A stretch of 64,000 bases of DNA, taken from Candidatus Komeilibacteria bacterium RIFOXYD1_FULL_37_29 (GTDB lineage: Bacteria > Patescibacteriota > Patescibacteriia > UBA1558 > GWA2-36-10). The notes under the pieces were generated by a model, which saw only the letters and a list, made by a program, of their open reading frames with translations, was not told where the DNA came from and made no database searches. Where the stretch lies: contig MHKS01000005.1 in assembly GCA_001818495.1 (NCBI GenBank), forward strand, positions 116,188 to 180,187, in the 5' to 3' direction. The position numbers and the translations under genes were made by a program. Positions 1 to 64,000 of the stretch are shown here, one piece after another; the first letter of the stretch is position 1; each line of letters opens with the position of its first letter.

Positions 1-687
1 GATGAGATTCACCGGCTCAATAAAACTATTGAAGAGATCTTGTATCCAGCTATGGAGGATTTTGCTTTAGATATTATTTTGGGTAAGGGGCCGTCCGCTC
101 AGATTTTGCGTTTGGATTTGCCGAGATTCACTCTGATTGGAGCCACCACTAGATACAATTTGATTTCCTCTCCACTAAGAGATAGGTTTGGCATTACTTT
201 TCGTTTGGATTTTTATAAAAGTGAAGAGCTGGCCAAAATTATTAAAAGGGCCGCTAGTATCTTGGCTATTGAAATTGATGATCAAGCCACACTGGAGATT
301 GCTAGCCGTAGTCGGGCTACACCGCGTATTGCCAATCGTATTTTGAAACGTGTGCGCGACTTTGCTCAAGTCAAAGGAGATGGTCGTATTCGTCACGACT
401 TGGCCAAGCAAGCTCTAGATTTGATGGCTATAGACCAAAAAGGCCTAGATGATTTGGATAGAAAACTGCTTTATGTTTTGGTAGAAAATTTTTCCGGCGG
501 TCCAGTGGGCTTAAATACCTTAGCTGCCTCTGTCCAGGAAGAAGCCGGCACTATTGAAGAAATATTTGAGCCATATTTGATGCAACTTGGATTATTATCT
601 CGTACTTCCCAGGGTCGAGTAGCTACGGAAAATACCTATAAATATTTAGGAATCAAGCGGCCGGAAGATAAGAATAGATTATTTTAA
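1..687 (+). CDS. ruvB: Holliday junction helicase RuvB, 3' portion (5' end lies upstream of the window)
   Basis: The reading frame is open from nt 1 ([21 protein letters not shown]...[19 protein letters not shown]...). It has a RuvB AAA+ lid and a C-terminal winged-helix domain, and stops with TAA at 685-687. Confidence 0.85.
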
Positions 688-690
688 GCC

Positions 691-1254
691 ATGAAGCCTA
701 GATTATTATTACACGCTTGTTGTGCTTCTTGTTCTATTTATGTTTTAGACCAGTTAGCCAAAGATTACGAGCTTAGCATATTTTTTTATGATCCCAATAT
801 TCATCCCCGGATGGAATATCTTAAAAGACGAGACGAGCTGAAAAATTATGCCCAAAAAATTGGTGTTAGTTTTAGTGAAGGTGAATATGACACTGATAAT
901 TGGTTTTTAAAAACTAAAGGTTTAGAAAACGAGCCAGAGCGCGGTAAAAGATGTGAAGTTTGCTTTGATATTCGACTTTCAAAAACTGCTCAAAAAGCCC
1001 AAGAGGAAAAATATGAGTTCTGGACAACAGCGATGAGTATTTCTCCCCATAAAGACGTTGATCAAATAAATATGGTTGGCCGTCGCTTGGCGGATTTTTA
1101 TGGCGTTAGATTTTTAGTGGCTGATTTTAAAAAAGACAATGGTTTTAAAATTGCTGCTCAGCTGAGTAAAGATGAGGGATTTTATCGGCAGGATTATTGC
1201 GGCTGTATTTATTCTAAAATTGCCAAAGTCAGAAGAAAGATTAACATTGTATGA
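691..1254 (+). CDS. queH: epoxyqueuosine reductase QueH (DUF208 family)
   Basis: The N-terminal LLLHACCASCS cysteine cluster and CEVCF / CGC motifs are typical of QueH. It sits immediately upstream of queA and overlaps it. Confidence 0.65.
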   Translation: MKPRLLLHACCASCSIYVLDQLAKDYELSIFFYDPNIHPRMEYLKRRDELKNYAQKIGVSFSEGEYDTDNWFLKTKGLENEPERGKRCEVCFDIRLSKTAQKAQEEKYEFWTTAMSISPHKDVDQINMVGRRLADFYGVRFLVADFKKDNGFKIAAQLSKDEGFYRQDYCGCIYSKIAKVRRKINIV

Positions 1255-2303
1255 AAATTGATCTATTTGATTATAAACTACCCAAGGAACTGATAGCCCA
1301 AAAACAAATAAAACCGCGTGATCATTCGCGGCTTTTAATATTGGACCGAACGAAACAAAAAATAGCCCATCGACACTTTTATGATTTATTGGATTATCTG
1401 ACAGCCAATGATGTTTTGGTCATCAACCAAACTAAGGTGTTTCCGGCTAGGTTGTATGGTTATAAAACCAGTGGTGGTAAAGTAGAAGTGTTATTGACTA
1501 TTCAGGAAAGAAATGGCGTTTGGTCAGCACTAATTGGTGCTCGTCATATGAAAGTAGGTGATTATATTTATTTTCAGAAAGGTTTAGAAGCCAAGATTAT
1601 CAAAGACTTGGACGGCAAAACCAAACAAATCAAATTTAATTTGGCTGGTCAGAGATTAAATAAGTTGATAGATCAAATTGGCCATACACCACTGCCTCCT
1701 TATATTAAAACCAAAGATAGCCAGGCAGTAAAAAAGGATTATCAAACGGTTTATGCTAAGTTTTCCGGCAGTGCGGCAGCGCCGACCGCTGGTTTGCATT
1801 TTACTAGTAGCTTGCTGGAAGAAATTAAGAAAAAGGGAGTAAAAATTTTTAAAGTGACTCTGCATGTTGGTCTGGGGACTTTTGCACCAGTTCTAGTCGA
1901 TGATATTTTACAGCACAAAATACATCAGGAGTGGGCCAGTATTGATCAGTCAACAGCTCAGAGTTTAAATAAACTTAAAAAATCTGGCAAAAATATTATT
2001 GCAGTGGGCACTACCAGCGCGCGGACACTAGAGGCCTTTACTAATTCTCGGAGGCAACTGGCGAGCGGTTCTAAGTGGGTGGATATTTATATTTATCCGG
2101 GTTATCGCTATAAATTTGTCGATGATTTGATTACTAATTTTCATTTACCAAAAAGCTCCCTGCTTTTTATGGTCTCAGCTTTAGCTAGTCGGGAACTGGT
2201 TTTAAAAGCTTATCGGAAAGCTATTCAATTGCGCTATAGATTTTTTTCCTTTGGTGATGCTATGTTTATCAGGAATTCGTCTACGAAGACGAAGTCTAAG
2301 TAG
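1251..2303 (+). CDS. queA: S-adenosylmethionine:tRNA ribosyltransferase-isomerase QueA
   Basis: The N-terminus MKIDLFDYKLPKELIAQKQIKPRDHSRLLIL and the internal TAGLHFT..GVK..VTLHVGLGTF segment are QueA hallmarks. Confidence 0.85.
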   Translation: MKIDLFDYKLPKELIAQKQIKPRDHSRLLILDRTKQKIAHRHFYDLLDYLTANDVLVINQTKVFPARLYGYKTSGGKVEVLLTIQERNGVWSALIGARHMKVGDYIYFQKGLEAKIIKDLDGKTKQIKFNLAGQRLNKLIDQIGHTPLPPYIKTKDSQAVKKDYQTVYAKFSGSAAAPTAGLHFTSSLLEEIKKKGVKIFKVTLHVGLGTFAPVLVDDILQHKIHQEWASIDQSTAQSLNKLKKSGKNIIAVGTTSARTLEAFTNSRRQLASGSKWVDIYIYPGYRYKFVDDLITNFHLPKSSLLFMVSALASRELVLKAYRKAIQLRYRFFSFGDAMFIRNSSTKTKSK

Positions 2304-2377
2304 TTACAAATTCCTGATCCCGTCTTTGGCGGTATAAAAATAGATTATAATTTTTAGTTAATAAATTTAATAAAAAA

Positions 2378-2414
2378 GGAAAGAGGCACCTTTTAAGGGG
2401 TGCCTCTTATTGTT
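2378..2414. terminator. bidirectional rho-independent terminator between queA (+) and the 2431..2994 (-) gene
   Basis: Hairpin agaggcacc-tttta-aggggtgcctct flanked by A-run and T-run. Confidence 0.5.
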
Positions 2415-2430
2415 TTGGCTTAGCCAGAGA

Positions 2431-2994
2431 TCATACAAAGATAATCAGGGTGCACATAATAGAGCATATCAGGAAAGCCAGTAGGTGGCTCCACTGTGTG
2501 CTTGGTTCGGGGTCTGTTTCGTTCCATTCTTTTGTTACTGTACCATCTTTGTCGGTGGCCTCTTTGACAAGATAACGACGTTGCATACAGTTGCGTCTGG
2601 TCAGCCAGATGAACATGAGAACAACCACGAAAAACAACGGGATACCGACGACAGCTTGTATTAGATCGCTACCGATGACTTTATAAGCCACCAAAAACAT
2701 GGTGAATTTGCCAACATCAGTTTTGGCAAACTGATCAGTCCTTTCAGTCAACGCTGAAAGAGCGCCGTCGACTGCCGAGCCGATCTCTTTGCCGAGTCCA
2801 ACCCACTCGCCAGCTTGTTCGACCGTGGATTTAGTACGATCGAGGGTGGCCTGGGCTTCAGCCTGGGCGATCTGTTCGGGGGTGAGTAGACTTTTGTCTA
2901 CTACGATTTTGTTGGTCTGACCCTGCTGTTGGGCCAAAACATTGGTGGTCACCAGTAACATGACCATAGCCAGAAACATTGTAAAGTACTTCAC
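2431..2994 (-). CDS. hypothetical secreted/membrane protein (signal peptide plus two predicted TM helices); GC-rich gene
   Basis: N-terminal MKYFTMFLAMVMLLVTTNVLA signal-like segment and hydrophobic stretches near the C-terminus. GC content is clearly above the neighbours. A consensus-like promoter lies upstream on the minus strand. Confidence 0.5.
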   Translation of the reverse strand: MKYFTMFLAMVMLLVTTNVLAQQQGQTNKIVVDKSLLTPEQIAQAEAQATLDRTKSTVEQAGEWVGLGKEIGSAVDGALSALTERTDQFAKTDVGKFTMFLVAYKVIGSDLIQAVVGIPLFFVVVLMFIWLTRRNCMQRRYLVKEATDKDGTVTKEWNETDPEPSTQWSHLLAFLICSIMCTLIIFV

Positions 2995-3052
2995 TAGAAC
3001 CTCCTCGTTAATCGACCTTTGGTCGGTTAGTTAGTTTCAGGGTAATTGTCGA

Positions 3053-3081
3053 TTTATATCATATTTTATATATTTTGTCAA
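3053..3081 (-). promoter_or_regulatory. sigma70-like promoter (TTGACA-N16-TATAAA) for the 2431..2994 gene
   Basis: Minus-strand TTGACAAAAT... -35 box followed by a TATAAA -10, about 60 nt upstream of the start. Confidence 0.4.
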
Positions 3082-3112
3082 TATATTAATGGTAGTAATT
3101 ATTTATAATAAA

Positions 3113-3150
3113 AAAGAATTCCACCTGCCCCAATGTAGGTGGAATTCTAG
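3113..3150 (-). terminator. rho-independent terminator on the minus strand
   Basis: Perfect 11-bp inverted repeat gaattccacct/aggtggaattc with a 10-nt loop, followed on the minus strand by TTTTTTATTAT. Confidence 0.55.
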
Positions 3151-3502
3151 TACACTTCCATGTCCATATTCAATTGTATTAATGATTATCTTTGTCTTAA
3201 GTATCAGACAAGTAATTTTTATTTTTTAATTGGTGCTTTGTATGGAGCACGTTTTACTTATATGGATATTTGGGACAAAGAATTTATAACAAAGAACTAA
3301 GATACTTTTATTATAGCACATTTTGCCAATTTTACGTACGAGTGTAGTGAGTACTTGTAAAATTGAGCATCCCGCGTAGCTTTAGCGAAGCGGGATTAAC
3401 ACATATTTTTTTTGTTTATGTTTTATGCTAGATGCGACTTTGCGTAGCAACGGAGCAGTCTGCATAAAACATTCACAAGAATTTGAAATTAAGAAGATAT
3501 TT

Positions 3503-4564
3503 TTAATTGAAGTGAAAATGCACGGTATCTCCATCACGCATGATATAATCTTTTCCTTCCATACGCATATGGCCGGCTTCTCGCCCTTTGTTCCAGGCAC
3601 CATCATTTAAGAGATTTTGCCAGTCAATCACTTCCGCTCGAATAAAACCTTTTTCAAAATCAGTATGAATTACACCGGCCGCTTGTGGCGCTTTAGTTCC
3701 TTTGGTAATGGTCCACGCTTTGGTTTCTTCTGGGCCAGTGGTGATAAAGGTAATTAAATCAAGCAATTTATAGCTGGCCGTAATGAGATTATCCAAACCA
3801 CTACAAGTTATGCCCAATTCTTTCATATATTCTTTGGCTTCAGCTTCTTCTAAATCAGCTAGTTCAGCTTCGGTTTTGGCGCAAATGGAAATAGACCCCT
3901 CTGGTAGATGAAGATCCTTTCCAACTGCGACTTCGTCAATATTGTATAAATAGATAATTGGTTTATTACTCAAAAGATTTAATTGGCGGCTCAATTTTTT
4001 TTCTTCGTCGTTTAATTCTAGTTTATTGAGCAACTGGTTATTCTCTAGATGATTTTTGATTTTTTCCATCAGAATTTTTTCTTTTTCCAGAATTTTATCA
4101 TAAGGACCCTTCATTTTGGAAACAATTTTTTGTAGGTGTTTGGTCACTACTTCTAAGTCAGCCATAATCAGTTCTAGATTGATAATTTCTTTGTCATATT
4201 CTGGATCAATATTGCCGTGAACATGAGTGACGTTGGGATCGCTAAAACTTCGGATGACCTGCACTATGGCATCAACCTCGCGGATGTTTGATAAAAATTT
4301 ATTACCCAAGCCCTCACCCAAAGAAGCTCCTTTAACCAATCCAGCGATATCGACAAACTCAATAGTAGTCGGCACAATCTTGGCTGATTTGGACATAACG
4401 GCTAGCTTATTCAAACGGTCGTCTGGCACCGCTACCACTCCTACATTGGGATCAATAGTACAAAAAGGGTAGTTAGACGCTTCCACCTTGTTTTTGGTCA
4501 GGGCTTGAAATAGGGTGGATTTACCGACATTGGGCAGTCCGACAATTCCCAGAGAAAATGACAT
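3503..4564 (-). CDS. ychF: ribosome-binding ATPase YchF (Obg-family GTPase with TGS domain)
   Basis: [24 protein letters not shown]-loop, [19 protein letters not shown], and a C-terminal TGS-like end ...[11 protein letters not shown]. Confidence 0.9.
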
Positions 4565-4781
4565 AAATATTTTATTGGTTTAAATTGATAATAACAAACC
4601 AAATTAAATCATAAAGCCCATAAAAAGGCAATATCATTTTTATAAAATATTAAATAAAACAAACGTTGCGCTGGCGGAAAATTGCATTTTCCGAGGCTTA
4701 CTTGTTATTTTATTTAATATTTTATAGCTGATGTTTTATAGTTGGCTTTATTTGTTTATTTGGGCTATAATATTTTTACTT

Positions 4782-6779
4782 ATGAGGACTTTGGATTTTA
4801 AAAAAGAATTAAATCAAGAGCAATACGCGGTGGTCACAGCCACTGGCGGGCCACATTTAGTTTTGGCTGGCGCTGGGTCAGGTAAAACCAGAACTCTGAC
4901 TTATCGAGCTGCTTGGCTTATCAGTCAAGGCGTCAGTCCAGACAAAATACTACTTTTAACTTTTACCAATAAAGCGGCCGCCGAGATGATGGGCCGAGTC
5001 AAAAAATTACTGGGTCTAAAAGACAACGCCAAATTGCCGCTGTGGGGTGGGACTTTTCATTCTATTGCCAATCGGTTGCTGAGATTTTATGGAAAAAATA
5101 TTGATATTAGCTCCGATTTTACTATTTTAGATAGCGCCGATAGTGATAACTTTTTAAAATTGATTGCTAAAGACTATCTTGGCTCTTTGTCTAAAAAACA
5201 TCGTCCTTCTCCAGGAATGCTCCGGGAGACTATTAGTTTTGCTACAAATTCTGACATTAGTATTGCCGAAAGTTTGGAAACAAAATTTTCCGAATGGCTG
5301 CCACTTTTGGAAAATATAGAAAAAATTGCTAGTGAATATCAAAGACGAAAAAAAATAGCCAATGTTTTGGATTTTGATGACTTGTTAGTTTTTTGGAAAA
5401 AATTGACCGAGCAGTCTAAAGTCGGGAAAATTTTACAAAATAAATGGGAATATGTATTGGTTGACGAATACCAGGACACCAATACCATCCAAGCCGAAAT
5501 TATTTTTAATTTAACGCGCTCGCACGGAAATATATTGGCGGTTGGTGATGATGCTCAAAGCATTTATTCTTTTCGGGCGGCGGACATTAAAAATATTTTG
5601 CAGTTTCCGGAAAAATTTTCTAACACCACTATCCATAAATTAGAAACCAATTATCGTTCCACACCAGAAATACTAGATGTGGCCAATCAGATTATTTCCG
5701 CCAACGTCAAACAATTTGCTAAAAATCTCAAAGCAGTTAAAGAATCCCATGTCAGGCCGGAATTAGTAGCGCTCATGAGTCCGACACAGGAGGCAAATTT
5801 TGTTGCTGACAGGATAGAACAGCATTTAGAGCGTGGTATCCGGCCGGATCAAATCGCAGTTTTATTTAGAGCGGCGGCTTATAGCCAAAATTTGGAAATG
5901 GAGCTTAATCGCCGGGGAATAAATTATGAAATCAGAGGAGGCTTGAGATTTTTTGAAAGAGCCCATATTAAAGATGTTTTGTCTTATCTAAAGATAGTTG
6001 GTAATTTTAAGGACGAAGTTTCCTGGCTGAGAATTTTACAAATGCAGGAAGGCATTGGTCCGATTACGGCTTATCGGATTTATCAGCAGATTTTACAAAT
6101 CGGTGATTTATCCCAGCTCAGACAAGCAGATTTTAATATGGCTGATAAAGCTGGGATCTCTTGGGATAAGCTGTTGTTTGTTTTTGAAGAGCTGTTAAAA
6201 CACCAAAAAAGTAATGTCAGCCAATTGATTAATATTATTATAGAATTTTATCATCCCCATCTTCAGGAAAGTTTTTCTGATTATAGACAGCGACAGGATG
6301 ATTTGGAACAATTGACTATCTTTGCCTCTACTTATAAGGATTTAGCCTTATTTTTAAATGAGATTAGTTTACAAGAGAGTTTTTCCGGTCGGGAGTCTCA
6401 AAAAAAAGAGGATAATGTAGTCTTAAGCACTGTTCATCAAGCCAAAGGCTTGGAGTGGGAAGCGGTTTTTGTGATTAATATGACCGATCAATCCTTCCCC
6501 CATCCTTTGTGTGTCAGAGAAGAAGAAAGAGAAGAAGAAAGACGTCTTTTTTATGTAGCCTCAACTAGAGCTAGTCGTTATCTTTATTTGACTTATCCTT
6601 TGGCTATGTTTAGATATGATGGTTACCAGTCTTTAAAACCTTCACCGTTTTTGTCAGATATTGATAGTAATTTATTACATCACAATGATTTAGCCAGGAG
6701 TGCCACTTATGCCGCTGAAGACGGTGTAGAATATGTGGCTGATCCGGACGGGTTTTTACCAGACGTCAGTGACTGGTAA
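4782..6779 (+). CDS. pcrA: UvrD/PcrA-type superfamily-1 DNA helicase
   Basis: LVLAGAGSGKTRTLTYR (motif I), TFTNKAAAEM, GTFHS, VLVDEYQDTN (motif II), AVGDDAQSIYSFRAA, TNYRSTPEIL, TVHQAKGLEW. The start is set at the Met after an internal TATAAT box; the ORF as drawn from 4731 would add 17 hydrophobic residues. Confidence 0.8.
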   Translation: MRTLDFKKELNQEQYAVVTATGGPHLVLAGAGSGKTRTLTYRAAWLISQGVSPDKILLLTFTNKAAAEMMGRVKKLLGLKDNAKLPLWGGTFHSIANRLLRFYGKNIDISSDFTILDSADSDNFLKLIAKDYLGSLSKKHRPSPGMLRETISFATNSDISIAESLETKFSEWLPLLENIEKIASEYQRRKKIANVLDFDDLLVFWKKLTEQSKVGKILQNKWEYVLVDEYQDTNTIQAEIIFNLTRSHGNILAVGDDAQSIYSFRAADIKNILQFPEKFSNTTIHKLETNYRSTPEILDVANQIISANVKQFAKNLKAVKESHVRPELVALMSPTQEANFVADRIEQHLERGIRPDQIAVLFRAAAYSQNLEMELNRRGINYEIRGGLRFFERAHIKDVLSYLKIVGNFKDEVSWLRILQMQEGIGPITAYRIYQQILQIGDLSQLRQADFNMADKAGISWDKLLFVFEELLKHQKSNVSQLINIIIEFYHPHLQESFSDYRQRQDDLEQLTIFASTYKDLALFLNEISLQESFSGRESQKKEDNVVLSTVHQAKGLEWEAVFVINMTDQSFPHPLCVREEEREEERRLFYVASTRASRYLYLTYPLAMFRYDGYQSLKPSPFLSDIDSNLLHHNDLARSATYAAEDGVEYVADPDGFLPDVSDW

Positions 6780-6831
6780 TTGGTGGTTTATTTGTTATAA
6801 TTTAAGTAGGGTATTTAGACACTAAATTTAA

Positions 6832-7623
6832 ATGACAGAGAAGAAAGATAAAATAGTTTTTGACCTGGAGACTCAAAAAACTTTTGATGAGGTCGGTGGA
6901 CACCACAATAGTCATAAGCTGGGAGTTTCTTTGGTTGGTGTTTATTCCTATAACAAAGATAAATATCGTGGTTTTAAAGAAGAGGAGCTGGGAGAAGTTT
7001 TGGAGCTTTTTAAAAATGCCGAACTGCTGATTGGTTTTAATAGTAAGAGTTTTGATCTGACAGTCCTTCAGCCGTATTTTAAAGATTTTGATTTGCGCAC
7101 TATTCCCCATTTGGATATTTTGGAAGAAGTCGTTTATGCCTTGGGGCACCGCTTAAAATTGGAAAGCGTAGCTCAGAGCACTTTGGGCTATGGTAAATCC
7201 GGCTCAGGGTTGGATGCTATTATGTATTATCGCAATCAGGATTGGGATAATTTGATCAGATATTGTCTAGACGATGTCAAAGTAACCAAAGAAGTTTATG
7301 AATATGGACTGTCACATGGTAATATCTGGTATCACAATGCTGGTCGTAAAGAAAAAATAGTGGCTCGTTGGGGTCAGGGGCAGGAGCTGACAATTTTGGA
7401 TAAAATTAAAGAAGCTTTAATCAAAGGTCAGCAGGTAGAAATAGAATATATGGACGAAAAAGGTGAAACCACTATTAGAAAAATTGATATACAAAATATT
7501 AATGGTAATAAAATAAAAGCTTTTTGTCATCTGCGGGATGCTGTCCGTTTTTTTGAACTAGACCGAATAAAAAATATGAAAGTGACAGGGCAAATGAATT
7601 CTTGGCAAAATACATTATTGTAA
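6832..7623 (+). CDS. predicted 3'-5' exonuclease (RNase H-like/DEDD fold) fused to a C-terminal WYL domain
   Basis: N-terminus IVFDLETQKTFDEVGG is an Exo I-like motif, and there are later acidic motifs (CLDDVKV). The C-terminus VEIEYMDEKGETTIRKIDIQNI...AFCHLRDAVRFFELDRIKNMKV has a WYL-domain-like pattern. Confidence 0.5.
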   Translation: MTEKKDKIVFDLETQKTFDEVGGHHNSHKLGVSLVGVYSYNKDKYRGFKEEELGEVLELFKNAELLIGFNSKSFDLTVLQPYFKDFDLRTIPHLDILEEVVYALGHRLKLESVAQSTLGYGKSGSGLDAIMYYRNQDWDNLIRYCLDDVKVTKEVYEYGLSHGNIWYHNAGRKEKIVARWGQGQELTILDKIKEALIKGQQVEIEYMDEKGETTIRKIDIQNINGNKIKAFCHLRDAVRFFELDRIKNMKVTGQMNSWQNTLL

Positions 7624-7694
7624 AGTAATTAACACTCGCCTTGGTGGGTGTTTTTTTTGATTGATTTAATTTTAGATGGAGGCCGGGGATTGGG

Positions 7695-7722
7695 TTGACA
7701 AAAAGTGTATTTATTGTATAAT
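7695..7722 (+). promoter_or_regulatory. consensus sigma70 promoter TTGACA-N16-TGTATAAT
   Basis: TTGACA at 7695-7700 and an extended -10 TGTATAAT ending at 7722. It lies inside the longest six-frame ORF, so the real start must be downstream of it. Confidence 0.5.
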
Positions 7723-7786
7723 AATTGGTTATAGCTTAGTACAATTACACAATTTAGCGGGGTCTTACGGCTCTATAGGAGGATTT

Positions 7787-8122
7787 TTGAATAAGCTAAT
7801 GGTTGTTGCAGTTGTGGCATTAATTTGCTGCTTAATTGTTTTGTCTGGTTGTGAAAGTAAACAGAGCGAAGCGGAAAGACAGCGAGTTGCTCGGATGAAT
7901 GAACAGCTCAGTCGGGCTTATAACAGTGATATTCTAGAGATGCGCGACGGGAGCTTTGCTCTGGTGACCGGCCAAAACGATTTTGGCCTAGTGATCAGAT
8001 ATGCTATTGGAGCCAGCGGTCGGCAAAGCTACGAAACACTTTCGGAGAGGGTCATAGCTGTTTATACCAAAGATCACCCTGATCGTTGTCAGATTCTCGA
8101 GAAATTTATCGCGTCTTTCTGA
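7787..8122 (+). CDS. small lipoprotein (TTG start; lipobox LSGC), GC-rich gene
   Basis: AGGAGG is 5 nt upstream of TTG 7787. The signal peptide MNKLMVVAVVALICCLIVLSG-C has a lipobox. GC content is markedly higher than the flanking genes. A strong terminator lies downstream. Confidence 0.5.
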   Translation: MNKLMVVAVVALICCLIVLSGCESKQSEAERQRVARMNEQLSRAYNSDILEMRDGSFALVTGQNDFGLVIRYAIGASGRQSYETLSERVIAVYTKDHPDRCQILEKFIASF

Positions 8123-8134
8123 CGCAATAAACAG

Positions 8135-8170
8135 GCCGGTCGTCACGTCAAACATGACGACCGGCTTTTA
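8135..8170. terminator. rho-independent terminator (11-bp perfect stem)
   Basis: gccggtcgtca-cgtcaaaca-tgacgaccggc followed by TTTTAAAATT; it lies between convergent genes. Confidence 0.6.
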
Positions 8171-8178
8171 AAATTGAT

Positions 8179-9015
8179 TTATTTTCTGAGCTTAGCTAGT
8201 TTGACGGTGTTATAAAGTAGCATCGCGACTGTCATAGGCCCAACTCCACCTGGTACTGGAGTAATAAACTTGGCTTTGGGGAAAACAGTACTATAGTCCA
8301 CATCGCCTATTATATAATTTTTATCTATTTTATTGGTGCCCACATCAATGACAATAACATCTTTTTTGACCATATTTTCTTTAATCAAAAATGGCTGGCC
8401 ACAGGAAACAATCAATATATCAGCCCGAGAAGTAATGACCCCCAAGTTTTTATCTTGCGGATTGACAATGACTACTTTAGCTTGACGGTCTGTGAGAATT
8501 TTACTCATCGGTTTACAGAAAACATGACTTTTGGAAACAATCACTGCTTCTTTGCCTTGGATATCTTCTTGGGTTTCTTCAATTAAGCGTAATATTCCCA
8601 AAGGCAGGCCAGGAGTGATACGAGCTTTGTTTTTTAAAAAGTTTTTGATGTTTTGTGGATGAAAACCATCAACGTCTTTTTTAGGATCAATGGCTTTGAT
8701 TATTTTGTCAGTGTCAAATTTTTCCGGCAGGGGTAACTGCACCAAGATAGCATCGATATCCTCGTCTTTATTTAAAAAATCTATTGTTTGCAAAATTTCG
8801 CTCTCATCAACTGACGCCATTAGTAAATACTCGTGAAAATTAATGCCAACATCTCGGGAGGCGATTTTCTTTTTGGCTACATAAAGTTGACTGGCTGGAT
8901 CTTGACCAACCAAAATAATAGCCAAACCAGGCGTTAGGTGCTGGTCGCTAATTTCTTTTCTAAGATTGGATTGTATTTTTTCGGCCAGTATTTTGCCGTC
9001 TAAAATTTTATTCAT
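8179..9015 (-). CDS. folD: bifunctional methylenetetrahydrofolate dehydrogenase/methenyl-THF cyclohydrolase FolD
   Basis: [15 protein letters not shown]..., the ...VGQDPASQLYV... segment, and the C-terminal PVPGGVGPMTVAMLLYNTV. Confidence 0.9.
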   Translation of the reverse strand: MNKILDGKILAEKIQSNLRKEISDQHLTPGLAIILVGQDPASQLYVAKKKIASRDVGINFHEYLLMASVDESEILQTIDFLNKDEDIDAILVQLPLPEKFDTDKIIKAIDPKKDVDGFHPQNIKNFLKNKARITPGLPLGILRLIEETQEDIQGKEAVIVSKSHVFCKPMSKILTDRQAKVVIVNPQDKNLGVITSRADILIVSCGQPFLIKENMVKKDVIVIDVGTNKIDKNYIIGDVDYSTVFPKAKFITPVPGGVGPMTVAMLLYNTVKLAKLRK

Positions 9016-10277
9016 TATAGTTTGGGGTATAGTTTGAACCTGGTCATCAAATCAATGATAGTTTGTTTGTTTTTGTCTGTCGCTTGTTTGGTTTTCAAAG
9101 TGTCTATCAGCACCGTGGCGACAATTTCTATATCTTTTTCTTTTAGCCCGCGGGTAGTGAGTGCAGCTGTACCTAGTCTAATGCCCGATGGATCAAAAGG
9201 ACTGCGCTTGTCATAAGGAATCATATTTTTATTGGTAAAAATATGGACCTGGTCTAATAGATTTTCCGCTTCTTTGCCGGATAATCCTAAAGTAGTAACA
9301 TCAATCATCAAAAGATGATTGTCTGTACCATCTGAGATCATACGGATGTTGGCTTGACGGAATTTATCTTCCAAAAATTTACAGTTTGTTATAACTTGCT
9401 TTTGATATTTTTTAAACTCTGGAAGTAGCGCTTCACCAAAAGCTACGGCTTTGGCCGCAATAATATGTTCCAGTGGTCCGCCTTGCATACCAGGGAAAAC
9501 AGCGCTATCTATTTTTTGGGCGAGATTTTTTTTATCAGTAGGGTGGAGGCGATCATTTGTTTTACAAAGTATTATCGCACCGCGTGGTCCGCGTAAAGTC
9601 TTGTGGGTAGTAGTAGTGACGACATCGGCGTAAGACATAGGATCGGGATGGAGACCAGTGGCCACCAGTCCGGCAATATGAGCCATATCGACCATCAGAT
9701 AGGCGCCTACTTGATCGGCCACATCTTTAAAAGCTTTAAAATCAATTGTTCTAGAATAAGCGCTAGCTCCCGCTAAGATAATTTTTGGTCGGTGTTTTTT
9801 GGCAAGAGTCATCACTTTATTCATGTCTATTCGTTCGGTTTTTTGGTCGACACCATAGTGGACAAAATTATAAAATTTTCCGGAAAAATTGACGGGGTGT
9901 CCGTGAGTCAGGTGTCCACCATGAGCCAAAGAAAATCCCAAGATAGTATCACCTAGTTCAGCTAAAGCAAAATAAGCCTCCATGTTGGCTTGAGAGCCGG
10001 CGTGTGGCTGGACATTGACATGCTCAGCGCCAAAAAGTTTTTTAGCGCGATCTATGGCCAGCTGTTCGGATTGATCAATAAATTCATTGCCGCCGTAGTA
10101 TCTTTTGGACGGGTACCCTTCGGCATATTTATTGGTCAGTATTGATCCAGCAGCTTCCAGCACCGCCACAGATACAAAATTTTCTGAAGCAATCATTTCG
10201 GCGCCTGATCTTTGGCGGAGTAATTCTTTTTGGAGTATTTTACTAATTTCGGGGTCAATTTTTTCAATATTTTTCAT
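9015..10277 (-). CDS. glyA: serine hydroxymethyltransferase GlyA
   Basis: The PLP-lysine motif [14 protein letters not shown] is present, plus [14 protein letters not shown]. It is adjacent to folD in an operon-like arrangement. Confidence 0.9.
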
Positions 10278-10361
10278 GTTGGTCAGTGTTAATAACGATA
10301 TTTAGTTTAACATATTGTTGTTTTTTTACAAATAGAAAAGGCCCATTTTTACAGAGGCCTT

Positions 10362-11978
10362 TTATTTAGGAATAATCTTGGTCATATAAGTACCTTCTAG
10401 TTTATAACCGAGTTTACGATAATAATTTCTCACCCCAATACCCGAGATAACGGCTATTTTTGACAGACCTCTTTCCCTGGTAATCTTTTCGGCTTCAGCC
10501 ATTAGTTTTTTGCCAAAGCCCATGTGTTGGGTTTGAGATATTTCATCATCCTGAGCTTCGTTGTAAGTCGGAATCATTTTTCCATAAACATGTAGTTCTC
10601 TGACTAGGGAAGCGTTTTTTAACTCTGGTAATATATTATTGGCCGGCTGATCATTGAAGCGTAATCTCAAAAAAGCATAGAGCTTACTATGATCTTTGGA
10701 TTCAAAACTAATAAACAATTCGTCGCCAGCTGAAGCGCGGTAGGTTCTTTTAACCATGGCTACTTGATCAGTTTCCAGATTATTATCCCTTACTTCTCGA
10801 CATCTTAAACATTGACAACTCTGACCACGTTTTTTTAATTCTTTTTGTAAATATTGGCGCAGGTTGGTGATTTTATTACCAGCAATAATACTTTCTTCTG
10901 GTATGTCTCTAATCAGTCGGTTGATTCTGACCCAGGGGGGAGTAATGGTTTTTATTTTTAATAGTAATTCCAAAAGTTCTTTTTCAGAGTAAGGCTGATA
11001 TTTACCCGCCTGATACCATTTAGCTAGTTCAGCATATTCATTAACTACACAAGGGTATATTTTTATTTGATCGGGTTGCAAATCTTCTGAGCTATAGACA
11101 TATTCCATCATCGCTAGGTCTTTGGCCGGAGTTGATCCGGGCAGATCAGGCATATAATGATGGTCTACTTTAAAACCAGTTTCTTTGAGTAGTTTAGTAG
11201 CTTTGATAGACTCTTCGATACCATGACCGCGGACAATCAAATCCAATATTTTATTATCAGTGTGTTGCACTCCCAACTGGACACGCGTAGTACCTAAGGC
11301 GCGCATTTTTTTTATTTCCGTTGGGTTGATATAGTCTGGTCTAGTTTCTAAAGTCAGGCCAATTATTTTATATTTTTCGTCCTCATTTATTTTTTGCTCT
11401 TCTTCTAAGGACAGGGGCTCTCGCTTTTTTTCTTCGTCAAAAGTATTGGCGGCATAAAATAAGTCGCGGACAAATTCTCTTTGGTATTTTTCTGGATAAA
11501 CTGACCAGGTGCCCCCCAAAACCAATAGTTCTAGTTTATCTACCTCATGGCCGTTGTTTAAAAGAGCCCTGATGCGCATGGTTACTTGGCGAATAGGATC
11601 AAAGAGGTTCATCTTGGCTCTGGCGGCTGCTGGTTCATTGGACAAATAGCTTTTTGGCATATCCGGCTCAGTCGGGCAGTAGACGCATTTACCTGGGCAG
11701 ACAAAGGGTTTGGACAAGACAGTGATGACCGATACACCGCTCATAGTGCGTACCGCTCTTTTGACTAGGAGTTTTTCAAAATTTTTATTGGCTTTTAGCT
11801 CTCTCTTTTTAAGCAAATTTTTATATGCTACAATAAGATTAGCCTTGCTATCGGGGGCCATTTTATAGCGAGAAAATGTCTGCCGCAAAGCTTTGACAAA
11901 GTCCAATTCACTGCCATCTTTATATTGATAGAGTGCTTGGACTACTTTTTCCAAATTTTTGTTTATTTGCTCAGTCAT
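10362..11978 (-). CDS. Elp3-like radical SAM / GNAT acetyltransferase (tRNA U34 cm5 modification enzyme family)
   Basis: Radical-SAM cluster motif CPGKCVYCP, and a C-terminal GNAT fold (HMGFGKKLMAEAEKITRERG...). The length and domain order match Elp3. Confidence 0.75.
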   Translation of the reverse strand: MTEQINKNLEKVVQALYQYKDGSELDFVKALRQTFSRYKMAPDSKANLIVAYKNLLKKRELKANKNFEKLLVKRAVRTMSGVSVITVLSKPFVCPGKCVYCPTEPDMPKSYLSNEPAAARAKMNLFDPIRQVTMRIRALLNNGHEVDKLELLVLGGTWSVYPEKYQREFVRDLFYAANTFDEEKKREPLSLEEEQKINEDEKYKIIGLTLETRPDYINPTEIKKMRALGTTRVQLGVQHTDNKILDLIVRGHGIEESIKATKLLKETGFKVDHHYMPDLPGSTPAKDLAMMEYVYSSEDLQPDQIKIYPCVVNEYAELAKWYQAGKYQPYSEKELLELLLKIKTITPPWVRINRLIRDIPEESIIAGNKITNLRQYLQKELKKRGQSCQCLRCREVRDNNLETDQVAMVKRTYRASAGDELFISFESKDHSKLYAFLRLRFNDQPANNILPELKNASLVRELHVYGKMIPTYNEAQDDEISQTQHMGFGKKLMAEAEKITRERGLSKIAVISGIGVRNYYRKLGYKLEGTYMTKIIPK

Positions 11979-12669
11979 GAAAAATAATAGAATAAAAAAT
12001 GATTTGCGTTTGCTCTATGACGATATAGCCAAAGAATTTTCGGCTACTAGAGCTTATCCGTGGAAAGAATTACAAGTCTTTATACCATATATAAAGGATA
12101 ACTTCAAGATACTAGATTTGGGTTGTGGCAATGGTCGTTTGGTTAAATCTTTAGAGCAAGCTGATAAAAAATTGAATTATCTAGGAGTGGATTTTAGTAC
12201 CCAGCTGATAGAACAGGCCAAAAATAATCATCCACAAGCCAAGTTTATTACGGCTGATATGTCTGATTTGTCTTTTTATCCCGATACTTTTGATATGGTT
12301 TTTATGATTGCCTCTTTTCATCATTTACCTAGTAAGGCTGAAAGACTGGAATTATTATTTAATATCAATCGTTGGCTCAAGCCGGGTGGGTTACTATTTA
12401 TGACCAACTGGAATCTGTGGCAGAAAAAATATTGGCAATATGCTTTGGAAAATTTTTGGTCAAAAAAATCTTGGAATGATTTTTTTATTCCTTGGACTAC
12501 CAATAGTGGTGGTACAGTCTGGCGCTATTATCATAGTTTTAGCACCGGGGAATTAATTTCTCTACTTAAAACTACTGGTTTTGATCTGAAGCCAGAAGGA
12601 GTCTATCAGACGAAATGGAATGTCAATGCCTTTGTCAGAAAATCAACAAAATCAAAAGAGCTTTTTTAA
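11977..12669 (+). CDS. Trm9/ALKBH8-like class I SAM-dependent methyltransferase
   Basis: YDDIAKEFSATRAYPW, ILDLGCGNGRL (SAM motif I), FDMVFMIASFHHL, LKPGGLLFMTNW, DFFIPW, RYYHSFSTGEL. Order and spacing match Trm9-family methyltransferases. The start codon overlaps the Elp3 start divergently (CATG). Confidence 0.6.
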   Translation: MKNNRIKNDLRLLYDDIAKEFSATRAYPWKELQVFIPYIKDNFKILDLGCGNGRLVKSLEQADKKLNYLGVDFSTQLIEQAKNNHPQAKFITADMSDLSFYPDTFDMVFMIASFHHLPSKAERLELLFNINRWLKPGGLLFMTNWNLWQKKYWQYALENFWSKKSWNDFFIPWTTNSGGTVWRYYHSFSTGELISLLKTTGFDLKPEGVYQTKWNVNAFVRKSTKSKELF

Positions 12670-12687
12670 AAGCTCTTTTTTGGTTTT

Positions 12688-13065
12688 TTAATTAATATCT
12701 TTTTTTCTTTGGCCGAAAGCTTTTTCCTCTTCCTCTCGGGCTAGATCATGGGCATCATCAAAAAAGCCCTGATCTTTAAGATTGCACTCTAATATTTCAT
12801 GAAATAAGCGACGGTCTCGGGCTTCTCCCGATAGTGTATTGAGTATATAGATGTCCCAGCCCCTAATAGCTGTTGATTGGTGATATTCCGCTCCATCGGA
12901 CACCGAATCAGTTTCTTCTTCACTGTCTAGTAGTAGTAAAAAATGCGAGCCATTGTAGGAAAATTCATGACGTTCTTTCCAAGTGATATTATTTATCACC
13001 GACATCAGTTCGTCAATATTTATTTCTGGTTTTTTGATTTGTTCTATTTTTTCTATAGTAGGCAT
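12688..13065 (-). CDS. hypothetical acidic protein
   Basis: 125-aa ORF tightly packed between neighbours; no recognisable domain. Confidence 0.4.
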   Translation of the reverse strand: MPTIEKIEQIKKPEINIDELMSVINNITWKERHEFSYNGSHFLLLLDSEEETDSVSDGAEYHQSTAIRGWDIYILNTLSGEARDRRLFHEILECNLKDQGFFDDAHDLAREEEEKAFGQRKKDIN

Positions 13066-13073
13066 ATAGTCTA

Positions 13074-14132
13074 TTATTGTGGGTTACTTTGTAAATAAGC
13101 TTCACATTCTTCTATGATCAAGGTTCTTAAATCATCGGTGGTGTTTTTATCAAAATTTAAGCGAGCTTTATTGTGCATAGTAGTCAGAGGTTGCAATGTT
13201 TCAGTAGTTTTTGATAGATCAATTGACTCTTCGTTGCCTTGCATAGTTAGACGACCTCTTTTGATAAATGATTTAAGAAGTTGGATAACGCTTTTATCTC
13301 CATAGGAATTTAAAATAGTTTGTATGGCCTGACGCGTTTTATCCCAGTCTTCGGAGCGGCGAAGCTCTTCCAAACCAATGCTCATAGTAAAATCTAATAA
13401 GTCCGTAGTTTTTTTATCTATTTCGCTGGTAGATTTTTCTTCATTGTAAACTATATCAGGAATATTTAGTATGGGCTGAGAAATTTCCCCAGTAGATTTT
13501 TTTTGAAAAATGATATCGCTAGGCAAGACTTCACCAAGTGCTCCATGTTTTTGGTGTGTAGTCTGGATATATTGAGCGGATTGAGCCAGTGCTGCAAAAC
13601 GATCTATTTGGTTTAGGTCATCAGATTGCAGTAAATCAGCGCGGTAAATATCTTGCAAAGGCCTGCCGGCTTTGTATATATTTTGATCCTTTATTTCAAT
13701 GCCCCAATCGTGTAATCCATAGGCCTCTTCCAATCCCAGCCGTTCAATATTTTTATTTATTTCTTCTGGCGTGCCACGGTATCTTTTGGTGCCAGGGACC
13801 AAAAACTTAAAAAACCAGCCAGGGTGTTTTTTAAACATTTCCAGGGGATTTTTGGTCACATGTTCATCATAAGTTCTTAGCACGGCATCACCAAAGCGAT
13901 CAATTTTTGACACTACACCTCGCATATCAAAAACCATTCTTTCCTCTTCATCGTAATTTATTTTTCCACCATAGACACCGACAGTGCTTTCATAACCCAA
14001 AATTTCTTGGGTGGGTAAGTGTGATTCTTGTACTCTTTTTTGGACACTAGAACCGAGCTTATTTAATAAACTTTCTTTTTCTTCAGACCGATCTTCTTTG
14101 TTTGGGGTAGTGATTTTTTCAAAATTATTCAT
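13074..14132 (-). CDS. hypothetical protein (possibly an atypical kinase-like fold)
   Basis: Long ORF with host-like composition. Weak HG.LGE..P.DIIF and LHDWG motifs are reminiscent of a kinase catalytic loop, but not convincingly. Confidence 0.4.
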   Translation of the reverse strand: MNNFEKITTPNKEDRSEEKESLLNKLGSSVQKRVQESHLPTQEILGYESTVGVYGGKINYDEEERMVFDMRGVVSKIDRFGDAVLRTYDEHVTKNPLEMFKKHPGWFFKFLVPGTKRYRGTPEEINKNIERLGLEEAYGLHDWGIEIKDQNIYKAGRPLQDIYRADLLQSDDLNQIDRFAALAQSAQYIQTTHQKHGALGEVLPSDIIFQKKSTGEISQPILNIPDIVYNEEKSTSEIDKKTTDLLDFTMSIGLEELRRSEDWDKTRQAIQTILNSYGDKSVIQLLKSFIKRGRLTMQGNEESIDLSKTTETLQPLTTMHNKARLNFDKNTTDDLRTLIIEECEAYLQSNPQ

Positions 14133-14258
14133 ACTTTTATAAATATTATTTAATAAAATTATAACATTGACTCAAAGAAAGGGCAATTGGAAAATTATGA
14201 TAATTTTATTGTGTTTTTAGGGGCATTTGTGTTAAAATATATAAATCATAATTATTAA

Positions 14259-15674
14259 ATGAACCATAAAAATATGGAATATCTTAAGGATTTAGATACC
14301 AGTATTTTCAAGGCTTATGATTTTCGGGGGATTTATCCAACTCAGATGAATGAGCGAGCTATCAATCTGGTTTCCCAAGCTTATCTTAAATTTTTATCAC
14401 AAAAATTTAATAAACCAATTAAAAATTTAAACATTGCCATTTGTGGTGATGCTCGGAAATCTTCCCAGCCACTGCTTAGTGAGGCTGTTAAAATATTTTT
14501 GGAGTATGGAGTAACTATTTATGACTTAGGCTTCCAATCGGTCAATGATTATTATTTTGCCGTTGGTAAATATAAATATGATGGTGGTTTTATGGCTACT
14601 GCCTCTCATAATCCTCCAGAGTATGGTGGTTGTAAACTAGCTTATACCAACACAGATTATAAAAACAGTATAGATTTTATCTCTGGTAAGGAGCTCTTAA
14701 AATTTATGCAAAATCTAGAGTTCCCACTTAAAGATGAAAAAACACCGGGTAAAATTATCAAAAAACAAATTGTCGAAGATCATTTGCAGCATATTTTATC
14801 TTTTGTTGACGTTAAAAAAATAAAATCGCTCAAAGTAGTAGTTGATACAGGAAATGGCATGAATGGAATATTGGTGCCAAAAATTTTTGCCAAATTATCT
14901 TGCCAGCTGATTCATTTATTTCCTGAGTTGGATGGTAATTTTCCCAACCGTCCACCCAATCCATTGGCTGAAGGAGCAGCTGACAAATTGGCTGCTAAAA
15001 TCAAAGATACCAAAGCCGATCTGGGTTTTATCTGTGATGTCGATGGTGATCGGGTTAATTTGGTAGACGAACAGGGTAATTTTTATAAAGGGGATATGAC
15101 CATGGTGCCGATGATCAAACCAATGTTAGATCAGCATCCGGGAGTGGGTATTGTCTATAATTTAATTACTTCGCACTCAATTAGAGATTTGATTATCAAG
15201 TGGGGAGGGAAGGCCATTAGAAGTGAAGTTGGTTATCTAAATTTAGCTCGCCACATGAGGGAGCAAAATGGCATTATGAGCGGTGAGGTGTCGGCTCATT
15301 TTGCCTTTCGGGATAATTATTATGCCGATAATGCTTTTATAGCTATGGTTTTGATTTTACAAGCCATTTCTGAAGATGGCCGTCCATTATCCGAGATGAT
15401 GAAGGGTTATACTCTGTATCATAAGAGCAATGAGTTAAATTTTGTAGTAGACAATATTGAGACGGAGTTGGCCAAGTTTAGGCAGGCTTACAAAAATAAT
15501 ATTGTTGATGAAATAGACGGAATTACTGTTGAATTTAAAGATTGGTGGTTCAATGTCCGCCCGTCAAATACCGAGCCACTGCTTCGTCTAACGGTTGAGG
15601 CCAATGAAGCCAAATTATTGGCCGATAAAATTTTAGAATTAGAGGGCTTGATAGATTTTAAAGAAAGGAAATAA
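14259..15674 (+). CDS. phosphoglucomutase/phosphomannomutase (alpha-D-phosphohexomutase)
   Basis: Active-site serine loop TASHNPPEYGG and metal-binding DVDGDR. Confidence 0.85.
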   Translation: MNHKNMEYLKDLDTSIFKAYDFRGIYPTQMNERAINLVSQAYLKFLSQKFNKPIKNLNIAICGDARKSSQPLLSEAVKIFLEYGVTIYDLGFQSVNDYYFAVGKYKYDGGFMATASHNPPEYGGCKLAYTNTDYKNSIDFISGKELLKFMQNLEFPLKDEKTPGKIIKKQIVEDHLQHILSFVDVKKIKSLKVVVDTGNGMNGILVPKIFAKLSCQLIHLFPELDGNFPNRPPNPLAEGAADKLAAKIKDTKADLGFICDVDGDRVNLVDEQGNFYKGDMTMVPMIKPMLDQHPGVGIVYNLITSHSIRDLIIKWGGKAIRSEVGYLNLARHMREQNGIMSGEVSAHFAFRDNYYADNAFIAMVLILQAISEDGRPLSEMMKGYTLYHKSNELNFVVDNIETELAKFRQAYKNNIVDEIDGITVEFKDWWFNVRPSNTEPLLRLTVEANEAKLLADKILELEGLIDFKERK

Positions 15675-15677
15675 TCA

Positions 15678-16481
15678 ATGATTGGAGTGTTTGATTCTGG
15701 TTACGGAGGGCTGACAATTTTTCGTGACATTGAAAAAAAATTACCACAGTATAGTTATATTTATTTGGGCGACAATGCGCGCGCTCCTTATGGTGATTTG
15801 AGTCAAAAATTAATCTATCAATACAGTCAAAAAGCCGTTGATTATCTGATGGCGGAGGGGTGTCAGCTGATTATTTTTGCTTGTAATACCGCTTCCGCTA
15901 TGGCATTGCGCAAATTACAGCAAGAATATTTGCCAGCTAAATATCCCGGTAAAAATGTTTTGGGGGTAATCAGGCCCTTGGTTGAAAGTGTGGTGGAGCT
16001 TGCGCAAAGATCTAGAGTGGGAGTAATGGCCACGGCTAGTACCGTAAAATCCGAGGCTTATGTTAATGAATTTTCTCATTTGGATTGTAGTATTGAAGTT
16101 TTCCAAGAGTCCTGTCCTTTGCTAGTGCCACTGATTGAAGCCTCTCGAGAAAATTCACCAGAGACCAATATAATTTTAACGGAGTATATTCGGCCTTTAA
16201 AAAGAGTTGGTTTAGATACAGTAGTTTTGGGTTGTACTCATTATGGGTTTTTACAAGAGGCTATAGAAAAAAGTTTTGGAGTAAATGTTAGAGTTTTACG
16301 TAGCGGGCAGATCATAGCCGATAAGCTAGCCGATTATTTAAAACGGCACCCCGAATATAACCATCCGGTTCAAAATCCTACGCAAACTTTTTTAACCACT
16401 GGCGATAATAAAAAATTTGATCAGGCGGCTCAAAAATTTTTGGGCCGGGCAATTAATTCTTTAACTATTAAATTGAAATAA
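15678..16481 (+). CDS. murI: glutamate racemase MurI
   Basis: IGVFDSGYGGLT, FACNTAS and GCTHY motifs. Confidence 0.85.
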   Translation: MIGVFDSGYGGLTIFRDIEKKLPQYSYIYLGDNARAPYGDLSQKLIYQYSQKAVDYLMAEGCQLIIFACNTASAMALRKLQQEYLPAKYPGKNVLGVIRPLVESVVELAQRSRVGVMATASTVKSEAYVNEFSHLDCSIEVFQESCPLLVPLIEASRENSPETNIILTEYIRPLKRVGLDTVVLGCTHYGFLQEAIEKSFGVNVRVLRSGQIIADKLADYLKRHPEYNHPVQNPTQTFLTTGDNKKFDQAAQKFLGRAINSLTIKLK

Positions 16482-16486
16482 AACAT

Positions 16487-17539
16487 ATGGTCAAACTTAA
16501 ACAAAAAACCAAGGTAGCTTTTTTTGAAGTAGAGCCTTGGGAAAAGGACTATCTGAAAAAGGCCCTAAAGAATTTTAAGTTATATTTTTTTGACGGAGTG
16601 ATCAATAAAGATAACCTCAAGGAAGTAAAAGATATTGATATATTAGCTCCTTTTATATATTCCAAAGTAACCAAAGAAACGATCAGCTCCTTACCCAATT
16701 TGAAATTAATTACTACCCGTTCTACTGGTTTTGATCATATTGATCTTTCGGCTGCTTTAAAGGCTGGAGTGAAGGTAGCTAATGTGCCTAGCTATGGCGC
16801 CAACACAGTAGCGGAGCACACCTTTGCTTTGATTTTGTCTTTGTCTAGAAAAATTCATCAGTCTTACGAGCGTACTTCTCGGGGTAATTTTAGCTTAGAT
16901 GGTTTACGGGGCTTTGATTTACGTGATAAAACTATTGGTGTAGTCGGCTGTGGGCATATTGGGCAGCATGTCATTCGCATTGCCAGAGGATTTGGTATGA
17001 ATGTTTTGGCTTACGATGTTCATAGAGATCTCAAATTGGCCAAAAGCTTGGGGTTTAAATATGTTACTCTAAATGATTTATTAAAAAATTCTAATATTAT
17101 TTCCTTGCATGCTCCTTATAATAAATCCACTCATCATTTAATCAATAGAAAAAATATCAAATTGATAAAAAATGGAGCCATGATTATCAATACGGCTCGC
17201 GGTGGATTGGTAGATACCACGGCCCTAGTAGACGGATTGCGTAGTGGTAAGTTGGCGGGTATTGGTTTGGATGTTTTAGAGGAAGAAAAGTATATTTTAA
17301 AAGAAGAAGCCGAGCTTCTTTCTCCCCATTTTGCTAGTAAGAATAAACAAAATATCAATGATTATTTACAAACTATTGTGGAAGGTCATATGCTACTGAT
17401 ATCCGATAAAGTGATTGTCACACCACACAACGCTTTTAACAGTCAGGAAGCCCTGGAGAGAATTTTAGATACGACGATTGAAAATGTCATGGCCTGCTGT
17501 CAGAGGAAAAAACTAATCAATGAGGTTAAGATAAAATAA
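16487..17539 (+). CDS. D-isomer-specific 2-hydroxyacid dehydrogenase (D-lactate/glycerate dehydrogenase family)
   Basis: NAD-binding GVVGCGHIGQHV, and catalytic R/E/H placement (INTARGGLVD, TPHNAF). Confidence 0.8.
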   Translation: MVKLKQKTKVAFFEVEPWEKDYLKKALKNFKLYFFDGVINKDNLKEVKDIDILAPFIYSKVTKETISSLPNLKLITTRSTGFDHIDLSAALKAGVKVANVPSYGANTVAEHTFALILSLSRKIHQSYERTSRGNFSLDGLRGFDLRDKTIGVVGCGHIGQHVIRIARGFGMNVLAYDVHRDLKLAKSLGFKYVTLNDLLKNSNIISLHAPYNKSTHHLINRKNIKLIKNGAMIINTARGGLVDTTALVDGLRSGKLAGIGLDVLEEEKYILKEEAELLSPHFASKNKQNINDYLQTIVEGHMLLISDKVIVTPHNAFNSQEALERILDTTIENVMACCQRKKLINEVKIK

Positions 17540-17548
17540 TATTTTAAA

Positions 17549-17585
17549 ACATCCCCCGAAACTTTAGCGTAGGGGGATGTTTTTA
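17549..17585 (+). terminator. rho-independent terminator
   Basis: acatccccc-gaaactttagcgta-gggggatgt followed by TTTT. Confidence 0.6.
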
Positions 17586-17599
17586 TGGTAGTTTTACTA

Positions 17600-17628
17600 T
17601 TGACAAAATATCTTTAAAAGTGTATAAT
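17600..17628 (+). promoter_or_regulatory. consensus sigma70 promoter TTGACA-N17-TGTATAAT driving the DGR target gene
   Basis: TTGACA at 17600-17605, a 17-nt spacer, and an extended -10 TGTATAAT at 17621-17628. Confidence 0.6.
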
Positions 17629-17814
17629 TACATATTAACTAAAGTACCTTTAAATCCTCCCGCCAGAGGCGGGTAAATGCAAAAAATGAAGTGGTCATAG
17701 TCAAAAGTGGCTTTTAAATAAGCCTTTTCTGACTATGACTACAATGGTCATGGCTCCTCCTCGGATTAGAGGAAAGACGGAAAATACCCAAATAAGGGTA
17801 TAAAGGAGATAATC
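17629..17814 (+). promoter_or_regulatory. long structured 5' leader of the DGR target gene
   Basis: The roughly 185-nt leader has a 14-bp near-perfect inverted repeat (gtcatagtcaaaag ... cttttctgactatgac) and smaller GC hairpins (cccgcc-aga-ggcggg). AAGGAG lies 7 nt before the ATG. Confidence 0.35.
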
Positions 17815-18459
17815 ATGAGTACGGAATTTTCATCCGCTGACTACACCGCTGGTCAACTTAACGCTATGGTTAAGTTGCTTAAGAAGCAGGTTGGCGAAGA
17901 CGGCCCTGAACGTTTTCTTCGTGGCGAGATCACGGTCTCCCAACCCGTTCGTGCTTGGCGCGAACAGGATGGAGTAATCTACTTCTCAGTCACCTCAAAC
18001 GGTTTGACTGGTCCCGAGTGGATTGCTCATTTTGAGAAAAAAGGTGATCGTGTCGGCAACTGCGCCAAGCAGTCACTCTGCTCTGCCGAGTTTAAACCCA
18101 CTAGTGATATTACTTATAACATCGCCGTGATGAAGGGCATGATCTTTAACGACAAGGATCGTGTCACCAAGAAGATCCGTAACGAGGCCGACTGCAGGAA
18201 GTTCGCCAAGCCCAACGCCGAGATCGCGTGTCTTATTCGTGATAAGTTCACGGACGCCGAGATCGAGGCTATGGGTTTGATCTGGATCGTCACCATGCAC
18301 GAACCCATCGAGGTTTCCGGTGGTAGCCTGCGCCTGCTGGGTGCCCATCGCGGTGACGGTGGTCGCTGGCTGGATGCCTACTACGGCACTCCTGGCGTTC
18401 GGTGGGGTCGTGGGCACGGCTTCGCTTTCGTCGTTTCGCAAGTGTGCCCTGAGAGCTAA
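17815..18459 (+). CDS. DGR target (variable) protein; the C-terminal ~43 residues are encoded by the variable repeat
   Basis: GC-rich ORF (about 50% GC against about 35% in the neighbours). Its 3' 128 nt is an adenine-mutagenised copy of the downstream template repeat. The C-terminus is ...GGRWLDAYYGTPGVRWGRGHGFAFVVSQ. There is no signal peptide. Confidence 0.75.
   Translation: MSTEFSSADYTAGQLNAMVKLLKKQVGEDGPERFLRGEITVSQPVRAWREQDGVIYFSVTSNGLTGPEWIAHFEKKGDRVGNCAKQSLCSAEFKPTSDITYNIAVMKGMIFNDKDRVTKKIRNEADCRKFAKPNAEIACLIRDKFTDAEIEAMGLIWIVTMHEPIEVSGGSLRLLGAHRGDGGRWLDAYYGTPGVRWGRGHGFAFVVSQVCPES
18314..18441 (+). repeat. DGR variable repeat (VR), 128 nt
   Basis: Aligns base-for-base with 18785..18912. 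All 19 mismatches are at positions where the downstream copy has A. The last 24 nt are identical in both copies (the IMH-like end). Confidence 0.85.
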
Positions 18460-18784
18460 GTTCCTTAGAATTTCAGTCCTTTGGGCGTAGCCCTTGGCCC
18501 TGTTCCGATTCGTCGGGATGGGGCCTCTTTTTTCATTCAAAAAATGATATAATTATTTTGGTAATAGGCGAATATGTAGACGACTACGGTTTTCTGCTGC
18601 CGAATCCAGCGTCCATACAATCCAGAATATCTTAGATCAAGGTTTAAGGTAGTGTGATGTGTGCGAGCTTAAAAAATAAAGACACTTGGTGCAAAATGCT
18701 GGCGCATTTAAAATGCTAAATAAAATACAGCTCGAAGAGTATTCAACGAGCAGTGATAGAGATGACATTTTGTACAAAAACGCT

Positions 18785-18912
18785 TTTCCGATGGTAACCT
18801 GAACCTGCTGGGTGCCAATCGCAATGACGGTGGTCGCTGGCTGAATACCTACTACGACAATCCTGACAATCAGTGGAATCGTGAGAACGGCTTCGCTTTC
18901 GTCGTTTCGCAA
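18785..18912 (+). repeat. DGR template repeat (TR), 128 nt
   Basis: Non-coding copy of the VR. It is rich in AAC/AAT codons in the VR frame (gat ggt AAC ctg AAC ... AAT cgc AAT ...). It lies between the target gene and the RT gene. Confidence 0.85.
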
Positions 18913-18933
18913 CTTTCTTTATTTCTCCTCTAG

Positions 18934-19251
18934 CTATCTGCTAGGGGGGTTTTGTTTTGTCAGTTGTCCATTCCAACCGCCAAGCATTTTGCCTATTTCA
19001 TCTATTTTAGTAGCCAAAAGTATATATTTTTTGGTATCTAGAGATTTGGTTTCCCAAAGTAGGAGCAAGAATATTTTTAAAGTATCTATTTTTTGTATAG
19101 CTCTTTTAACATAGGGCAGTTTTTCTGTTTTAGTCAAAAAACTAGCCGTAGCTATGGCCTCTATAGCTTCTACAAACAAATTATCAACTTTTTGTCCTAA
19201 AGTATATTTATGTGTCTTTACTAAGGTTTGATGATAACCATACCAAAGCAA
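18934..19251 (-). CDS. possible Avd-like accessory protein (four-helix-bundle / 23S-IVS protein family), opposite strand
   Basis: 105-aa helical ORF between TR and RT. Its C-terminal half (KIFLLLLWETKSLDTKKYILLATKIDEIGKMLGGW) resembles the conserved ...EIGKML... end of Avd/IVS proteins. It has a TTG start, and the N-terminal half is shorter than bAvd. Confidence 0.4.
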   Translation of the reverse strand: MLWYGYHQTLVKTHKYTLGQKVDNLFVEAIEAIATASFLTKTEKLPYVKRAIQKIDTLKIFLLLLWETKSLDTKKYILLATKIDEIGKMLGGWNGQLTKQNPPSR

Positions 19252-19312
19252 ATAAGCCGCTTTTATTTTCTGAAGTAGTGGTAAAAGTTGAGGGGGGGGT
19301 AGAATTAGTGGT

Positions 19313-20299
19313 ATGGGGAAAATTCAATTTATTCATGACTACAATTATATCATTTCTTTGGAGAACTTGCTTGAAGCTTGGCAAGAATTTTTGTGCGGTA
19401 AGTGGCAGCGTCAAGATGTTCAAGAGTTTGAACGGGATCTAATGACCAATGTTATTATTTTGCATAATGAGCTAATTAATTTTACCTATTTTCATTCTGG
19501 TTACAAGGCTTTTAAAATATCCGATCCCAAACCCAGAGATATTCATAAAGCCAGTGTACGTGATAGGTTACTGCACCACGCTATTTACAGGCAACTTTAC
19601 CCATTCTTTGATAAGACATTTATCGCCGATTCATATTCTTGTCGAAATAATAAAGGTACACACAAAGCTATAAATAGTTTTAGAAGTATGGCTTACCAAG
19701 TCAGTAAAAATCATACTAAAACTTGCTGGGTATTAAAGTGTGATATTAAAAAGTTTTTTGCCAACATTGATCATGATATATTAAAAAGTATTTTAATTAA
19801 ATACATACCAGATAAAGATATAATTTGGCTACTAAACAGAGTTATTGATAGTTTTGAAGTTAATCCAGGGAAGGGTTTGCCCTTAGGTAATCTAACGTCT
19901 CAATTATTTGTAAATGTTTACATGAACGAATTTGACCAATTGGTAAAACATCAATTAAAACAAAAATATTATATTCGCTATGCTGATGATTTTGTATTTT
20001 TATCTAGTAATAGGCAAGAGCTAGTAAGTATAGTCAAATCAGTTTATGAGTTTTTAGGCAAAAAACTTACTTTACAAATTCATCCTAATAAAATATCTTT
20101 GGCTACTTTGGTCAGTGGCGTTGATTATTTGGGGTATGTACATTTTCCTAAATACAGAATACTGCGGACTAAGACTAAAAAAAGAGCACTGCGCTTGGTG
20201 AATCGTAAAAATTTACCATCATATTTAGGTGTTTGTAAACATGCCAATGCTTTTGTTGTACAGCAAAGGTTGATTAATAAGGTTGATAAAACCAATTGA
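19313..20299 (+). CDS. DGR-type reverse transcriptase
   Basis: RT motifs are present, and the DGR-diagnostic motif 4 LPLGNLTSQLFVNVYMNEFD (an IGxxxSQ variant) precedes the YADD box (YIRYADDFVFL). Its size of 328 aa is typical of DGR RTs. There is no maturase/En domain. Confidence 0.85.
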   Translation: MGKIQFIHDYNYIISLENLLEAWQEFLCGKWQRQDVQEFERDLMTNVIILHNELINFTYFHSGYKAFKISDPKPRDIHKASVRDRLLHHAIYRQLYPFFDKTFIADSYSCRNNKGTHKAINSFRSMAYQVSKNHTKTCWVLKCDIKKFFANIDHDILKSILIKYIPDKDIIWLLNRVIDSFEVNPGKGLPLGNLTSQLFVNVYMNEFDQLVKHQLKQKYYIRYADDFVFLSSNRQELVSIVKSVYEFLGKKLTLQIHPNKISLATLVSGVDYLGYVHFPKYRILRTKTKKRALRLVNRKNLPSYLGVCKHANAFVVQQRLINKVDKTN

Positions 20300-20316
20300 T
20301 TTGACAGGAAAAGTTT

Positions 20317-21270
20317 TTATTTTAAACCAACGAGTTGTTTTACTTGGGCCATGGTTTGATCAGCTATTTTTTGAGCTTCTTTGGCTCCATCACGCAGGAT
20401 TTTTTCTACCTTTGATTTATTATTTTCGTAGTAAACGATTTTTTCTTGAGTCGGTTTTAAAAATTCTAAGATAGCTTTAGCCAGGTCTTCTTTCAGAGAG
20501 GCATTCATTAGTTTACCGGATTTATGTTCATTCATCATTCGTTCATATTTTTTAAGGTCACCAAAATATGAATATAATTCTAAAAGATTTAAAACTCCTT
20601 GATCGTCGGTTACCGCTTTTTTGATTTTCTGACTAACGGTTTTTTCATCATCGCGGAGGGCAATATAGCTGGCTTCACCGTGTGATTTACTCATTTTTCT
20701 TTCGGGGTATTTTAGTGACATGACGCGTCTAGCTGGGGAGATCACTGGTTTGGGTTCGGGAAAATATCTTTGGTAGCGATTATTAAATTTGCGGGCGATA
20801 ATTCTAGAAAGTTCTAGATGTTGTAATTGGTCTTCTCCCACCGGCACAGACTCTGCCCGATAAAGTAAAATATCGGCCGCTTGTAAAACCGGATAAGTTA
20901 GTAGTCCGGCATTGACATTGTCTGGTTGTTTTTTTGATTCATCTTTAAATTGGGTCATCCTTTCTAACTCTGAAACCGGAGTGAGGCAGTTAAATATCCA
21001 AGCTAGCTCAGTGTGTCCGATGACATCGGATTGGCGAAAGAGCACCGCTTTTTTAGGATCAATGCCCAAAGACAAAAGGTCTATGGCCAATTGTAGGCTA
21101 TGGTCTCTTAGTTCATCGGGATTTATTTTTATAGTCAAAGCATGTAAATCAGCTATGAAATAGAGGCATTGGTATTTTTCTTGTAGTTCTACCCAGTTTT
21201 TTAGCGCTCCCAAGTAGTTTCCTAGGTGGATTTTGCCAGTTGGTTTAATACCAGAGAATAGTTTGTTCAT
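20317..21270 (-). CDS. trpS: tryptophan--tRNA ligase TrpS
   Basis: Class I HIGH-type motif GKIHLGNYLGAL, the KMSKS loop (KMSKSHG), and overall TrpS length. Confidence 0.9.
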   Translation of the reverse strand: MNKLFSGIKPTGKIHLGNYLGALKNWVELQEKYQCLYFIADLHALTIKINPDELRDHSLQLAIDLLSLGIDPKKAVLFRQSDVIGHTELAWIFNCLTPVSELERMTQFKDESKKQPDNVNAGLLTYPVLQAADILLYRAESVPVGEDQLQHLELSRIIARKFNNRYQRYFPEPKPVISPARRVMSLKYPERKMSKSHGEASYIALRDDEKTVSQKIKKAVTDDQGVLNLLELYSYFGDLKKYERMMNEHKSGKLMNASLKEDLAKAILEFLKPTQEKIVYYENNKSKVEKILRDGAKEAQKIADQTMAQVKQLVGLK

Positions 21271-21308
21271 GGATTTTTTATAATGTTTTATAGTAATATT
21301 TTAACTAA

Positions 21309-21335
21309 ATAAACCTCCGCGGTCAAACGGAGGTT
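21309..21335 (-). terminator. rho-independent terminator downstream of rnj (minus strand)
   Basis: aacctccg-cggtcaaa-cggaggtt hairpin with a T-rich tail on the minus strand. Confidence 0.45.
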
Positions 21336-21340
21336 ATTGT

Positions 21341-23359
21341 TTATACTTCTATTACTACTGGCAGTATCATTGGCCTTCTTTCAGTTTTTTGGAAAATGAA
21401 TTGTCCCAGGTCATTTCTGATGGATTCTTTGATATAGCTGTCGTTTATTTTACCATTGGTTTTACTATGATCGTTAACAATATTTTTTACTTTAGTACGT
21501 ATTGTTTCTACAATCTCTTTATTTTCACGCATATAGATAAAGCCACGAGAAATAATATCGGGCGAGTGGACCAATTTACCATTTTTACTGATAGTTGTGA
21601 TAACCACCAGCATGCCATCCTCAGCCATCATTTGGCGATCGCGCAAAACTACATGAGATACATCACCAACTCCTAGACCATCGACAAAGACATACTCAGA
21701 GGGAGCTTTTTCTTTGCTCATGACACCATTTCCTTTGGCGTCAAATTCTATGATTTGGCCGTTATCAGGTACAAATATTCTATTATCAGCCATGCCAGCT
21801 CTTTGAGCCACCTTGGCGTGTATTTTTAAAAATGAATGATTACCATAAACTGGAATATGATATTTTGGCCTGATCATTTGGATCATTTCCAAAAGATCTT
21901 CTTGCTTAGCATGACCACCAGCATGGACGTCCATCATTTTATAGTGGATGACTTCGGCGCCTTTTCTATATAAATTATCTTTTAGTCTTTGGACCGATCT
22001 TTCATTGCCCGGTACAACTGAGGAAGAAAAGACTATGGTGTCACCAACAGAGATTTTGAGTTGGCGATGTTCGTTGGTAGCAATACGCATCAAGACAGCA
22101 TTGTCTTCTCCTTGCGCACCAGTACACATAATAATAATTTTATTATCAGGATAGCTTTTAGCATCTTTGAGATTGATGATGGTACCTTTTTTGACTTGCA
22201 TGTAGCCGAGTTGTTGAGCTAACTCCACATTTCTTTTCATAGAGTAGCCTTCAATCACTACTTTTTTGCCAATTTTTTCGGCTGACCAGATAATTTGCTG
22301 GATACGGCCAATCAATGAAGCAAAGGTACCGATGATGGTCCGTCCAGGTGCTTGAGTCAAGATTTCGTCAATGTTGTTTTGGATATCGCCCTCGGTCAAT
22401 TGGTGTCCGGGTTGAGGAGCGTTGGTTGAATCGGCCATTAGGGCCAAAACATTTTGTTTACCCAAGGCTTTTATTTTAGCAATTTCAGTGGGGGCATCAC
22501 CAGAGGCTTTGGCGTCGAGTTTAAAGTCTCCAGTGTGGACGACTTTTCCATTGGGAGTATCAACTATTACGCCGACTGATCCGGGGATATTGTGGCTGAC
22601 GCCAAAAAAACTAATTTTAAATTTTCCCAAAACTAATCTAGTGTCAACAGTAATGGATTTTAATCTGAGGGGAGTTTGTACCTTGAAGTCTTCTTGACGC
22701 TTGGCAATGATACCCAAAGTCAGCGGTGTACCGTAGATGGTAGGGTTGCCAATTTTGGGAATGATATGAGGAATAGCGCCTATGTGGTCATAGTGTCCAT
22801 GGGTGATGATAACACCGCGAATATTTTTTTCTTTACCTTTGAGGTATTCGATATTGGGAATAATATAATCAATACCAGGCATATCTTCTTCTGGCCATTG
22901 TAAGCCCATGTCAATGATTATAATATCATTTTCATATTCAAAAATGGTCATATTGCGGCCGACTTCTTCACAGCCACCAACTGGGATAATACGCAGAGTA
23001 TTTTTGGCTAGTTGTTTGACATTAACTGTTCTTTTGTTGGCTTCTGGTTCTAAACTATTGTTTTGTCCTCTTCCTTGGCTACGGTTTTTCATTTTTGACT
23101 GACCATGATGATAGGGTGGTCTCTGTCCAGCTTGGTGTTTATTTTTTTGATGAGGTTGGTAAGGGACTTTTTTGGCAGCATCTTTATCAGGCGGAGTATG
23201 GCTAGGGATATTATTTTTCCTATTTTTAGCATGGTCAAATTTCGTTCTTTTGTGAGAACGATGACCTCTAGTGGTGCCTTTTTCAGAGGGGGAAGTGTAT
23301 TTTTTAGTATTTTCAGTACCGGATAATAAATTATCGGTCGAATCTTTCAGTGCATTCAT
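21341..23359 (-). CDS. rnj: ribonuclease J (metallo-beta-lactamase/beta-CASP) with ~110-aa basic low-complexity N-terminal extension
   Basis: VIITHGHYDHIGAIP (HxHxDH), beta-CASP motifs (HTGDFKLD, MADSTNA), and C-terminal ...VDVHAGGHA. The N-terminal 110 residues are K/R/H/Q/P-rich. Confidence 0.85.
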   Translation of the reverse strand: MNALKDSTDNLLSGTENTKKYTSPSEKGTTRGHRSHKRTKFDHAKNRKNNIPSHTPPDKDAAKKVPYQPHQKNKHQAGQRPPYHHGQSKMKNRSQGRGQNNSLEPEANKRTVNVKQLAKNTLRIIPVGGCEEVGRNMTIFEYENDIIIIDMGLQWPEEDMPGIDYIIPNIEYLKGKEKNIRGVIITHGHYDHIGAIPHIIPKIGNPTIYGTPLTLGIIAKRQEDFKVQTPLRLKSITVDTRLVLGKFKISFFGVSHNIPGSVGVIVDTPNGKVVHTGDFKLDAKASGDAPTEIAKIKALGKQNVLALMADSTNAPQPGHQLTEGDIQNNIDEILTQAPGRTIIGTFASLIGRIQQIIWSAEKIGKKVVIEGYSMKRNVELAQQLGYMQVKKGTIINLKDAKSYPDNKIIIMCTGAQGEDNAVLMRIATNEHRQLKISVGDTIVFSSSVVPGNERSVQRLKDNLYRKGAEVIHYKMMDVHAGGHAKQEDLLEMIQMIRPKYHIPVYGNHSFLKIHAKVAQRAGMADNRIFVPDNGQIIEFDAKGNGVMSKEKAPSEYVFVDGLGVGDVSHVVLRDRQMMAEDGMLVVITTISKNGKLVHSPDIISRGFIYMRENKEIVETIRTKVKNIVNDHSKTNGKINDSYIKESIRNDLGQFIFQKTERRPMILPVVIEV

Positions 23360-23399
23360 AACAGTTTGTGTTTTTTAAGTATTATTTAATTAGTATGAT

Positions 23400-25247
23400 T
23401 TAAGAATTATTTTTTGATAAGACGCGTTTGGTTTTTACATACCAAGACGTGATATCATTGAAACGATCAGACGGCAAATTTATAAATTTTAGGTTTTCGA
23501 GACCTTTTAATTTGTCGCTGGTTGGATAAGTGTAAGTAGGATTATATAAAAAGATAGCAAAGTTTAATTCTAAGAGTTTTTCTTGGAATTTTTTGAGCGG
23601 TTCCAGCTTGGCTTCGTCTTGATTGGCATTTTTGATAATATCCAAATAATCATCAATATCTTTATTGGCTATTACACTCAAATTTAATCCTGGGTTTTGA
23701 TTTTGGCTGGAATGCCAGAAAGGATAGGGTCCGGAATTGGTATTGACGACCTGTCCAAAGATCAGTATTTGATAATTTCTTGGTTCAATAATATCTTTTT
23801 TTATTCTATCTTTTGAGACAATCTCCAATTCGGTTTTAACGCCGATATTTTGCCAGCTCTCTTGTATCAAAGAAGCGATTTTGACATTTTCACTTTGATC
23901 AATAGTGCTTAGTTTGACGCTTAACTCCACAGTTTCGTCTTTATCATTTATCTTGGTGCGAAACTTTCCTTCAGATGGCATAGTCCAGTCTAGTTCATCT
24001 AAAATTGTTTTAGCTTTATCGGGATTATACTCTTCGGCTTTAATATTGTCATCGTAGCCCAATAATCCTGGCAAAAGTGGAGTATGGATTATTTGACCAT
24101 CGTCATTTAGTACTTCATTTAGTATTCTTTGTTTGTCTACGGAAATAGCCAAAATTTGGCGGAAACTATTATTGGTCAATAAATCATTTTTTGTCGGGTT
24201 AAAGAATATGGCTGTGTATTGAGGGAATTGTAGATTATTTAAATTTACTTTAAAGTTTTCCAACTCTTCTTTGTATTCTTTGGGTAAATATATCAATCCG
24301 TCGACATTTTTATTTTGTAAAGCTGTAACCGCTGTGAGAAAATCTGGATAAAATTTAAAATGTAATTCTTCTATATAGGCCGGTTCTAAATGATAATCTT
24401 TATACATTTCCAAAACATAAGTTTTGATATTGCCAGTACTTTCTCTGGTTAGTGATTTGAATTTATATGGTCCAGAGCCAACTGGCTTAATATTTAAGTC
24501 AGCCAAATTGGCGCCAAAGGCGGGGATAGAATACCAGAGGTGCTCCGGTAAAATACCAATAGTCAAAACTGACAAGAAAGCCGGAAAAGGTTTTTCCAAT
24601 TTAAATTGAACAGTCTGGTCATTGATAGCTCGGACACTCACGCCACTAAAACTATTTCTAAAGGGGCTTTTGTATTCCGGATTTTTTATGTTGTTTATAG
24701 TAAAAACTATATCGTCAGCCATGATGGGTTCTCCATCGTGCCACCGCAGATCATCGCGCAACTCAAAAGTATAGGTGGTTTGTTCAGCATCGATACTATA
24801 ACCGCTAGCCAAGTCCGGCACCAATTGATTTTGGCCATCGAGCTTCATCAGGCCGGAAAATATCAATTTAGTTAGATCTCTATCGACATCGCTAGTAGCT
24901 AAGATGGGGTTGACTAGACTGGGAGCGCCAATCATTCCTTCGGTATAAAGACCGCCAGATTTTGGCATAGCGACGGAGTTTTTAAGGTAAAAACGCCAGG
25001 CTAGGCCAAAAATTGAAACTATTAATATAATTACCGCTAATGACAATTGCCATTTTTCTGTTTTATTAAGGAACTTGGGCAATTGTTTTAATTGTCCGGG
25101 GCTAGGTATTTTCTTTTTATTAAGCTGGATAATCAGCTGTTGGTTGATATCTTTGGCTTCGGGTTGAGAGATTTGGTCTTTTCCTTTTTTAAGTAAAGTA
25201 AAAAACCAGCCAAAAATATTTTGACTTTTATTTCTAATAAAAATCAA
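23400..25247 (-). CDS. ABC transporter substrate-binding protein, family 5 (oligopeptide/nickel-type), with N-terminal membrane anchor
   Basis: N-terminal TM (LSLAVIILIVSIFGLAW), then family-5 SBP patterns (GGLYTEGMIG...LIFSGLMK, DGEPIMADDIVFTIN, GSGPYKF). Confidence 0.65.
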   Translation of the reverse strand: MIFIRNKSQNIFGWFFTLLKKGKDQISQPEAKDINQQLIIQLNKKKIPSPGQLKQLPKFLNKTEKWQLSLAVIILIVSIFGLAWRFYLKNSVAMPKSGGLYTEGMIGAPSLVNPILATSDVDRDLTKLIFSGLMKLDGQNQLVPDLASGYSIDAEQTTYTFELRDDLRWHDGEPIMADDIVFTINNIKNPEYKSPFRNSFSGVSVRAINDQTVQFKLEKPFPAFLSVLTIGILPEHLWYSIPAFGANLADLNIKPVGSGPYKFKSLTRESTGNIKTYVLEMYKDYHLEPAYIEELHFKFYPDFLTAVTALQNKNVDGLIYLPKEYKEELENFKVNLNNLQFPQYTAIFFNPTKNDLLTNNSFRQILAISVDKQRILNEVLNDDGQIIHTPLLPGLLGYDDNIKAEEYNPDKAKTILDELDWTMPSEGKFRTKINDKDETVELSVKLSTIDQSENVKIASLIQESWQNIGVKTELEIVSKDRIKKDIIEPRNYQILIFGQVVNTNSGPYPFWHSSQNQNPGLNLSVIANKDIDDYLDIIKNANQDEAKLEPLKKFQEKLLELNFAIFLYNPTYTYPTSDKLKGLENLKFINLPSDRFNDITSWYVKTKRVLSKNNS

Positions 25248-25305
25248 AAAGCTTTTAATTTTTGAGAAGATCTCTATATTTTTGTTTTAATTATTAACTA
25301 GTTAG

Positions 25306-25524
25306 CTATTCAACAAACAAGTTAGCCAAAGAGGTGGCTAAAAATAGAACAGCTAAGATAATTGTAAATCTAAAAATAAACTTTTCGGCGCCTCTCTTAG
25401 TACGATAAATAGCATTGTCTCCGCCAAAGCCGGCACCTAGTCCAGATCCTTTTTGCTGCACCAAAATACTAATCATAAGTAGAATAGAGATCACAATTTG
25501 GATAATGTAAATTAGGTTTTTCAT
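25306..25524 (-). CDS. secG: preprotein translocase subunit SecG
   Basis: 72 aa with two TM helices and the central LLQQKGSGLGAGFGG glycine-rich loop typical of SecG. Confidence 0.6.
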   Translation of the reverse strand: MKNLIYIIQIVISILLMISILVQQKGSGLGAGFGGDNAIYRTKRGAEKFIFRFTIILAVLFLATSLANLFVE

Positions 25525-25688
25525 GGATTGTTAGAAGTGATAAATAACTATCTCATACTAACAGATAGGAGGCATTTTGTCAAGGTAAAACTTTTACCCT
25601 CGGGGGGTGTTATTCATTGTATAGTTATTGACTTAGCATAAAATACATGCTACCATAGGCAGGATTATTGTTTTAAATTTTTTATACT

Positions 25689-28535
25689 ATGCCTAAATTT
25701 ATTACTATCAAAGGTGCCAAAGTGCACAATCTAAAAAATGTAGATGTAAAAATTCCACGTAATAAATTTGTGGTCATTACAGGACTTTCTGGCTCAGGAA
25801 AGTCCTCTTTGGCTTTTGATACCATCTATGCCGAGGGCCAACGGCGCTATGTGGAGTCACTTTCCTCTTATGCTAGGCAGTTTTTGGACTTGATGGACAA
25901 ACCAGATGTCGAGCAAATCGACGGCTTATCGCCAGCTATTTCTATTGACCAACGGTCTTCTTCTAGAAATCCTCGTTCGACGGTTGGTACGGTCACAGAA
26001 ATTTATGATTATTTGAGATTGCTGTTTGCTAAAATTGGTGTACCCCATTGTCACAAATGTCACCAGGCACTGATTAAGCAAACGCAAAAAGAAATAGCCG
26101 ATAAAATTTGGCAATTGCCCAAAGAGTCAGAGTTTATAATCATGGCGCCGATTGTCAGAAATAAAAAAGGCGAGCATCGTCAGTCAGTCGAGCGGATAAA
26201 AGCTTTGGGTTATAAAAAATTGAGAATCGATGGTACTTTTTATAATCTCAAAGAAGCCCTCGATGTTGATTTGGATAAATACAAAAGACACGATGTGGAA
26301 GTAGCCATTGATCACTTACGAAGAGATGGTACCAAAAAAACTAGAGATCGTTTGAGCCAGGTGGTAGATTTGGCTTTGGATTTGGGCAATGGTTTTGTGA
26401 CTGTACATTTGCCTCGGGAAAAGGAAGATTTGTTTTTTAGTGAGCATTTTACCTGTTTGGATCATCCAGAAGTAATTTTTACTTCGATTGAATCTAGAAA
26501 TTTTTCTTTTAACAGTCCGCACGGCGCTTGTGCTAGTTGTACTGGACTAGGCACCAAGCTGACTGTTGATCGTGATTTGGTTATACCCAATAGAAAACTA
26601 TCTTTGGCTGAAGGAGCCATCAGACCTTGGTCTAGGACAGCTGCCAATCAAAATTGGTATACCGCTATTGTTGAAGCTGTAGCTCAAAAATATAATTTTT
26701 CCACCAGATTGCCGGTAGAACAGCTTAGCCAAAAACATTTGGATATTATTTTCAACGGCACCGGAGAAGAAACCTATCGACTGGCCAGTGATAATTCAAA
26801 ATTTAGTAACAACAGCAATTTTTTTGAAGGAGTGGTAAAAAATTTGGAAAGAAAGTATCGGGAGACTGACTCTGATTATATTCGCAGTGAAATTGAAAGG
26901 TATATGAGAGTGGAGATTTGCGAAGATTGCCAAGGTAAAAGATTAAAACCAGAAGTTTTAAATATCAAAGTAACTGGCCAAAGCATTTCCGATATCACCG
27001 GTCAAAATATTGATGATTTGCACAAAAAATTTAAAGATTTACCCAAAGAATTATCAGTCAATGAAAACATTATTGCTAAGCAAATTATCAAAGAGATCAA
27101 CGACCGTTTGGTATTTTTGGAAAATGTTGGCTTAAATTATTTGACTTTAGATCGAGCCGCTTCCACACTATCGGGTGGTGAAGCCCAGCGTATTCGTCTA
27201 GCTACTCAAATTGGGTCTTCTTTGACCGGCGTATTGTATGTCTTAGATGAGCCATCTATTGGGCTTCATCAAATTGATAATGCCAAATTGATTCAGACTT
27301 TGAAAGATTTAAGAGACCTGGGTAACTCAGTGATTGTTGTAGAGCACGATGAAGAAACTATGCTGGCCGCTGACTATTTGATTGATATCGGTCCAGGGGC
27401 TGGCAAGCACGGTGGTGAGATTGTAGCTTGTGGCACACCAGATAGTATCAAAAAAAACACCCGCTCTTTGACTGGGCAGTATTTGGTCGGTAAAAAATTT
27501 ATTCCCATACCAAAAAAATATCGCAAAGGCAACGGCAAGACCCTTTCTATCTTAGGAGCCAAAGCTTTTAATCTCAAAGATATTGATGTAGATTTCCCCT
27601 TGGGTAAATTTATTTCTATTACCGGAGTATCTGGTTCTGGTAAATCTACTTTGATGACAGAGATTTTAGCCAAGGCTCTGACTAAACATTTTTACCGATC
27701 AAAAGATAAGCCAGGCGATCATCGGGAAATCAAAGGACTAGAAAATATTGATAAAGTCATTGATATTGATCAATCTCCGATTGGTCGTACACCACGCTCT
27801 AATCCAGCGACCTACACTGGGGCTTTTACCTATATCAGAGATTTGTTTGCCGAACTGCCCGAAGCTCAAATCAGGGGATATAAAGCTGGAAGATTTTCTT
27901 TTAATGTCAAAGGGGGCCGTTGTGAAAATTGTCAGGGCGATGGCTCTATCAAGATTGAAATGAATTTTTTACCCAATGTTTATGTAGAATGTAAAGAATG
28001 TCATGGTCGTCGGTATAATGAAGAGGCTTTGGAAATTCATTATAAAGGTAAAGATATTTCTGAACTTTTACAAATGACCGCCGATGAAGCTATGAATTTT
28101 TTTGAGGATGTGCCCAATATTTTTAATAAATTAAAAACTTTGGTCGATGTTGGTTTGGGTTATATCAAACTCGGCCAACCAGCCACGACACTATCGGGTG
28201 GTGAAGCCCAGCGTATCAAGCTAGCTACCGAACTCTCTCGTCGTTCTTCTGGTAAGACCCTCTACATACTAGATGAGCCAACAACTGGTTTGCATTTTGA
28301 TGATGTTAAGCGTCTTTTGGAGGTATTGCATCGCTTGGTTGATAAGGGTAACACTGTTTTGGTGATTGAACACAATCTTGATGTGATAAAAAGTTCTGAC
28401 TGGGTGATAGATTTGGGTCCAGAAGGAGGAGACAAGGGTGGAAGATTAGTGGCTGTCGGCACACCTATAGAAGTAGCCAAAGTCAAAGAATCTCACACTG
28501 GAAAATATTTAGCTAAGATGATTAATAAAAAGTAA
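25689..28535 (+). CDS. uvrA: excinuclease ABC subunit A UvrA
   Basis: Two ABC ATPase modules ([35 protein letters not shown]; [22 protein letters not shown]), zinc-finger cysteines, 948 aa. Confidence 0.95.
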
Positions 28536-28537
28536 AT

Positions 28538-28566
28538 AAACTCCCCATTTTGGGGAGTTTATTTCT
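28538..28566 (+). terminator. rho-independent terminator after uvrA
   Basis: aaactcccc-atttt-ggggagttt followed by ATTTCTT. Confidence 0.5.
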
Positions 28567-28600
28567 TGTCAGAAAAGTTATTTTTAAGTATTATATAGTC

Positions 28601-29542
28601 ATGAGTGATTTGGAAAAAGCCATCTTAAAAACTATCGCCTTTTTTGATATTTTTTCTTATCCTTTGACGGCTAGTGAAATATGGAAGTGGCTTTATAAAC
28701 CTCAGGGAAAATACCTATTATCAGATATTCGGGAGGCCCTCGAGACAAGTTATGTTTTAAAAGATTTGTTGGTCAGCCAAGAGGGGTTCTATTCTCTAAA
28801 AGGGCGCAGTCATATTTATATGAGACGCAAGCAAAACAATAATTTGGCGGAGAGAAAATTTCGCAAGGTTATTTATCTGTCCAAAATATATCGTTTTATT
28901 CCTTTTGTAAAAATGGTCGCCGTTTGTAATTCTTTGGGTTATAGCAACGCCGGAGAAAAAAGCGATATTGATTTATTTATTATCTCCAGGCGCGGCACTA
29001 TTTGGCTGGCTAGATTTTTTACTATTTTGATAGTCAAATTTTTGGGCATGCGACCGACTGAAGATAGTAAAAAAGATGCTTTTTGTTTGAGCTTTTTTAT
29101 TGATCAGGATTATCTAAATATTCTACATAGCCGGATGGGTACAGACGATGTCTATTACCCCTATTGGATCAGCAATTTGATTCCAGTCTATGATCCGGAC
29201 AACTTGTATGAAAAATTTTTAGAAGCCAATAGTTGGTATAAAGATTATTTACCCAATGCTTATGCGAATGAGTTTTCTAAAGAAGTTAAGACTAGCAAAT
29301 TATCCAATGTTTTTAGTCAATTATTTTTGTTTTGTTTTCACCCGCCATTTTTGAGACGCTTTATCTATAATTTTTATCGTGGGTTGCAGATTAAAATTAT
29401 TGATAAAAATCTAAAATCGTTGATAAATATTGATACTCGGGTTATAGTTAATGAGCGGATGCTCAAATTTTACTCCAATGATAATCGGGAGTTGTTTGCT
29501 AAAAGTTGGAGGGAGAGAGTTCGTAAGTTGGTAAAAAATTAA
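28601..29542 (+). CDS. hypothetical protein with minimal nucleotidyltransferase-like motif
   Basis: GYSNAGEKSDIDLFII resembles the G[SG]x9-13Dx[DE] nucleotidyltransferase signature. The start is placed after the uvrA terminator. Confidence 0.35.
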   Translation: MSDLEKAILKTIAFFDIFSYPLTASEIWKWLYKPQGKYLLSDIREALETSYVLKDLLVSQEGFYSLKGRSHIYMRRKQNNNLAERKFRKVIYLSKIYRFIPFVKMVAVCNSLGYSNAGEKSDIDLFIISRRGTIWLARFFTILIVKFLGMRPTEDSKKDAFCLSFFIDQDYLNILHSRMGTDDVYYPYWISNLIPVYDPDNLYEKFLEANSWYKDYLPNAYANEFSKEVKTSKLSNVFSQLFLFCFHPPFLRRFIYNFYRGLQIKIIDKNLKSLINIDTRVIVNERMLKFYSNDNRELFAKSWRERVRKLVKN

Positions 29543-29552
29543 TTTAAATAAT

Positions 29553-30884
29553 ATGTTTAAACAATTAACCAAAGAAGAGCGGTATAATAAAATTTTTCAA
29601 TTCTTTTTGTGTTTATTTGTTTTGTTGATTCCTTGGCAAACTCGCTGGCTTTTCTATGATTGGCCACTGGGGATAGATTTGTGGGAATACGGCCGACTAA
29701 GTCTTTACGCCAGCGCTATAGTATTGTTTTTGGCCGGAATATTTTTTGCTTTGTCTCATAAGAAAGAATTATATTTTTCTCGCTCCCAGTTTTTTTATAT
29801 TTTATTTATTTATTCGCTCTTGGTCAGTTTTCGCTCTCCCGCTCCATCGGTATCTTTTTATTATTTGTTTTTAATTTACAGCGCCGCTTTATTTGCTTAT
29901 TTAGTTAGATTTATACCTAAAACTAATATTTTTCGCTTCTTTTTATTTAGTGGGTTGGTCCAGGGCATTTTGGCCATTCATCAATTAATTAATCAAAAAG
30001 TAATTGGTAATAAGTGGCTGGGTATGGCTGAGCATTTGCCTTCGACACTGGGCACCTCAGTTGTAGAATTTGCCGACGAAAGAATGCTAAGGGCCTATGG
30101 GTCATTGCCTCATCCCAATGTTTTGGGGGGATTTTTATTTGTGGCGATATTTTTTGGACTTTATCTATGGATTGATGCTTATAAAAAAACTGAGCTTAGT
30201 TTGTGGCAGAGGCTTTTTAGAAGAAATTTAAAGAGAAGTGATTTTTGGAATTTGATTTTTATAGTGTCAGCTATGGTTATTAGCACCTATGGTATTTTAG
30301 CCAGTTTTTCTCGGGGAGCAATCCTAGCACTGTTACTCAGTCTCTTTTCTTTGATTTTAATCAACAGCTTTAATCGGGATTGGCTGGCCGTGACCGTGGT
30401 ATCAAAATATTTGTTAATATTTTTTATGGTTCTATTGGCTTTTAATACTTGGTTTCCGGGAGCTTGGTCTACCAGGGTCAATATGGGTGGCCGATTGGAG
30501 CAAAAATCAGTAACGGAAAGAGTAGACACTTTTGATCAGCTGGGTTGGAATAATTACAAAAATGTCTTTTTTGGACAAGGTTTGGGTATGAATACTTTGG
30601 CGACTTTCCAAAGAAATAGCAATCAGCCAGTTTACAATGTCCAGCCGATTCACGATATATTTATATTAATGTTTGCCGAATTAGGTCTGATTGGCGCATT
30701 TTTTATCATAAGTGTAGTCCGAAAGATTATAAAATCAGCGGATAAAATTGACATTATGTCCACCAGCTTGATTATGGGTTTGATTATTATTGGTTTTTTT
30801 GACCATTATTTGTGGACCTCTTGGACTGGTTGGGTACTGATGGCTTTGGGTCTGGTCAATATGTATACACACGAAAAAGACTAG
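29553..30884 (+). CDS. O-antigen ligase / Wzy_C family polytopic membrane protein
   Basis: It has 10 or more predicted TM helices, and a Wzy_C-like HDIFILMFAELGLIGAFFII segment (H..Y...E.G..G). Confidence 0.5.
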   Translation: MFKQLTKEERYNKIFQFFLCLFVLLIPWQTRWLFYDWPLGIDLWEYGRLSLYASAIVLFLAGIFFALSHKKELYFSRSQFFYILFIYSLLVSFRSPAPSVSFYYLFLIYSAALFAYLVRFIPKTNIFRFFLFSGLVQGILAIHQLINQKVIGNKWLGMAEHLPSTLGTSVVEFADERMLRAYGSLPHPNVLGGFLFVAIFFGLYLWIDAYKKTELSLWQRLFRRNLKRSDFWNLIFIVSAMVISTYGILASFSRGAILALLLSLFSLILINSFNRDWLAVTVVSKYLLIFFMVLLAFNTWFPGAWSTRVNMGGRLEQKSVTERVDTFDQLGWNNYKNVFFGQGLGMNTLATFQRNSNQPVYNVQPIHDIFILMFAELGLIGAFFIISVVRKIIKSADKIDIMSTSLIMGLIIIGFFDHYLWTSWTGWVLMALGLVNMYTHEKD

Positions 30885-30922
30885 GGGGATTGTTGACATA
30901 ACATCAAAAATTTTATAAGATA

Positions 30923-30949
30923 TTAGCACTCAGTACTTACGAGTGCTAA
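30923..30949. promoter_or_regulatory. CIRCE operator (HrcA binding site) upstream of groES
   Basis: Perfect match to the consensus TTAGCACTC-N9-GAGTGCTAA, and a TTGACA box about 25 nt upstream. Confidence 0.85.
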
Positions 30950-30974
30950 TATTATTATTAAAACTATAAACAAT

Positions 30975-31250
30975 ATGAATCTTAGACCATTAGGCGATAG
31001 AGTGATTGTTCAAGCACTACCCAAAGAAGAAACCACCAAAGCCGGCATTATCTTGCCAGATTCTGTTAACAAAGAAAAACGGATGGAAGGCAAGCTAGTA
31101 GCTATTGGTAGTGGCGAAAAAATTTCTAAATTTGGTCTCAGCACCGGTCAGAAAGTGGTTTTTTCTGAATACGGCGGATCGGAGATAAAAATAGATGGAC
31201 AAGAATACAAAATATTAAATCACGATGATTTACTAGCGGTGGTTGAATAA
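30975..31250 (+). CDS. groES: co-chaperonin GroES
   Basis: MNLRPLGDRVIV...GKLVAIGSG...V.FSEYGG.EIKIDGQEY.IL; 91 aa. Confidence 0.9.
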   Translation: MNLRPLGDRVIVQALPKEETTKAGIILPDSVNKEKRMEGKLVAIGSGEKISKFGLSTGQKVVFSEYGGSEIKIDGQEYKILNHDDLLAVVE

Positions 31251-31271
31251 ATTTAAAAGAAAGGAAAATAG

Positions 31272-32921
<1,650 letters not shown>

Positions 32922-33025
32922 AAAACCGATTAGATTAAATATAATGAGAATATTTTAAAAACCTCCAGGTGGGGGTTTTTAAAATAGGCGGAATTTTGGT
33001 ATAATAACCATATAAATATAAGTTT

Positions 33026-33553
33026 ATGATTTTTAAAAAATCTAAGCATAAAATAGATTTAGACACTGGCACAGAATTTGAAGAGTCTACGGAAATTTGG
33101 GTGGCTGATTTTGGCTCTCATGAGATCGAAAAAGAATTGCGTCAGGAGGTCGCCAAACTAAAACCCAAAGAACCAGCCAGTTTTTCCTGGACGATTGTTT
33201 CGGTTGTTTTGGTGGTTTTTATTGTTATGACCGAATTACTTTTACGCCAAGCTGGTCTAAAGATGTATTGGTCTGAACAATTTATCTTTTGGGTTACTTG
33301 GCTCTGGCGTTTGATACTGATAGTCATCTGGTTGGCCCTTGCTCGGCTCAGATGGTTATTTTCTGCTGATAAGATGTTTATTACTAGTATAGTATCTTTC
33401 GTCTCAGCGGTGATTATTTTGGGTCTGATAAAAATCATTTATGTCCAGTCAGCTTGGGCATGGCTCAATTTTTTGGTCGAACCATTTTGGGTGGTATTAC
33501 TGATTACTTTTTTAGGAATATTGTTTATCAGATTTAGTAAAACTAAGAGTTAG
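33026..33553 (+). CDS. hypothetical membrane protein
   Basis: 175 aa with 3-4 hydrophobic helices; no recognisable domain. Confidence 0.4.
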   Translation: MIFKKSKHKIDLDTGTEFEESTEIWVADFGSHEIEKELRQEVAKLKPKEPASFSWTIVSVVLVVFIVMTELLLRQAGLKMYWSEQFIFWVTWLWRLILIVIWLALARLRWLFSADKMFITSIVSFVSAVIILGLIKIIYVQSAWAWLNFLVEPFWVVLLITFLGILFIRFSKTKS

Positions 33554-33608
33554 TAAATATAATTAATAAAAATAAATAAACCGCCCGAGGCGGATAAATA
33601 ACAAACAT

Positions 33609-33917
33609 ATGGAAGTAGATAAAAAAGATATAGAAGAAAATAGTGTGGTAGCGGCTTTGGGGTATATTTATATCCTTTGCCTTTTGCCTTTGCTATTTAA
33701 ACGGAAATCAAAATTTGCGCAGTGGCATGCCAAACAGGGCTTGCTTTTGTTTGGCGTAGAAATACTATTAGGTTGGTTTTTTGCTGTACCAATAGTGGGT
33801 TGGGCTTTGGGTATTTTGGTAATGCTCTTGGCACTTCTGGGCGTGGTCAATGCTTTAAATGGTAATTTTTGGGAAATGCCTTTCTTGGGTCGTTACGCCA
33901 AGAAGTTGAAGTTTTAA
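33609..33917 (+). CDS. small membrane protein (DUF4870-like)
   Basis: 102 aa with two TM helices; the ...AALGYIYILCLLPLLF...AKQGLLLF... pattern recalls DUF4870 proteins. Confidence 0.4.
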   Translation: MEVDKKDIEENSVVAALGYIYILCLLPLLFKRKSKFAQWHAKQGLLLFGVEILLGWFFAVPIVGWALGILVMLLALLGVVNALNGNFWEMPFLGRYAKKLKF

Positions 33918-33941
33918 TTTGTAGTTTAATATTCATATTTT

Positions 33942-36341
33942 ATGGCCAAAAAAGAAAAACTTATTTTGTGGTTTAGTGAAATTACTAATAAAGATGTACC
34001 CAAAGTCGGGGGGAAAAACGCTTCTCTGGGAGAAATGTATAGTAAGCTGACTTCCCATGGTGTCTCTATACCCAATGGCTTTGCTGTGACGGCTCAGGCC
34101 TATGATTATTTTGTGACTACCCAAGGCGTCAAAAAGCAAATCAGAGATATTTTGAAAGATTTAAATACCCATGATATCCATAATTTGCAAATCAGAGCCA
34201 AAGCAGTGCGCGAAGCCATAGTCAAAGCAGAGTTTCCAGCTGATCTTAAAAATGAAATAATTACTGCTTATCGCAAATTGTCCAAAGAGTTTAAAATGAA
34301 AAATGTAGATGTGGCCGTGCGTTCTTCGGCTACAGCGGAGGATTTGCCCGACGCTTCTTTTGCTGGTCAGCAGGACACCTATCTTAATATCGAAGGAGAA
34401 AATGAATTATTGGATGCTTGCCGTCGTTGCATGGCATCTTTATTTACTGACCGCGCTATTTCTTATCGAGCTGATAAGGGTTTTGATCATTTTAAGGTCA
34501 AGCTATCTATTACTGTACAAAAGATGGTCAGAAGTGATTTGGCTACTTCCGGTGTTATGTTTTCTATTGATACCGAATCTGGTTTTAGAGAAGCAGTATT
34601 AATTAATGCTATTTATGGTCTGGGTGAATATATTGTTCAAGGCATGGTTAATCCGGATGAATATTATGTCTTTAAACCCACTTTGAAAAAAGGTTTTAAG
34701 CCGATTATTAGTAAAAGCGTTGGTTTAAAGAGTAGAAAGTTGGTTTATGATAGCCAGGCTAAAAGTAATGTCAAAGATTTACCAGTTGCCAAAAAAGATC
34801 AGGTTAGATTTGCTTTGTCTGATAAGGAAATTTTGCAATTGGCTAGCTGGGCGGCTCAAATTGAGGATCATTATAAAAAGCCGATGGATATGGAATGGGC
34901 CAAAGACGGTCGCACCAATAAGCTGTTTATAGTCCAGGCTCGTCCCGAAACAGTCCGCTCTCAGGACGACCCTAATACTTTGATTGAATATCAAATCAAG
35001 GAAAGCGGTAAGGTCTTAGTCGAAGGCGCTTCAGTGGGTAATAAGATTGGTCAGGGGCAGGTACATATTATCAAAGACGCTAAAAATATTGATCAATTTA
35101 AAGCCGGTGAGGTACTAGTCACTGAGATGACTGATCCTGATTGGGAGCCGATTATGAAAATTGCCGGTGCCATTGTCACCAACTCTGGTGGTCGCACTTG
35201 TCATGCGGCTATTATTTCTAGGGAATTAGGTATTCCTTGTGTAGTTGGTACAAAAAACGGTACGGAAAAATTGAAAAACGGTCAAAAAGTAACGGTTTCT
35301 TGCGCCGAGGGGGAAAAGGGTTTTATTTATAACGGTTTGGTCAAGTACTCTGTCAAAAAAACCAACCTCAAAAATTTTAAAAAACCCAAGATCAAGATCA
35401 TGATGAATATTGGCAATCCGGAAATGGCCATGAGTCAGTCTTTTATTCCCAACGAAGGAGTGGGTTTGGCTCGGGAGGAATTTATTATTTCCAATTACAT
35501 CAAGATTCATCCGTTAGCTCTTTTGAATTTTAATAAAATTAAAGATCAAAAGACCAGACGGATTATCGAAGAACATACGGCTGCTTACAAAAATAAGCCA
35601 CAATTTTTTATTGATAAATTGGCGGAAGGCATAGCGCGGATTGCTGCTGGTTTTTATCCCAAAGATGTGATTATTCGTTTGTCTGATTTTAAATCCAATG
35701 AATATGCCAGCATGATTGGGGGAGCACAATTTGAACCAGTGGAGAGAAACCCAATGATCGGTTGGCGTGGTGCTAGTCGCTATTATAGCCCTCAATATTT
35801 ACCGGCTTTTATTTTAGAATGTAAGGCTTTGACCAAAGTGCGTAAAGAAATGGGTCTAAAGAATCTCAAGATTATGGTACCATTTTGTCGCACCGTGGAA
35901 GAAGGTCAGAAAGTATTAAAGATCATGGCGGAAAACGGTTTAAAGCGTGGTGTGGATGGTCTGGAGGTCTATGTAATGTGTGAGATACCATCTAATGTGC
36001 TTTTAGCTGAACAGTTTTGTAAAATCTTTGATGGATTTTCTATCGGTTCCAACGATTTGGCCCAGCTGACTTTGGGAGTAGATCGTGACAGTGAATTGGT
36101 CTCTCATATTTATGATGAGAGAAATGACTCGGTTAAACAATTAATTGCTCAGGTTATCAGAATAGCCAAAAAGAACAAGCGCAAGATCGGCATTTGCGGT
36201 CAAGCGCCATCGGACTTTCCCGACTTTGCCCAATTTTTGGTCAAAGAAGGAATTGATAGCATTTCCTTAAATCCCGATACAGTCATTAAAACTATGATGG
36301 CTATCAAACAGACCGAAGCCAAGCTCCGCCGTAAAAAATAA
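33942..36341 (+). CDS. ppsA: phosphoenolpyruvate synthase (pyruvate, water dikinase) PpsA
   Basis: An ATP-grasp N-domain, the phosphohistidine domain GGRTCHAAIISRELGIPCVVG, and a C-terminal PEP-utilising TIM barrel (GSNDLAQLTLGVDRD). Confidence 0.9.
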   Translation: MAKKEKLILWFSEITNKDVPKVGGKNASLGEMYSKLTSHGVSIPNGFAVTAQAYDYFVTTQGVKKQIRDILKDLNTHDIHNLQIRAKAVREAIVKAEFPADLKNEIITAYRKLSKEFKMKNVDVAVRSSATAEDLPDASFAGQQDTYLNIEGENELLDACRRCMASLFTDRAISYRADKGFDHFKVKLSITVQKMVRSDLATSGVMFSIDTESGFREAVLINAIYGLGEYIVQGMVNPDEYYVFKPTLKKGFKPIISKSVGLKSRKLVYDSQAKSNVKDLPVAKKDQVRFALSDKEILQLASWAAQIEDHYKKPMDMEWAKDGRTNKLFIVQARPETVRSQDDPNTLIEYQIKESGKVLVEGASVGNKIGQGQVHIIKDAKNIDQFKAGEVLVTEMTDPDWEPIMKIAGAIVTNSGGRTCHAAIISRELGIPCVVGTKNGTEKLKNGQKVTVSCAEGEKGFIYNGLVKYSVKKTNLKNFKKPKIKIMMNIGNPEMAMSQSFIPNEGVGLAREEFIISNYIKIHPLALLNFNKIKDQKTRRIIEEHTAAYKNKPQFFIDKLAEGIARIAAGFYPKDVIIRLSDFKSNEYASMIGGAQFEPVERNPMIGWRGASRYYSPQYLPAFILECKALTKVRKEMGLKNLKIMVPFCRTVEEGQKVLKIMAENGLKRGVDGLEVYVMCEIPSNVLLAEQFCKIFDGFSIGSNDLAQLTLGVDRDSELVSHIYDERNDSVKQLIAQVIRIAKKNKRKIGICGQAPSDFPDFAQFLVKEGIDSISLNPDTVIKTMMAIKQTEAKLRRKK

Positions 36342-36351
36342 GATTATAAAA

Positions 36352-36382
36352 AACACCCCGCCTTGGTGGGGTGTTTTGTTTT
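36352..36382. terminator. bidirectional rho-independent terminator
   Basis: aaaaaa-caccccgcc-ttgg-tggggtg-ttttgtttt; it lies between convergent ppsA and the transporter gene. Confidence 0.55.
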
Positions 36383-37334
36383 ATAAAATAGTAGCCCAAA
36401 TGGGAATAGTGATAATCGATAAAATAGTACTGAGCACTATAGCTTTGCTAATAAATTTTTTATCGAGGTCAAATTTATCAGCCAGAGCAAAAGGGGTAAT
36501 GGCTAGTGGCATAGCAAACTCTATCAGCGATGGCATATATTTGTCTAGGTCAGAAGAAAATATTTTTACGCCGTAATAAAATGCCCCGGGGATTATCAAT
36601 AAAGTGATGCCGGTAAAAATAATAGCCGGCCACCAGTCTTTGATTTGGCCAAGCTTGGATTGGCCGATAAATAGTCCAATGACCACCAGGACCACTGGTG
36701 TGACCGAAGCAGCTAACATATCAATAGCCGAGCTCAGGAAAAAAGGCAATTTGATTCCCGAGAAAGCTATCAGTAATCCTAGAAAAATGGAAACTAAGAG
36801 AGGATTTTTTAATAGGTCAATACCGATATGGGTGATAATTTCAGAGGGAGCTTTTTTATGAAACAATTTGCCGATCCAGCTCTGGCGTTGTTTTAATTGG
36901 TAATCCAAAAAACCCAAGCCCACGGTAAAGATCCAAAATAAATGGATGCCGATAATCAGACTAACCTCAGGCATTATTTTTTGTCCGTAAATTTGCATTA
37001 GTATTGGCGGACCAAGATAAGCAATGTTACCAAAGGCCAGACAAATAAAAAGCGTCTTGATGGTTTTTGTTTTGATTTTGGTGGTTTTACCCAAAATATA
37101 TATAATCAAAAAACAAAGTAGTAAAAATAGCGAGTTGGCTAAAATAATATCTCCTTTGCCAGTTAAAGACACCTTGGCTAAAGAACTAAAAATCAAAGCC
37201 GGTAAGCCGATATTTAAAGCAAAAGAATTTAATATTTGGGACCATTGGTTATCCAAATTTTTAAATTTGCCGATAATAGCGCTCGCAAAAATTATTAAAA
37301 ATAGGGGAAGAATGACTAAAAATATTTCTAACAT
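36381..37334 (-). CDS. AEC-family (auxin efflux carrier-like) membrane transporter
   Basis: 317 aa with about 10 TM helices; the N-terminus MLEIFLVILPLFLIIFASAIIGKF and overall topology fit Mem_trans/AEC permeases. Confidence 0.55.
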   Translation of the reverse strand: MLEIFLVILPLFLIIFASAIIGKFKNLDNQWSQILNSFALNIGLPALIFSSLAKVSLTGKGDIILANSLFLLLCFLIIYILGKTTKIKTKTIKTLFICLAFGNIAYLGPPILMQIYGQKIMPEVSLIIGIHLFWIFTVGLGFLDYQLKQRQSWIGKLFHKKAPSEIITHIGIDLLKNPLLVSIFLGLLIAFSGIKLPFFLSSAIDMLAASVTPVVLVVIGLFIGQSKLGQIKDWWPAIIFTGITLLIIPGAFYYGVKIFSSDLDKYMPSLIEFAMPLAITPFALADKFDLDKKFISKAIVLSTILSIITIPIWATIL

Positions 37335-37478
37335 AATTATATAATTAATTGACTAATAAGTATTTTATCATAGAATAAAGATATTGACTAAAACATCAAT
37401 AAAATTTATACTAGAAGTCGAATTTGTGTAGTTTGTGAGCCGTAAGCCAGAATAGGCAGTTATAAAATAGTTAAATAA

Positions 37479-37568
37479 GGAGAGTTCGCATAGTGGTCGA
37501 GTGCGCTCGCTTGGAAAGCGGGTAAAGTGTAAAAGCTTTCAAGGGTTCGAATCCCTTACTCTCCGCCA
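37479..37568 (+). tRNA. tRNA-Ser (anticodon GGA), CCA encoded
   Basis: GGAGAGT acceptor stem pairs with ACTCTCC-G-CCA. D-arm TAGTGGTcGAGT. Anticodon stem-loop CTCGC-TTGGAAA-GCGGG gives anticodon GGA. There is a long variable arm (typical of Ser) and a T-arm GGTTCGAATCC. Confidence 0.85.
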
Positions 37569-37594
37569 AGAAAATAAAGTATCGTGTAACCCAT

Positions 37595-37801
37595 ATGCCC
37601 GACGCAAATGACAGAGATATATTTAAAAAAGCAGATGAGCTTGGCGTTGTCCCCCAAGATGAAAGCTTTGTGGAATTTGAAAAAAGAGTGTTAACTGCTT
37701 TAAAGAACAAAAGGGCTGGCAAGCTTCTTATTATTGCGGTAATTTCGGCCATAGCATCCGTAGTAAGTGCCATAGCCGCCTGGTTTGCAGTTTTAAAGTA
37801 G
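37595..37801 (+). CDS. possible small tail-anchored membrane protein (68 aa)
   Basis: ORF immediately 3' of tRNA-Ser with a charged N-terminus and a single C-terminal TM helix (LLIIAVISAIASVVSAIAAWFAVLK); no obvious RBS. Confidence 0.25.
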   Translation: MPDANDRDIFKKADELGVVPQDESFVEFEKRVLTALKNKRAGKLLIIAVISAIASVVSAIAAWFAVLK

Positions 37802-37958
37802 CCGACCCACTTGCCTCAAAAACGCAAGCACTAAAGTCGTTCAAAAGCCCTTATAATAATTGACGAGTATTGGTACTTAACCCGAGTGTCCCGCCATAAT
37901 TAAAAATCTGAATGTTAGGCTGAAATGGAAGATTTGATAAATGAGTTTATAAAATGAT

Positions 37959-38810
37959 ATGTTTGAATTTTTAAGCTACATATTTTATTTCATAGCTGCC
38001 AGTGCGTCTCCACTACAAAGGCGCTGGTTAGCTACAACGAAAAATTTTGATAATAAAGGGCAAATACATTTTGCCTTTCAAATAACATTTGTTACTGTAG
38101 TTTTAAGTTTGATTTTACCAATTTTTTAACCTTTCTATTTGGCAGGGGATCTTTCTTATCTAATTGGTTTATCCTTTGTCTGCGGAATATTCGGAGCAGG
38201 TTATTTTATAAGTTCTTATACTGCTCAAAAGCACGTTGAAGCTGGTATTACTACACTTGTTAGCAACATTTATACACCCGTAACTATAGTTTTGGCAACA
38301 TTTTTTCTCAGCGAAAAATTAACCACCATACAAGTATTCGGAACGGCGTTGCTACTTGTCGGTATGTTTATTGTTTCACAAAAACATCGAATCGGGCCAT
38401 TAAAATTTGATAAATATTTTATGCTAATGGTATTGAGTGGTGTTATGCTTGGAATATCTTTGACTGCAGAACGAGCACTACAAAAAATAACAGGATTTAC
38501 AGCAGGGACTATGTTTAGTTGGTGGATGCAATGTGCTTTTTTGGGTTTAATAACACTTATAACAAAAAATAAAAGCGAATATTCAAAAAAGGATATTACA
38601 ATCACTGGAGGATTAAGATTTTTACAATCATTGTCATGGGTTATTTTAATATTTGTGGTTGGAAATTTAAGTTTGGTATCGGCAGTAACCACATTTAAGG
38701 TGGTGATTATTTTTATTGCTGCTGCAATTTTTTTGAAAGAGCGCGAAGATTTTCTAAAAAAAATTATTGGCAGCCTCGTTGCATTAGCAGGGTTACTTTT
38801 AATGAAATGA
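37959..38810 (+). pseudogene. EamA/DMT-family transporter gene interrupted by an in-frame TAA (38126-38128)
   Basis: ATG 37959 and the 223-aa ORF beginning at TTG 38139 are in the same frame. Joined, they give a 284-aa 10-TM EamA-like protein (…HFAFQITFVTVVLSLILPIF*PFYLAGDLSYLIGLSFVCGIFGAG…). Other genes here end in TAA, TAG or TGA, so no recoding is evident. Confidence 0.45.
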
Positions 38811-38858
38811 TTAGGGGGGGGTATGGAGATTTTTCTCTACTTCAGCTAAAATATTTAT

Positions 38859-39548
38859 ATGAATCTAAAAGATAAAATTATTGTAATAACTGGTAGTAGC
38901 CAAGGATTTGGCCAGGCCTTAGCGAAATTGTTTATCAGCGAAGGAGCGAAGGTTATTATCAGTAGTCATGATAAAAATAATTTAAAATCTGCGGCTAAAG
39001 ATTTATTAGCAGATTATTTTTTAACAGACGTGACTTCTCCCAAAGACATGAAAAAATTAGGGGAATATGTTTTTAAAAAATACGGAGTCATTGATTTTTG
39101 GGTCAATAATGCTGGTATGCAAATCGTTCCCAGTCTGGTAGAAAATATTGATATTAAAAAATTACGGTATTTGTTTGAGGTTAATTTTTTCGGTTATTTT
39201 TATGGTTGTCAAACAGCTTTAGCTTATATGAAAAAACAGGGCAAGGGTGTTATTATTAATATTAACTCCACTGCCGGGCTAGAAGGAAAATCAGAAATAG
39301 CCGCTTATTCTTCGTCAAAATTTGCTATCAAAGGACTAACCGAATCGATTCGTAGGGAAATACAAAATTCTAATATTCAAATTTTGGGAGTATTTCCTGG
39401 TGGAATGAAAACAGATATTTATAAAGAAAAATATCCATCGGATTTAGATCAATATATGGAGGTAGAGTCAGTGGCTAAAAAAGTTATTGATAATTTAAAA
39501 TCAAATAATCCGGAAATAGATTTAATTATTAAAAGACCAATCAAATAG
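38859..39548 (+). CDS. short-chain dehydrogenase/reductase (SDR) family oxidoreductase
   Basis: The glycine-rich cofactor-binding loop reads TGSSQGFG, and the catalytic triad signature reads YSSSK. Confidence 0.8.
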   Translation: MNLKDKIIVITGSSQGFGQALAKLFISEGAKVIISSHDKNNLKSAAKDLLADYFLTDVTSPKDMKKLGEYVFKKYGVIDFWVNNAGMQIVPSLVENIDIKKLRYLFEVNFFGYFYGCQTALAYMKKQGKGVIININSTAGLEGKSEIAAYSSSKFAIKGLTESIRREIQNSNIQILGVFPGGMKTDIYKEKYPSDLDQYMEVESVAKKVIDNLKSNNPEIDLIIKRPIK

Positions 39549-39573
39549 CTAGTGCTTCTGGTTTTTAAAAATA

Positions 39574-40503
39574 ATGATTACAAATTTTTTCATCTTTGCC
39601 ATTTCTTTGTGGGTAGTTATCAAAGGCGCTACACTAGCTACTAAATATTCCGTTAAACTGGCGGAAAATTTTCATTTATCCAAATACATTGTGGGTTTTA
39701 TTGTGGTGGCTTTTATTTCTATTTTACCAGAAACACTGATTGCTATAAATTCAGCGATGGATGGAATCCCGGAGTTTGGTTTAGGTACTTTGTTTGGTTC
39801 CAATGTGGCTGATCTGACTTTGATTTTTGCCATTTTAATTATCTATGCTGGGCGGGGAATAAAAATAGAAAGTAAAGTTTTAAAAAATGTCCGTCTCTAT
39901 CCATTTTTTTTCCTGTTGCCGCTGATCTTTGGTTTAAACGGTCATTATTCTCGCATTGAAGGAGCTGGTTTGATTTTGGCCGGCAGTCTTTTTTATTATT
40001 TAGTCTTTAGAAGCGGTGTAGAAAAAGTCAAAGCCCTACCTAACGGAGAAGGTAAATATAAGAACCTGACATTTTTGTTATTTGCTATGGTGCTTTTATT
40101 GGCCGGTGCGCATTTTACAGTGAGTTCAGCCACGGCTTTGGCCGAGTCTTTGAAAATATCGCCGATTCTTATTGGACTCTTGGTGGTTGGTTTGGGCACC
40201 ACCATGCCGGAATTATTTTATTCTTTGAAATCAATGAAAAGAAAAGACGATGGATTGGCCATTGGTGATATTCTGGGTTCAGTCTTGGCTGATGCTACCA
40301 TCGTGGTTGGTATTTTGGCGTTTATTAGTCCTTTTTCTTTCCCAGTCAAGATTGTTTATATCACCGGAGTATTTATGATGGTGGCTGCTTTGGTGCTCTT
40401 GTATTTTATGCGTTCTGGCCGGGTGATTTCTAGAAAAGAAGGTTATTTATTGCTCATGTTTTGGTTGGCTTATGTGGTGGCAGAATTTATGATGAGCCGG
40501 TAA
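39574..40503 (+). CDS. CaCA-family Na+/Ca2+ (cation) antiporter
   Basis: Two alpha-repeat regions (GTLFGSNVADLTLI...; GTTMPELFYSL...GDILGSVLADATIV) typical of YrbG/Na_Ca_ex proteins. Confidence 0.75.
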   Translation: MITNFFIFAISLWVVIKGATLATKYSVKLAENFHLSKYIVGFIVVAFISILPETLIAINSAMDGIPEFGLGTLFGSNVADLTLIFAILIIYAGRGIKIESKVLKNVRLYPFFFLLPLIFGLNGHYSRIEGAGLILAGSLFYYLVFRSGVEKVKALPNGEGKYKNLTFLLFAMVLLLAGAHFTVSSATALAESLKISPILIGLLVVGLGTTMPELFYSLKSMKRKDDGLAIGDILGSVLADATIVVGILAFISPFSFPVKIVYITGVFMMVAALVLLYFMRSGRVISRKEGYLLLMFWLAYVVAEFMMSR

Positions 40504-40678
40504 TATAGAATAATATAATTTATTGTAGATTACCTGGAAGTATAAAATATCTTAAGTAAAAGAATTAGATAATACCTATAGAAAGTAGGTATTTTTTATT
40601 GACCCGTCTACAAGACACATAGTATAATTATTTTACTTATTAAGGTAAGTAAATTTAATAGTCTAACATACAATATAT

Positions 40679-41125
40679 ATGATAATTATTATAGTAGGTT
40701 TTTTGGGAGCGGTAATAAGCGCTATCACTGGAACTCTTTGGTATTCTGGATCAACTCCGATGGGCAAATGGCATATGCAATACCTCGGTTTTGATAAATT
40801 GTCACCAGAAGAAAAGAATAAAATGATAGCTGAGGCAAAACCAAAAATGTGGAAAAGTTATTCTGCTCAAATAATTCTTTCCTTCCTGACGTCTTTTTTC
40901 ATTGCTTTTGTGACCAGCTACACAGTCCAAAATGGGGGACCAGCTAGTGCAGTTTATTATTATATTCCAATGATCTGGATTGCCTTTACTGTTCCGATGA
41001 TTGGACAAAATATCCTTTGGGGAAACCACAGCGGCAGTTTGGCTTGGAAACAATTTTTTTCCGGCAGCTTTTATAATCTAATTACCTTTCTAATCATTGC
41101 CTTTGTCGCTACCCTTTTCTTTTAA
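40679..41125 (+). CDS. hypothetical membrane protein (DUF1761-like)
   Basis: 148 aa with 4 TM helices; a TTGACC-N18-TATAAT promoter lies upstream (about 40600-40635). Confidence 0.4.
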   Translation: MIIIIVGFLGAVISAITGTLWYSGSTPMGKWHMQYLGFDKLSPEEKNKMIAEAKPKMWKSYSAQIILSFLTSFFIAFVTSYTVQNGGPASAVYYYIPMIWIAFTVPMIGQNILWGNHSGSLAWKQFFSGSFYNLITFLIIAFVATLFF

Positions 41126-41155
41126 TCTTTAAAGTCTTGTAAGCCTTACCTCTAG

Positions 41156-41183
41156 AAAAATCGCCTTTTAGGCGATTTTTTGT
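41156..41183 (+). terminator. rho-independent terminator (copy 1 of a duplicated terminator)
   Basis: aaaa-atcgcc-tttta-ggcgat-tttttg. Confidence 0.5.
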
Positions 41184-41205
41184 TTAGTGAAATTTTTTGG
41201 CATTA

Positions 41206-41234
41206 TTTTTTACTCTTGACAAAATTTATTTAAT
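41206..41234 (+). promoter_or_regulatory. consensus sigma70 promoter TTGACA-N17-TGTATAAT
   Basis: 26 of 29 positions are identical to the promoter at 17600. AGGAGG lies 7 nt before ATG 41295. Confidence 0.5.
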
Positions 41235-41294
41235 AGTGTATAATAGCACGAAATAAGAATATTTAAGCACCCAGTACATTAACAGGAGGAGCAA

Positions 41295-41714
41295 ATGAAT
41301 TTTTTAGAGTTTTTAGTTATCGTGACACTGATTTTTCTATTCATCTACATTCCCTTTCTTGGCTATGTCGGGGATAAAGAAATTGGTATTTGTTACCCCT
41401 ATCATGAATTGAGACAGGTTAAAGTAGCGGAAATGGAAATCCTACCACCGGGGTACGGCTGGCATTGGAGCAGTATGGCTAAGTGTATAGCTTATATACC
41501 ATTGGATACTTTCCAAACCACATTGTCTACCGGAGAGGCGATCCGTTACTGGTTTGAGCCACAAGGTCTCAAAGAATATTTGGAAGAAGTTAACATTGGT
41601 CAACTTCATTTTGGTGGATCTTACTTCAAAGATCAACTTCAATACTATGCTCGCCAGGGGATATCGCGCTCATTTTTGGGCGTGGACACTATGTCAGTGA
41701 TATCAAGATTCTAG
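41295..41714 (+). CDS. hypothetical protein (N-terminal TM helix)
   Basis: 139-aa ORF with its own consensus promoter and RBS, followed by two tandem terminators. Confidence 0.4.
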   Translation: MNFLEFLVIVTLIFLFIYIPFLGYVGDKEIGICYPYHELRQVKVAEMEILPPGYGWHWSSMAKCIAYIPLDTFQTTLSTGEAIRYWFEPQGLKEYLEEVNIGQLHFGGSYFKDQLQYYARQGISRSFLGVDTMSVISRF

Positions 41715-41766
41715 ACCGATAGATCATATTGTGTTAAGCGGCGCCAACAAATGCGCCGCTTTTCTA

Positions 41767-41792
41767 AAATCGCCTTTTAGGCGGTTTTTTGC
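41767..41792 (+). terminator. rho-independent terminator (copy 2 of the duplicated terminator)
   Basis: aaaatcgccttttaggcggttttttg, nearly identical to 41156..41183. It is preceded by a second GC hairpin (aagcggcgc-caacaaat-gcgccgctt at 41729-41754). Confidence 0.5.
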
Positions 41793-41828
41793 TATACTTT
41801 TTATATAATCAACCTAAATAATAAAAGC

Positions 41829-42227
41829 ATGAAAGGCTTTAACACCAACATTGAAAAGGATACTTTGGGAAATAAAAATTTCCGCAAAGTACTTTATACT
41901 TCCAAACACAGTCAATTGGTTTTAATGAGTATTGCTCCTGGTTCAGAAATTGGCCTGGAAGTTCATAAGGACAATGATCAATTTTTTCGCTTTGAAAAAG
42001 GATATGGTGAGTGTATTATTGATGGGCATAAATATTTAGTCCAAGATGGTTCAGCTATTGTGGTACCAGCTGGAGCAGAGCACAATATTATAAATGCCTC
42101 TGCTTCAGAAGATTTAAAACTTTATACTATTTACTCTCCGGCTCATCATAAAGATGGTATTGTCCGAGCCACCAAAGAGGAAGCCGAAACCAATGAAGAG
42201 GATTTTGACGGGAAGTTTAGTGAGTAA
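41829..42227 (+). CDS. cupin-domain protein
   Basis: Single cupin beta-barrel motifs (G.E...H......F......GECIIDG......G.AIVVPAGAEHNIIN). Confidence 0.65.
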   Translation: MKGFNTNIEKDTLGNKNFRKVLYTSKHSQLVLMSIAPGSEIGLEVHKDNDQFFRFEKGYGECIIDGHKYLVQDGSAIVVPAGAEHNIINASASEDLKLYTIYSPAHHKDGIVRATKEEAETNEEDFDGKFSE

Positions 42228-42233
42228 AGAGTC

Positions 42234-42971
42234 ATGGAAATAAAATTGATTATTATTTTAATAATTGGTATTGCCTCGGGATTTATTGGCGCCATCGCTG
42301 GTGCTGGTGGATTGATCTCTATATCATTTTTACTTTTTCTAGGCATTCCTCCGCAGATAACACTAGCCACCAATAAATTTGGTGGTATGGGTTTGAGTAT
42401 TGGCGCGCTTTTTAAATTTATAAAAGAAAAGAAAATAATTTGGAGATATGCTATTCTTTTAAGTTTTTTTGGTATTTTAGGGAGTTTATTTGGTTCTTAT
42501 ATTTTAATTAATATAGACCTAGCTTTTTTGCAAAAATTAATAGGAATATTACTGATTGTTTTAGCGCCCACCATTTTTTTTAAAAGAAGTTTCGGCCTAG
42601 AAGAAAAACAAGTATCTAGGCAAAGAGAAATTTTTGGTTGTTTGCTATATTTTTTCGTAGCCATTATTGCCAGTTTTTTTGGGGGCTTAGGTTTTATTAC
42701 TATTAGTATTGTGATTTTCTTTTTTGGTCTTTCTATCATTAGAGCCAATGCGACCGAACTTTTTTCCTACTCGATTTTTTCCTTATCGGCAGTAATAATT
42801 TTTGCTCTACATGGTTTGATTGATTATAAAATTGGCATTGCTCTTTTCTTTGGTATGCTGTTGGGTGGATATTTGGGCGCTCATCTGGCCATTAAGAAAG
42901 GTAATCAATGGGTAAAACTTGTTTTTTCTGTCGTGATTATTATTGCAGCCATTAAGATTTTGTTAAGTTAA
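42234..42971 (+). CDS. TSUP-family (TauE/SafE) anion exporter
   Basis: 245 aa with about 8 TM helices. The GxxxG-rich segments (GFIGAIAGAGGLISISFLLFLGIPPQIATATNKF) are typical of TauE. Confidence 0.7.
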   Translation: MEIKLIIILIIGIASGFIGAIAGAGGLISISFLLFLGIPPQITLATNKFGGMGLSIGALFKFIKEKKIIWRYAILLSFFGILGSLFGSYILINIDLAFLQKLIGILLIVLAPTIFFKRSFGLEEKQVSRQREIFGCLLYFFVAIIASFFGGLGFITISIVIFFFGLSIIRANATELFSYSIFSLSAVIIFALHGLIDYKIGIALFFGMLLGGYLGAHLAIKKGNQWVKLVFSVVIIIAAIKILLS

Positions 42972-42975
42972 CGTT

Positions 42976-43941
42976 ATGAAAATACAGGATAGAATTTACG
43001 GACAAGTAAATATTGAGGAGCTGATTTTATTGGAATTAATGGCTTCAGAGCCGCTACAAAGACTAAAAGGTATTAAGCAGTCTTTATCCAATCAGACGGT
43101 CAGTCGTTATGAGCACTCCCTGGGAGTGATGATTTTGTTGAAAATTTTAAAAGCGCCACTAGAAGAGCAGATTGTTGGCTTACTGCATGACGTACCACAT
43201 ACGGCCTTTTCGCATGTGATTGATTATGTTTTTTCTACGGCTGATCATAGTCACGAATTTCATGAAAAATTTCATGAGCAGATGATAAAAAAATCTGAGA
43301 TTCCCAAAATTTTGGCCAAATATAATTATGATGTTAATAAAATTTTAGATGAAGACAATTTTTCACTACTGGAAAGAAAATTACCAGACTTATGCGCTGA
43401 TAGAATAGACTATTCTTTGCGCGACAGAATAGCCATGGGTGAAGACACTAGTCAAATAGCTACTTATCTTAAAAATCTGATAGTCAAAGCTGATGAAATT
43501 GTTTTTACTGATAAAAATGTAGCCAAAGACTTTGCCCAGGATTATCTGGAGATGGATTATAAGCACTGGTCATCGCCCAGGGAAATAGCACTTTATCAAA
43601 TTTTGGCCAATGCTCTTAAGCTAGCTTTAGAGCACCAGATAATTTCTCAAGCTGATTTATTTTCTGATGATGATTTTGTTTATCAGAAATTACAACACAG
43701 TAAAGATCCAGAAATTTTAAAGTCTTTAGCCAAAATCAGTTCACGGCTTGAGATAATGTCTGATAAAAACAATTATGATTTTTATGCTCGCAATAAACTG
43801 CGTTTTGTTGATCCAAAGTTTCTTGATCCAAGCGGACAACTAGCCAGAGTCAGCCAAGTTTTTCCAAAATTTAAGCAAATATTGGCCAAACATCAGACTT
43901 GGGTCGAAGCCGGTCAATACATTAAAATAGTAGCTTATTAA
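42976..43941 (+). CDS. HD-domain phosphohydrolase
   Basis: H...HDVPHTAFSH...D motif arrangement. Confidence 0.7.
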   Translation: MKIQDRIYGQVNIEELILLELMASEPLQRLKGIKQSLSNQTVSRYEHSLGVMILLKILKAPLEEQIVGLLHDVPHTAFSHVIDYVFSTADHSHEFHEKFHEQMIKKSEIPKILAKYNYDVNKILDEDNFSLLERKLPDLCADRIDYSLRDRIAMGEDTSQIATYLKNLIVKADEIVFTDKNVAKDFAQDYLEMDYKHWSSPREIALYQILANALKLALEHQIISQADLFSDDDFVYQKLQHSKDPEILKSLAKISSRLEIMSDKNNYDFYARNKLRFVDPKFLDPSGQLARVSQVFPKFKQILAKHQTWVEAGQYIKIVAY

Positions 43942-44083
43942 CCTAATTTAAATTTGACAAATTTATTTTTATTACATAATATAGCTAATATGCATAAAAT
44001 ATTACTCGTCATTATTAGCTTGATTATTTTGAGCGGTCCGACCGGCTAGTTTTTTGCTATATTAATTTAAAATAATTTAAAGC

Positions 44084-44108
44084 AACTAGCCTCCGGGCTA
44101 GTTTTTTT
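44084..44108 (+). terminator. rho-independent terminator
   Basis: aactagcc-tccg-ggctagtt followed by TTTTT. Confidence 0.55.
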
Positions 44109-44165
44109 GATAGTTCTTTTCAGTTTGAACATGACAGCACTTACCATAACAGTTAGCAGGAGGTT

Positions 44166-44420
44166 ATGATGCAGGACGCTACTACCCAAAAGACAATTGA
44201 CCAGGGACAGGAAGTTTTGGTCCAACAGGAGGTTACCCGGGAAGTGATTTGTAGTCGTGTCGTGGAATTTCGCGGTACGGATTTGAAAGCAGTTATTGCT
44301 TCTGTGATTTTCGCTTTCGAGTCGGGCGCTTTTCAAGATCTTCCAGATTCTTTTGCTGTCCGGGTGTGTGGCGGAGAACTTTCTCCAGCCAGTCACCGGC
44401 TGTACTCAGCCAGACCCTAA
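44166..44420 (+). CDS. orphan GC-rich small ORF (84 aa), function unknown
   Basis: AGGAGG lies 6 nt upstream of the ATG. About 48% GC in a roughly 35% GC context. It has no homology I can recognise. The competing antisense ORF looks spurious. Confidence 0.3.
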   Translation: MMQDATTQKTIDQGQEVLVQQEVTREVICSRVVEFRGTDLKAVIASVIFAFESGAFQDLPDSFAVRVCGGELSPASHRLYSARP

Positions 44421-44476
44421 GGTTTGACTGCTGTCGTCATTTTTTCAAAAGGCCCTTCGCTGGAGTGGGGGTCTTT

Positions 44477-44893
44477 TTATTTCAGTCCGTGTTTATTAAA
44501 ACATTCAACGTAATCTTTATCAGCTAAGATCACATGCTCTAAAAACCAGTCTTCCAAAAAATCTATTAGTTCAAAAGTGACGTTTTTTTCACCAGCTTGG
44601 TTTTTTTTGTAGATCTGTTGTATTTTTTTGGTAAAAAAATGATGGTGTTTGATGTGTTTGGTCGCATCAGCATAGTGGAATTTTTTAAAATATTTTTCTT
44701 CAGTGGCAAAGTGGTATGTCGAGTATTGTAATAGATCTTTTAAAACCATTTCTGTAGCTTTGGCATCTAGTTTTTCCTCTAGAATAAAGTAGAGGTCGTT
44801 CATTATGCGTATAATATTTTTGTGTTCAGCATCTATTTCTTTGATGCCTAGCTCGTACTCTTTTTTCCACGAAAATAATTTTTCTTTGGGCAT
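44477..44893 (-). CDS. hemerythrin-like metal-binding protein
   Basis: The conserved Fe-ligand pattern is H..(I)..H...E...H..H..D across a four-helix bundle (...IDAEHKNII..., ...HFATEEKYF..., ...HIKHHHFF..., ...FLEDWFLEHVILADKDY). Confidence 0.75.
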   Translation of the reverse strand: MPKEKLFSWKKEYELGIKEIDAEHKNIIRIMNDLYFILEEKLDAKATEMVLKDLLQYSTYHFATEEKYFKKFHYADATKHIKHHHFFTKKIQQIYKKNQAGEKNVTFELIDFLEDWFLEHVILADKDYVECFNKHGLK

Positions 44894-44998
44894 TTTGATA
44901 GTTTATTTTTATTAATTATACAGAAAAAATTAATAAAAAGCTACTTTGTTGTCTATTTTGGAAAAATGTTTAATATTTGCTATAATAGTAGCACCTTT

Positions 44999-46405
44999 AT
45001 GTGTACTAAGCTTATTTATCAGATAGAAAAAATATTTTATCTTTTTATAATTTTTCTGCTAGTTAGCAGTTGGTTTTTTTTGACTTGGCCAAATTGGAAT
45101 GATTTTCGACTCTCTGTTGATAAAGTTTATGCTACAGATACTAATATTTTACCAAGTACTATTGGCGCTTCTGATGATACTGGTGAAACAACGATTAACG
45201 AAATAACCACAGATAATTCTAGTGTCAATCCAGATACATTATCTGCTGTAAATACCAATGATGGTACCTATACTGTAGACAAGAGCAACACCATGCATTT
45301 TTCAGCTTTTAATACTAGTGCTATACCAGCAGCTAATAGCATAACGGCTGTAGTTTTGCATTTGCAGTATGGAGCAGAAAATGGTTATAACGGCACCAAT
45401 AGTGTTTGGTATAATATTGGAGCGGGACAAACGAACACTACTATTACGCCGACTGATATCAGCGGTTGGAGTAGCGATATAACTTATAATTTATATGCGC
45501 AAGGCGTTGATACTTTGACAGAATTGCAAAATTTACAAATGGGTTTCACATCCAATGATGGCGGAGGAGCTGACGCTGTTCATTTTGATTATTTATGGGT
45601 TACTGTGACTCACACCAATACCGCACCAAGCGCTCCTTCTCAAAACAACCCTACTAACGGACAAACTGGAGTATCCACTACTCCTACTTTTACTATGACA
45701 GCCACCGATCCAGATGGAAATAATATTGGTTATAAAGTTACCATTTATTCAAACAGTGCTTGTACAACTGTAGTGAGTACTCATGATCAAGCAGTGAATT
45801 CTACTGGTTGGGCCGGCACTAACAGTAGTTGCACTGCCAGTCCGAATAGCTGTTATACTTCGGGTACGCAAGGGAGTTTTGCTTTGCAAGCCGGAGACGT
45901 TTTGACTGTTTCTACTCAATATTGGTGGAAAGCTTCGGCTAAAGATCCAGATGGTGTAGGTGGTTTCACAGATTCAGCCACTTGTAATAGTTTTACTACT
46001 AATGCTGGCATATCTATTTCTTTATCAACTGATGGTTCAGTATCTTTTGGTGGTTTGGGGTTAGAAGCTATTTCAGATACTACAGCCGGTGGGATAAATG
46101 ATGTTGAAACAGTATCAGTTGATTCGGGGCCGGCTGATTTAAATATAAAAAGTACTGTTTTTGCGGAAGGAGCTAATACTTGGACTTTAGATACAACCAA
46201 TGGCTCTAACCAAGTGCAATGGGAATTTTCTCCCGATGGTTCTTCTTGGACTACCTTTGCCATAGCTGATACTGAATATAGTTTAGCTACTAATGTTAGC
46301 CAAGGTAATACACAAGATGTTTATTTCAGAATCAACATGCCCATTGATACTACTTCATATAATCAATACAGCTCAACGGTAACTATTGTTGCTTCAACTC
46401 CGTAG
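44999..46405 (+). CDS. large secreted Thr/Ser/Asn-rich surface protein with WxL-like C-terminal domain
   Basis: N-terminal TM/signal helix. The C-terminal ~170 aa is paralogous to the next ORF and carries TWTL ... W motifs (ANTWTLDTTNGSNQVQWEF). The start is set at ATG 44999 because the upstream ATG overlaps the promoter. Confidence 0.45.
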   Translation: MCTKLIYQIEKIFYLFIIFLLVSSWFFLTWPNWNDFRLSVDKVYATDTNILPSTIGASDDTGETTINEITTDNSSVNPDTLSAVNTNDGTYTVDKSNTMHFSAFNTSAIPAANSITAVVLHLQYGAENGYNGTNSVWYNIGAGQTNTTITPTDISGWSSDITYNLYAQGVDTLTELQNLQMGFTSNDGGGADAVHFDYLWVTVTHTNTAPSAPSQNNPTNGQTGVSTTPTFTMTATDPDGNNIGYKVTIYSNSACTTVVSTHDQAVNSTGWAGTNSSCTASPNSCYTSGTQGSFALQAGDVLTVSTQYWWKASAKDPDGVGGFTDSATCNSFTTNAGISISLSTDGSVSFGGLGLEAISDTTAGGINDVETVSVDSGPADLNIKSTVFAEGANTWTLDTTNGSNQVQWEFSPDGSSWTTFAIADTEYSLATNVSQGNTQDVYFRINMPIDTTSYNQYSSTVTIVASTP

Positions 46406-46481
46406 TATTTTTGTATATTATTAAAATTATGGTATAATACATTTAGTTAAATAGTTAAAAAATATAAAATAAACAAAAAAT

Positions 46482-46994
46482 ATGAGAAAGATTTTATCTT
46501 TATTTACAATGTCACTACTAATCACTTTTTCTTTTGGGGTAGTTACTCAAGCTGCCACAGAAGGGACAGTCACTGCTACGGTTACGGCTCAAAATGTAGC
46601 GGTTACAGTTTCTGACGGATCTATTACTTATGGGACCCTGGCTCTCTCTGGTACAGCCAACACAAATGCTGGCGGGTTAAATGATAGTCAGACAGCTACT
46701 AACACGGGTAATGTTTCATCGGATCTTGATATTAAAAGTCAAAACGGTACCGGGGGTACTGCTTGGACTTTAGCTGGTAGCATAGGGGCTGATCAATATA
46801 GGCATGATTTTTGTATTACAGATTGTGATGGTACTCCAACATGGGTGGCTATGACAACTGTTTATCAAACCCTCGCCTCTGGAGTTGCCGGTTCAGGCAC
46901 GCAAGTATTTGATACTAGAATTTCAATTCCATCATCATCTACCGATTATGTACAAAAATCAGTAGACGTTTTTGTACAAATATCGGCCGCTTAA
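46482..46994 (+). CDS. secreted WxL-like domain protein
   Basis: Signal peptide (…VTQAATEG). Paralogue of the C-terminal domain of the preceding protein (LDIKSQNGTGGTAWTLAGS...TPTWVAM). Confidence 0.45.
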   Translation: MRKILSLFTMSLLITFSFGVVTQAATEGTVTATVTAQNVAVTVSDGSITYGTLALSGTANTNAGGLNDSQTATNTGNVSSDLDIKSQNGTGGTAWTLAGSIGADQYRHDFCITDCDGTPTWVAMTTVYQTLASGVAGSGTQVFDTRISIPSSSTDYVQKSVDVFVQISAA

Positions 46995-47016
46995 TAAATT
47001 AGTTTTATTTCTAGCT

Positions 47017-47616
47017 ATGAAAAAAATAACTCTCGGGGTCTTTCTAGTAGCACTTTTTTTAGTGCCGGCTATTGTTTTAGCTAGAGTTGGTGTGGGCGTC
47101 GGCACTGGTAAAATAATTATTGAAGAGGGCTTAAACCCTGGGCAGTCTTATTTGTTGCCCAATTTTTCAGTTAGTAATACCGGGGACGAAGTGGCCAATT
47201 ATGCTTCTGGTATTGAGTATAAACAAGGTATAAAAGAACTGAATCCAGATAAAGAATGGTTTTCTATAGAACCAAGGGTATTTAGATTAGAACCAGGCGA
47301 TATGCAAAATGTTGAGGTAAGATTAAATATTCCCATTAAAGTAACGCCGGGAGATTATTTTGCTTTTGTAGAGGCACATCCAGTTGTAGATACTAAGACC
47401 CCAGGAGCTAATATTAATGTTGCTGCAGCTTCTAAACTTTATTTTACAATTAAGCCAGCCAACATTTTCCAAGGAATATACTATAAGACAGTTTCATTTT
47501 TTGTAGATAACGCTCCTTGGACCTACATAGTATTGGGAGTGTTAATTTTAGCATTAATTGTTACATTTTTCAGACAGAAGTTTAACTTTAATATTAGTAT
47601 CGGTAAGAAAAAATAG
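47017..47616 (+). CDS. DUF916-like cell-surface protein with C-terminal TM anchor
   Basis: Signal peptide, a beta-rich domain (LNPGQSYLLPNFSVSNTGDEVANY...EPGDMQNVEVRLNIPIKVTPGDYFAFVEAHPV), a C-terminal TM helix, and a KK tail. This is the architecture of the anchored partner in WxL loci. Confidence 0.35.
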   Translation: MKKITLGVFLVALFLVPAIVLARVGVGVGTGKIIIEEGLNPGQSYLLPNFSVSNTGDEVANYASGIEYKQGIKELNPDKEWFSIEPRVFRLEPGDMQNVEVRLNIPIKVTPGDYFAFVEAHPVVDTKTPGANINVAAASKLYFTIKPANIFQGIYYKTVSFFVDNAPWTYIVLGVLILALIVTFFRQKFNFNISIGKKK

Positions 47617-47629
47617 TTTTAATGAAGCC

Positions 47630-48712
47630 ATGACTAAACATTTACAGACAATGCTGTATTTATTCCCTCTATTTTTAGTGGGAATATTTTTTATTGTTAT
47701 AGATGTTTTGGCTCAGCAATCAACGGTTAGCGCTATCGTTAAAATTAGTGTCTGTGGTAATAATATTTATGAAGCCGGAGAAAGTTGTGATAATACTGAT
47801 TTTGGTGGGCGATCTTGCAGTAATTACGGATTCAATTCTGGTAGTTTGGCTTGTAACCCAGACTGTACCGTGAATACAGCTTCTTGCAGTAATGCTACGG
47901 TCAATCCGCCCGGTGGAGGTGGCAGCGGTGGTGGGGGAGGAGTTGTTGTTAAACCAACACAGGCTAGTGTTATTTTTTCAGGTAGAGCCTATCCATTGAG
48001 TGCTGTTAGTATATTGAGAGATGGGCAACTAGCGGTTACTACCATTGCTGGTCCCAATGCCGAGTTTAAAGTTACTTTAGCAGGGCTTTCTACAGGTAAT
48101 TATAATTTTTCTGTCTATAGCGAGGATAAGTATGATAATCGCTCCACTTTATTTTCTTTTCCAGTTTATGTTAGTGCTGGTTCCAGTACTGATATTAGTG
48201 GTATATTTTTGGCTCCCACTATTGATGTTGATAAAACTAGTGTTAAATATGGTGAAGATATAGCTATTTTTGGTCAAACTGTACCGGAAGGCACAGTAAC
48301 TATTAGTGTCAATTCTCCTCAAGAGCATTTTAAAAATGTTCGCTCTGGTGCCGATGGAGCATATTTATATTATTTTGATACCGCCGTTTTAGAGCTGGGT
48401 GAACATCACACTAAGGCCAAAGCCAAGCTTAAAAATGAAGTAAGTTCCTTTGGGTATGTTGTTAATTTTGTGGTTATTGATACTAATAGTCCAGATTCTG
48501 GTGGCATAGTTGGTAATAAACCCGATAATAAAAAAGAGGAGAAGGTTTATAAAGGAGATTCTAATAAAGATAGTCGTGTAAATTTGGTAGATTTTTCCAT
48601 TGTGGCTTATTGGTACAATAGATCCAATCCGCCAGCTGGCGCTGATTTAAACAATGATGGACAAGTTAATTTGGTAGATTTGTCAATCATGGCTTATTAT
48701 TGGACAGGTTAA
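47630..48712 (+). CDS. secreted protein with Cys-rich module and C-terminal type-I dockerin domain
   Basis: Signal peptide, a Cys-rich N-module, a poly-Gly linker, and a beta-sandwich region. The C-terminal duplicated Ca-binding segments GDSNKDSRVNLVDFSIVAYWY / ADLNNDGQVNLVDLSIMAYYW (about 48554-48709) make up the dockerin. Confidence 0.6.
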   Translation: MTKHLQTMLYLFPLFLVGIFFIVIDVLAQQSTVSAIVKISVCGNNIYEAGESCDNTDFGGRSCSNYGFNSGSLACNPDCTVNTASCSNATVNPPGGGGSGGGGGVVVKPTQASVIFSGRAYPLSAVSILRDGQLAVTTIAGPNAEFKVTLAGLSTGNYNFSVYSEDKYDNRSTLFSFPVYVSAGSSTDISGIFLAPTIDVDKTSVKYGEDIAIFGQTVPEGTVTISVNSPQEHFKNVRSGADGAYLYYFDTAVLELGEHHTKAKAKLKNEVSSFGYVVNFVVIDTNSPDSGGIVGNKPDNKKEEKVYKGDSNKDSRVNLVDFSIVAYWYNRSNPPAGADLNNDGQVNLVDLSIMAYYWTG

Positions 48713-48715
48713 AAT

Positions 48716-49576
48716 ATGTTTAAGATTGTTATAATTACATCCAGTTTATTTATATTTTTTGTTTGCTTCGGCGTTTCTGTCCAGGCGGCTGATTTATTTT
48801 TTTATTCAGAAAGTAATACTATTAAAACCGGTAAATTTTTTGAATTAGATGTTTTATTTAACTCGCCAGACGATATGATTAATGCTTTGGAGGGCGAGTT
48901 ATATTTTCCGCAAAATTTATTAAGTGTCATTGATATTCGTGAAAATAATTCTATTATAAATTTTTGGCTGGAAAAGCCAGTTGTCTCAGCTAATAAAATA
49001 AAATTTTCCGGCATCATTCCCGGTGGTTACCAAGGGCAAGGAAATTTATTTAAGGTAATATTTAGAGCTGATAATTCCGGGAAAGGTCAAATAGCTGCTT
49101 CTGATGTGCGAATATTATTGAATGATGGTTATGGTACGGATGTAGCGGTTAGTATCGAACCATTTGATATTGATATTTCAGAAGAAACTGTATCGCCAGA
49201 AGATATTTTAGTAGTTGATATTTCTGATCAATATCCGCCCGAACCATTTACACCGATTATTACAAAAATATCGGATATAGGCGGAGATAATTATTTGCTT
49301 ATATTTGCCACTCAAGACAAGAGTTCGGGCATTGATTATTATCAGATCAAGGAAGGGTATAGTCCTTTTATTGATGCAACCAGCCCCTATATTCTAAGAA
49401 ATCAATCTTTGGATAAAAAAATTATTATCAAAGCTGTTGATAAATCTGGCAATATTCGCCAGGTCAGCATAGCGCCAGTTTATCTTAATCATTGGTATGA
49501 AAATTTTGTATTTTTTGCTATAATAGTAGCAGTCGCAGGTTTGCTTATTGTGGGCCGAATTAGATGGAAAAAATAA
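48716..49576 (+). CDS. membrane-anchored cohesin-domain protein
   Basis: Signal peptide. The domain FELDVLFNSPDDMINALEGELYFPQNLLSVIDI...IKFSGIIPGGYQGQGNLFKVIFRADNSGKGQIAASDVRILLNDGYGTDV matches the cohesin pattern. There is a C-terminal TM helix with an RWKK tail. Confidence 0.55.
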   Translation: MFKIVIITSSLFIFFVCFGVSVQAADLFFYSESNTIKTGKFFELDVLFNSPDDMINALEGELYFPQNLLSVIDIRENNSIINFWLEKPVVSANKIKFSGIIPGGYQGQGNLFKVIFRADNSGKGQIAASDVRILLNDGYGTDVAVSIEPFDIDISEETVSPEDILVVDISDQYPPEPFTPIITKISDIGGDNYLLIFATQDKSSGIDYYQIKEGYSPFIDATSPYILRNQSLDKKIIIKAVDKSGNIRQVSIAPVYLNHWYENFVFFAIIVAVAGLLIVGRIRWKK

Positions 49577-51318
49577 AAAAGAAAATAAAAAAATTTCAAA
49601 GTAGCTTTGGTTTTTTGCTGATCGTTTTGACAGCAGTTTTTTTGTTGGCTTTTTCTGCTCAAGCCGCTAGTATTTATACTTATCCAACAACCGGGACTTA
49701 CCAATTGGGCGGCACTTTTTCTTTATCTGTTCATGTGTCTAGTCCCAATGAAGCTATTAATGCCATTTCTGGTACAATATCTTTTCCCAATGATAAATTG
49801 GAAGTAACATCTTTATCTAAAAATGGTTCAATAATAAGTCTATGGCCACAGGAGCCGGGATTTTCCAATACCAATGGTATAGTAAATTTTGAAGGTATAG
49901 TGTTAAATCCTGGATATACGGGATCAGCTGGTAAAATTTTGACAATTAATTTCAAAACTAAGGCGGTGGGTATAGCCAACATCAAGTTTAGTTCTGGATC
50001 TGTTTTGGCCAATGATGGACAAGGTACCAATGTTTTAGATAGCTTGGGAAGTACCAGTATGTCTATCGAGGTTCCTATCACTGGTCCAGCCGCCAGTGAA
50101 GCTACCAATTCACCGATCACAGTAGGTACACTACCGGCACCTCAAATCAAATCTTCTACTCATCAAAATCCAGATGCTTGGTATAATATCAATCAGCCGA
50201 GTTTTAGTTGGGAATTACCATCAGGGGTCAGCGGAGTAAGATTATTAGTTGGTGAAAAACCACAGGTCACGCCGACGGTTAATTATATACCAGCTATTTC
50301 TGAAAAAACTTTAGATGTGTTAGAAGATGGCCTTTGGTATTTTCATGTGCAGCTAAGAAATAGTGCTGGCTGGGGAGGCATAACTCATTTTAGGTTTCAA
50401 ATAGATACCAAAAATCCTGATAAATTTATTATTGAACCGCAAGTCGAAGATGATTTGACTAATCCGATCAGAAGATTTTTGTTACAAGCTGAAGACAGCG
50501 GATCGGGCATTGCTTATTTTGAAATTCAAATTGATGATAGCGAGTTAATGAAATGGGAAGATGACGGAAGTCATGTTTATCAGACACCAGCCTTAAAACC
50601 AGGCCGTCATACTTTAATTATTAAAGCAGTGGACCAGGCCGGAAACCACATTAGTAATTTTTCAGATTTTGTTATCAAACCGTTGGACAAGGTGGTGATT
50701 AGTAGTTATCCGCACCAGCTGTCTAGCAACGAAATATTTATAGTTAAAGGTAGTAGCTATCCAGATTCACAACTAATGATTTCATTGCAAAGGGAAGCAG
50801 CTACACCAAAGATCTATAATTTAAAAACAGATAGCCAAGGTTATTTTACTTTTGTGGCTGATGAAAAATTACGTGAGGGAGTTTATAAGTTATGGGCAGA
50901 AGCAGTAGACTCTCGGGGAGCGCGTAGTGATTCTTCTCAAGCCTTAACTATTTTAGTTGAGCCAACAAAGTTTTTGAAGTTTGGCACTATTACCATAGAC
51001 ATCCTATCAGTTTTAATACCGTTGATTACCTTGATATTTTCTTTTATAGTATTGTCTTGGTATAGTTGGTATAAATTGAAATCTATCAAAGTCAAGATGA
51101 GAAAAGATGTGGCCGGAGTTCACGATGTTTTGCAAAAAGAAATTAGGTTTTTAAAGATTCAGTTAAATAAGTATAGTAATATTATTAAAAAATCTAAAAA
51201 TAAAAGTAAATTAACTAAAGCTGAAGAAGAGGCCATCCAGGCTTTTGAAGAAGATATTCTAGATTCCATCAGTCGAGCAGACAAACACATTGCCGACATC
51301 CAAAAAGATCTTAGATAA
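49564..51318 (+). CDS. membrane-anchored cohesin-domain protein with extra Ig-like domains and cytoplasmic coiled-coil tail
   Basis: Signal peptide. Cohesin-like domain FSLSVHVSSPNEAINAISGTISFPNDKLEVTSL...NFEGIVLNPGYTGSAGKILTINFKTKAVGIANIKFSSGSVLANDGQGTNV. Beta-rich repeats, a TM helix (ILSVLIPLITLIFSFIVLSWY), and a ~90-aa charged heptad-like C-terminus. Confidence 0.55.
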   Translation: MEKIKKKIKKFQSSFGFLLIVLTAVFLLAFSAQAASIYTYPTTGTYQLGGTFSLSVHVSSPNEAINAISGTISFPNDKLEVTSLSKNGSIISLWPQEPGFSNTNGIVNFEGIVLNPGYTGSAGKILTINFKTKAVGIANIKFSSGSVLANDGQGTNVLDSLGSTSMSIEVPITGPAASEATNSPITVGTLPAPQIKSSTHQNPDAWYNINQPSFSWELPSGVSGVRLLVGEKPQVTPTVNYIPAISEKTLDVLEDGLWYFHVQLRNSAGWGGITHFRFQIDTKNPDKFIIEPQVEDDLTNPIRRFLLQAEDSGSGIAYFEIQIDDSELMKWEDDGSHVYQTPALKPGRHTLIIKAVDQAGNHISNFSDFVIKPLDKVVISSYPHQLSSNEIFIVKGSSYPDSQLMISLQREAATPKIYNLKTDSQGYFTFVADEKLREGVYKLWAEAVDSRGARSDSSQALTILVEPTKFLKFGTITIDILSVLIPLITLIFSFIVLSWYSWYKLKSIKVKMRKDVAGVHDVLQKEIRFLKIQLNKYSNIIKKSKNKSKLTKAEEEAIQAFEEDILDSISRADKHIADIQKDLR

Positions 51319-51383
51319 AATAAAAATAAGCTCAAAGTTAGAGCTTGTTTTTATTGTGATTTTACGCTAAAATTTATATACTT

Positions 51384-52334
51384 ATGAAGGGAAATAGGCC
51401 TAAAAAAATATTGGTTTCTGGTTCCATTGTTTATGATCGGATTATGAATTTTCCCGGTCTTTTTAAAGATCATATTTTGCCCGATCAAACGCATATTTTA
51501 AATGTTAGCTTTACTTTGGCTAGTACCAATGAAAGCTTTGGCGGTACAGCCGGCAATATTGCTTACAATTTATCCTTACTCAAAGAGCCAGTAGTTTTAC
51601 TTGGTTTAGTCGGTAGTGATTTTGAGCGTTACCGGAAGTGGCTTCAGAAAAATCGAGTAGATTTTTCTTATGTTAGAAAAGTAAAAAATACTCCGACGGC
51701 TTCCGCTTATATTATGACCGATCAGGCTGACAATCAGATTTCCGGGTTTTATCCTGGCCCAGCTGATGTGGATTATTGCGCTTTGGTTAGAAAAATAAAA
51801 AATCCGGCTCTAGCAATTGTTTCACCGGATTTTAAACCGCGCATGATCGAGTATGTCAGATTGTATAAAGAGCTGGGCATAGATTATATTTTTGATCCCG
51901 GTCAGCAAATTACTTCTTTTACGACTTTTGAACTGCGCCAATTAATTAGTGGTGCCAAAGTACTAATTGGTAATGATTATGAAATAAAATTGATCTTGAA
52001 TAAACTAAAAACTGATTTGGATAAATTGCAAAAATTGGTGGAGATACTAGTAGTGACCAAAGGCGCCCTCGGTTCGCAGATATATTTTAAAGATGAGCGG
52101 ATTGATATCGATCCCGTTAAGGTCAAAGAGGCGCTTGATCCCACTGGGGCTGGTGATGCTTATCGGGCTGGACTGATCAAAGGGCTACTTAGTGGAGCTG
52201 GTCTAGAAAAAGCCGGACGTCTGGCCAGTACGGTAGCGGCTTATACAGTGGAAGCACTTGGTACGCAAACCCATCATTTTACTTTAAAAGAATTTACTAA
52301 TCGCTATAAACAAAATTATGAAATACGACGTTAA
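51384..52334 (+). CDS. PfkB-family carbohydrate/nucleoside kinase (likely adenosine kinase)
   Basis: C-terminal [12 protein letters not shown] is the ribokinase-family anion hole. It overlaps the downstream adenosylhomocysteinase gene. Confidence 0.7.
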
Positions 52335-53574
52335 AAATTTAAAACTAGCCGAGCTCGGTAAAAAAAGAATAGAATGGGCCGACAACGATATGCCGGTTTT
52401 ACAAAATGTCCGCGCCAAGTTTGCCAAAACCAAACCTTTCAAAGGGCAAAAAATGTCCGCTTGTCTTCATGTGACCGCTGAAACCGCCAATTTAGTCCGG
52501 ACATTAAAAGCTGGTGGGGCTGATATATTACTAGTGGCTTCCAATCCTTTGTCTACTCAAGATGACGTGGCGGCTGCTTTGGTTAAATATTATAAAATAC
52601 CAGTGATGGCGATTCGCGGTGAAGACAAAAATACTTATTACCAGCATTTAAACGCTGCTCTTAAACATAAGCCAGTTATTACTATGGATGATGGGGCAGA
52701 TTTGATATCGCTTTTACATAGTAAGTACAAAGCCTGGGCACCAAATATCAAAGGATCAATGGAAGAAACTACTACTGGCGTTATCCGTCTCAAAGCCATG
52801 GAAGCTGAGGGTAAACTAAATTTACCGGTCATTGCTGTAAATGATGCTCAGACCAAAAATATGTTTGATAATCGCTACGGCACCGGTCAATCAACAGTCG
52901 ATGGCATTATTCGCGCTACCGATATACTCTTGGCCGGTAAATATGTAGTAGCTGCTGGCTATGGTTGGTGTGGTCGGGGTTTTGCAATGCGCGCTCGTGG
53001 TATGGGAGCTAAAGTAATTGTTACTGAGGTCAATAAAATTAAAGCCTTAGAAGCAGCCATGGATGGTTTTGATGTTATGCCCATAAAAGCCGCTGCCAAG
53101 ATCGGTGATTTATTTTGTACTTTGACTGGCGATATCCATGTACTGAGAGCTGAGCATTTTAAATTGATGAAAGATGGAGCGATAGTTTGTAATTCTGGAC
53201 ATTTTGATGTAGAGATTGATATCAAGGCGCTTAAAAAATTATCTTCCAAAGTGAGAAAAGGCGTTCGAAATTTTGTGGATGAGTATACTGTTGGTAAAAA
53301 AAGAATTTTTGTTTTAGCTGATGGGAGGTTAATCAATCTAGCCGCCGCTGAAGGTCATCCAGCTAGTGTTATGGATATGAGTTTTTCTACTCAAGCTTTG
53401 GCTAGCGAGTATGTCGCTAGAAATTATAAACAATTAGACAATAAAGTTTATTATGTACCGCAGAATATCGAAGAGACGGTAGCCGATTTAAAATTAAAAG
53501 CCATGAAGATTGCTATAGATAAGCTGACTCCAGAGCAAGAGAAATACCTGGCTTCTTGGAGTATTGGTACCTAA
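52318..53574 (+). CDS. ahcY: adenosylhomocysteinase
   Basis: [28 protein letters not shown], an NAD-binding domain ([25 protein letters not shown]), and C-terminal ...[10 protein letters not shown]. Confidence 0.9.
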
Positions 53575-53582
53575 AAGATCGT

Positions 53583-54302
53583 ATGGAAAATCAAAGACAT
53601 AATCCAGATTATATTCATCATCAAGATTCTAAGATAGTGTCTGCTATTAGAGAAGTAGTTTTTGGTGTAGAAGACGGCATGGTTTCTACCTTGGGAGCCA
53701 TTTCTGGTATAGCAGTTGGTAGTCAAGACAGATTCGCTGTGATTTTGGCTGGTTGTGTCATTATTGCTGTGGAGTCAATTTCTATGGGTATCGGGTCTTA
53801 TATTTCCAATTTATCCGATAAGGATATTAAGAAACGTAAGTTGTATGAAGAGAAAATAGAAATAGAAAAATATCCAGTCGAAGAGGCTAGGGAGCTGACC
53901 GAGATGTATATAGAAGATGGCTGGCCAAAAAATTTGGCTGAAGAGATGTCTCTTATTGCTTCTAAAAATAAAAAATTGATGCTTCAAGAAATGGCCTATC
54001 GAGAATTAAATTTGCCGCCACAAGATCATAGTCATCCTTTGCGAAATGGGGTATTTATGTTCTTGGCTTATATTGTTGGTGGTTTGATTCCTCTTTTAGC
54101 TTATTTTTTCTTACCATTGTCTGTGGCTACATTTTTATCAGTGGTGGTTACTTTGTTCGGACTATTTTTATTAGGCGTTGCCACTACCAGATATACCAAG
54201 AAAAATTGGATTAAGGCTGGTTTGAAAATATTTGTTTTAGGTAGTGTCGCTTTGGCCGTCGGATTAGCAATTGGTAAATTAGTCAATATTATCAATACTT
54301 AA
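53583..54302 (+). CDS. VIT1/CCC1-family metal (Fe/Mn) transporter
   Basis: The family signature VVFGVEDGMVSTLGAISGIAVG is present, along with 5 TM helices and a cytosolic helical loop. The start is set after the ahcY stop. Confidence 0.6.
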   Translation: MENQRHNPDYIHHQDSKIVSAIREVVFGVEDGMVSTLGAISGIAVGSQDRFAVILAGCVIIAVESISMGIGSYISNLSDKDIKKRKLYEEKIEIEKYPVEEARELTEMYIEDGWPKNLAEEMSLIASKNKKLMLQEMAYRELNLPPQDHSHPLRNGVFMFLAYIVGGLIPLLAYFFLPLSVATFLSVVVTLFGLFLLGVATTRYTKKNWIKAGLKIFVLGSVALAVGLAIGKLVNIINT

Positions 54303-54333
54303 TATATAATTTAATTAATTTAACCATAAATCT

Positions 54334-55266
54334 ATGTCTAAAAATGATTCAGCAAAATATGCATTTTTTTACGTACTTTCTTTGGTAGCCCTGGTCTTTA
54401 TGTCAGTTTCAGTTGGTATTATCTTTTTTCAGATCATCAACAAAGAAATCGTCGATCTAATTAATCAATACAATGGAGTATATAACGATAGCGCTATGAA
54501 ATTTGCTATTTCAGCTATTATTATTTCTGCGCCCATTTATTATTTCACCAGCCGACAGATTTATAAACACCTCAGGCAGGGTACGCTCAGTGAAGAAGCT
54601 AGCGTCCGTAAGTGGTTTACTTACTTGATACTACTAGTAGCCATCATAGTAATGATTATTTGGTTAATTACCACCATCAATGGATTTTTATCTGGAGAGT
54701 TAACTACCAAAGCCATACTTAAAGCTGTGGTCGCTTTACTTATTTCCGGCATTACTTTTTCCTTTTATTTTTATGATATTAAAAGGGAAAATATTCAAGG
54801 CAAAAAGGACAAGGTTTTACAAATTTATTTTTATGGCTCTTTGTTAGTAGTTTTAGTGGCTTTTGCTATATCCATTTTTGTAGTAGATTCACCGGCTGAA
54901 ACTAGAAAGATGAAATTGGACGAACGGGTAATCAATAGTTTTTATCAGATTGATTCAGGCGTCAATAATTATTATGTTAAATATAGTAAGATGCCGGAGA
55001 GTATAGTTCAAATCAAAGAGGAATCAAATTATTTGACTGATGAGGAATTCAAAAATCCTATTACCAATGAGGTTTATGAATATAAGGCCATAGGAGAAGA
55101 TGAATATCAGCTTTGCACAACTTTCCAGTATTCTAGCAAAGACCGAGTAGCTCAACCTTATGATTATTATAATGCTGATAAAATGTGGTTACATGATGCC
55201 GGTTATCAATGTTTGAATCAAAAGGTAAACCCAGTTTTAAAAAATGAACCATTGCCAGTTAAATAA
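54334..55266 (+). CDS. hypothetical membrane protein
   Basis: 310 aa with 4-5 TM helices and a C-terminal soluble domain; no recognisable family. Confidence 0.4.
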   Translation: MSKNDSAKYAFFYVLSLVALVFMSVSVGIIFFQIINKEIVDLINQYNGVYNDSAMKFAISAIIISAPIYYFTSRQIYKHLRQGTLSEEASVRKWFTYLILLVAIIVMIIWLITTINGFLSGELTTKAILKAVVALLISGITFSFYFYDIKRENIQGKKDKVLQIYFYGSLLVVLVAFAISIFVVDSPAETRKMKLDERVINSFYQIDSGVNNYYVKYSKMPESIVQIKEESNYLTDEEFKNPITNEVYEYKAIGEDEYQLCTTFQYSSKDRVAQPYDYYNADKMWLHDAGYQCLNQKVNPVLKNEPLPVK

Positions 55267-55724
55267 TGTCTCAAGCCTATTTAAAATCCCCGATGGGGGT
55301 ACTAGAAATTGTCGCTGATGATAAAAATATTCTGGCCGTCAATTTTGTAAAAACATCCAAACAGGAAAAAAACAACGCACTGACCAAACAGTGCGTTGTT
55401 CAGCTGAAAGAATATTTTGCCGGCCGACGTAAAATTTTTGATTTACCAATAAAATTGTCAGGCACGGTTTGGCAGCAGGCAGTTTATTTAGTCTTATCAA
55501 AAGTTCCCTATGCCAGTATTATTTCTTACGCTGATCTAGCCACTATGGTCGCAAATAGTGGTGCGGCCAGAGCAGTTGGAGGAGCAGTCAATAAAAATCC
55601 ACTGACCATCATTATCCCTTGCCATCGAGTTTTAGGAAGTAAGGGGCAACTAGTTGGTTATGCTGGCGGTTTGTGGCGTAAAAAGCGTTTATTGGAGCTA
55701 GAACAAGCTTTTGACTTATCATAA
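55266..55724 (+). CDS. ogt: methylated-DNA--protein-cysteine methyltransferase
   Basis: Active-site IIPCHRVLG (PCHRV) and a helix-turn-helix with YADLA. Confidence 0.8.
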   Translation: MSQAYLKSPMGVLEIVADDKNILAVNFVKTSKQEKNNALTKQCVVQLKEYFAGRRKIFDLPIKLSGTVWQQAVYLVLSKVPYASIISYADLATMVANSGAARAVGGAVNKNPLTIIIPCHRVLGSKGQLVGYAGGLWRKKRLLELEQAFDLS

Positions 55725-55745
55725 ATTTTACCCTAAGATTAGGAC

Positions 55746-57530
55746 ATGAATCCAGTAGAGGAAATAAAAAGTAAGCTAGATATCGTTGATATTATCTCTT
55801 CGTATATCAACCTACAGTCAGCTAACGGCAACTTTAAGGCGGTTTGTCCTTTTCACAATGAAAAAACCCCTAGTTTTATGGTGTCTCGAGAAAAGCAGAT
55901 TTGGCATTGCTTTGGTTGTGATAAAGGCGGCGATGTGATTGGTTTTGTCCAGGAGTATGAAGGCATAGATTTTAAAGAGGCCTTACGTATTTTGGCCGAG
56001 AAAGCCAATGTGCCATTAGTCAATTTTCAATCAGCTGTCAAAGAAGATAATAGTCGCCTCTATCAGATCAATGAAAAAGCATCTGATTTTTTTTGTAGTA
56101 TATTGGAGACAGATAGTGAAGCTAGTAGAAAAACTTTGGGTTATCTACAGGGTCGCCAGATCAAAGATAGTAGTATTAAAGAATGGCGTTTGGGTCTTTC
56201 ATCAGAATCTTGGGATGGATTACTAAAACATTTGACCACAACTGGCTATAGAGAAGAAGATATTTTTAAAGCCGGATTAATAGTCAAGAAAAAAGACGGC
56301 AGTGGTTATGTGGATCGTTTTAGAAAGCGTTTGATGTTTCCCTTAGCCGATACGCAGGGGCGGATAGTGGCTTTTACTTCTCGGTCCTTAGCGGGGATTA
56401 TTTATAACGAAGAAGAACAGGGTGGTAAATATGTGAATAGTCCGCAGACAGCTATTTATGATAAGAGCAAAACACTCTATGGTTGGCATTTGGCCAAAGA
56501 GACCATGCGCAAAAAAAAGTATTTAATTGTCGTAGAGGGAAATATGGACACCATTGCTGTTCATCAGACCAGTGCTAAAAATACTGTAGCAGTTTCTGGC
56601 ACCGCTCTGACTTTGGATCATATCAAGCTGATTAAGCGCTATGTCAACAATGTTATCTTGTCTTTTGATGGTGACGCGGCTGGTTCGCGTGCTTCTTTTC
56701 GATCTATTGCTTTATGCTGGCAGGAGGATATGAATGTTAAAATTTTGGTTTTACCCAAAGGTAAGGATCCAGCTGATGTTGTCAAAGATAATCCGGACGA
56801 GTGGTTACAACTGATAAAAAATTCTATGCCGGTGATGGATTATTATTTTAAAAGAATTTTTCAGGCTATTGATATCAGTCGGGCTGATCATAAAAAAGTA
56901 GCTGTTCAAAAATTGTTGCCGGTGATCAAATATATCAACAAAATAGAGCAGAGCCATTATTTGAAAAAATTATCAGAAAAATTGTCTGTGCCTCTCCATA
57001 TCTTGGAACAAGGTTTGGAAGACATTGATCCTTTTTTGGCCAAGCAGGATGAGGTCATACAAAAAAATGTTCAGGATAAAAAAAATTCTTTGTCTCTTTT
57101 GTCTGAAAAGATTTTGATTATTACTTTTTTTAAGAATCAGTATTTAGAAAAAATGATAACCGAGCTAGATCCAGAGATGATTAGTGAGGCCTTACAGGGG
57201 CTTTACAAAAAAGTCATTGTTTATTATACTAAGCATCAGAATTTGGAAAAATTTGGTGATTTTGAAGAACTAAGCCCAACTGAGAAGGAAGATTGGATTA
57301 GACTGGTAATGTCGGGCGCTGTTTATTATGAAAATTTCAAAGAAACCGATATTGCCAATGATTTCCAAAATTTTGTCTCCAGAATTAAGAGAGAATATCT
57401 AGAAAACAAAAGAAATATTTTAATCGGTCAGCTTCGGCAAGCCGAATTGTCTGATGATCACTTAAAACAAGACGATCTTTCTCATCAAATAAACTTAATT
57501 AATAAAGAGGTTTATAAATTACAGAGCTAA
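55746..57530 (+). CDS. dnaG: DNA primase DnaG
   Basis: Zinc ribbon CPFHNEKTPSFMV...WHCFGC, and a TOPRIM domain (LIVVEGNMDTIA...SFDGDAAG). Confidence 0.9.
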   Translation: MNPVEEIKSKLDIVDIISSYINLQSANGNFKAVCPFHNEKTPSFMVSREKQIWHCFGCDKGGDVIGFVQEYEGIDFKEALRILAEKANVPLVNFQSAVKEDNSRLYQINEKASDFFCSILETDSEASRKTLGYLQGRQIKDSSIKEWRLGLSSESWDGLLKHLTTTGYREEDIFKAGLIVKKKDGSGYVDRFRKRLMFPLADTQGRIVAFTSRSLAGIIYNEEEQGGKYVNSPQTAIYDKSKTLYGWHLAKETMRKKKYLIVVEGNMDTIAVHQTSAKNTVAVSGTALTLDHIKLIKRYVNNVILSFDGDAAGSRASFRSIALCWQEDMNVKILVLPKGKDPADVVKDNPDEWLQLIKNSMPVMDYYFKRIFQAIDISRADHKKVAVQKLLPVIKYINKIEQSHYLKKLSEKLSVPLHILEQGLEDIDPFLAKQDEVIQKNVQDKKNSLSLLSEKILIITFFKNQYLEKMITELDPEMISEALQGLYKKVIVYYTKHQNLEKFGDFEELSPTEKEDWIRLVMSGAVYYENFKETDIANDFQNFVSRIKREYLENKRNILIGQLRQAELSDDHLKQDDLSHQINLINKEVYKLQS

Positions 57531-57533
57531 AAA

Positions 57534-58871
57534 ATGCCTGTGAAAAAAACTACAACTAAAAAAAAGGCTGTAAAAAATACAGCCACCAATAACACTAGTA
57601 AAAAAACTAGTGTCAGCAAACCTACCAAGGTACGAAAAATAGCTAGCCACAAAAAGCCAGCTGTTAAAAAATACATAGCTAAAAAAGCTATAAGCTCACG
57701 CCCTCAGACGCGTGAAAAAATCACTAAAAAGTACAAAGCTAGTCCAGCTAAAAAATTTGTTCCCAAGATCAAGGCGCCGAAGTACAAATTAAACGACGAG
57801 GCCGTTGATCTACTAATCAAAAAAGGACACTCTCGAGGTTTTATTACAGAAAATGAAGTGCTTCGGGTTTTTGCTAATCTAGAAGATTATGTACCAAGCC
57901 TGGAGGAACTGCTAGATCGCCTAGAAGACATCGGTATTCAAGTGGTGGCTACCGAAGGTAATATTTTGGATATGGCCACGGACAATTCCGCGCTTTTGTC
58001 TAAATCCGGTGTGGGTAGCGATAGTAAGCGTGGTGATTTAACTGATATTGCGGCTGATTCTATTCAGATGTATTTAAGAGAAATTGGCAAAGTGCCACTT
58101 TTAAAATCCGAAGAGGAAATGGCCTTAGCCAAACGCAAGGAAAAAGGCGAATTGGAAGCCAAGAAAAAGTTGATTGAAGCCAATTTGCGTTTGGTGGTAT
58201 CTATTGCCAAAAAATTTACTGGACGGTCTCTCACTTTACTAGATCTTATCCAAGAGGGAAATATTGGTTTATTTAGAGCAGTGGAAAAATTTGATTATCG
58301 CAAGGGTTACAAATTTTCTACTTATGCTACTTGGTGGATTCGTCAGGCTATTACTCGAGCTTTGGCTGATCAGTCTAGGACTATTCGTATTCCGGTCCAT
58401 ATGGTAGAAACTATTAATCGTTTCAATCAAGTGGAGCGTCGCTTGGTCCAAGAATTGGGTCGTGATCCACTGCCTGAAGAAATAGCGGCTGAGATGGGAG
58501 AAGATGTTGATAAAATTCGCCAGATTATAAAAATATCTCAGGAGACAGTGTCGCTTGAAGCTTCAGTCGGTGATGATGATGAAGACAGTACACTGGGGGA
58601 TTTTATTGAAGATGAAAAAAACATTGGTCCAGACCGTGTGGCTGCCTTAAAACTTTTAGGTGATCATGTCCGCAAGGTGATTAGTGATCTAACACCCCGT
58701 GAACAGAAAATACTAGAGATGCGATTTGGTTTATCAGATGGAGTAGCTCATACTTTGGAAGAGGTTGGTCAAGAATTTGGAGTAACTAGAGAGCGCATTA
58801 GACAAATTGAAGCCAAAGCTCTAGAAAGAATCAAAAAACACGAAGATATGAGAAAACTAAGAGATTATTAG
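57534..58871 (+). CDS. rpoD: RNA polymerase sigma-70 factor RpoD with K-rich N-terminal extension
   Basis: Region 2 ([39 protein letters not shown]), region 4 ([24 protein letters not shown]); the N-terminal ~80 aa are lysine-rich and low-complexity. Confidence 0.9.
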
Positions 58872-58935
58872 GTTCATAAAATAGCCCGAGATGGGCTATT
58901 TTATGAAGTGAGCTTTTTATGATATTATAAAGTAT

Positions 58936-59394
58936 ATGTTTATTACCCCACATACATCACTAGCTTTGTGGATTAGTACCAGGATTACTGATCCGCTTTT
59001 GGCTTTTATTTTGGGTGTAGTATCACATTTTGTCTTGGATATTATTCCCCATGGTGACGAACAGTTGGGCAGGCACATTAAAGACAAAAAGCAGAGATTT
59101 ATCTATTTTATAAAGGTAGCGACAGTTGATCTAGCTTTAGCTATTTTGCTTTTATATTTTTTTGTCGCCCATGGTCCGATAGTTAATTATTATGTTTTAG
59201 CTTCGGCTGTTTTTGGCACTTGGATACCAGATTTTAGCTGGATCGCTATAGAGTATTTTAAGTTAAACAAGTTTTATTGGTATATAGTTTATCATGAAAG
59301 GGTTCATCGGCTGATTAATTGGCAATACTCTATAGTTTACGGGGTGCCTTTTCAAATTATTGTTACTTTGTCTGTATTAAAAATATCTTTTTAA
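58936..59394 (+). CDS. possible membrane-bound metal-dependent hydrolase (DUF457/YdjM-like)
   Basis: SHFVLDIIPHGDE motif (H..xD...H) at the end of a TM helix; 152 aa. Confidence 0.3.
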   Translation: MFITPHTSLALWISTRITDPLLAFILGVVSHFVLDIIPHGDEQLGRHIKDKKQRFIYFIKVATVDLALAILLLYFFVAHGPIVNYYVLASAVFGTWIPDFSWIAIEYFKLNKFYWYIVYHERVHRLINWQYSIVYGVPFQIIVTLSVLKISF

Positions 59395-59400
59395 TAGCTT

Positions 59401-61044
59401 ATGAGACTTTTAGATAAATTCAGCCATCTTAGATTTTTTTCTTTGTGGTTGATTTTTTTATTAATCTCTTTACTATTTTTTGGTCAAAGCTTGAATAATT
59501 TTTTTGCTTCCGATGATTTTCATTGGTTAGTTATCGCCAGAGACACTCAGTGGAGTTGGCAGATATTTTTTACCAATTATGAGGGTGGGCACGTCGGAGG
59601 GTCTTACAATCCGCTGCTAGTGATTATTTTTAAATTGTTTTATCAGTTATTTTCTACCAATTATTTTGTTTATCATTTAGCTAGTTTACTATTTCACTCT
59701 ATCAATGGTCTGTTGGTGTATATTTTAGCAAATAAAATTTTTGATTTAACGGGAATAAAAAATAAAGGTTATTCACTAGTAGCGGCCTTATTATTTTTAC
59801 TCTATCCAATTCACGTAGAAGCTATAGCTTGGATAGCCGCCTGGCCACATCTTTTGGTGACCATCTTTTATCTTTTAGCCTTGATAAATTATTTTGTTTT
59901 TAAAGACAGTGGCCGCAAGATAACTTTGCTTTATTCTTTTATATTTTTTATTCTGGCCTTACTAATCAAAGAAATTGCTATTAGTCTGCCGTTTTTGATA
60001 CTAATTTGGGAGGTTTATTTTTATTCTTTAAAAAATAACAAGCGCTTGCCATTTTATTATCTGGCCTTTTATTTTGTGATTTGGTTGTTATTTTTAGCGC
60101 TGAGATATTTGTTTATTGGACTGATTTTTGGTTATTATGGAGCTAGTAGTTTGAAATTTTCTTTAGTCAATCTAGTGTCGAATATTTTGCCGTTTTTTGG
60201 GGATTTTTTAACTTGGGGATTTTTGAGAAATGTTTTATATCGGGGGCTTTATCAGTATGCTGATTTAGTAGCCATTGTGATTATGGCCGGACTAGCTGGG
60301 TATTTCTTTATTTTACTGACCAAGAAAAAATATCAGCAGTTTGTCGGTCTTGGTTCATTGTTTTTAATGTTAGCACCAGTACTTATTGTCGGATTACATC
60401 GGACTACTTTTGCCGGCGAACGCTACTTATATTTACCTAGTGTATTTTTTATTATCTGGATTTTATTTTTGCTTCAGCAAATAAATTGGTCTTTTAAAGC
60501 AGTAAGCAGCGCCTTAGTAGTATTTATCTTACTTAGTTTTTCGGTAGTTTATTATAAAATAGATATTTGGAATCAGGCTAGTGATTTGAGTCAGCAAATA
60601 GTAGTTAGTTATTCAGATTTAGAAATCAAATCCCGGCAGTCTTTGATTAGTATAGCTTTGCCGGACAATTTGAGCGGGGCAGAAGTATTTAGAAATAATT
60701 TACAGCAAGCTTTGGAAATTTATTATCCCAATAATTATCCAATGATCAGTTCGACCCAAGCTTATTTGGAAGTAAATAGAGATAATAAAAATAATCAACT
60801 GTTAAAGTGGCGTCAGGATACTTTGGGTTGGTTTGGAGAAAGCGTTGATGGTAGTTTTGTGGTGACCGGCATTACCTCTATTGCTAGTGGCGGACTGTAT
60901 TGGGAGCTGTGGAATTATAATTATCAAAATTATCAAGCCAATCTCATACGGCTGATGCCGGAGTCTGATTTGAAAGTAGAGTTGGAGAGTGGGCAAACAA
61001 AAATTTTAATTTTTGATAGGGGAGTTTTAAAAATTTTACCATAA
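59401..61044 (+). CDS. polytopic membrane protein, GT-C-type glycosyltransferase-like (PMT/ArnT-like)
   Basis: About 11 TM helices, an early-loop acidic motif (FFASDDFHW), and a C-terminal soluble domain. Confidence 0.4.
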   Translation: MRLLDKFSHLRFFSLWLIFLLISLLFFGQSLNNFFASDDFHWLVIARDTQWSWQIFFTNYEGGHVGGSYNPLLVIIFKLFYQLFSTNYFVYHLASLLFHSINGLLVYILANKIFDLTGIKNKGYSLVAALLFLLYPIHVEAIAWIAAWPHLLVTIFYLLALINYFVFKDSGRKITLLYSFIFFILALLIKEIAISLPFLILIWEVYFYSLKNNKRLPFYYLAFYFVIWLLFLALRYLFIGLIFGYYGASSLKFSLVNLVSNILPFFGDFLTWGFLRNVLYRGLYQYADLVAIVIMAGLAGYFFILLTKKKYQQFVGLGSLFLMLAPVLIVGLHRTTFAGERYLYLPSVFFIIWILFLLQQINWSFKAVSSALVVFILLSFSVVYYKIDIWNQASDLSQQIVVSYSDLEIKSRQSLISIALPDNLSGAEVFRNNLQQALEIYYPNNYPMISSTQAYLEVNRDNKNNQLLKWRQDTLGWFGESVDGSFVVTGITSIASGGLYWELWNYNYQNYQANLIRLMPESDLKVELESGQTKILIFDRGVLKILP

Positions 61045-61066
61045 AATAATGGGGTTTTTTGAGTAA

Positions 61067-61095
61067 AGCTGGCCAAAAATTGACAATCCAGCTTT
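61067..61095 (+). terminator. rho-independent terminator
   Basis: aagctgg-ccaaaaattgacaat-ccagctt followed by TATTTGTTT. Confidence 0.4.
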
Positions 61096-61368
61096 ATTTG
61101 TTTAAGCTAAAGATAAAGGAGTCTGTTCTATAATTTCCACTAGGAAAAGGAGGCATATTTTGAAATCTTCTTTTAAGGTTTGTGCTTTTGGTACCAACAC
61201 TGCTATTTTAGGCAGACGTAAACAGCGCGGTCGCAATCGTGAACATAGATCTCTGGCAGTTTCTAGTAAACTTCCAATTGCACCGACTGTAAAAGTGGAA
61301 CAAGGAGAAACTAAAGCCGACCATCCTTCGGGATGATCGGCTTTAATAAAATAAGTTTAATTTAGTAT

Positions 61369-62412
61369 ATGAAAAATCATATAAAAATATTTATATATTT
61401 ATTAGTTGTTATCAGTTTGGTGGGAGTAGTTATAATTATATTCTCTTATAATAAGAATCAAAATATAAATAGATTGGTAGGCAATATTGATTTATCTTTC
61501 AATCAAGAAATTAATGAAGAAAATAATCAGCGGCTAGTCAATCACCCTATGGCTATTGAAAATTTAAGAGCCAGAGAATATTTGGGCGGTGATTTTTTGA
61601 TAGAAGAAAAATTAACCAATGGCACAAATTATCAGCAGTATATTGTTTCTTATCAATCGGAAGGTTTGAAAATTTATGGGCTATTAACTATACCGTTGGG
61701 CAACCAACCAGAAAATGGATGGCCAGCTATAATTTTTGTTCACGGCTATATCCCACCAGCCCAGTATTCTACTACCGGTAATTATCCAACTTATCAAGCT
61801 CGTTTAGCCAGAAGCGGTTTTGTAACTTTTAAGCCGGATCTGCGCGGACATGGCAAATCCGAAGGAGAACCAGTCAGTGCGCATTATTCAGAAAAATATG
61901 TTGTTGATACCATGTATGCTATCGCTTATTTAAAAAATCATCCAACTGTCAATCCCGAGCAAATTGGTTATTGGGGACACTCCAACGGTGGTGAGATAGG
62001 ACTACGGACAGTTTTAATATCTTCAGATATTAAAGCGGCGTCTCTTTGGGCGGGAGTAGTTGGCAGTTATCAGGATATGTTGGAAACTTATAATCAGAAA
62101 ATTCCTTTTTTAAGAAACGCCACTAGCAGTGATTTAGTAATGGAGTATGGTTTGCCAAGTGCTAACCCGGATTTTTGGAATCAATTAGAGCCTTATAATT
62201 ATTTAGCAGATATAAATATTCCTATTCAATTACAACACGGTACCAATGATGATAGTGTGCCGATAGAATTGTCTAAAAGATTAAAAGAGGAATTGGAAAA
62301 GTTGGATAAAGCAGTGGAATATTATCAGTATTTAGGGGATGATCATAATATTTCCACTAACGTCAATATCGCTTTTCAAAGGGCTATAGATTTTTATAGA
62401 AATAATTTATAA
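61369..62412 (+). CDS. alpha/beta hydrolase (S9 peptidase / esterase-like) with N-terminal membrane anchor
   Basis: N-terminal TM, the nucleophile elbow GHSNGG (GxSxG), and a conserved HG..D placement downstream. Confidence 0.65.
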   Translation: MKNHIKIFIYLLVVISLVGVVIIIFSYNKNQNINRLVGNIDLSFNQEINEENNQRLVNHPMAIENLRAREYLGGDFLIEEKLTNGTNYQQYIVSYQSEGLKIYGLLTIPLGNQPENGWPAIIFVHGYIPPAQYSTTGNYPTYQARLARSGFVTFKPDLRGHGKSEGEPVSAHYSEKYVVDTMYAIAYLKNHPTVNPEQIGYWGHSNGGEIGLRTVLISSDIKAASLWAGVVGSYQDMLETYNQKIPFLRNATSSDLVMEYGLPSANPDFWNQLEPYNYLADINIPIQLQHGTNDDSVPIELSKRLKEELEKLDKAVEYYQYLGDDHNISTNVNIAFQRAIDFYRNNL

Positions 62413-62459
62413 AGTAAAAACAGGCGATTGGCCTGTTTTTTAATAATTTATGTTAGTGT

Positions 62460-64000
62460 CTAACTGCGGTTACTTTTTTTCCGGTCGTTTTCAGTCAAAG
62501 CTTTTTTACGCAAGCGTATATTATGCGGAGTTACTTCTAGATATTCATCTTCGGCAATTATTTCCAACCCCTTTTCAATAGTTAAGACAGAGGGAGGCGT
62601 CAAAGTAATAGCTTCATCAGCTCCAGAACTACGCATATTGGTCAGCTGTTTGCCTTTAATAGGATTAACGGTCATATCCAAACCTTTAGCTGTATTGCCT
62701 ATGACCATACCCTCATAAACTTCGATATTGGGACCAATATAGAGAGTGCCGCGTTCTTGTAAGTTAAACAGAGAAAAGGCCGAAGCTTTGCCGGTAGCCA
62801 TAGAGATCATAGAGCCGACATTGCGTTTTTTAATTTCGCCAGTGTAGGGGCGATAATCTAAGACACGAGAACATAATATACCTTCACCACGGGTATCAAT
62901 AGTAAATTCACCACGGTAGCCCAAAAGACCACGAGTCGGCATTTCAAAAATCAAACGCATTTGTCCATTATCATTTTTCATAGTAGTGACAATACCTTTT
63001 CGTTTGCCCATTTTTTCCATGACTATGCCGGAGCTAGCTTCTGGTACGTCAATAGTTACCTCTTCAAATGGTTCAAATTTTTTTCCGTTTTTTTCCTCAA
63101 TAATTACTTGTGGTTGAGAAACTTGTAGTTCATAGCCTTCACGACGCATAGTCTCAATCAGTATAGCAGCATGTAGTTCACCACGACTGTAGACTTTGAA
63201 AATATCCGTAGCGAAATCAATTTTTAGACCAACATTTACTTCCAATTCTTTTTCCAATCTTTCTTTAAGTTGTTTATTGGTAACAAATTTTCCTTCGCGG
63301 CCGGCCAGCGGAGAGCTATTTACTAAAAAATCTAAAGAAATAGTTGGTTCGTCAACCGTAATAGCTGGTAAAGCTTCTTGATCAGCGGATAGACAAAGTG
63401 TTTCACCAATATCAATATCGGAAAATCCAGCGACCATGACAATATCGCCAGCTACAGCTTCTTCAGTCTCTTTGCGCTCTAAGCCATGGAAGGTAAAAAG
63501 TTTGGTGACACGTCCTGTTTTATTTTCACCATTCATTTTTTTTAGCACTAAGTTGGCGTTATCTTTCAAAGTGCCTTCATAGATACGGCCAATGGCCAAG
63601 CGTCCCAAAAAATTGTCATAAGCCAAATTGAAAACCTGAAAGCGTAAAGGATTTTGTATTTCTGAGGGAGCGGCGGGTACTTTTTCTAAGACTATATCCA
63701 AAAGGGGCATGATGTTTTCGTTTTCATCCGTCAAATATCTTTTGGCTATGCCATTTTTGGCAATCGCATAGATAGCTGTAAAATCTAGTTGTTCGTCATT
63801 GGCACCCAAATCCATAAATAATTCCAAAACTTGTTCATGAGCCCTATTGGGATTGGCGGCTGGTTTGTCGATTTTATTTAAAATGACAATCGGTTTAAGA
63901 CCAAGCTCCAAAGATTTTTTTAAAACAAATCTAGTTTGTGGCATGGGACCTTCTTGGGCATCCACTACTAAAAGTACACTATCAATAGAGCGGAGTACTC
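62460..64000 (-). CDS. typA: translational GTPase TypA/BipA, 3' part (5' end lies beyond the window end)
   Basis: The GTPase domain after the G1 motif (DAQEGPMPQTRFVLKKSLELGLKPIVILNKIDKP), the EF-G-like domains II-V, and a C-terminal basic tail. Confidence 0.85.
   Translation of the reverse strand, partial: VLRSIDSVLLVVDAQEGPMPQTRFVLKKSLELGLKPIVILNKIDKPAANPNRAHEQVLELFMDLGANDEQLDFTAIYAIAKNGIAKRYLTDENENIMPLLDIVLEKVPAAPSEIQNPLRFQVFNLAYDNFLGRLAIGRIYEGTLKDNANLVLKKMNGENKTGRVTKLFTFHGLERKETEEAVAGDIVMVAGFSDIDIGETLCLSADQEALPAITVDEPTISLDFLVNSSPLAGREGKFVTNKQLKERLEKELEVNVGLKIDFATDIFKVYSRGELHAAILIETMRREGYELQVSQPQVIIEEKNGKKFEPFEEVTIDVPEASSGIVMEKMGKRKGIVTTMKNDNGQMRLIFEMPTRGLLGYRGEFTIDTRGEGILCSRVLDYRPYTGEIKKRNVGSMISMATGKASAFSLFNLQERGTLYIGPNIEVYEGMVIGNTAKGLDMTVNPIKGKQLTNMRSSGADEAITLTPPSVLTIEKGLEIIAEDEYLEVTPHNIRLRKKALTENDRKKSNRS

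Follow-up and report, generated by a model that had tools for sequence, protein, structure and literature searches.

Wobble modifications of the mcm5U type are regarded as eukaryotic and archaeal, and bacteria are described as users of MnmE-MnmG. In eukaryotes, Elp3 makes cm5U34 and Trm9, which needs Trm112, methylates it to mcm5U34. In Archaea, purified Elp3 alone makes cm5U in vitro (PMC7663514), the Haloferax volcanii Trm9-Trm112 pair makes mcm5U, the haloarchaeal Trm9 (HvoTrm9) needs Trm112 in vivo, and in Sulfolobus the genes of the two enzymes lie clustered (PMC6144793). Reviews treat bacterial Elp3 as a rarity confined to Dehalococcoides, terming the enzyme DmcElp3 'a rare example' and not mentioning a partner methyltransferase (PMC7663514, PMC6367351), and a 2017 review describes homologs of the Trm112-dependent methyltransferases, Trm9 included, as undetectable in bacterial genomes (PMC5372719). 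In the literature that we searched we found no description of a bacterial Elp3-Trm9 pairing, or of Elp3/MnmG or wobble tRNA modification in Patescibacteria or the candidate phyla radiation, and nothing relevant on Elp3 in Patescibacteria or Chloroflexi.

The locus described here lies within a 64-kb window (the whole stretch of DNA that was analyzed). We interpret it as a self-contained, divergent two-gene module for cm5U-to-mcm5U34 modification of the archaeal and eukaryotic type in a Patescibacteria-type bacterium, and we give this reading a probability of roughly 0.78. Its main features are the following.

10362 to 11978, minus strand: Elp3, with basic N-terminal extension, radical-SAM domain, zinc linker and C-terminal GNAT/KAT domain (TIGR01211, Pfam and PDB matches)
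11977 to 12669, plus strand: homolog of the Trm9-type tRNA (carboxymethyluridine-5-O)-methyltransferase, 230 aa (PDB match, Trm9 HMM, hhalign, AF2/Foldseek)
11976 to 11979, no single strand: CATG, the overlapping divergent start codons (sequence and gene-finder calls in relatives)
10329 to 10368, minus strand: terminator-like hairpin with U-rich tail at the Elp3 3' end, overlapping the Elp3 stop codon (RNA fold)
12648 to 12687, plus strand: terminator-like hairpin at the methyltransferase 3' end (terminator scan and fold)

Like the archaeal system of Elp3 and Trm9-Trm112 (H. volcanii HVO_1032/Trm112), the locus encodes a stand-alone Elp3, without Elp1, Elp2 and Elp4 to Elp6, which carries the three-cysteine zinc motif of archaeal and bacterial Elp3 and a basic N-terminal extension. 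Its methyltransferase has the same active-site residues as archaeal Trm9, and the two genes are clustered, as noted for Elp3 and Trm9 of Sulfolobus solfataricus. Unlike the archaeal system, however, the host is bacterial, the genes lie head to head with overlapping starts, and no counterpart of the Trm112 of HvoTrm9-Trm112 was found in the neighborhood of the pair in the window. With the eukaryotic combination of Elongator (Elp1-6) and Trm9/ALKBH8-Trm112 the locus shares the two catalytic proteins and the predicted course from U34 through cm5U34 to mcm5U34, and the window protein keeps all the Trm9 residues that, when mutated in yeast, cost the cell its zymocin sensitivity or the enzyme its activity. 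In contrast to Elongator, the system has no accessory subunits and its genes are adjacent, whereas those of eukaryotes are dispersed; unlike ALKBH8, the methyltransferase lacks AlkB and RRM domains, and Trm112 was not found in the window. The bacterial MnmE-MnmG/MnmC enzymes, which make cmnm5U and mnm5U, act on the same site, C5 of wobble U34, and likewise serve to adjust how split codon boxes are decoded, but they are unrelated to this pair and rely on a GTPase, FAD, methylene-THF and glycine, as opposed to the radical SAM and acetyl-CoA of Elp3. Neither MnmE nor MnmG is encoded within the 64-kb window.

Overlapping start codons and flanking hairpins

The ORF listing and the sequence define the Elp3 gene as an ORF of 538 aa, and the methyltransferase gene extends from a conserved ATG at 11977 to its stop at 12669. 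On the plus strand the junction reads ...gctcagtCATGaaaaat..., with C11976, A11977, T11978 and G11979 forming a CATG in which CAT is the Elp3 start on the minus strand, ATG is the methyltransferase start, and two bases are common to both. The mechanical ORF call for the methyltransferase begins at an upstream TTG (11959). Homologs support both start codons. Methyltransferase relatives begin at the equivalent position (MKGEKIKNDL, MKSEKVKSHL), and downstream of 11977 the window gene offers no further in-frame ATG before residue 101. Alignments of Elp3 obtained with tblastn start at residue 1 in three related loci (L001, L006 and L018), and those of eukaryotic Elp3 chains start at residue 13-14.

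The initial annotation had called this overlap unusual for divergent genes. The overlap itself holds, and the pair is the only one with overlapping starts among the divergent pairs checked in the window, the other clearly divergent pairs being about 60-170 bp apart on a crude gene map. Yet the arrangement recurs in this gene pair: gene finders call the identical CATG overlap in loci L001 and L003/L004, and 13 of 66 divergent loci, counting the window, would permit an in-frame CATG. Given such overlapping head-to-head starts, the transcription and translation signals of each gene would lie inside the first codons of its partner, and the overlap therefore probably couples the expression of both enzymes.

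The terminator-like hairpins would bound the two-gene unit at both ends. The hairpin at the Elp3 end folds with -11.9 kcal/mol (z = -3.1 against shuffles). Its counterpart at the methyltransferase end (-14.3 kcal/mol, z = -3.6) scores on both strands at 12654-12679 in the terminator scan and sits between the methyltransferase and a convergent gene at 12688-13065. A scan for sigma-70 promoters returned sites that were no commoner than in shuffled sequence, none of them positioned for either gene. Inspection by eye shows a TATTAT 5 nt ahead of the Elp3 start codon. Shine-Dalgarno sequences are absent from the pair, a trait not peculiar to it, as only 5 of the 59 genes of the window have one.

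Identity and functional residues of the two proteins

The minus-strand gene is, by its profile match, a full-length Elp3. The protein scores 542.6 bits against NCBIfam TIGR01211 (cutoff 350) over model positions 29-521 of 522, and Pfam recognizes Radical_SAM, Radical_SAM_C and Acetyltransf_1 domains, which bears out the Elp3 domain order (radical SAM with CPGKCVYCP followed by a C-terminal GNAT) proposed in the initial annotation. The Acetyltransf_1 match is marginal (21 bits); the TIGR01211 match spans the KAT/GNAT domain. Sequence matches in the PDB were to Elp3 of M. infernus (MinElp3, the closest relative there, 3.6e-118 and 398.8 bits), to that of D. mccartyi (1.9e-109) and to eukaryotic Elp3 (about 1e-93). 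Three motifs mark its domains.

11676 to 11699, minus strand: radical-SAM [4Fe-4S] motif CPGKCVYC, C94/C98/C101 (Cx3Cx2C), read from the sequence
10800 to 10817, minus strand: three-cysteine zinc motif CQCLRC, C388/C390/C393, invariant in 57 homologs
10512 to 10529, minus strand: acetyl-CoA binding motif QHMGFG (QHxGxG), KAT-domain residues 484-489, opposite QHMGYG in the MinElp3 alignment

The three cluster cysteines and the QHMGFG motif are likewise invariant across the 57 Elp3 homologs from related loci. The zinc motif is conserved in bacterial and archaeal Elp3 and missing in eukaryotic Elp3 (PMC6367351). Residues K148, K270, E461, H463 and Y519 of the window protein correspond to K150, K266, Q461, H463 and Y517 of MinElp3, whose roles have been described (PMC6367351); where MinElp3 has Q461 the window protein has a glutamate, as does DmcElp3 (E386). 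The residues of the cluster, the zinc site, the acetyl-CoA site and the catalytic center are all present, and they are near-invariant in the 57 homologs.

The structurally characterized DmcElp3 of Dehalococcoides mccartyi resembles the window protein (370 bits) in being a bacterial stand-alone Elp3 and in its zinc motif, domain arrangement and E386-type residue. However, its N-terminus is much shorter and its tRNA binding is weak. The window protein, unlike DmcElp3, has about 90 K/R-rich N-terminal residues (19 K/R among the first 90), whose alignment with eukaryotic Elp3 begins at residue 13. DmcElp3 is the sole bacterial Elp3 tested, and its very weak activity counts against our reading (PMC7663514).

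The methyltransferase has only generic Pfam matches (Methyltransf_25/11), and its NCBIfam matches are all to generic class I families, under curated cutoffs and confined to the SAM-binding core. Candidate assignments to UbiE (52.1 bits, cutoff 216), the MenG/UbiE subfamily (49.5, cutoff 158), BioC (56.6, cutoff 185), RlmA (31.5, cutoff 303) and CmoB (28.3, cutoff 209) were rejected. Against an HMM of fungal Trm9, the protein scores 100.3 bits in an alignment that covers almost all of the profile, whereas 42.1 bits is the highest score of any PDB chain other than Trm9. Of the PDB sequences, Yarrowia Trm9 (5cm2_Z) matches the protein best, whether the query is the single sequence (1.4e-17, 66.9 bits) or the family profile (3.3e-28, 101.9 bits, versus 77 for the runner-up), and hhalign aligns it to fungal Trm9 over 209 columns with a probability of 100% (E 3e-41). 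The AF2 model (pLDDT 93.3) has the class I methyltransferase fold with Rossmann-like strand order. All Foldseek matches in the PDB are class I methyltransferases, with Trm9 in second place (target-normalized TM-score 0.84) behind an uncharacterized archaeal enzyme from M. mazei (3sm3), so structure alone does not discriminate Trm9; the sequence of 3sm3 aligns without the HH pair described below.

The scores support placing the methyltransferase nearer to Trm9 than to any other characterized methyltransferase family, and the earlier assignment to the Trm9/ALKBH8 type is upheld, the affiliation being judged by calibrated profile scores rather than by a phylogenetic tree. By the same scores the protein does not group with UbiE or RlmA, nor with BioC. 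The motifs quoted in the initial annotation (CPGKCVYCP, IAKEFSATRAYPW, DLGCGNGR, FDMV..IASFHH, GGLLFMTNW, DFFIPW and RYYH..S.GEL) are all found in the translations, and those of the methyltransferase coincide with conserved blocks of fungal Trm9 in the profile-profile alignment. Three stretches include functional residues.

12115 to 12135, plus strand: SAM-binding motif I, DLGCGNG, residues 47-53, read from the sequence
12319 to 12324, plus strand: H115-H116, equivalent to ScTrm9 H115/H116 (YlTrm9 alignment)
12523 to 12534, plus strand: R183-Y-Y185-H186, equivalent to ScTrm9 R241/Y243 (alignment)

In motif I, the family shows no variation at D47, G49, C50 and G51. Mutagenesis and modeling defined which residues of Trm9 are important: H115 and H116 of ScTrm9 serve in U34 recognition and in positioning the cm5U carboxylate, and R241 and Y243 contact the cm5U carboxyl group (PMC4678810). 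Among Patescibacteria-type sequences 34-36 of 37 keep the histidine pair, as do all 4 archaeal and all 12 fungal sequences. Overall, Y14, R25, D72, H115, H116 and W145 of the window protein match ScTrm9 Y18, R29, D72, H115, H116 and W145, and Q149, W173, R183, Y185 and N215 match Q149, W168, R241, Y243 and N271; window D72, rather than D47, was taken by inference as the equivalent of ScTrm9 D72, both aspartates being invariant. Every Trm9 residue that contacts cm5U or U34 is retained in the window protein and in most of its Patescibacteria and archaeal relatives.

Conservation of the gene pair

The library search returned 150 methyltransferase relatives. Among 84 entries with such a relative, Elp3 lies divergently upstream in 66 and in another arrangement in 3; the remaining 15 lack Elp3, although 7 of these have too little upstream sequence to judge. 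About 65 of the 80 species-representative genomes have Elp3 divergently and immediately upstream. Locus L001, from GCA_018819405.1, has the pair on a contig of 1.03 Mb. The pairing spans Patescibacteria, Anaerolineales, one Fermentibacteria MAG and two archaeal MAGs, and it persists at methyltransferase identities as low as 26-30%. That about 65 of these 80 species conserve the divergent arrangement argues independently for a functional link between Elp3 and the methyltransferase. These two are the only gene families common to most loci; no third conserved neighbor and no conserved small neighbor was found in the related loci.

In some Patescibacteria loci (P0164, P0176, P0235 and L042) a WecG/TagA glycosyltransferase follows the methyltransferase or is fused to it, and two of the loci with this association have no Elp3 within 6 kb. 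The C-terminal extensions of the longer methyltransferase relatives are WecG/TagA glycosyltransferases. What appeared to be tandem methyltransferase paralogs proved to be WecG genes, linked in the ORF clustering through such fusions. P0179 and P0237 carry N-terminal extensions, which were dismissed as informative fusions; they have no Pfam match and look like over-extended ORF calls, not Trm112.

Predicted pathway and alternative explanations

By orthology, the stand-alone Elp3 would bind tRNA through its basic N-terminal extension, its Cx3Cx2C [4Fe-4S] cluster would cleave SAM to give a 5'-deoxyadenosyl radical, and its KAT domain would take an acetyl unit from acetyl-CoA for addition to C5 of U34, yielding cm5U34. 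Orthology and conserved linkage further suggest that the Trm9 ortholog would use SAM to form a methyl ester on the cm5U carboxyl, yielding mcm5U34; R25 and H116 would position the carboxylate, reading of the uracil would fall to H115 and N215, and stacking to W145 and W173. As the initial annotation proposed, a single bacterial locus may hold a complete mcm5U pathway, whose chemistry, target tRNAs and independence of Trm112 are all predicted.

A wider proposal is possible but doubtful. It holds that much of the Patescibacteria and, with a diverged version, the Anaerolineales decode with xcm5U34 of the archaeal and eukaryotic type, made by a minimal, Trm112-independent Elp3-Trm9 module, that this module may replace MnmE-MnmG, that it may have arrived by acquisition or by inheritance as one unit which Archaea also have, and that its head-to-head control region has zero length and lies within coding sequences, possibly with leaderless transcripts. 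What is at hand is a clear Trm9 ortholog tightly coupled to Elp3 in about 65 counterparts across a very large uncultured bacterial radiation. Were the predicted chemistry true, the distribution of Elongator-type pathways would be extended, and biochemistry would gain a naturally minimal two-protein system made of a bacterial Elp3 whose N-terminal tRNA-binding extension is complete and a Trm9 perhaps independent of Trm112. The pair would also serve as a marker for gene exchange between Patescibacteria and Archaea, and the decoding properties of ultra-small bacteria would become directly testable.

The question of Trm112, which eukaryotic and haloarchaeal Trm9 need, weighs against the two-gene reading and bears on the first alternative. 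Searches based on two zinc-knuckle sequence patterns detected no Trm112-like ORF in the whole 64-kb window, nor within about 6 kb of the methyltransferase in some 80-85 related loci. Two of the six hydrophobic positions at which YlTrm9 contacts Trm112 (V59 and F78) are K44 and N66 in the window protein, as mapped by hand from the YlTrm9 alignment and PMC4678810. Short Trm112 orthologs whose function is unknown are nevertheless widespread in bacteria (PMC5372719), and our view of the genome spans 64 kb. It is thus conceivable, if unlikely, that the methyltransferase needs a distant, YcaR-like Trm112, or that the pair acts on U34 and, together with enzymes encoded elsewhere in the genome, yields a product other than plain mcm5U, such as mcm5s2U (through MnmA-type 2-thiolation), an amidated form or another xcm5U. 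Three eukaryotic tRNAs have their mcm5U thiolated in a further step, and eukaryotes make ncm5U from cm5U as well (PMC6367351), and trm9 or trm112 mutants of H. volcanii do not build up cm5U (PMC6144793). Against such products, further pathway genes were seen neither in the window nor in the related loci, which share no third conserved neighbor. This alternative refines the two-gene mcm5U reading and does not contradict it.

The methyltransferase could also be a Trm9-derived enzyme with another substrate (a different site in RNA, a carboxylate-bearing small molecule or a precursor of the cell envelope), its adjacency to Elp3 reflecting co-regulation or inherited synteny only. The recurrent WecG/TagA adjacency and fusion and the purely generic Pfam and NCBIfam calls would fit this alternative, as would the Anaerolineales relatives, in which three substrate-contact residues are replaced (W29 by Q, Y185 by V or A, and N215 by G or S). 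We nevertheless consider it decidedly improbable for the window protein, which keeps the cm5U- and U34-contacting residues together with most of its Patescibacteria and archaeal relatives; its score against the Trm9 profile is far above that of any non-Trm9 methyltransferase, and the linkage to Elp3 survives across phyla while the remaining neighbors change. Chance adjacency of Elp3 and an unrelated class I methyltransferase, with an overlap produced by mis-called starts, is scarcely credible: class I methyltransferases are abundant and mutually similar and the mechanical ORF call does start elsewhere, but both N-termini are conserved from residue 1, the methyltransferase has no alternative in-frame ATG as far as residue 101, and the pairing counts from independent species-level genomes, together with the Trm9-profile scores, already contradict it.

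Sequence identity of the two proteins

The gene pair is arranged head to head, in a window with a G+C content of 37% whose closest relatives are metagenome-assembled Patescibacteria:

10362-11978, minus strand: Elp3, 538 aa (ORF listing)
11977-12669, plus strand: Trm9-type methyltransferase, 230 aa, beginning MKNNRIKNDL, with its ATG at 11977-11979 (ORF listing and sequence)

By its sequence, the 538-aa protein is Elp3, as the initial annotation had proposed. It matched NCBIfam TIGR01211 over its full length (542.6 bits; cutoff 350), the Pfam families Radical_SAM, Radical_SAM_C and, marginally, GNAT, and the Elp3 sequences of M. infernus (MinElp3, 3.6e-118), D. mccartyi (DmcElp3, 1.9e-109) and eukaryotes (~1e-93). 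[quoted passage not shown] Mutagenesis established that K150, K266, Q461 and Y517 of MinElp3 are required for tRNA-induced acetyl-CoA hydrolysis (PMC6367351); their equivalents here are K148, K270, E461 and Y519, with E461 being the counterpart of DmcElp3 E386. All these groups of residues were invariant or nearly so among 57 Elp3 homologues from related loci. While DmcElp3 has a short N-terminus that goes with weak tRNA binding and weak activity (PMC7663514), the window protein has an N-terminus of ~90 residues, 19 of them K or R.

Curated libraries (Pfam, NCBIfam) returned only generic class I SAM matches for the methyltransferase; UbiE, BioC, RlmA, CmoB and similar assignments fell far under their cutoffs, with matches confined to the SAM-binding core. 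Its best sequence relative in the PDB was Yarrowia lipolytica Trm9 (YlTrm9; 5cm2_Z, 66.9 bits, residues 23-216), and a profile of 53 family members gave Trm9 101.9 bits and the next match 77. In a reciprocal calibrated test, 38 named Trm9 proteins from fungi were combined into a profile, which was run against 177,635 distinct PDB sequences. Trm9 scored 335 bits and no other sequence exceeded 42.1 bits; the window methyltransferase scored 100.3 bits. Profile-profile alignment of the family with fungal Trm9 (probability 100%, E 3e-41, 209 aligned columns) extended from the N-terminal helix (YDDIAKEFSATRAYPW versus VYeqIAsHFSsTRYKPWP) to the C-terminal N-containing strand. Yeast Trm9 residues Y18, R29, D72, H115, H116, W145, Q149, W168, R241, Y243 and N271 are functionally required or line the cm5U pocket (PMC4678810), and correspond in order to Y14, R25, D72, H115, H116, W145, Q149, W173, R183, Y185 and N215, which are kept in most of the 37 Patescibacteria-type and 4 archaeal relatives. 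The AlphaFold model was confident (pLDDT 93.3) and fold comparison was non-discriminating, Trm9 ranking second behind an uncharacterised archaeal methyltransferase. The score separation and the retained residues thus bear out the earlier Trm9-like call, and every motif quoted in the initial annotation is present in the two proteins.

Overlapping start codons and expression

The initial annotation had also described a CATG overlap of the divergent start codons. The plus strand at 11970-11985 reads gctcagtCATGaaaaat, in which CAT (11976-11978) is the minus-strand ATG of Elp3 and ATG (11977-11979) starts the methyltransferase. The methyltransferase starts at the same position in relatives (MKGEKIKNDL, MKSEKVKSHL), and the alignments of Elp3 with homologues from three related loci (L001, L006, L018) start at residue 1, those with eukaryotic Elp3 chains at residue 13-14. 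Since homologues begin at matching positions, both starts are the conserved ones. Other clearly divergent pairs checked in the window on a crude gene map are spaced by ~60-170 bp, and therefore the overlap is real and unique within the window. It also recurs in this gene pair and is no one-off, given that an in-frame CATG overlap is possible in 13 of 66 divergent loci (window counted) and that several others have back-to-back starts with zero spacer.

Because there is no intergenic DNA, the promoter and ribosome-loading region of each gene must sit inside the first codons of the other. Terminator-like hairpins after each gene bound the unit, and a consensus promoter scan gave nothing above chance. 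Only 5 of the 59 window genes of at least 100 aa carry a Shine-Dalgarno-like GGAG, AGGA or AAGG within 20 nt of the start, which makes short-leader or leaderless expression of the pair plausible. TATAAT-like A/T-rich sequences lie immediately 5' of the ATG in many window genes (e.g., 36381-37334, 58936-59394 and 51384-52334), and the two observations together suggest widespread non-Shine-Dalgarno or leaderless initiation in this organism.

Conservation of the pairing among relatives

Elp3 lies divergently upstream in all three relatives looked up individually (68%, 60% and 42% identical), and the gene callers' starts overlap in two of them. With each GTDB species represented by one genome, a scan yielded 80 loci with a methyltransferase relative, at identities down to 26%. 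Together with earlier loci and the window these make 84 entries, of which 66 have Elp3 directly and divergently upstream, 3 have it otherwise arranged and 15 showed none, 7 of the latter having too little upstream sequence to judge. When all ORFs were clustered, the methyltransferase and Elp3 were the only families common to most loci, the next occurring in 14. This commonest neighbour is a small protein of ~89 aa (MAKNSSKEGKLIGEITHYFGKIGVAVIKLKG...; e.g., L015 6862-7131).

According to record titles, the loci belong to many Patescibacteria lineages, Anaerolineales and other Chloroflexota, one Fermentibacteria MAG and a few archaea. Some titles name unrelated phyla ('uncultured Gammaproteobacteria' for L006, L012, L021 and L081, 'Nitrosomonadaceae' for L059, 'Ignavibacteriales' for protein P0002), with versions of the pair that are Patescibacteria- or Chloroflexi-like; wrong labels or mis-binning of the MAGs are the probable cause, and the taxonomic spread taken from titles calls for caution. 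A Pacearchaeota MAG (L032, 248-2842) has the divergent overlapping layout of the bacteria, and in a Crenarchaeota MAG (L044, 456-2250) Elp3 lies downstream of the Trm9-like gene on the same strand. Both are compatible with a two-gene unit that is ancient or was transferred, and L032 may alternatively be mis-binned.

Anaerolineales/Chloroflexota relatives keep the divergent pairing (L047, L050-L055, L057-L068, L070, L072-L075, L077-L085; methyltransferase at ~6001-6700 in most). Their scores against fungal Trm9 profiles are just 22-61 bits, and three Trm9 substrate-contact residues are replaced, each in 23 of 24 aligned sequences (W29 to Q, Y185 to V/A, N215 to G/S). These enzymes may differ in how they recognize the modified uridine or in the product they make.

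A gene for a glycosyltransferase of the WecG/TagA family comes directly after the Trm9-like gene in several Patescibacteria loci:

L009 6759-7541; L013 2685-3488; L016 1650-2513; L018 6639-7394; L022 5831-6661: WecG/TagA after the Trm9-like gene
L042 5953-7536; proteins P0164, P0176, P0235: apparent Trm9-like and WecG/TagA fusion

The single ORFs (~470-530 aa, at least four cases) are either real or artefacts of assembly or gene calling. No Elp3 lies within 6 kb in L009 or L042.

Predicted pathway and genomic surroundings

The chemistry that these linked proteins may carry out is modelled on the archaeal and eukaryotic pathway. Elp3 would convert U34 to cm5U34 through SAM-derived radical chemistry and acetyl-CoA, and the Trm9 orthologue would methyl-esterify cm5U34 to mcm5U34. 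Purified archaeal Elp3 alone makes cm5U in vitro (summarised in PMC7663514), H. volcanii Trm9-Trm112 makes mcm5U in vivo and in vitro, and Elp3 and Trm9 are clustered in Sulfolobus (both PMC6144793, the latter mentioned there as background). The present analysis establishes the protein identities, the conserved residues and the linkage, and predicts the chemistry. The initial reading of the pair as an mcm5U34 module is supported, and a complete pathway is a prediction.

Eukaryotic and haloarchaeal Trm9 require Trm112. No Trm112 zinc-knuckle signature was found in ORFs of the 64-kb window or of 85 loci, nor did ORF clustering of related loci find a conserved small neighbour; the recurring ~89-aa protein has no cysteine motif and is therefore not Trm112-like. 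YlTrm9 contacts Trm112 through six hydrophobic residues (PMC4678810). Hand mapping on the PDB-search alignment places K44 and N66 of the window protein at V59 and F78, the other four positions being still hydrophobic or small. The two changes are a weak hint that the methyltransferase may be independent of Trm112.

The enzymes and the pathway are already known. What appears undescribed is the existence of Trm9 in bacteria and the near-obligate way in which it is coupled to Elp3 across a very large radiation of bacteria. Reviews treat bacterial Elp3 as a Dehalococcoides rarity, without evidence for xcm5U in bacteria (PMC7663514, PMC6367351), a 2017 review considered genes resembling Trm112-dependent methyltransferases undetectable in bacteria (PMC5372719), and a 2026 paper states without further detail that 'numerous bacteria' keep Elp3 (PMC13315578). 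No relevant paper on Elp3 in Patescibacteria, the candidate phyla radiation or Chloroflexi came up in literature searches. Some of these proteins already carry TRM9 or ALKBH8-like labels from JGI automatic annotation, which counts against strong novelty.

Three ORFs flanking the module (125, 352 and 148 aa; 12688-14132, minus strand, and 7676-8122, plus strand) had no Pfam match at E <= 0.001 and are not conserved beside the pair in related loci. Other genes in the window are:

691-1254, plus strand: QueH (epoxyqueuosine reductase), queuosine tRNA modification
1251-2303, plus strand: QueA, queuosine tRNA modification, overlapping QueH by 4 bases
6832-7623, plus strand: 263-aa protein with an RNase H-like/3'-5' exonuclease domain and a C-terminal WYL domain
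8179-9015, minus strand: FolD, its ATG sharing one base with the stop codon of SHMT
9015-10277, minus strand: serine hydroxymethyltransferase (SHMT), just downstream of Elp3

SHMT adjoins or lies near Elp3 in 10 related loci, all Patescibacteria-type (L001, L003/L004 and L005 among them), and the proximity of SHMT and FolD to Elp3 probably comes from lineage synteny and not from a link in function.

Follow-up and report, generated by a model that had tools for sequence, protein, structure and literature searches.

The diversity-generating retroelements (DGRs) of the CPR bacteria were reportedly first surveyed by Paul et al. in Nat Microbiol in 2017. Their usual architecture is TR-(avd)-RT, called B3, which makes up 90% of the CPR DGR set (Wu et al. 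2018, PMC5758913). The CPR DGRs are clade 2, and their targets come without recognisable domains (Roux et al. 2021, PMC8144416).

Outside the CPR, the DGR of the Bordetella phage BPP-1, ordered mtd-avd-TR-brt, offers structures (8ub7 series). The RNA of this phage DGR carries an Avd-binding stem-loop, at a position matching that of a hairpin at 18925..18959 in the present locus (Handa et al. 2024). Structured RNAs by RT genes are also collected in Rfam as the RT-n motifs, among which RT-10 is the BPP-1 TR-to-RT spacer (Weinberg et al. 2017).

Here, we analysed a whole stretch of 64,000 nt, called the window, from a Candidatus Komeilibacteria genome bin. Its source genome belongs to the groundwater dataset of the first CPR DGR survey. 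A cassette of ~2.7 kb in the window is flanked by housekeeping genes (Table 1). TR, opposite-strand avd and RT follow each other in a Patescibacteria genome, which is how B3 is defined, and with high confidence we read the locus as a chromosomal DGR of B3 architecture from the Patescibacteria (CPR) lineage. A viral origin was considered and rejected, as IMG/VR holds a single partial homologue and this one is without the RNA domain described below.

The element is a genuine and complete DGR but an ordinary one, of a kind already catalogued in CPR bacteria. The initial annotation had claimed completeness, and we agree: the RT and Avd frames are full length, YADD and all AAY codons are present, and the RNA domain is intact. 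Two parts are added to it here, the minus-strand avd and the conserved structured RNA in the cassette.

Table 1. Features of the DGR cassette, in window coordinates
Feature	Position	Strand	Details
Target-gene promoter	17600..17628	+	TTGACA, 17 nt, TATAAT; 12/12 consensus match; conserved across family loci
Structured 5′ leader of target mRNA	17636..17814	+	Hairpins 17692-17741, 17754-17774, 17786-17799
Ribosome-binding site in leader	17803-17808	+	
Target (variable protein) gene, 214 aa	17815..18459	+	Exact match to OGY95204.1, Candidatus Komeilibacteria
Variable region (VR)	18314..18441	+	3′ end 18416-18441 identical to TR, IMH-like
GC-rich hairpin and T-run	18496..18535	+	13-pair stem, then TCTTTTTT; downstream of target gene
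Extended -10 box (TGATATAAT), predicted TR RNA promoter	18545..18553	+	TATAAT core nearly invariant in 40 loci
Structured RNA domain 5′ of TR	18560..18775	+	P1 18560-18607, P2 18614-18663
A-rich linker in RNA domain	18674-18682	+	
P3 in RNA domain	18689-18775	+	Encloses P3a 18704-18716 and P3b 18730-18751
Template region (TR)	18785..18912	+	Non-coding; 29 adenines; 9 AAY codons in target frame
UCUUUAUUU, proposed 3′ strand of long-range duplex	18916..18924	+	Partner is linker 18674-18682; brackets P3 and TR
Conserved hairpin and U-tract	18925..18959	+	Begins 13 nt after TR; terminator-like
avd (accessory variability determinant), 105 aa	18934..19251	-	Inverted relative to target, TR and RT
DGR reverse transcriptase, 328 aa	19313..20299	+	Pfam RVT_1; LGNLTSQ and YADD motifs

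With the CPR B3/clade 2 DGRs, the element shares its host group, chromosomal location, gene order and inverted avd. The single upstream target is alike too, being small, with a C-terminal VR and without signal peptide, transmembrane segment or Pfam domain. No architectural difference from the CPR B3 DGRs was found. Gene order and inverted avd are the same in 47 related loci, which come from many CPR classes and sit in differing genomic neighbourhoods.

The VR and TR, offset by 471 nt, form an ungapped alignment, and exact comparison gives 109 matches and 19 mismatches over 128 positions, just as first reported. The reported adenine specificity is borne out as well, for TR has A at all 19 mismatches while VR has G (14), C (4) or T (1). 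Thus 19 of the 29 TR adenines are changed and 10 unchanged in VR, and the chance that 19 randomly placed mismatches all fall on the 29 A positions is about 9e-16. The homology stops abruptly at both ends.

In the 17815..18459 frame, all 19 mismatches are at first or second codon positions, and VR takes up the final 43 codons ahead of the tail of the 214-aa ORF. The TR was described as rich in AAC and AAT, and it does hold 3 AAC and 6 AAT codons in the target frame, every one of the nine being altered in VR. Adenine mutation cannot turn any of the 18 adenine-containing codons into a stop codon.

The identical 3′ tail given by the initial annotation is present, but its length is 26 nt (18416-18441) rather than 24. 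This GC-rich, IMH-like tail is the same in VR and TR, and no feature that distinguishes donor from recipient is evident in the pair. Downstream of VR, at a distance of 55 nt, a GC-rich hairpin is conserved, being kept in 40 loci with varying stem sequences. It looks like an intrinsic terminator and might also correspond to the inverted repeat that other DGRs carry downstream of IMH. No second VR or remote target was found on either strand of the window when only the non-adenine TR positions were required to match.

The predicted 328-aa RT with LPLGNLTSQLFVNVY and YADD downstream of TR is found at 19313..20299. Among solved structures, the Bordetella phage bRT (8ub7) is the closest to it with 147 bits, whereas the group II intron and retron RTs score at most 75 bits. 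The two DGR RTs, both of 328 aa, are homologous over the full length and share LGxxxSQ and YxDD, LGNLTSQ being aligned to IGSLTSQ and YADD to YMDD. The RT also matches PHROG 1423 with 345 bits. Judged from its sequence, the RT is of the DGR lineage, nearer to the DGR RTs than to the group II intron or retron RTs.

Would the repeat instead be a product of chance or gene conversion, placed beside an unrelated group II intron, retron or defence-system RT? The best NCBIfam match of the RT is indeed a group II intron RT/maturase model, but with 143 bits it stays below the cut-off of 300, and NCBIfam is without any DGR-RT model. Against this origin stand the adenine specificity, seen again in 43 related pairs, the RT score that is twice as high with the phage DGR RT as with any group II or retron RT, and the presence of Avd. 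Moreover, there are no intron RNA domains, and Rfam gives no group II intron or retron ncRNA match. The exact alignment, the RT comparison and the family VR/TR pairs refute a non-DGR origin, to which we leave a negligible probability.

For the Avd assignment as a DGR accessory protein, three profiles were compared. Avd scores 40.8 bits with Pfam bAvd (cut-off 40) and 58.8 bits with NCBIfam DivGenRetAVD, under the cut-off of 80, and matches PHROG 3206, ‘Avd protein of DGR’, at an E-value of 5e-13. A sequence search of Avd against solved structures gave no match. All 47 related loci with the gene have it on the minus strand, and its stop codon is at the tip of the 18925..18959 hairpin on the other strand.

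More than 1,000 Patescibacteria proteins make up the family of the target, and relatives are found in at least 235 species-level genomes. As the initial annotation stated, this small protein is without signal peptide or recognisable domain, and we add that it has no transmembrane segment or Pfam domain. The Pfam families FGE-sulfatase and DUF1566 do not match it, its sequence search against solved structures found no match, and Foldseek against the PDB and a viral library gave nothing significant. It has no sequence similarity to the CLec variable proteins, such as Mtd (1yu0) and Treponema TvpA (2y3c), or to the FGE-sulfatase-type domains.

The C-terminus had been thought unlike CLec. The predicted target fold points the other way, resembling C-type lectins, although with weak scores. 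Because the scores are low, the target is at best a divergent CLec variant. We also considered the high GC of the target gene as a footprint of adenine mutagenesis beyond VR, and rejected this idea as both G/(G+A) and C/(C+T) are raised at third positions and the orphan targets are alike.

Two covarying RNAs are found in the cassette, and their covariation was compared with two controls, pairing with the partners slid and 500 shuffles. One of them is the leader of the target mRNA, which is conserved in DGR-linked and orphan loci. In it, 92.7% of cells are paired versus 36–45% after sliding, 20 of the 29 pairs have compensatory changes, and no shuffle out of 500 reaches this level. It has no match in Rfam. 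This leader would put the variable-protein expression under RNA-level control.

The other is a domain of ~215 nt on the 5′ side of TR, whose consensus structure was obtained by RNAalifold on 37 loci. Its covariation is as clear: 96.7% of cells are paired versus 38–50% after sliding, 44 of the 59 pairs are compensatory, and 0/500 shuffles reach it. The window sequence folded alone gives the same structure. A covariance model of the domain (R1) scores 201 bits at this locus and 150–255 bits at every TR-bearing locus.

RNAalifold proposed pairs inside TR as well, but their changes are almost all one-sided, consistent with a coding constraint, and these pairs were rejected. The domain falls outside the 40-nt upstream window of a cross-DGR RNA survey. 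The published CPR DGR surveys consulted (PMC5758913, PMC8144416) contain no description of a structured domain 5′ of TR.

Rfam 15 does not contain the domain, and neither the window nor 16 relatives give a match that reaches the gathering threshold of any Rfam family. The window has weak matches to RT-7 (RF03028), with 27 bits for a gathering threshold of 116.8, and to RT-16 (RF03019), with 23.4 bits for a threshold of 50, the latter match ending at the TR start. Neither is found in eight relatives at E <= 0.1, and because the weak matches do not recur there, membership in RT-7 or RT-16 was dropped. The element still resembles the RT-n motifs in having a structured RNA that adjoins an RT gene, and at least one of those motifs belongs to a DGR.

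A long-range duplex also covaries, between the linker and the 3′ flank of TR. Here, 87.6% of cells are paired versus 51–62% after sliding, with 6 of the 9 pairs compensatory and none of the 500 shuffles as good. On this covariation, we hold with moderate confidence that the duplex of 18674-18682 and 18916-18924 is likely real. A local hairpin considered as its alternative shows little covariation.

All loci for the RNA domain were fetched via the target protein, and so the relatives are all from this target family. Because of this, the domain is detectable only beside this family, which would suit a 215-nt block that merely neighbours TR, either as a small RNA in its own right or as an element at the 3′ end of the target mRNA. 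Weak relics of the domain at some loci without TR point the same way. However, between the block and the target gene lie a terminator and the conserved -10 box, and conservation of the block runs unbroken into TR with the P3 stem closing 9 nt before TR.

Furthermore, the covarying duplex joins the domain to the flank 3′ of TR. The domain is full-scoring where TR is present, and absent or degraded where TR is gone. DGR RTs require structured RNA around TR, as published work has shown. A block separate from the TR RNA is thus improbable to us, and we take the domain to be fused to the TR. This domain is the part of the element worth pursuing.

How does this arrangement compare with that of BPP-1? 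The two DGRs are alike in the Avd partner, the adenine-specific mismatches, the AAY codons and the VR/TR 3′ identity. [quoted passage not shown] They differ in that the present element is cellular rather than phage-borne, that its target is not a tail fibre, and that it has instead the ~215-nt domain 5′ of TR. The upstream strand of the bracketing duplex is ~100 nt from TR here but immediately adjacent to it in BPP-1.

With avd inverted, TR and RT would be left without a free spacer RNA between them. A tentative proposal, which we put somewhat below even chance, is that in the TR-(avd)-RT DGRs the RNA scaffold of RT-Avd has moved from the 3′ side of the template (Sp) to its 5′ side, making a discrete RNA of ~400 nt with its own promoter. 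Our view of the promoter, of where the RNA ends and is primed, and of what the 5′ domain does is inferred from sequence features.

In the mechanism we propose, the promoter with the -10 box at 18545-18553 would drive an RNA of ~400 nt composed of the 5′ domain, TR, the short conserved 3′ flank and the hairpin with U-tract to 18959. RT and Avd would assemble on this TR RNA, and the hairpin just 3′ of TR is likely the Avd-binding stem-loop. The 5′ domain would probably take the scaffold functions of the Sp spacer of the phage element. The linker/3′-flank duplex and P3 would bracket the template and confine the cDNA synthesis to TR, a layout reminiscent of the ‘cPRT Stop’ duplex in the Bordetella phage element.

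Adenines would then be misread during the reverse transcription, and the cDNA would replace VR, guided by the 26-nt 3′ identity. Up to 18 codons could be recoded in this way, giving about 1e16 protein variants, none with a stop. The recoded residues may lie on the ligand-binding face of a small CLec-like protein without signal peptide.

The family keeps the footprints of such mutagenesis. Among its 43 distinct VR/TR pairs, mismatches are at 50.6% of TR adenines versus 1.1% of other positions, with a spectrum of 63% A to G, 23% A to T and 14% A to C. In the P0019 cluster, none of the 165 columns outside the VR tail varies versus 18 of the 50 inside, and in the P0051 cluster 2 of 159 outside versus 17 of 50 inside. 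The family is active, because the protein varies almost only in VR among sibling elements.

For the present copy, one VR was found on 24 contigs from several samples, without variants. A scan of the metagenome contigs by exact pattern with the TR adenines set to N likewise found no VR variant of this element. Strains that differ nearby have the same VR and the same TR. The VR of this copy is fixed in the sampled groundwater population, as read from assemblies that, being consensus only and mostly from related groundwater sites, leave low-frequency VR variants invisible.

Such fixation could mean that the DGR is quiescent or domesticated, its VR having been fixed after past mutagenic homing. 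A single VR is indeed carried by 21 exact-protein contigs and two variants that differ only outside VR. At one locus (L088), the adjacent dehydrogenase gene differs by 35 SNPs and the DGR by none, and another (L094) has two non-synonymous target changes, both outside VR. Decay is also common elsewhere in the family, with TR without RT, RT fragments and RNA relics at the orphan targets.

On the other side, every part of this copy is intact, from the full-length RT and Avd, YADD and AAY codons to the RNA domain at its 201 bits, and the same consensus-only sampling would hide rare variants. Activity is clear in the sibling elements, which have the same design. Quiescence is thus rather unlikely in our view, though a good deal less so than a separate origin of the RNA block.

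As a DGR, the element adds little, since the CPR genomes are already known to be rich in the same layout. It is useful for the CPR DGR questions as a clean and compact example that is widely replicated. It is suited to asking what the variable proteins without signal peptide bind in ultra-small and probably host-attached bacteria, and why VR is frozen in some populations while churning in sibling lineages.

It is equally suited to asking how RT-Avd primes and stops when the flank downstream of the template is antisense to avd. On this priming and stopping, the conserved 5′ RNA domain gives a concrete and testable answer, and it may help engineer compact DGR mutagenesis tools.

The locus at 17815–20299 is a genuine and complete diversity-generating retroelement (DGR), correctly identified in the initial annotation, although the parts listed there were too few, the accessory gene avd on the minus strand having been missed. 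As had been annotated, the variable region (VR) of the target gene and the template region (TR), 471 nt apart, form a gapless alignment that contains 19 mismatches, and exact comparison finds A in TR at all 19, replaced in VR by G (14), C (4) or T (1). With 29 adenines in TR, the probability that random placement would put every one of the 19 on an adenine is 9e-16. Each mismatch affects the first or second position of a codon in the target frame, and the homology stops sharply at both ends, with an identical 3′ tail of 26 nt instead of the 24 nt first counted.

The reported richness of TR in AAC and AAT codons holds, with 3 AAC and 6 AAT in the target frame, all nine altered in VR. None of the 18 adenine-containing TR codons can be mutated to stop, so about 1e16 protein variants are accessible. 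No second VR was found on either strand of the whole 64-kb window when matches were required at the non-adenine TR positions only. The features of the element are collected in the table.

Features of the retroelement locus in window positions
Feature	Position	Strand	Remark
Target promoter	17600–17628	+	12/12 consensus
Target leader	17636–17814	+	~180 nt; conserved at DGR-linked and orphan loci alike
Target gene	17815–18459	+	214 aa
VR	18314–18441	+	within target gene
Terminator hairpin	18496–18525	+	strong; in target-TR spacer
−10 box	18545–18553	+	TGATATAAT; nearly invariant
RNA domain	18560–18775	+	~215 nt; P1, P2, A-rich linker, P3; conservation reaches TR itself
TR	18785–18912	+	
avd	18934–19251	−	105-aa ORF
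Reverse transcriptase (RT)	19313–20299	+	328 aa; RVT_1 domain

The RT had been assigned to the DGR type by a motif before YADD, and sequence comparison with solved structures puts it closer to a DGR RT than to group II intron or retron RTs. The Bordetella phage DGR RT (8ub7; 147 bits, E 5e-42, residues 12–296) resembles it most by a wide margin, with the motif LGNLTSQLFVNVY aligned to IGSLTSQLFANVY and YADD to YMDD, whereas no solved group II intron or retron RT exceeds 75 bits. PHROG 1423 matches it with 345 bits. In NCBIfam, which has no DGR-RT model, a group II intron model ranks first but stays below its threshold.

The minus-strand ORF is identified as Avd by its profile matches, namely Pfam bAvd (40.8 bits, cut-off 40), NCBIfam DivGenRetAVD (58.8 bits, under its cut-off of 80) and the PHROG family ‘Avd protein of DGR’ (E 5e-13). 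With avd so placed, the cassette order is target(+), TR(+), avd(−) and RT(+).

The target protein is identical to OGY95204.1, which comes from a genome bin of Candidatus Komeilibacteria in the Rifle groundwater dataset. Its family comprises more than 1,185 proteins of ~210 aa, exclusively in Patescibacteria, and relatives are present in at least 235 species-level genomes. Among 83 related loci, avd occurs in 47, always opposite in strand to target and RT, and TR in about 43, lying 465–480 nt downstream of VR and differing from it at hardly any positions other than adenines. In the 43 distinct VR/TR pairs pooled, mismatches affect 50.6% of TR adenines versus 1.1% of other positions, and the adenines change to G (63%), T (23%) or C (14%). 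This strong G bias, present also in the window, could stem from a misincorporation preference of RT or from selection that favours codons for Gly, Asp and Arg.

The housekeeping genes flanking the cassettes vary between lineages, and those in the window encode a 2-hydroxyacid dehydrogenase and tryptophanyl-tRNA synthetase. The sole RNA gene detected by Rfam and ARAGORN in the 64-kb window is a tRNA-Ser (anticodon GGA) at 37479–37568. Among the published architectures, B3 is TR-(avd)-RT (Wu et al. 2018, PMC5758913). The cellular Patescibacteria DGRs form a separate clade 2, whose targets are typically without a transmembrane or conserved domain and whose VR domains are predicted to be new C-type-lectin variants (Roux et al. 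2021, PMC8144416). The window element matches these descriptions and thus is an ordinary, standard member of the Candidate Phyla Radiation class described in 2017–2021.

Searches of Pfam, NCBIfam and PHROG gave no match to the target protein, in line with its annotation as having no recognisable domain. The accompanying view that its C-terminus is unlike the CLec endings was not supported, as the predicted fold matches many animal C-type lectin domains with weak scores. Foldseek found nothing significant in PDB or among viral models, with lectins dominating the top matches. A divergent CLec-like fold is predicted with moderate confidence, and a conserved GFAF.VSQ motif closes VR across the family.

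The sibling elements are active in diversification, as read from their protein alignments. In a 90%-identity cluster of 11 distinct proteins, variable columns number 0 of 165 in the N-terminal part versus 18 of the last 50, and a second cluster has 2 of 159 versus 17 of the last 50. The exact target protein of the window is found on 21 contigs from several samples, and its own cluster has just two further members, both of which differ outside VR. The VR and TR DNA is identical on all recovered contigs, even in a strain whose adjacent gene differs by 35 SNPs, and a pattern scan of metagenome contigs found no TR or VR variants of the window element. The element thus shows no sign of activity and its VR seems to be frozen in the population sampled; low-level diversification is possible and compatible with the contigs because assemblies give the consensus sequence only.

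Going further than the published descriptions found, comparison of the loci points first to an RNA domain that covaries and lies 5′ of the template, and in second place to a structured leader of the target gene. The leader has three covarying hairpins (17692–17741, 17754–17774 and 17786–17799), the last adjoining the ribosome-binding site. Its pairing is 92.7% versus 36–45% with partners slid, compensatory changes occur in 20 of 29 pairs, and none of 500 shuffles equals it. The leader has no match in Rfam. It may act in cis as a regulatory RNA, either riboswitch-like or protein-binding, and so control the variable protein. An extra GC-rich hairpin at 17652–17672 (CCCGCC AGA GGCGGG) is absent from the other aligned family members.

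The target gene is unusual also in composition. Its GC3 outside VR (17815–18312) is 0.61 versus 0.25–0.35 in every neighbour, avd and RT included, and in the family as a whole its GC is independent of host composition (r = 0.22), unlike that of RT (r = 0.88). A footprint of adenine mutagenesis is ruled out as the cause, since the shift is equal at purine and pyrimidine third positions (G over A, C over T) and is found also in orphan targets, the homologues with no linked DGR.

The spacer from the target stop codon to TR is 325 nt and its length is kept across 40 loci. RNAalifold on 37 loci yields three helical domains, P1, P2 and P3, the last enclosing two hairpins, and the window sequence alone gives the same fold. 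Standard pairs make up 96.7% of the cells versus 85% when shuffled and 38–50% with partners slid, with compensatory changes in 44 of 59 pairs; 0 of 500 shuffles reached the observed values. The covariance model of the domain, R1, scores 150–255 bits at every TR-bearing locus and has exactly one match in the window (201 bits, 18558–18796). Rfam gave nothing at the gathering threshold for the domain in the window or 16 relatives. Membership in RT-7 or RT-16 was rejected, their weak local matches in the window being absent in eight relatives. We found no earlier description of the domain in the literature consulted, though one may exist all the same.

The 3′ flank of TR is conserved too, as CAACUCUCUUCAUUUCUCUCC, a loop and GGAGAGUUUUGUUUU. 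This hairpin with a U-tract begins 13 nt past TR and carries the avd stop codon at its tip on the opposite strand. On the avd strand, it is followed by an A-rich instead of a U-rich run (18913–18933, downstream of the avd stop), so avd transcripts may read through into TR in antisense. The A-rich linker (18674–18682) is predicted with moderate confidence to form a 9-bp duplex with the flank just 3′ of TR (18916–18924), the pairing being 87.6% versus 51–62% slid, with compensation seen at 6 of the 9 pairs and no equal among 500 shuffles. A local hairpin competing with this long-range duplex shows little covariation and was rejected.

Decay is common in the family, with TR but no RT at some loci and RT fragments alone at others. 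Relics of the RNA domain at some orphan targets suggest repeated DGR loss with the fixed target retained, and other DGR-less targets could be served remotely by a DGR at another site in the genome. About one third of the family loci have the target gene but lack TR, avd and RT within 4 kb (L006, L009, L016, L036, L046, L061, L069 and others), and weak or partial RNA-domain matches are kept at five loci without DGR (L026, L042, L066, L068 and L076). Variant layouts are seen at L049, L051 and L072, two with avd directly after the target and no RNA domain or TR between, and the third with RT directly after the target and avd missing; all three may have arisen by deletion.

The sole match in a viral collection is a 222-aa homologue spanning target residues 57–210 on an IMG/VR contig (L095, 3986–4654), with no RNA domain found near it. 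Two short low-coverage contigs from other samples, L092 (1236 nt) and L093 (1060 nt), both start at window position 17749 and are 100% identical to the window only to ~18555. Beyond it, one enters a putative cytidylate kinase-like gene, as read from translation, and the other the apparent C-terminal end of a different RT. They could be assembly chimeras formed where hairpin and promoter sequences are conserved, or else the target module may occur in further contexts.

The Bordetella phage RT-Avd complex requires RNA on both sides of TR, which folds into an Avd-binding stem-loop just 3′ of TR, an upstream/downstream duplex at which cDNA synthesis stops, a duplex of primer and template and, within the TR-to-RT spacer, a stem-loop bound by RT. 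The accompanying RNA survey across DGRs extended from 40 nt upstream of TR to 100 nt downstream (Handa et al. 2024). The phage spacer is the conserved motif RT-10, and other RT-associated motifs were speculated to serve other DGRs (Weinberg et al. 2017). Unlike in the phage, the downstream side of TR in the window family is occupied by the antisense strand of avd. From this arrangement, we infer that the 5′ RNA domain would provide most of the scaffold function and that a discrete RNA of ~400 nt would carry the template. The scaffold RNA may then have been relocated to the 5′ side of the template, a reading we hold tentatively and with somewhat more doubt than belief.

Follow-up and report, generated by a model that had tools for sequence, protein, structure and literature searches.

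A dockerin is built of two tandem segments of about 22 residues, each a 12-residue calcium-binding loop followed by a helix, with Asp or Asn at loop positions 1, 3, 5 and 12; the cohesin fold is a nine-stranded flattened beta-sandwich (jelly-roll). In clostridial cellulosome anchoring (C. thermocellum CipA/OlpA/OlpC, type I/II), a cell-bound cohesin captures a secreted dockerin protein. Single modules are also known from non-cellulolytic organisms, as in the Archaeoglobus fulgidus cohesin (2xdh) and the Clostridium perfringens GH84C/GH33 toxin-complex cohesins (2w1n, 2vo8). Non-cellulosomal cohesin-dockerin pairs were surveyed by Peer et al. (2009), as cited in PMC9012536. For ANME archaea and the giant ORFs of Omnitrophota, it has been proposed that dockerin and cohesin domains help syntrophic or host-dependent microbes to adhere to other cells or to assemble their surface (PMC9012536, PMC10066038). 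Further, the cultivated Saccharibacterium Southlakia epibionticum encodes a dockerin-domain protein, SEML1_0315, that is essential in Tn-seq (PMC10633639).

We analysed a 64-kb stretch of DNA (the window) from Candidatus Komeilibacteria (Parcubacteria), an ultra-small bacterium from Rifle groundwater. Three adjacent plus-strand genes, g4 (47630-48712, 360 aa), g5 (48716-49576, 286 aa) and g6 (49564-51318, 584 aa), lie here with coordinates that agree with the gene calls of the source contigs; g5 and g6 overlap by 13 nt. In the window, g4 is the sole dockerin ORF, and g5 and g6 are the sole cohesin ORFs. In the envelope of Parcubacteria cells the trio probably constitutes a dedicated docking system, of the cohesin-dockerin kind but non-cellulosomal. 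This reading draws on observations given below: which domains the proteins carry, their topology signals, a conserved operon, the lack of enzymes and an inheritance matched by type.

Pfam searches, homolog alignment and hydropathy identify g4 as a secreted dockerin-bearing protein. From N- to C-terminus it comprises a signal-like segment (aa 1-28), a six-Cys knob (aa 42-86), a poly-Gly hinge (~aa 94-105), an Ig-like body (Big_6-like) and the dockerin; across 60 homologs the six Cys are invariant and the Gly run is conserved. By hydropathy the N-terminal hydrophobic segment is long, at ~19 aa, so that it may escape cleavage and serve as an anchor. The dockerin module (aa 308-360; 48551-48709, plus strand) occupies the extreme C-terminus, where residues 308-355 score 31.1 bits against Pfam Dockerin_1 (PF00404, type I-like; E 2.8e-7; gathering cutoff 22.9 bits), and the g4 family profile matches solved dockerins (2y3n_B, E 3.5e-4). 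Its two calcium-loop-plus-helix repeats are separated by a 9-aa linker: the 12-residue loops DSNKDSRVNLVD and DLNNDGQVNLVD are followed by the helix-like segments FSIVAYWY and LSIMAYYW, respectively. Loop positions 1, 3, 5 and 12 are invariant or at least 90% conserved in the 60 homologs (D310, N312, D314, D321, D339, N341, D343 and D350), and the dockerin is duplicated and C-terminal in all 57 orthologous tails compared. By both HMM score and duplicated loop-helix layout g4 thus qualifies as a dockerin protein, as the initial annotation of this DNA had proposed. The repeats are near-symmetric, like those of type I dockerins with a dual binding mode.

That annotation had also assigned cohesin N-termini, signal peptides and transmembrane (TM) anchors to the next two genes. 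g6 (plus strand; Pfam, homologs and hydropathy) has a signal peptide (aa 1-34), a cohesin (~aa 35-170), a highly conserved unannotated domain (~aa 185-300), OmpL47/Big_13-type Ig domains (~aa 305-465), a TM segment (~aa 477-500) and a charged tail, and its more than 874 homologs share 43-56% identity over the full length. The cohesin module (49666-50073, plus strand) scores 24.9 bits against Pfam Cohesin (PF00963) in the whole protein, less than 1 bit above the cutoff of 24.1 bits, and 27.8 bits when the N-terminus is searched alone; 43/75 orthologous N-termini match the same family at E<=0.01. A profile of the g6 cohesin set found no solved cohesin by sequence alone, and support for the fold comes from homology to the N-terminus of g5 (32% identity, 173 aa, E 3e-21), the protein that was modelled with AF2.

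For g5 (plus strand; AF2 model, Foldseek and hydropathy), the layout is a signal peptide (aa 1-24), a cohesin (aa 25-155), a linker, a small Ig-like domain (aa 181-252; OmpL47-type match below cutoff) and a TM helix placed by the model and by hydropathy at aa 260-285, ending RIRWKK. The cohesin module (48788-49180, plus strand), delimited by structural matches and the ortholog profile, has no match to Pfam Cohesin at E<=1 in g5 itself; 13/66 g5 orthologs match it at E<=0.01, and the profile of these 66 orthologs matches R. flavefaciens cohesins (E 1.7e-4). The AF2 model has a pLDDT of 93.5, and its top 47 Foldseek matches in the PDB are all cohesins (E down to 9e-12, TM on target 0.7-0.79), the best being the non-cellulosomal 2xdh, 2w1n and 2vo8. 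As modelled, the N-terminal module of g5 is a genuine cohesin fold. The initial annotation had suggested a Pfam check, which places the dockerin and the g6 cohesin above threshold and leaves g5 without a match; of the two outcomes it had named as contrary, scores below threshold for both domain types and a different beta-sandwich family, neither was seen, g5 modelling as a cohesin. Its topology also holds, and with it the proposed combination of membrane-anchored cohesin and dockerin ligand: each of the two proteins starts with a signal-like segment and has, at its C-terminal end, a hydrophobic helix with K/R after it.

The cytoplasmic tail of g6 (aa 501-584, 84 aa; 51064-51315, plus strand) follows the TM segment and a K/R cluster. 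It is 39% charged, with conserved hydrophobic positions spaced 3-4 residues apart and conserved residues L530, L550, E554, K574 and I579; in the whole-protein profile it gives a sub-threshold match to ATP synthase subunit b (E 0.04). Judged by this pattern, the tail is helical and conserved; a true coiled coil, as in the earlier description of a ~90-aa cytoplasmic tail, is a possibility.

The trio is widely conserved. Among species-representative genomes, 345 encode a relative of g6, in every case within a Patescibacteria/Parcubacteria-type locus. A g5-like cohesin gene lies directly upstream of g6 in 66/68 loci, a dockerin-ending gene lies directly upstream of the cohesin genes in 57/58 informative loci, and exactly one dockerin ORF is present within +-10 kb in 63/64 loci, so that the survey of related genomes proposed earlier recovers the same three-gene arrangement in almost all informative loci. 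One genome holds a second complete trio, and natural g5-g6 fusions preserve a topologically consistent TM hairpin. Single-linkage clustering of neighbours, which merged g2-g6 into one cluster and whose other clusters were mostly antisense shadow ORFs, found no conservation of flanking housekeeping genes around the trio. No publication describing this Parcubacteria operon turned up in literature searches.

Cohesin and dockerin are the signature modules of cellulosomes, and a metaproteome study of CPR bacteria read such domains in this way (bioRxiv 10.1101/2021.08.21.457207), which raises the possibility of a minimal cellulosome, a scaffold gathering polysaccharide-degrading enzymes on the cell surface. 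Pfam searches of g4 and nine alternative dockerin cargo proteins (Dockerin_1 scores 25.7-36.6 bits for the nine) found no CBM and no catalytic domain, whether glycoside hydrolase or other; Dockerin_1, above cutoff, is accompanied by nothing but Ig-like repeats of the Big_6 or MG2 kind. Further, each locus has a single dockerin gene, each anchor protein has one cohesin, and anchoring is by a TM helix instead of SLH or sortase. We therefore rejected the cellulosome reading, given single cohesins and dockerin proteins with Ig-like repeats only, and regard it as highly improbable. Because the trio recurs in hundreds of genomes without enzymes, its most likely use is docking at the cell surface rather than the degradation of cellulose. 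The label "cellulosome-like" applies to the docking principle only. The trio shares with clostridial cellulosomes the duplicated calcium-loop dockerin, the cohesin jelly-roll and, by prediction, the capture of the dockerin protein by a cell-bound cohesin; it lacks a multi-cohesin scaffoldin, enzymes and CBMs.

The dockerins fall into three sequence types, set apart by loop position 10 and helix positions 16/17. Both cohesin modules cluster by dockerin type, unlike the remainder of g6: the nearest neighbour of a type-B locus is itself type B in 10/10 cases by the g5 cohesin, in 10/10 by the g6 cohesin and in only 3/10 by the remainder of g6. Of 111 conserved columns in the g6 cohesin 19 discriminate the types, and of 218 elsewhere in g6 none does (Fisher p 3.6e-10); at the equivalent columns g6 I112 and g5 I100 both cohesins change to Gly with type. 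In g6 these columns form four segments (57-73, 96, 108-119 and 146-148) that correspond approximately to beta-3, beta-5, beta-6 and beta-8, by strand order in the g5 model only. The dockerin-binding face of cohesins is formed by strands 8-3-6-5.

The type-matched segment is contiguous DNA, running from the dockerin through the whole of g5, including its stalk and TM segment, to the g6 cohesin. Because of this contiguity, linkage or cassette recombination alone could yield the type matching. We had considered co-variation in distance matrices as a sign of co-evolution; this argument was weakened because all of g5, including its stalk, follows dockerin type, and a contiguous cassette explains the co-variation equally well. 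Co-variation within type A did not rise above background. These observations, together with marginal HMM scores (the absent Pfam match of g5 and the narrow pass of g6), would be expected if the cohesin-like and dockerin-like folds did not bind each other and were, for example, independent calcium- or glycan-binding surface proteins co-inherited as neighbours only. Against this stand a near-universal gene order, a dockerin that invariably ends the protein, also where everything before it has been exchanged, a recombination boundary within g6 that coincides with the junction of cohesin and stalk against several lineage backgrounds, and the parallel change at equivalent positions of both cohesins. 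We consider such non-binding neighbours unlikely, and favour a docking system in which the g4 dockerin binds the cohesins, its binding and orientation being what we infer.

In the window, three further plus-strand genes precede the trio. g1 (44999-46405) encodes a secreted, pilin-like protein of 468 aa with no Pfam match, whose C-terminal domain (aa 335-458) is homologous to g2 by BLASTP (34% identity, 130 aa, E 3e-12); its N-terminal part varies between genomes, and the g1-like protein of relatives is 500-1400 aa long. g2 (46482-46994) encodes a secreted single-domain Ig-like (pilin/PapD-like) protein of 170 aa, with an invariant Trp in AWTL and an N-terminal extension, TEGTVTATVTAQ, that is missing from g1. 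g3 (47017-47616; Pfam and hydropathy) encodes 199 aa, in which a signal peptide precedes a single PapD/WxLIP-like Ig domain and a TM anchor (aa 167-185) lies at the C-terminal end. The g3 of the window scores 17.3 bits against PapD_N, below the cutoff of 23. Genes g1-g6 are closely spaced, and a consensus scan finds one promoter-like and one terminator-like site in the unit: TTGGAA-17-TATAAT with TG upstream of g1 (44958-44986, plus strand), a candidate start of a six-gene transcription unit, and a hairpin with a 15-bp stem and T-run directly 3' of g6 (51319-51355, plus strand). On its upstream side the unit also takes in g3 and, in the window, the genes as far as g1; the initial annotation had overlooked both this upstream extension and the wide conservation in Parcubacteria.

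[quoted passage not shown] The g3 family matches Pfam WxLIP_PGBD in 14/34 orthologs (best E 2.4e-8) and, as a profile, EfmWxLIP1 (9i25/9i1y, E 1.4e-3). By contrast with WxL clusters, the g3 of the window has one Ig domain rather than two, the g1/g2 family has a single conserved W-x-L motif rather than two, and Pfam WxL has no match in g1, g2, 10 orthologs or 46 family members; because that domain is absent, we rejected g1 and g2 as WxL proteins. Joining of such genes to a cohesin-dockerin trio is an arrangement not described for WxL loci.

The trio might accordingly be half of a six-gene surface-fibre locus, in which g2 would polymerise or form a platform with a g1 tip, g3 would cap or anchor it by strand insertion, and the trio would organise or anchor the same structure. 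The tight spacing and the single pair of promoter- and terminator-like sites fit this proposal, as do the WxLIP matches of g3, a g3-like gene immediately upstream of g4 in 30/41 loci (mostly with type-A cargo), the resemblance of the g2 fold to donor-strand pilins, and the occurrence of the g2 domain either stand-alone or C-terminal in large proteins, as in small and large WxL proteins (PMC10599100). A chaperone-usher pilus, for comparison, combines pilins of incomplete Ig fold and a donor strand with a PapD chaperone and an outer-membrane usher. However, a g2-like domain is detected upstream in only 8/41 loci, type-B loci retain the trio without g3, Pfam WxL and a second W-x-L motif are absent, and the structural matches of g2 are weak and generically Ig-like. 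A profile of the g2 family retrieved nothing useful among solved structures. We regard the six-gene fibre as a possible but less likely reading.

In the docking system that we favour, g5 and g6 would be single-pass membrane proteins, N-out/C-in, with the cohesin at the outer end of a stalk that is short in g5 (one Ig domain) and long in g6 (several Ig domains). g4 would be exported as a non-enzymatic stalk of disulfide knob, Gly hinge and Ig domains, and its C-terminal calcium-binding dockerin would tether it to the g5/g6 cohesins, so that the knob would face away from the cell. The dockerin-bearing partner appears exchangeable: in other lineages MG2-repeat giants fill the same slot, with a matching dockerin/cohesin specificity type. 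The conserved cytoplasmic helix of g6 probably connects the complex to something intracellular. A likely role would be to display a fibre, adhesive or structural, that organises the envelope or attaches the cell to a partner. More speculatively, and in our view doubtfully, g1-g6 may build an undescribed surface organelle of monoderm ultra-small bacteria, in which a donor-strand (pilin/WxL-like) fibre has its membrane anchors in common with a knobbed stalk tethered by cohesin and dockerin, the conserved g6 helix links docking on the outside, or contact with a partner, to the cell interior, and exchangeable dockerin/cohesin specificity cassettes diversify the display.

We read the trio as a new form of non-cellulosomal cohesin-dockerin system, and infer its biological role. 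It differs from the A. fulgidus and C. perfringens pairs in that its cohesins are N-terminal modules of TM-anchored proteins, its dockerin protein is enzyme-free, and it forms a fixed operon across a candidate-phylum group with discrete matched specificity types. The ANME and Omnitrophota proteins are variable, multi-domain, often multi-cohesin and scattered through genomes, whereas the trio is a fixed three-gene operon. SEML1_0315, likened by domain make-up, is a Patescibacteria envelope protein with Ig/MG-like domains and a dockerin, like type-B cargo, but it belongs to another Patescibacteria class and is flanked by a hydrolase and a tRNA; no cohesin gene lies next to it.

Next to nothing is known of the surface molecules of Parcubacteria and related groups, which are abundant, for the most part uncultivated and presumed to live attached to other cells. 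The trio is a conserved, simple and experimentally tractable candidate, with three small soluble modules. It counsels caution against "cellulosome" annotation of such genes in candidate phyla, and presents a fixed, housekeeping-like operon for cohesin-dockerin docking that is unconnected with polysaccharide degradation and comes in discrete specificity types. It also suggests how Parcubacteria cells may assemble or display surface structures.

Six consecutive genes lie on the + strand of the window: g1 (44999-46405, 468 aa), g2 (46482-46994, 170 aa), g3 (47017-47616, 199 aa), g4 (47630-48712, 360 aa), g5 (48716-49576, 286 aa) and g6 (49564-51318, 584 aa). They are closely spaced, with intergenic gaps of 76, 22, 13 and 3 nt and a 13-nt overlap between g5 and g6, and consensus scans only place a promoter-like site upstream of g1 (44958-44986) and a terminator-like hairpin directly 3′ of g6 (51319-51355). 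By hydropathy, all six proteins carry N-terminal signal-like segments, and g3, g5 and g6 end in a transmembrane (TM) helix followed by Lys/Arg. By exact-sequence matching, the window belongs to a 198-kb scaffold assembled from Rifle groundwater metagenomes. The g5 protein is identical to one from Candidatus Komeilibacteria bacterium RIFOXYC1_FULL_37_11 (Parcubacteria group, Patescibacteria). Antisense open reading frames in g5 and g6 were rejected as genes; they are shadows of a conserved sense frame, including the one within g6 (49731-50120, − strand) that appears "conserved" in 54 loci. Directly downstream of the operon (51384-53574, + strand), a PfkB-family kinase gene overlaps an S-adenosylhomocysteine hydrolase gene, a pair that also follows g4-g6 (hereafter the trio) in locus L018, not in most loci. 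Rfam matches nothing in the window except one tRNA, which at 87 nt is long (37479-37565, + strand).

The initial annotation held that g4 ends in a duplicated Ca-binding dockerin, and several lines of evidence agree. The C-terminus scores 31.1 bits against Pfam Dockerin_1 (cutoff 22.9); its two repeats contain the 12-residue loops DSNKDSRVNLVD and DLNNDGQVNLVD, each followed by a helix-like segment; loop positions 1, 3, 5 and 12 are Asp/Asn and invariant or nearly so across 60 g4 homologs; and the g4 family profile matches solved dockerins over both repeats (2y3n_B, E 3.5e-4). From its N-terminus, g4 consists of a signal-like segment, a 45-residue knob with six invariant Cys, a poly-Gly hinge, a Big_6-like Ig-like body and the dockerin. 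A domain search found no catalytic domain in g4, and the nine alternative proteins that occupy its slot all have Dockerin_1 above cutoff together with MG2 Ig-like repeats (up to nine), none of them with an enzyme domain. Because enzyme domains are missing from g4 and from all nine alternative cargoes (proteins with a C-terminal dockerin in the g4 slot), a cellulosome in the functional sense is ruled out.

The cohesin assignments of g5 and g6 likewise stand, on different evidence. The g6 protein passes the Pfam Cohesin cutoff of 24.1 narrowly (24.9 bits for the whole protein, 27.8 for the N-terminus alone), so that both domain types of the proposed module, the g4 dockerin and the g6 cohesin, score above threshold. 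A Pfam search of g5 returned no match, yet over its N-terminal 173 residues it shares 32% identity with g6 (E 3e-21), 13 of 66 g5 orthologs match Cohesin in Pfam, and the ortholog profile matches Ruminococcus flavefaciens cohesins. An AlphaFold2 model of g5 (72 homologs, pLDDT 93.5) shows a signal helix and a cohesin (residues 25-155), then another, small beta domain (181-252), and finally a TM helix (260-285). When Foldseek compared this model with the PDB, each of the top 47 matches was a cohesin, not a member of another beta-sandwich family, and the best include non-cellulosomal ones from Clostridium perfringens and Archaeoglobus fulgidus. Hydropathy and the g5 model also bear out the signal peptide and terminal TM anchor claimed for both cohesin proteins. 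Of the cytoplasmic coiled-coil tail ascribed to g6, what stands is a conserved, 39% charged and probably helical tail of 84 residues, at most a candidate coiled coil. Conservation within g6 is strongest in a stretch at residues ~185-300 (window 50119-50460) that has no family assignment and contains the motifs THxxPxxWY, DGxWYFHV, GWGG and FRFQIDTxxP; because this extracellular domain is so strongly conserved, it suggests a conserved ligand.

Each protein of the trio is a member of a large family restricted to sources of Patescibacteria type, with at least 1507 homologs for g4, 98 for g5 (word-index search) and >874 for g6, the last at 43-56% identity over full length. With one genome scanned per species, g6 relatives turned up in 345 genomes; the names attached to the best 80 loci, our synteny sample, are those of Komeili-, Portnoy-, Wolfe-, Jorgensen-, Wildermuth-, Niyogi-, Falkow-, Nealson-, Gribaldo- and Doudnabacteria. 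Operon-bearing contigs titled Gammaproteobacteria, Methylomirabilis, Deferribacteres or Saccharibacteria (L008, L017, L020, L024, L047, L060 and many "uncultured Candidatus Saccharibacteria" loci) probably bear placeholder or wrong MAG taxonomic labels. The three-gene arrangement recurs in these related genomes: a g5-like cohesin gene lies directly upstream of g6 in 66 of 68 loci with room for one, the exceptions being an in-frame g5-g6 fusion and a locus without a g5-like gene, and a dockerin-ending gene directly precedes the cohesin genes in 57 of 58. Among those 57 loci, 51 have a g4 relative in first place, 3 have g4 plus an inserted extra cohesin gene, and 3 have unrelated proteins of 717-1792 aa with the same duplicated terminal motif. 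An in-house HMM found exactly one dockerin open reading frame within ±10 kb in 63 of 64 loci, and comparison of neighbors across the fetched loci revealed no conserved genes flanking the trio.

Several loci vary this arrangement. L020 holds two complete trios in one genome; the second, ~5 kb downstream of the first (17514-22551), encodes a dockerin protein with MG2 repeats, a short cohesin protein and a long, much more divergent g6-like protein (E 8e-81 vs 4e-180 for the first copy). Natural in-frame g5-g6 fusions of 866-874 aa (L019:6835-9468; proteins P0055, P0105, P0110 and P0113; four protein clusters) join the g5 TM and the g6 signal segment into a membrane hairpin that leaves both cohesins outside. 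A third cohesin gene between the dockerin gene and the g5-like gene (L033:8592-9905, L049:7512-8963, L058:6061-7515) encodes a protein of 438-485 aa with a cohesin, a g6-like middle region, a TM helix and a tail.

The dockerins fall into three sequence types: A (44 loci including the window, hallmark ...VNLVDFSIAAYWY...), B (10 loci, ...VNSVDFSILL...) and C (4 loci, ...DFSI[FL]L..WWGK...). The differences lie at loop position 10 and at helix positions 16/17, reportedly described by Pages et al. 1997 as the sites that canonically set specificity in type I dockerins. Nearest neighbors of the type-B loci are themselves type B in 10/10 cases for the dockerin, the g5 cohesin and the g6 cohesin, and in 3/10 for the rest of g6. 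Correspondingly, 19 of 111 conserved cohesin columns of g6 separate type A from type B, compared with 0 of 218 elsewhere (Fisher p 3.6e-10); the equivalent columns g6 I112 and g5 I100 both become Gly with type. The separating columns of g6 lie in four segments that, by strand order in the g5 model, would correspond to beta-3, beta-5, beta-6 and beta-8. These strands form the canonical dockerin-binding sheet of cohesins. The non-cohesin part of g5 also tracks type (10/10), and the type-matched unit is therefore contiguous DNA, extending from g4 across g5 as far as the g6 cohesin ends. Exchange of such a cassette by recombination would produce the type matching without selection for binding. What remains suggestive is the boundary of the unit, which in several lineage contexts coincides with the junction between cohesin and stalk within g6. 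Among type-A loci, co-variation did not rise above background.

Upstream, iterated searches of 41 loci placed a g3-like gene immediately 5′ of g4 in 30, most of which have type-A or type-C dockerins. Members of the g3 family match Pfam WxLIP_PGBD (formerly DUF916) in 14 of 34 cases (best E 2.4e-8), and the family also matches a solved structure, WxLIP1 of Enterococcus faecium (E 1.4e-3); the window's own g3 is short, with one Ig domain and a sub-threshold PapD_N score. The g2 protein is a single secreted domain, a copy of which forms the C-terminus of g1 (34% identity, E 3e-12). This family, with 785 representatives and no Pfam model, occurs stand-alone or C-terminally in proteins of up to 1581 aa, and its fold weakly resembles donor-strand pilins. 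An N-terminal stretch of g2 with an alternating pattern (TEGTVTATVTAQ) is absent from g1, and a donor-strand role for it is speculation. At L008:1678-2736, one stop-to-stop open reading frame matches g2 (3-136) and g3 (16-198), the result of a g2-g3 fusion or else of a frameshift in the assembly. [quoted passage not shown] Unlike those clusters, however, the g1/g2 family has one W-x-L motif only and no member matching the Pfam WxL domain. We therefore do not class g1-g3 as a WxL cluster; they are probably a partner module of the trio.

Cohesins and dockerins outside cellulosomes are already known, and some homologs bear the NCBI names "cohesin domain-containing" or "dockerin type I repeat-containing". 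An Ig/MG-like-domain dockerin protein is essential in the cultivated Saccharibacterium Southlakia epibionticum, where, unlike in the trio, cohesin genes are not adjacent (PMC10633639). A groundwater metaproteome study detected cohesin and dockerin proteins from a CPR bacterium and read them as a cellulosome (bioRxiv 10.1101/2021.08.21.457207), and adhesion roles have been proposed for such proteins in ANME archaea and Omnitrophota (PMC9012536, PMC10066038). In the searchable literature we found no description of a fixed operon of one dockerin protein and two TM-anchored cohesin proteins, of its conservation across Parcubacteria, of its specificity cassettes or of its linkage to a PapD/WxLIP-like gene.

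The observation behind the initial annotation is confirmed and its docking interpretation supported; binding and biological role are inferred. We propose that g5 and g6 would insert as single-pass proteins, N-out and C-in, presenting their cohesins at two heights above the membrane. Exported g4 would be tethered through Ca-dependent binding of its C-terminal dockerin, and its Ig stalk, Gly hinge and disulfide knob would face outward. Because the two dockerin repeats have the same residues at the recognition positions, g4 might be bound in either orientation and by either cohesin, like dual-binding-mode type I dockerins, and the conserved cytoplasmic helix of g6 suggests a link to an intracellular partner. 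Such a module may serve in attachment to a partner cell or in organisation of the envelope.
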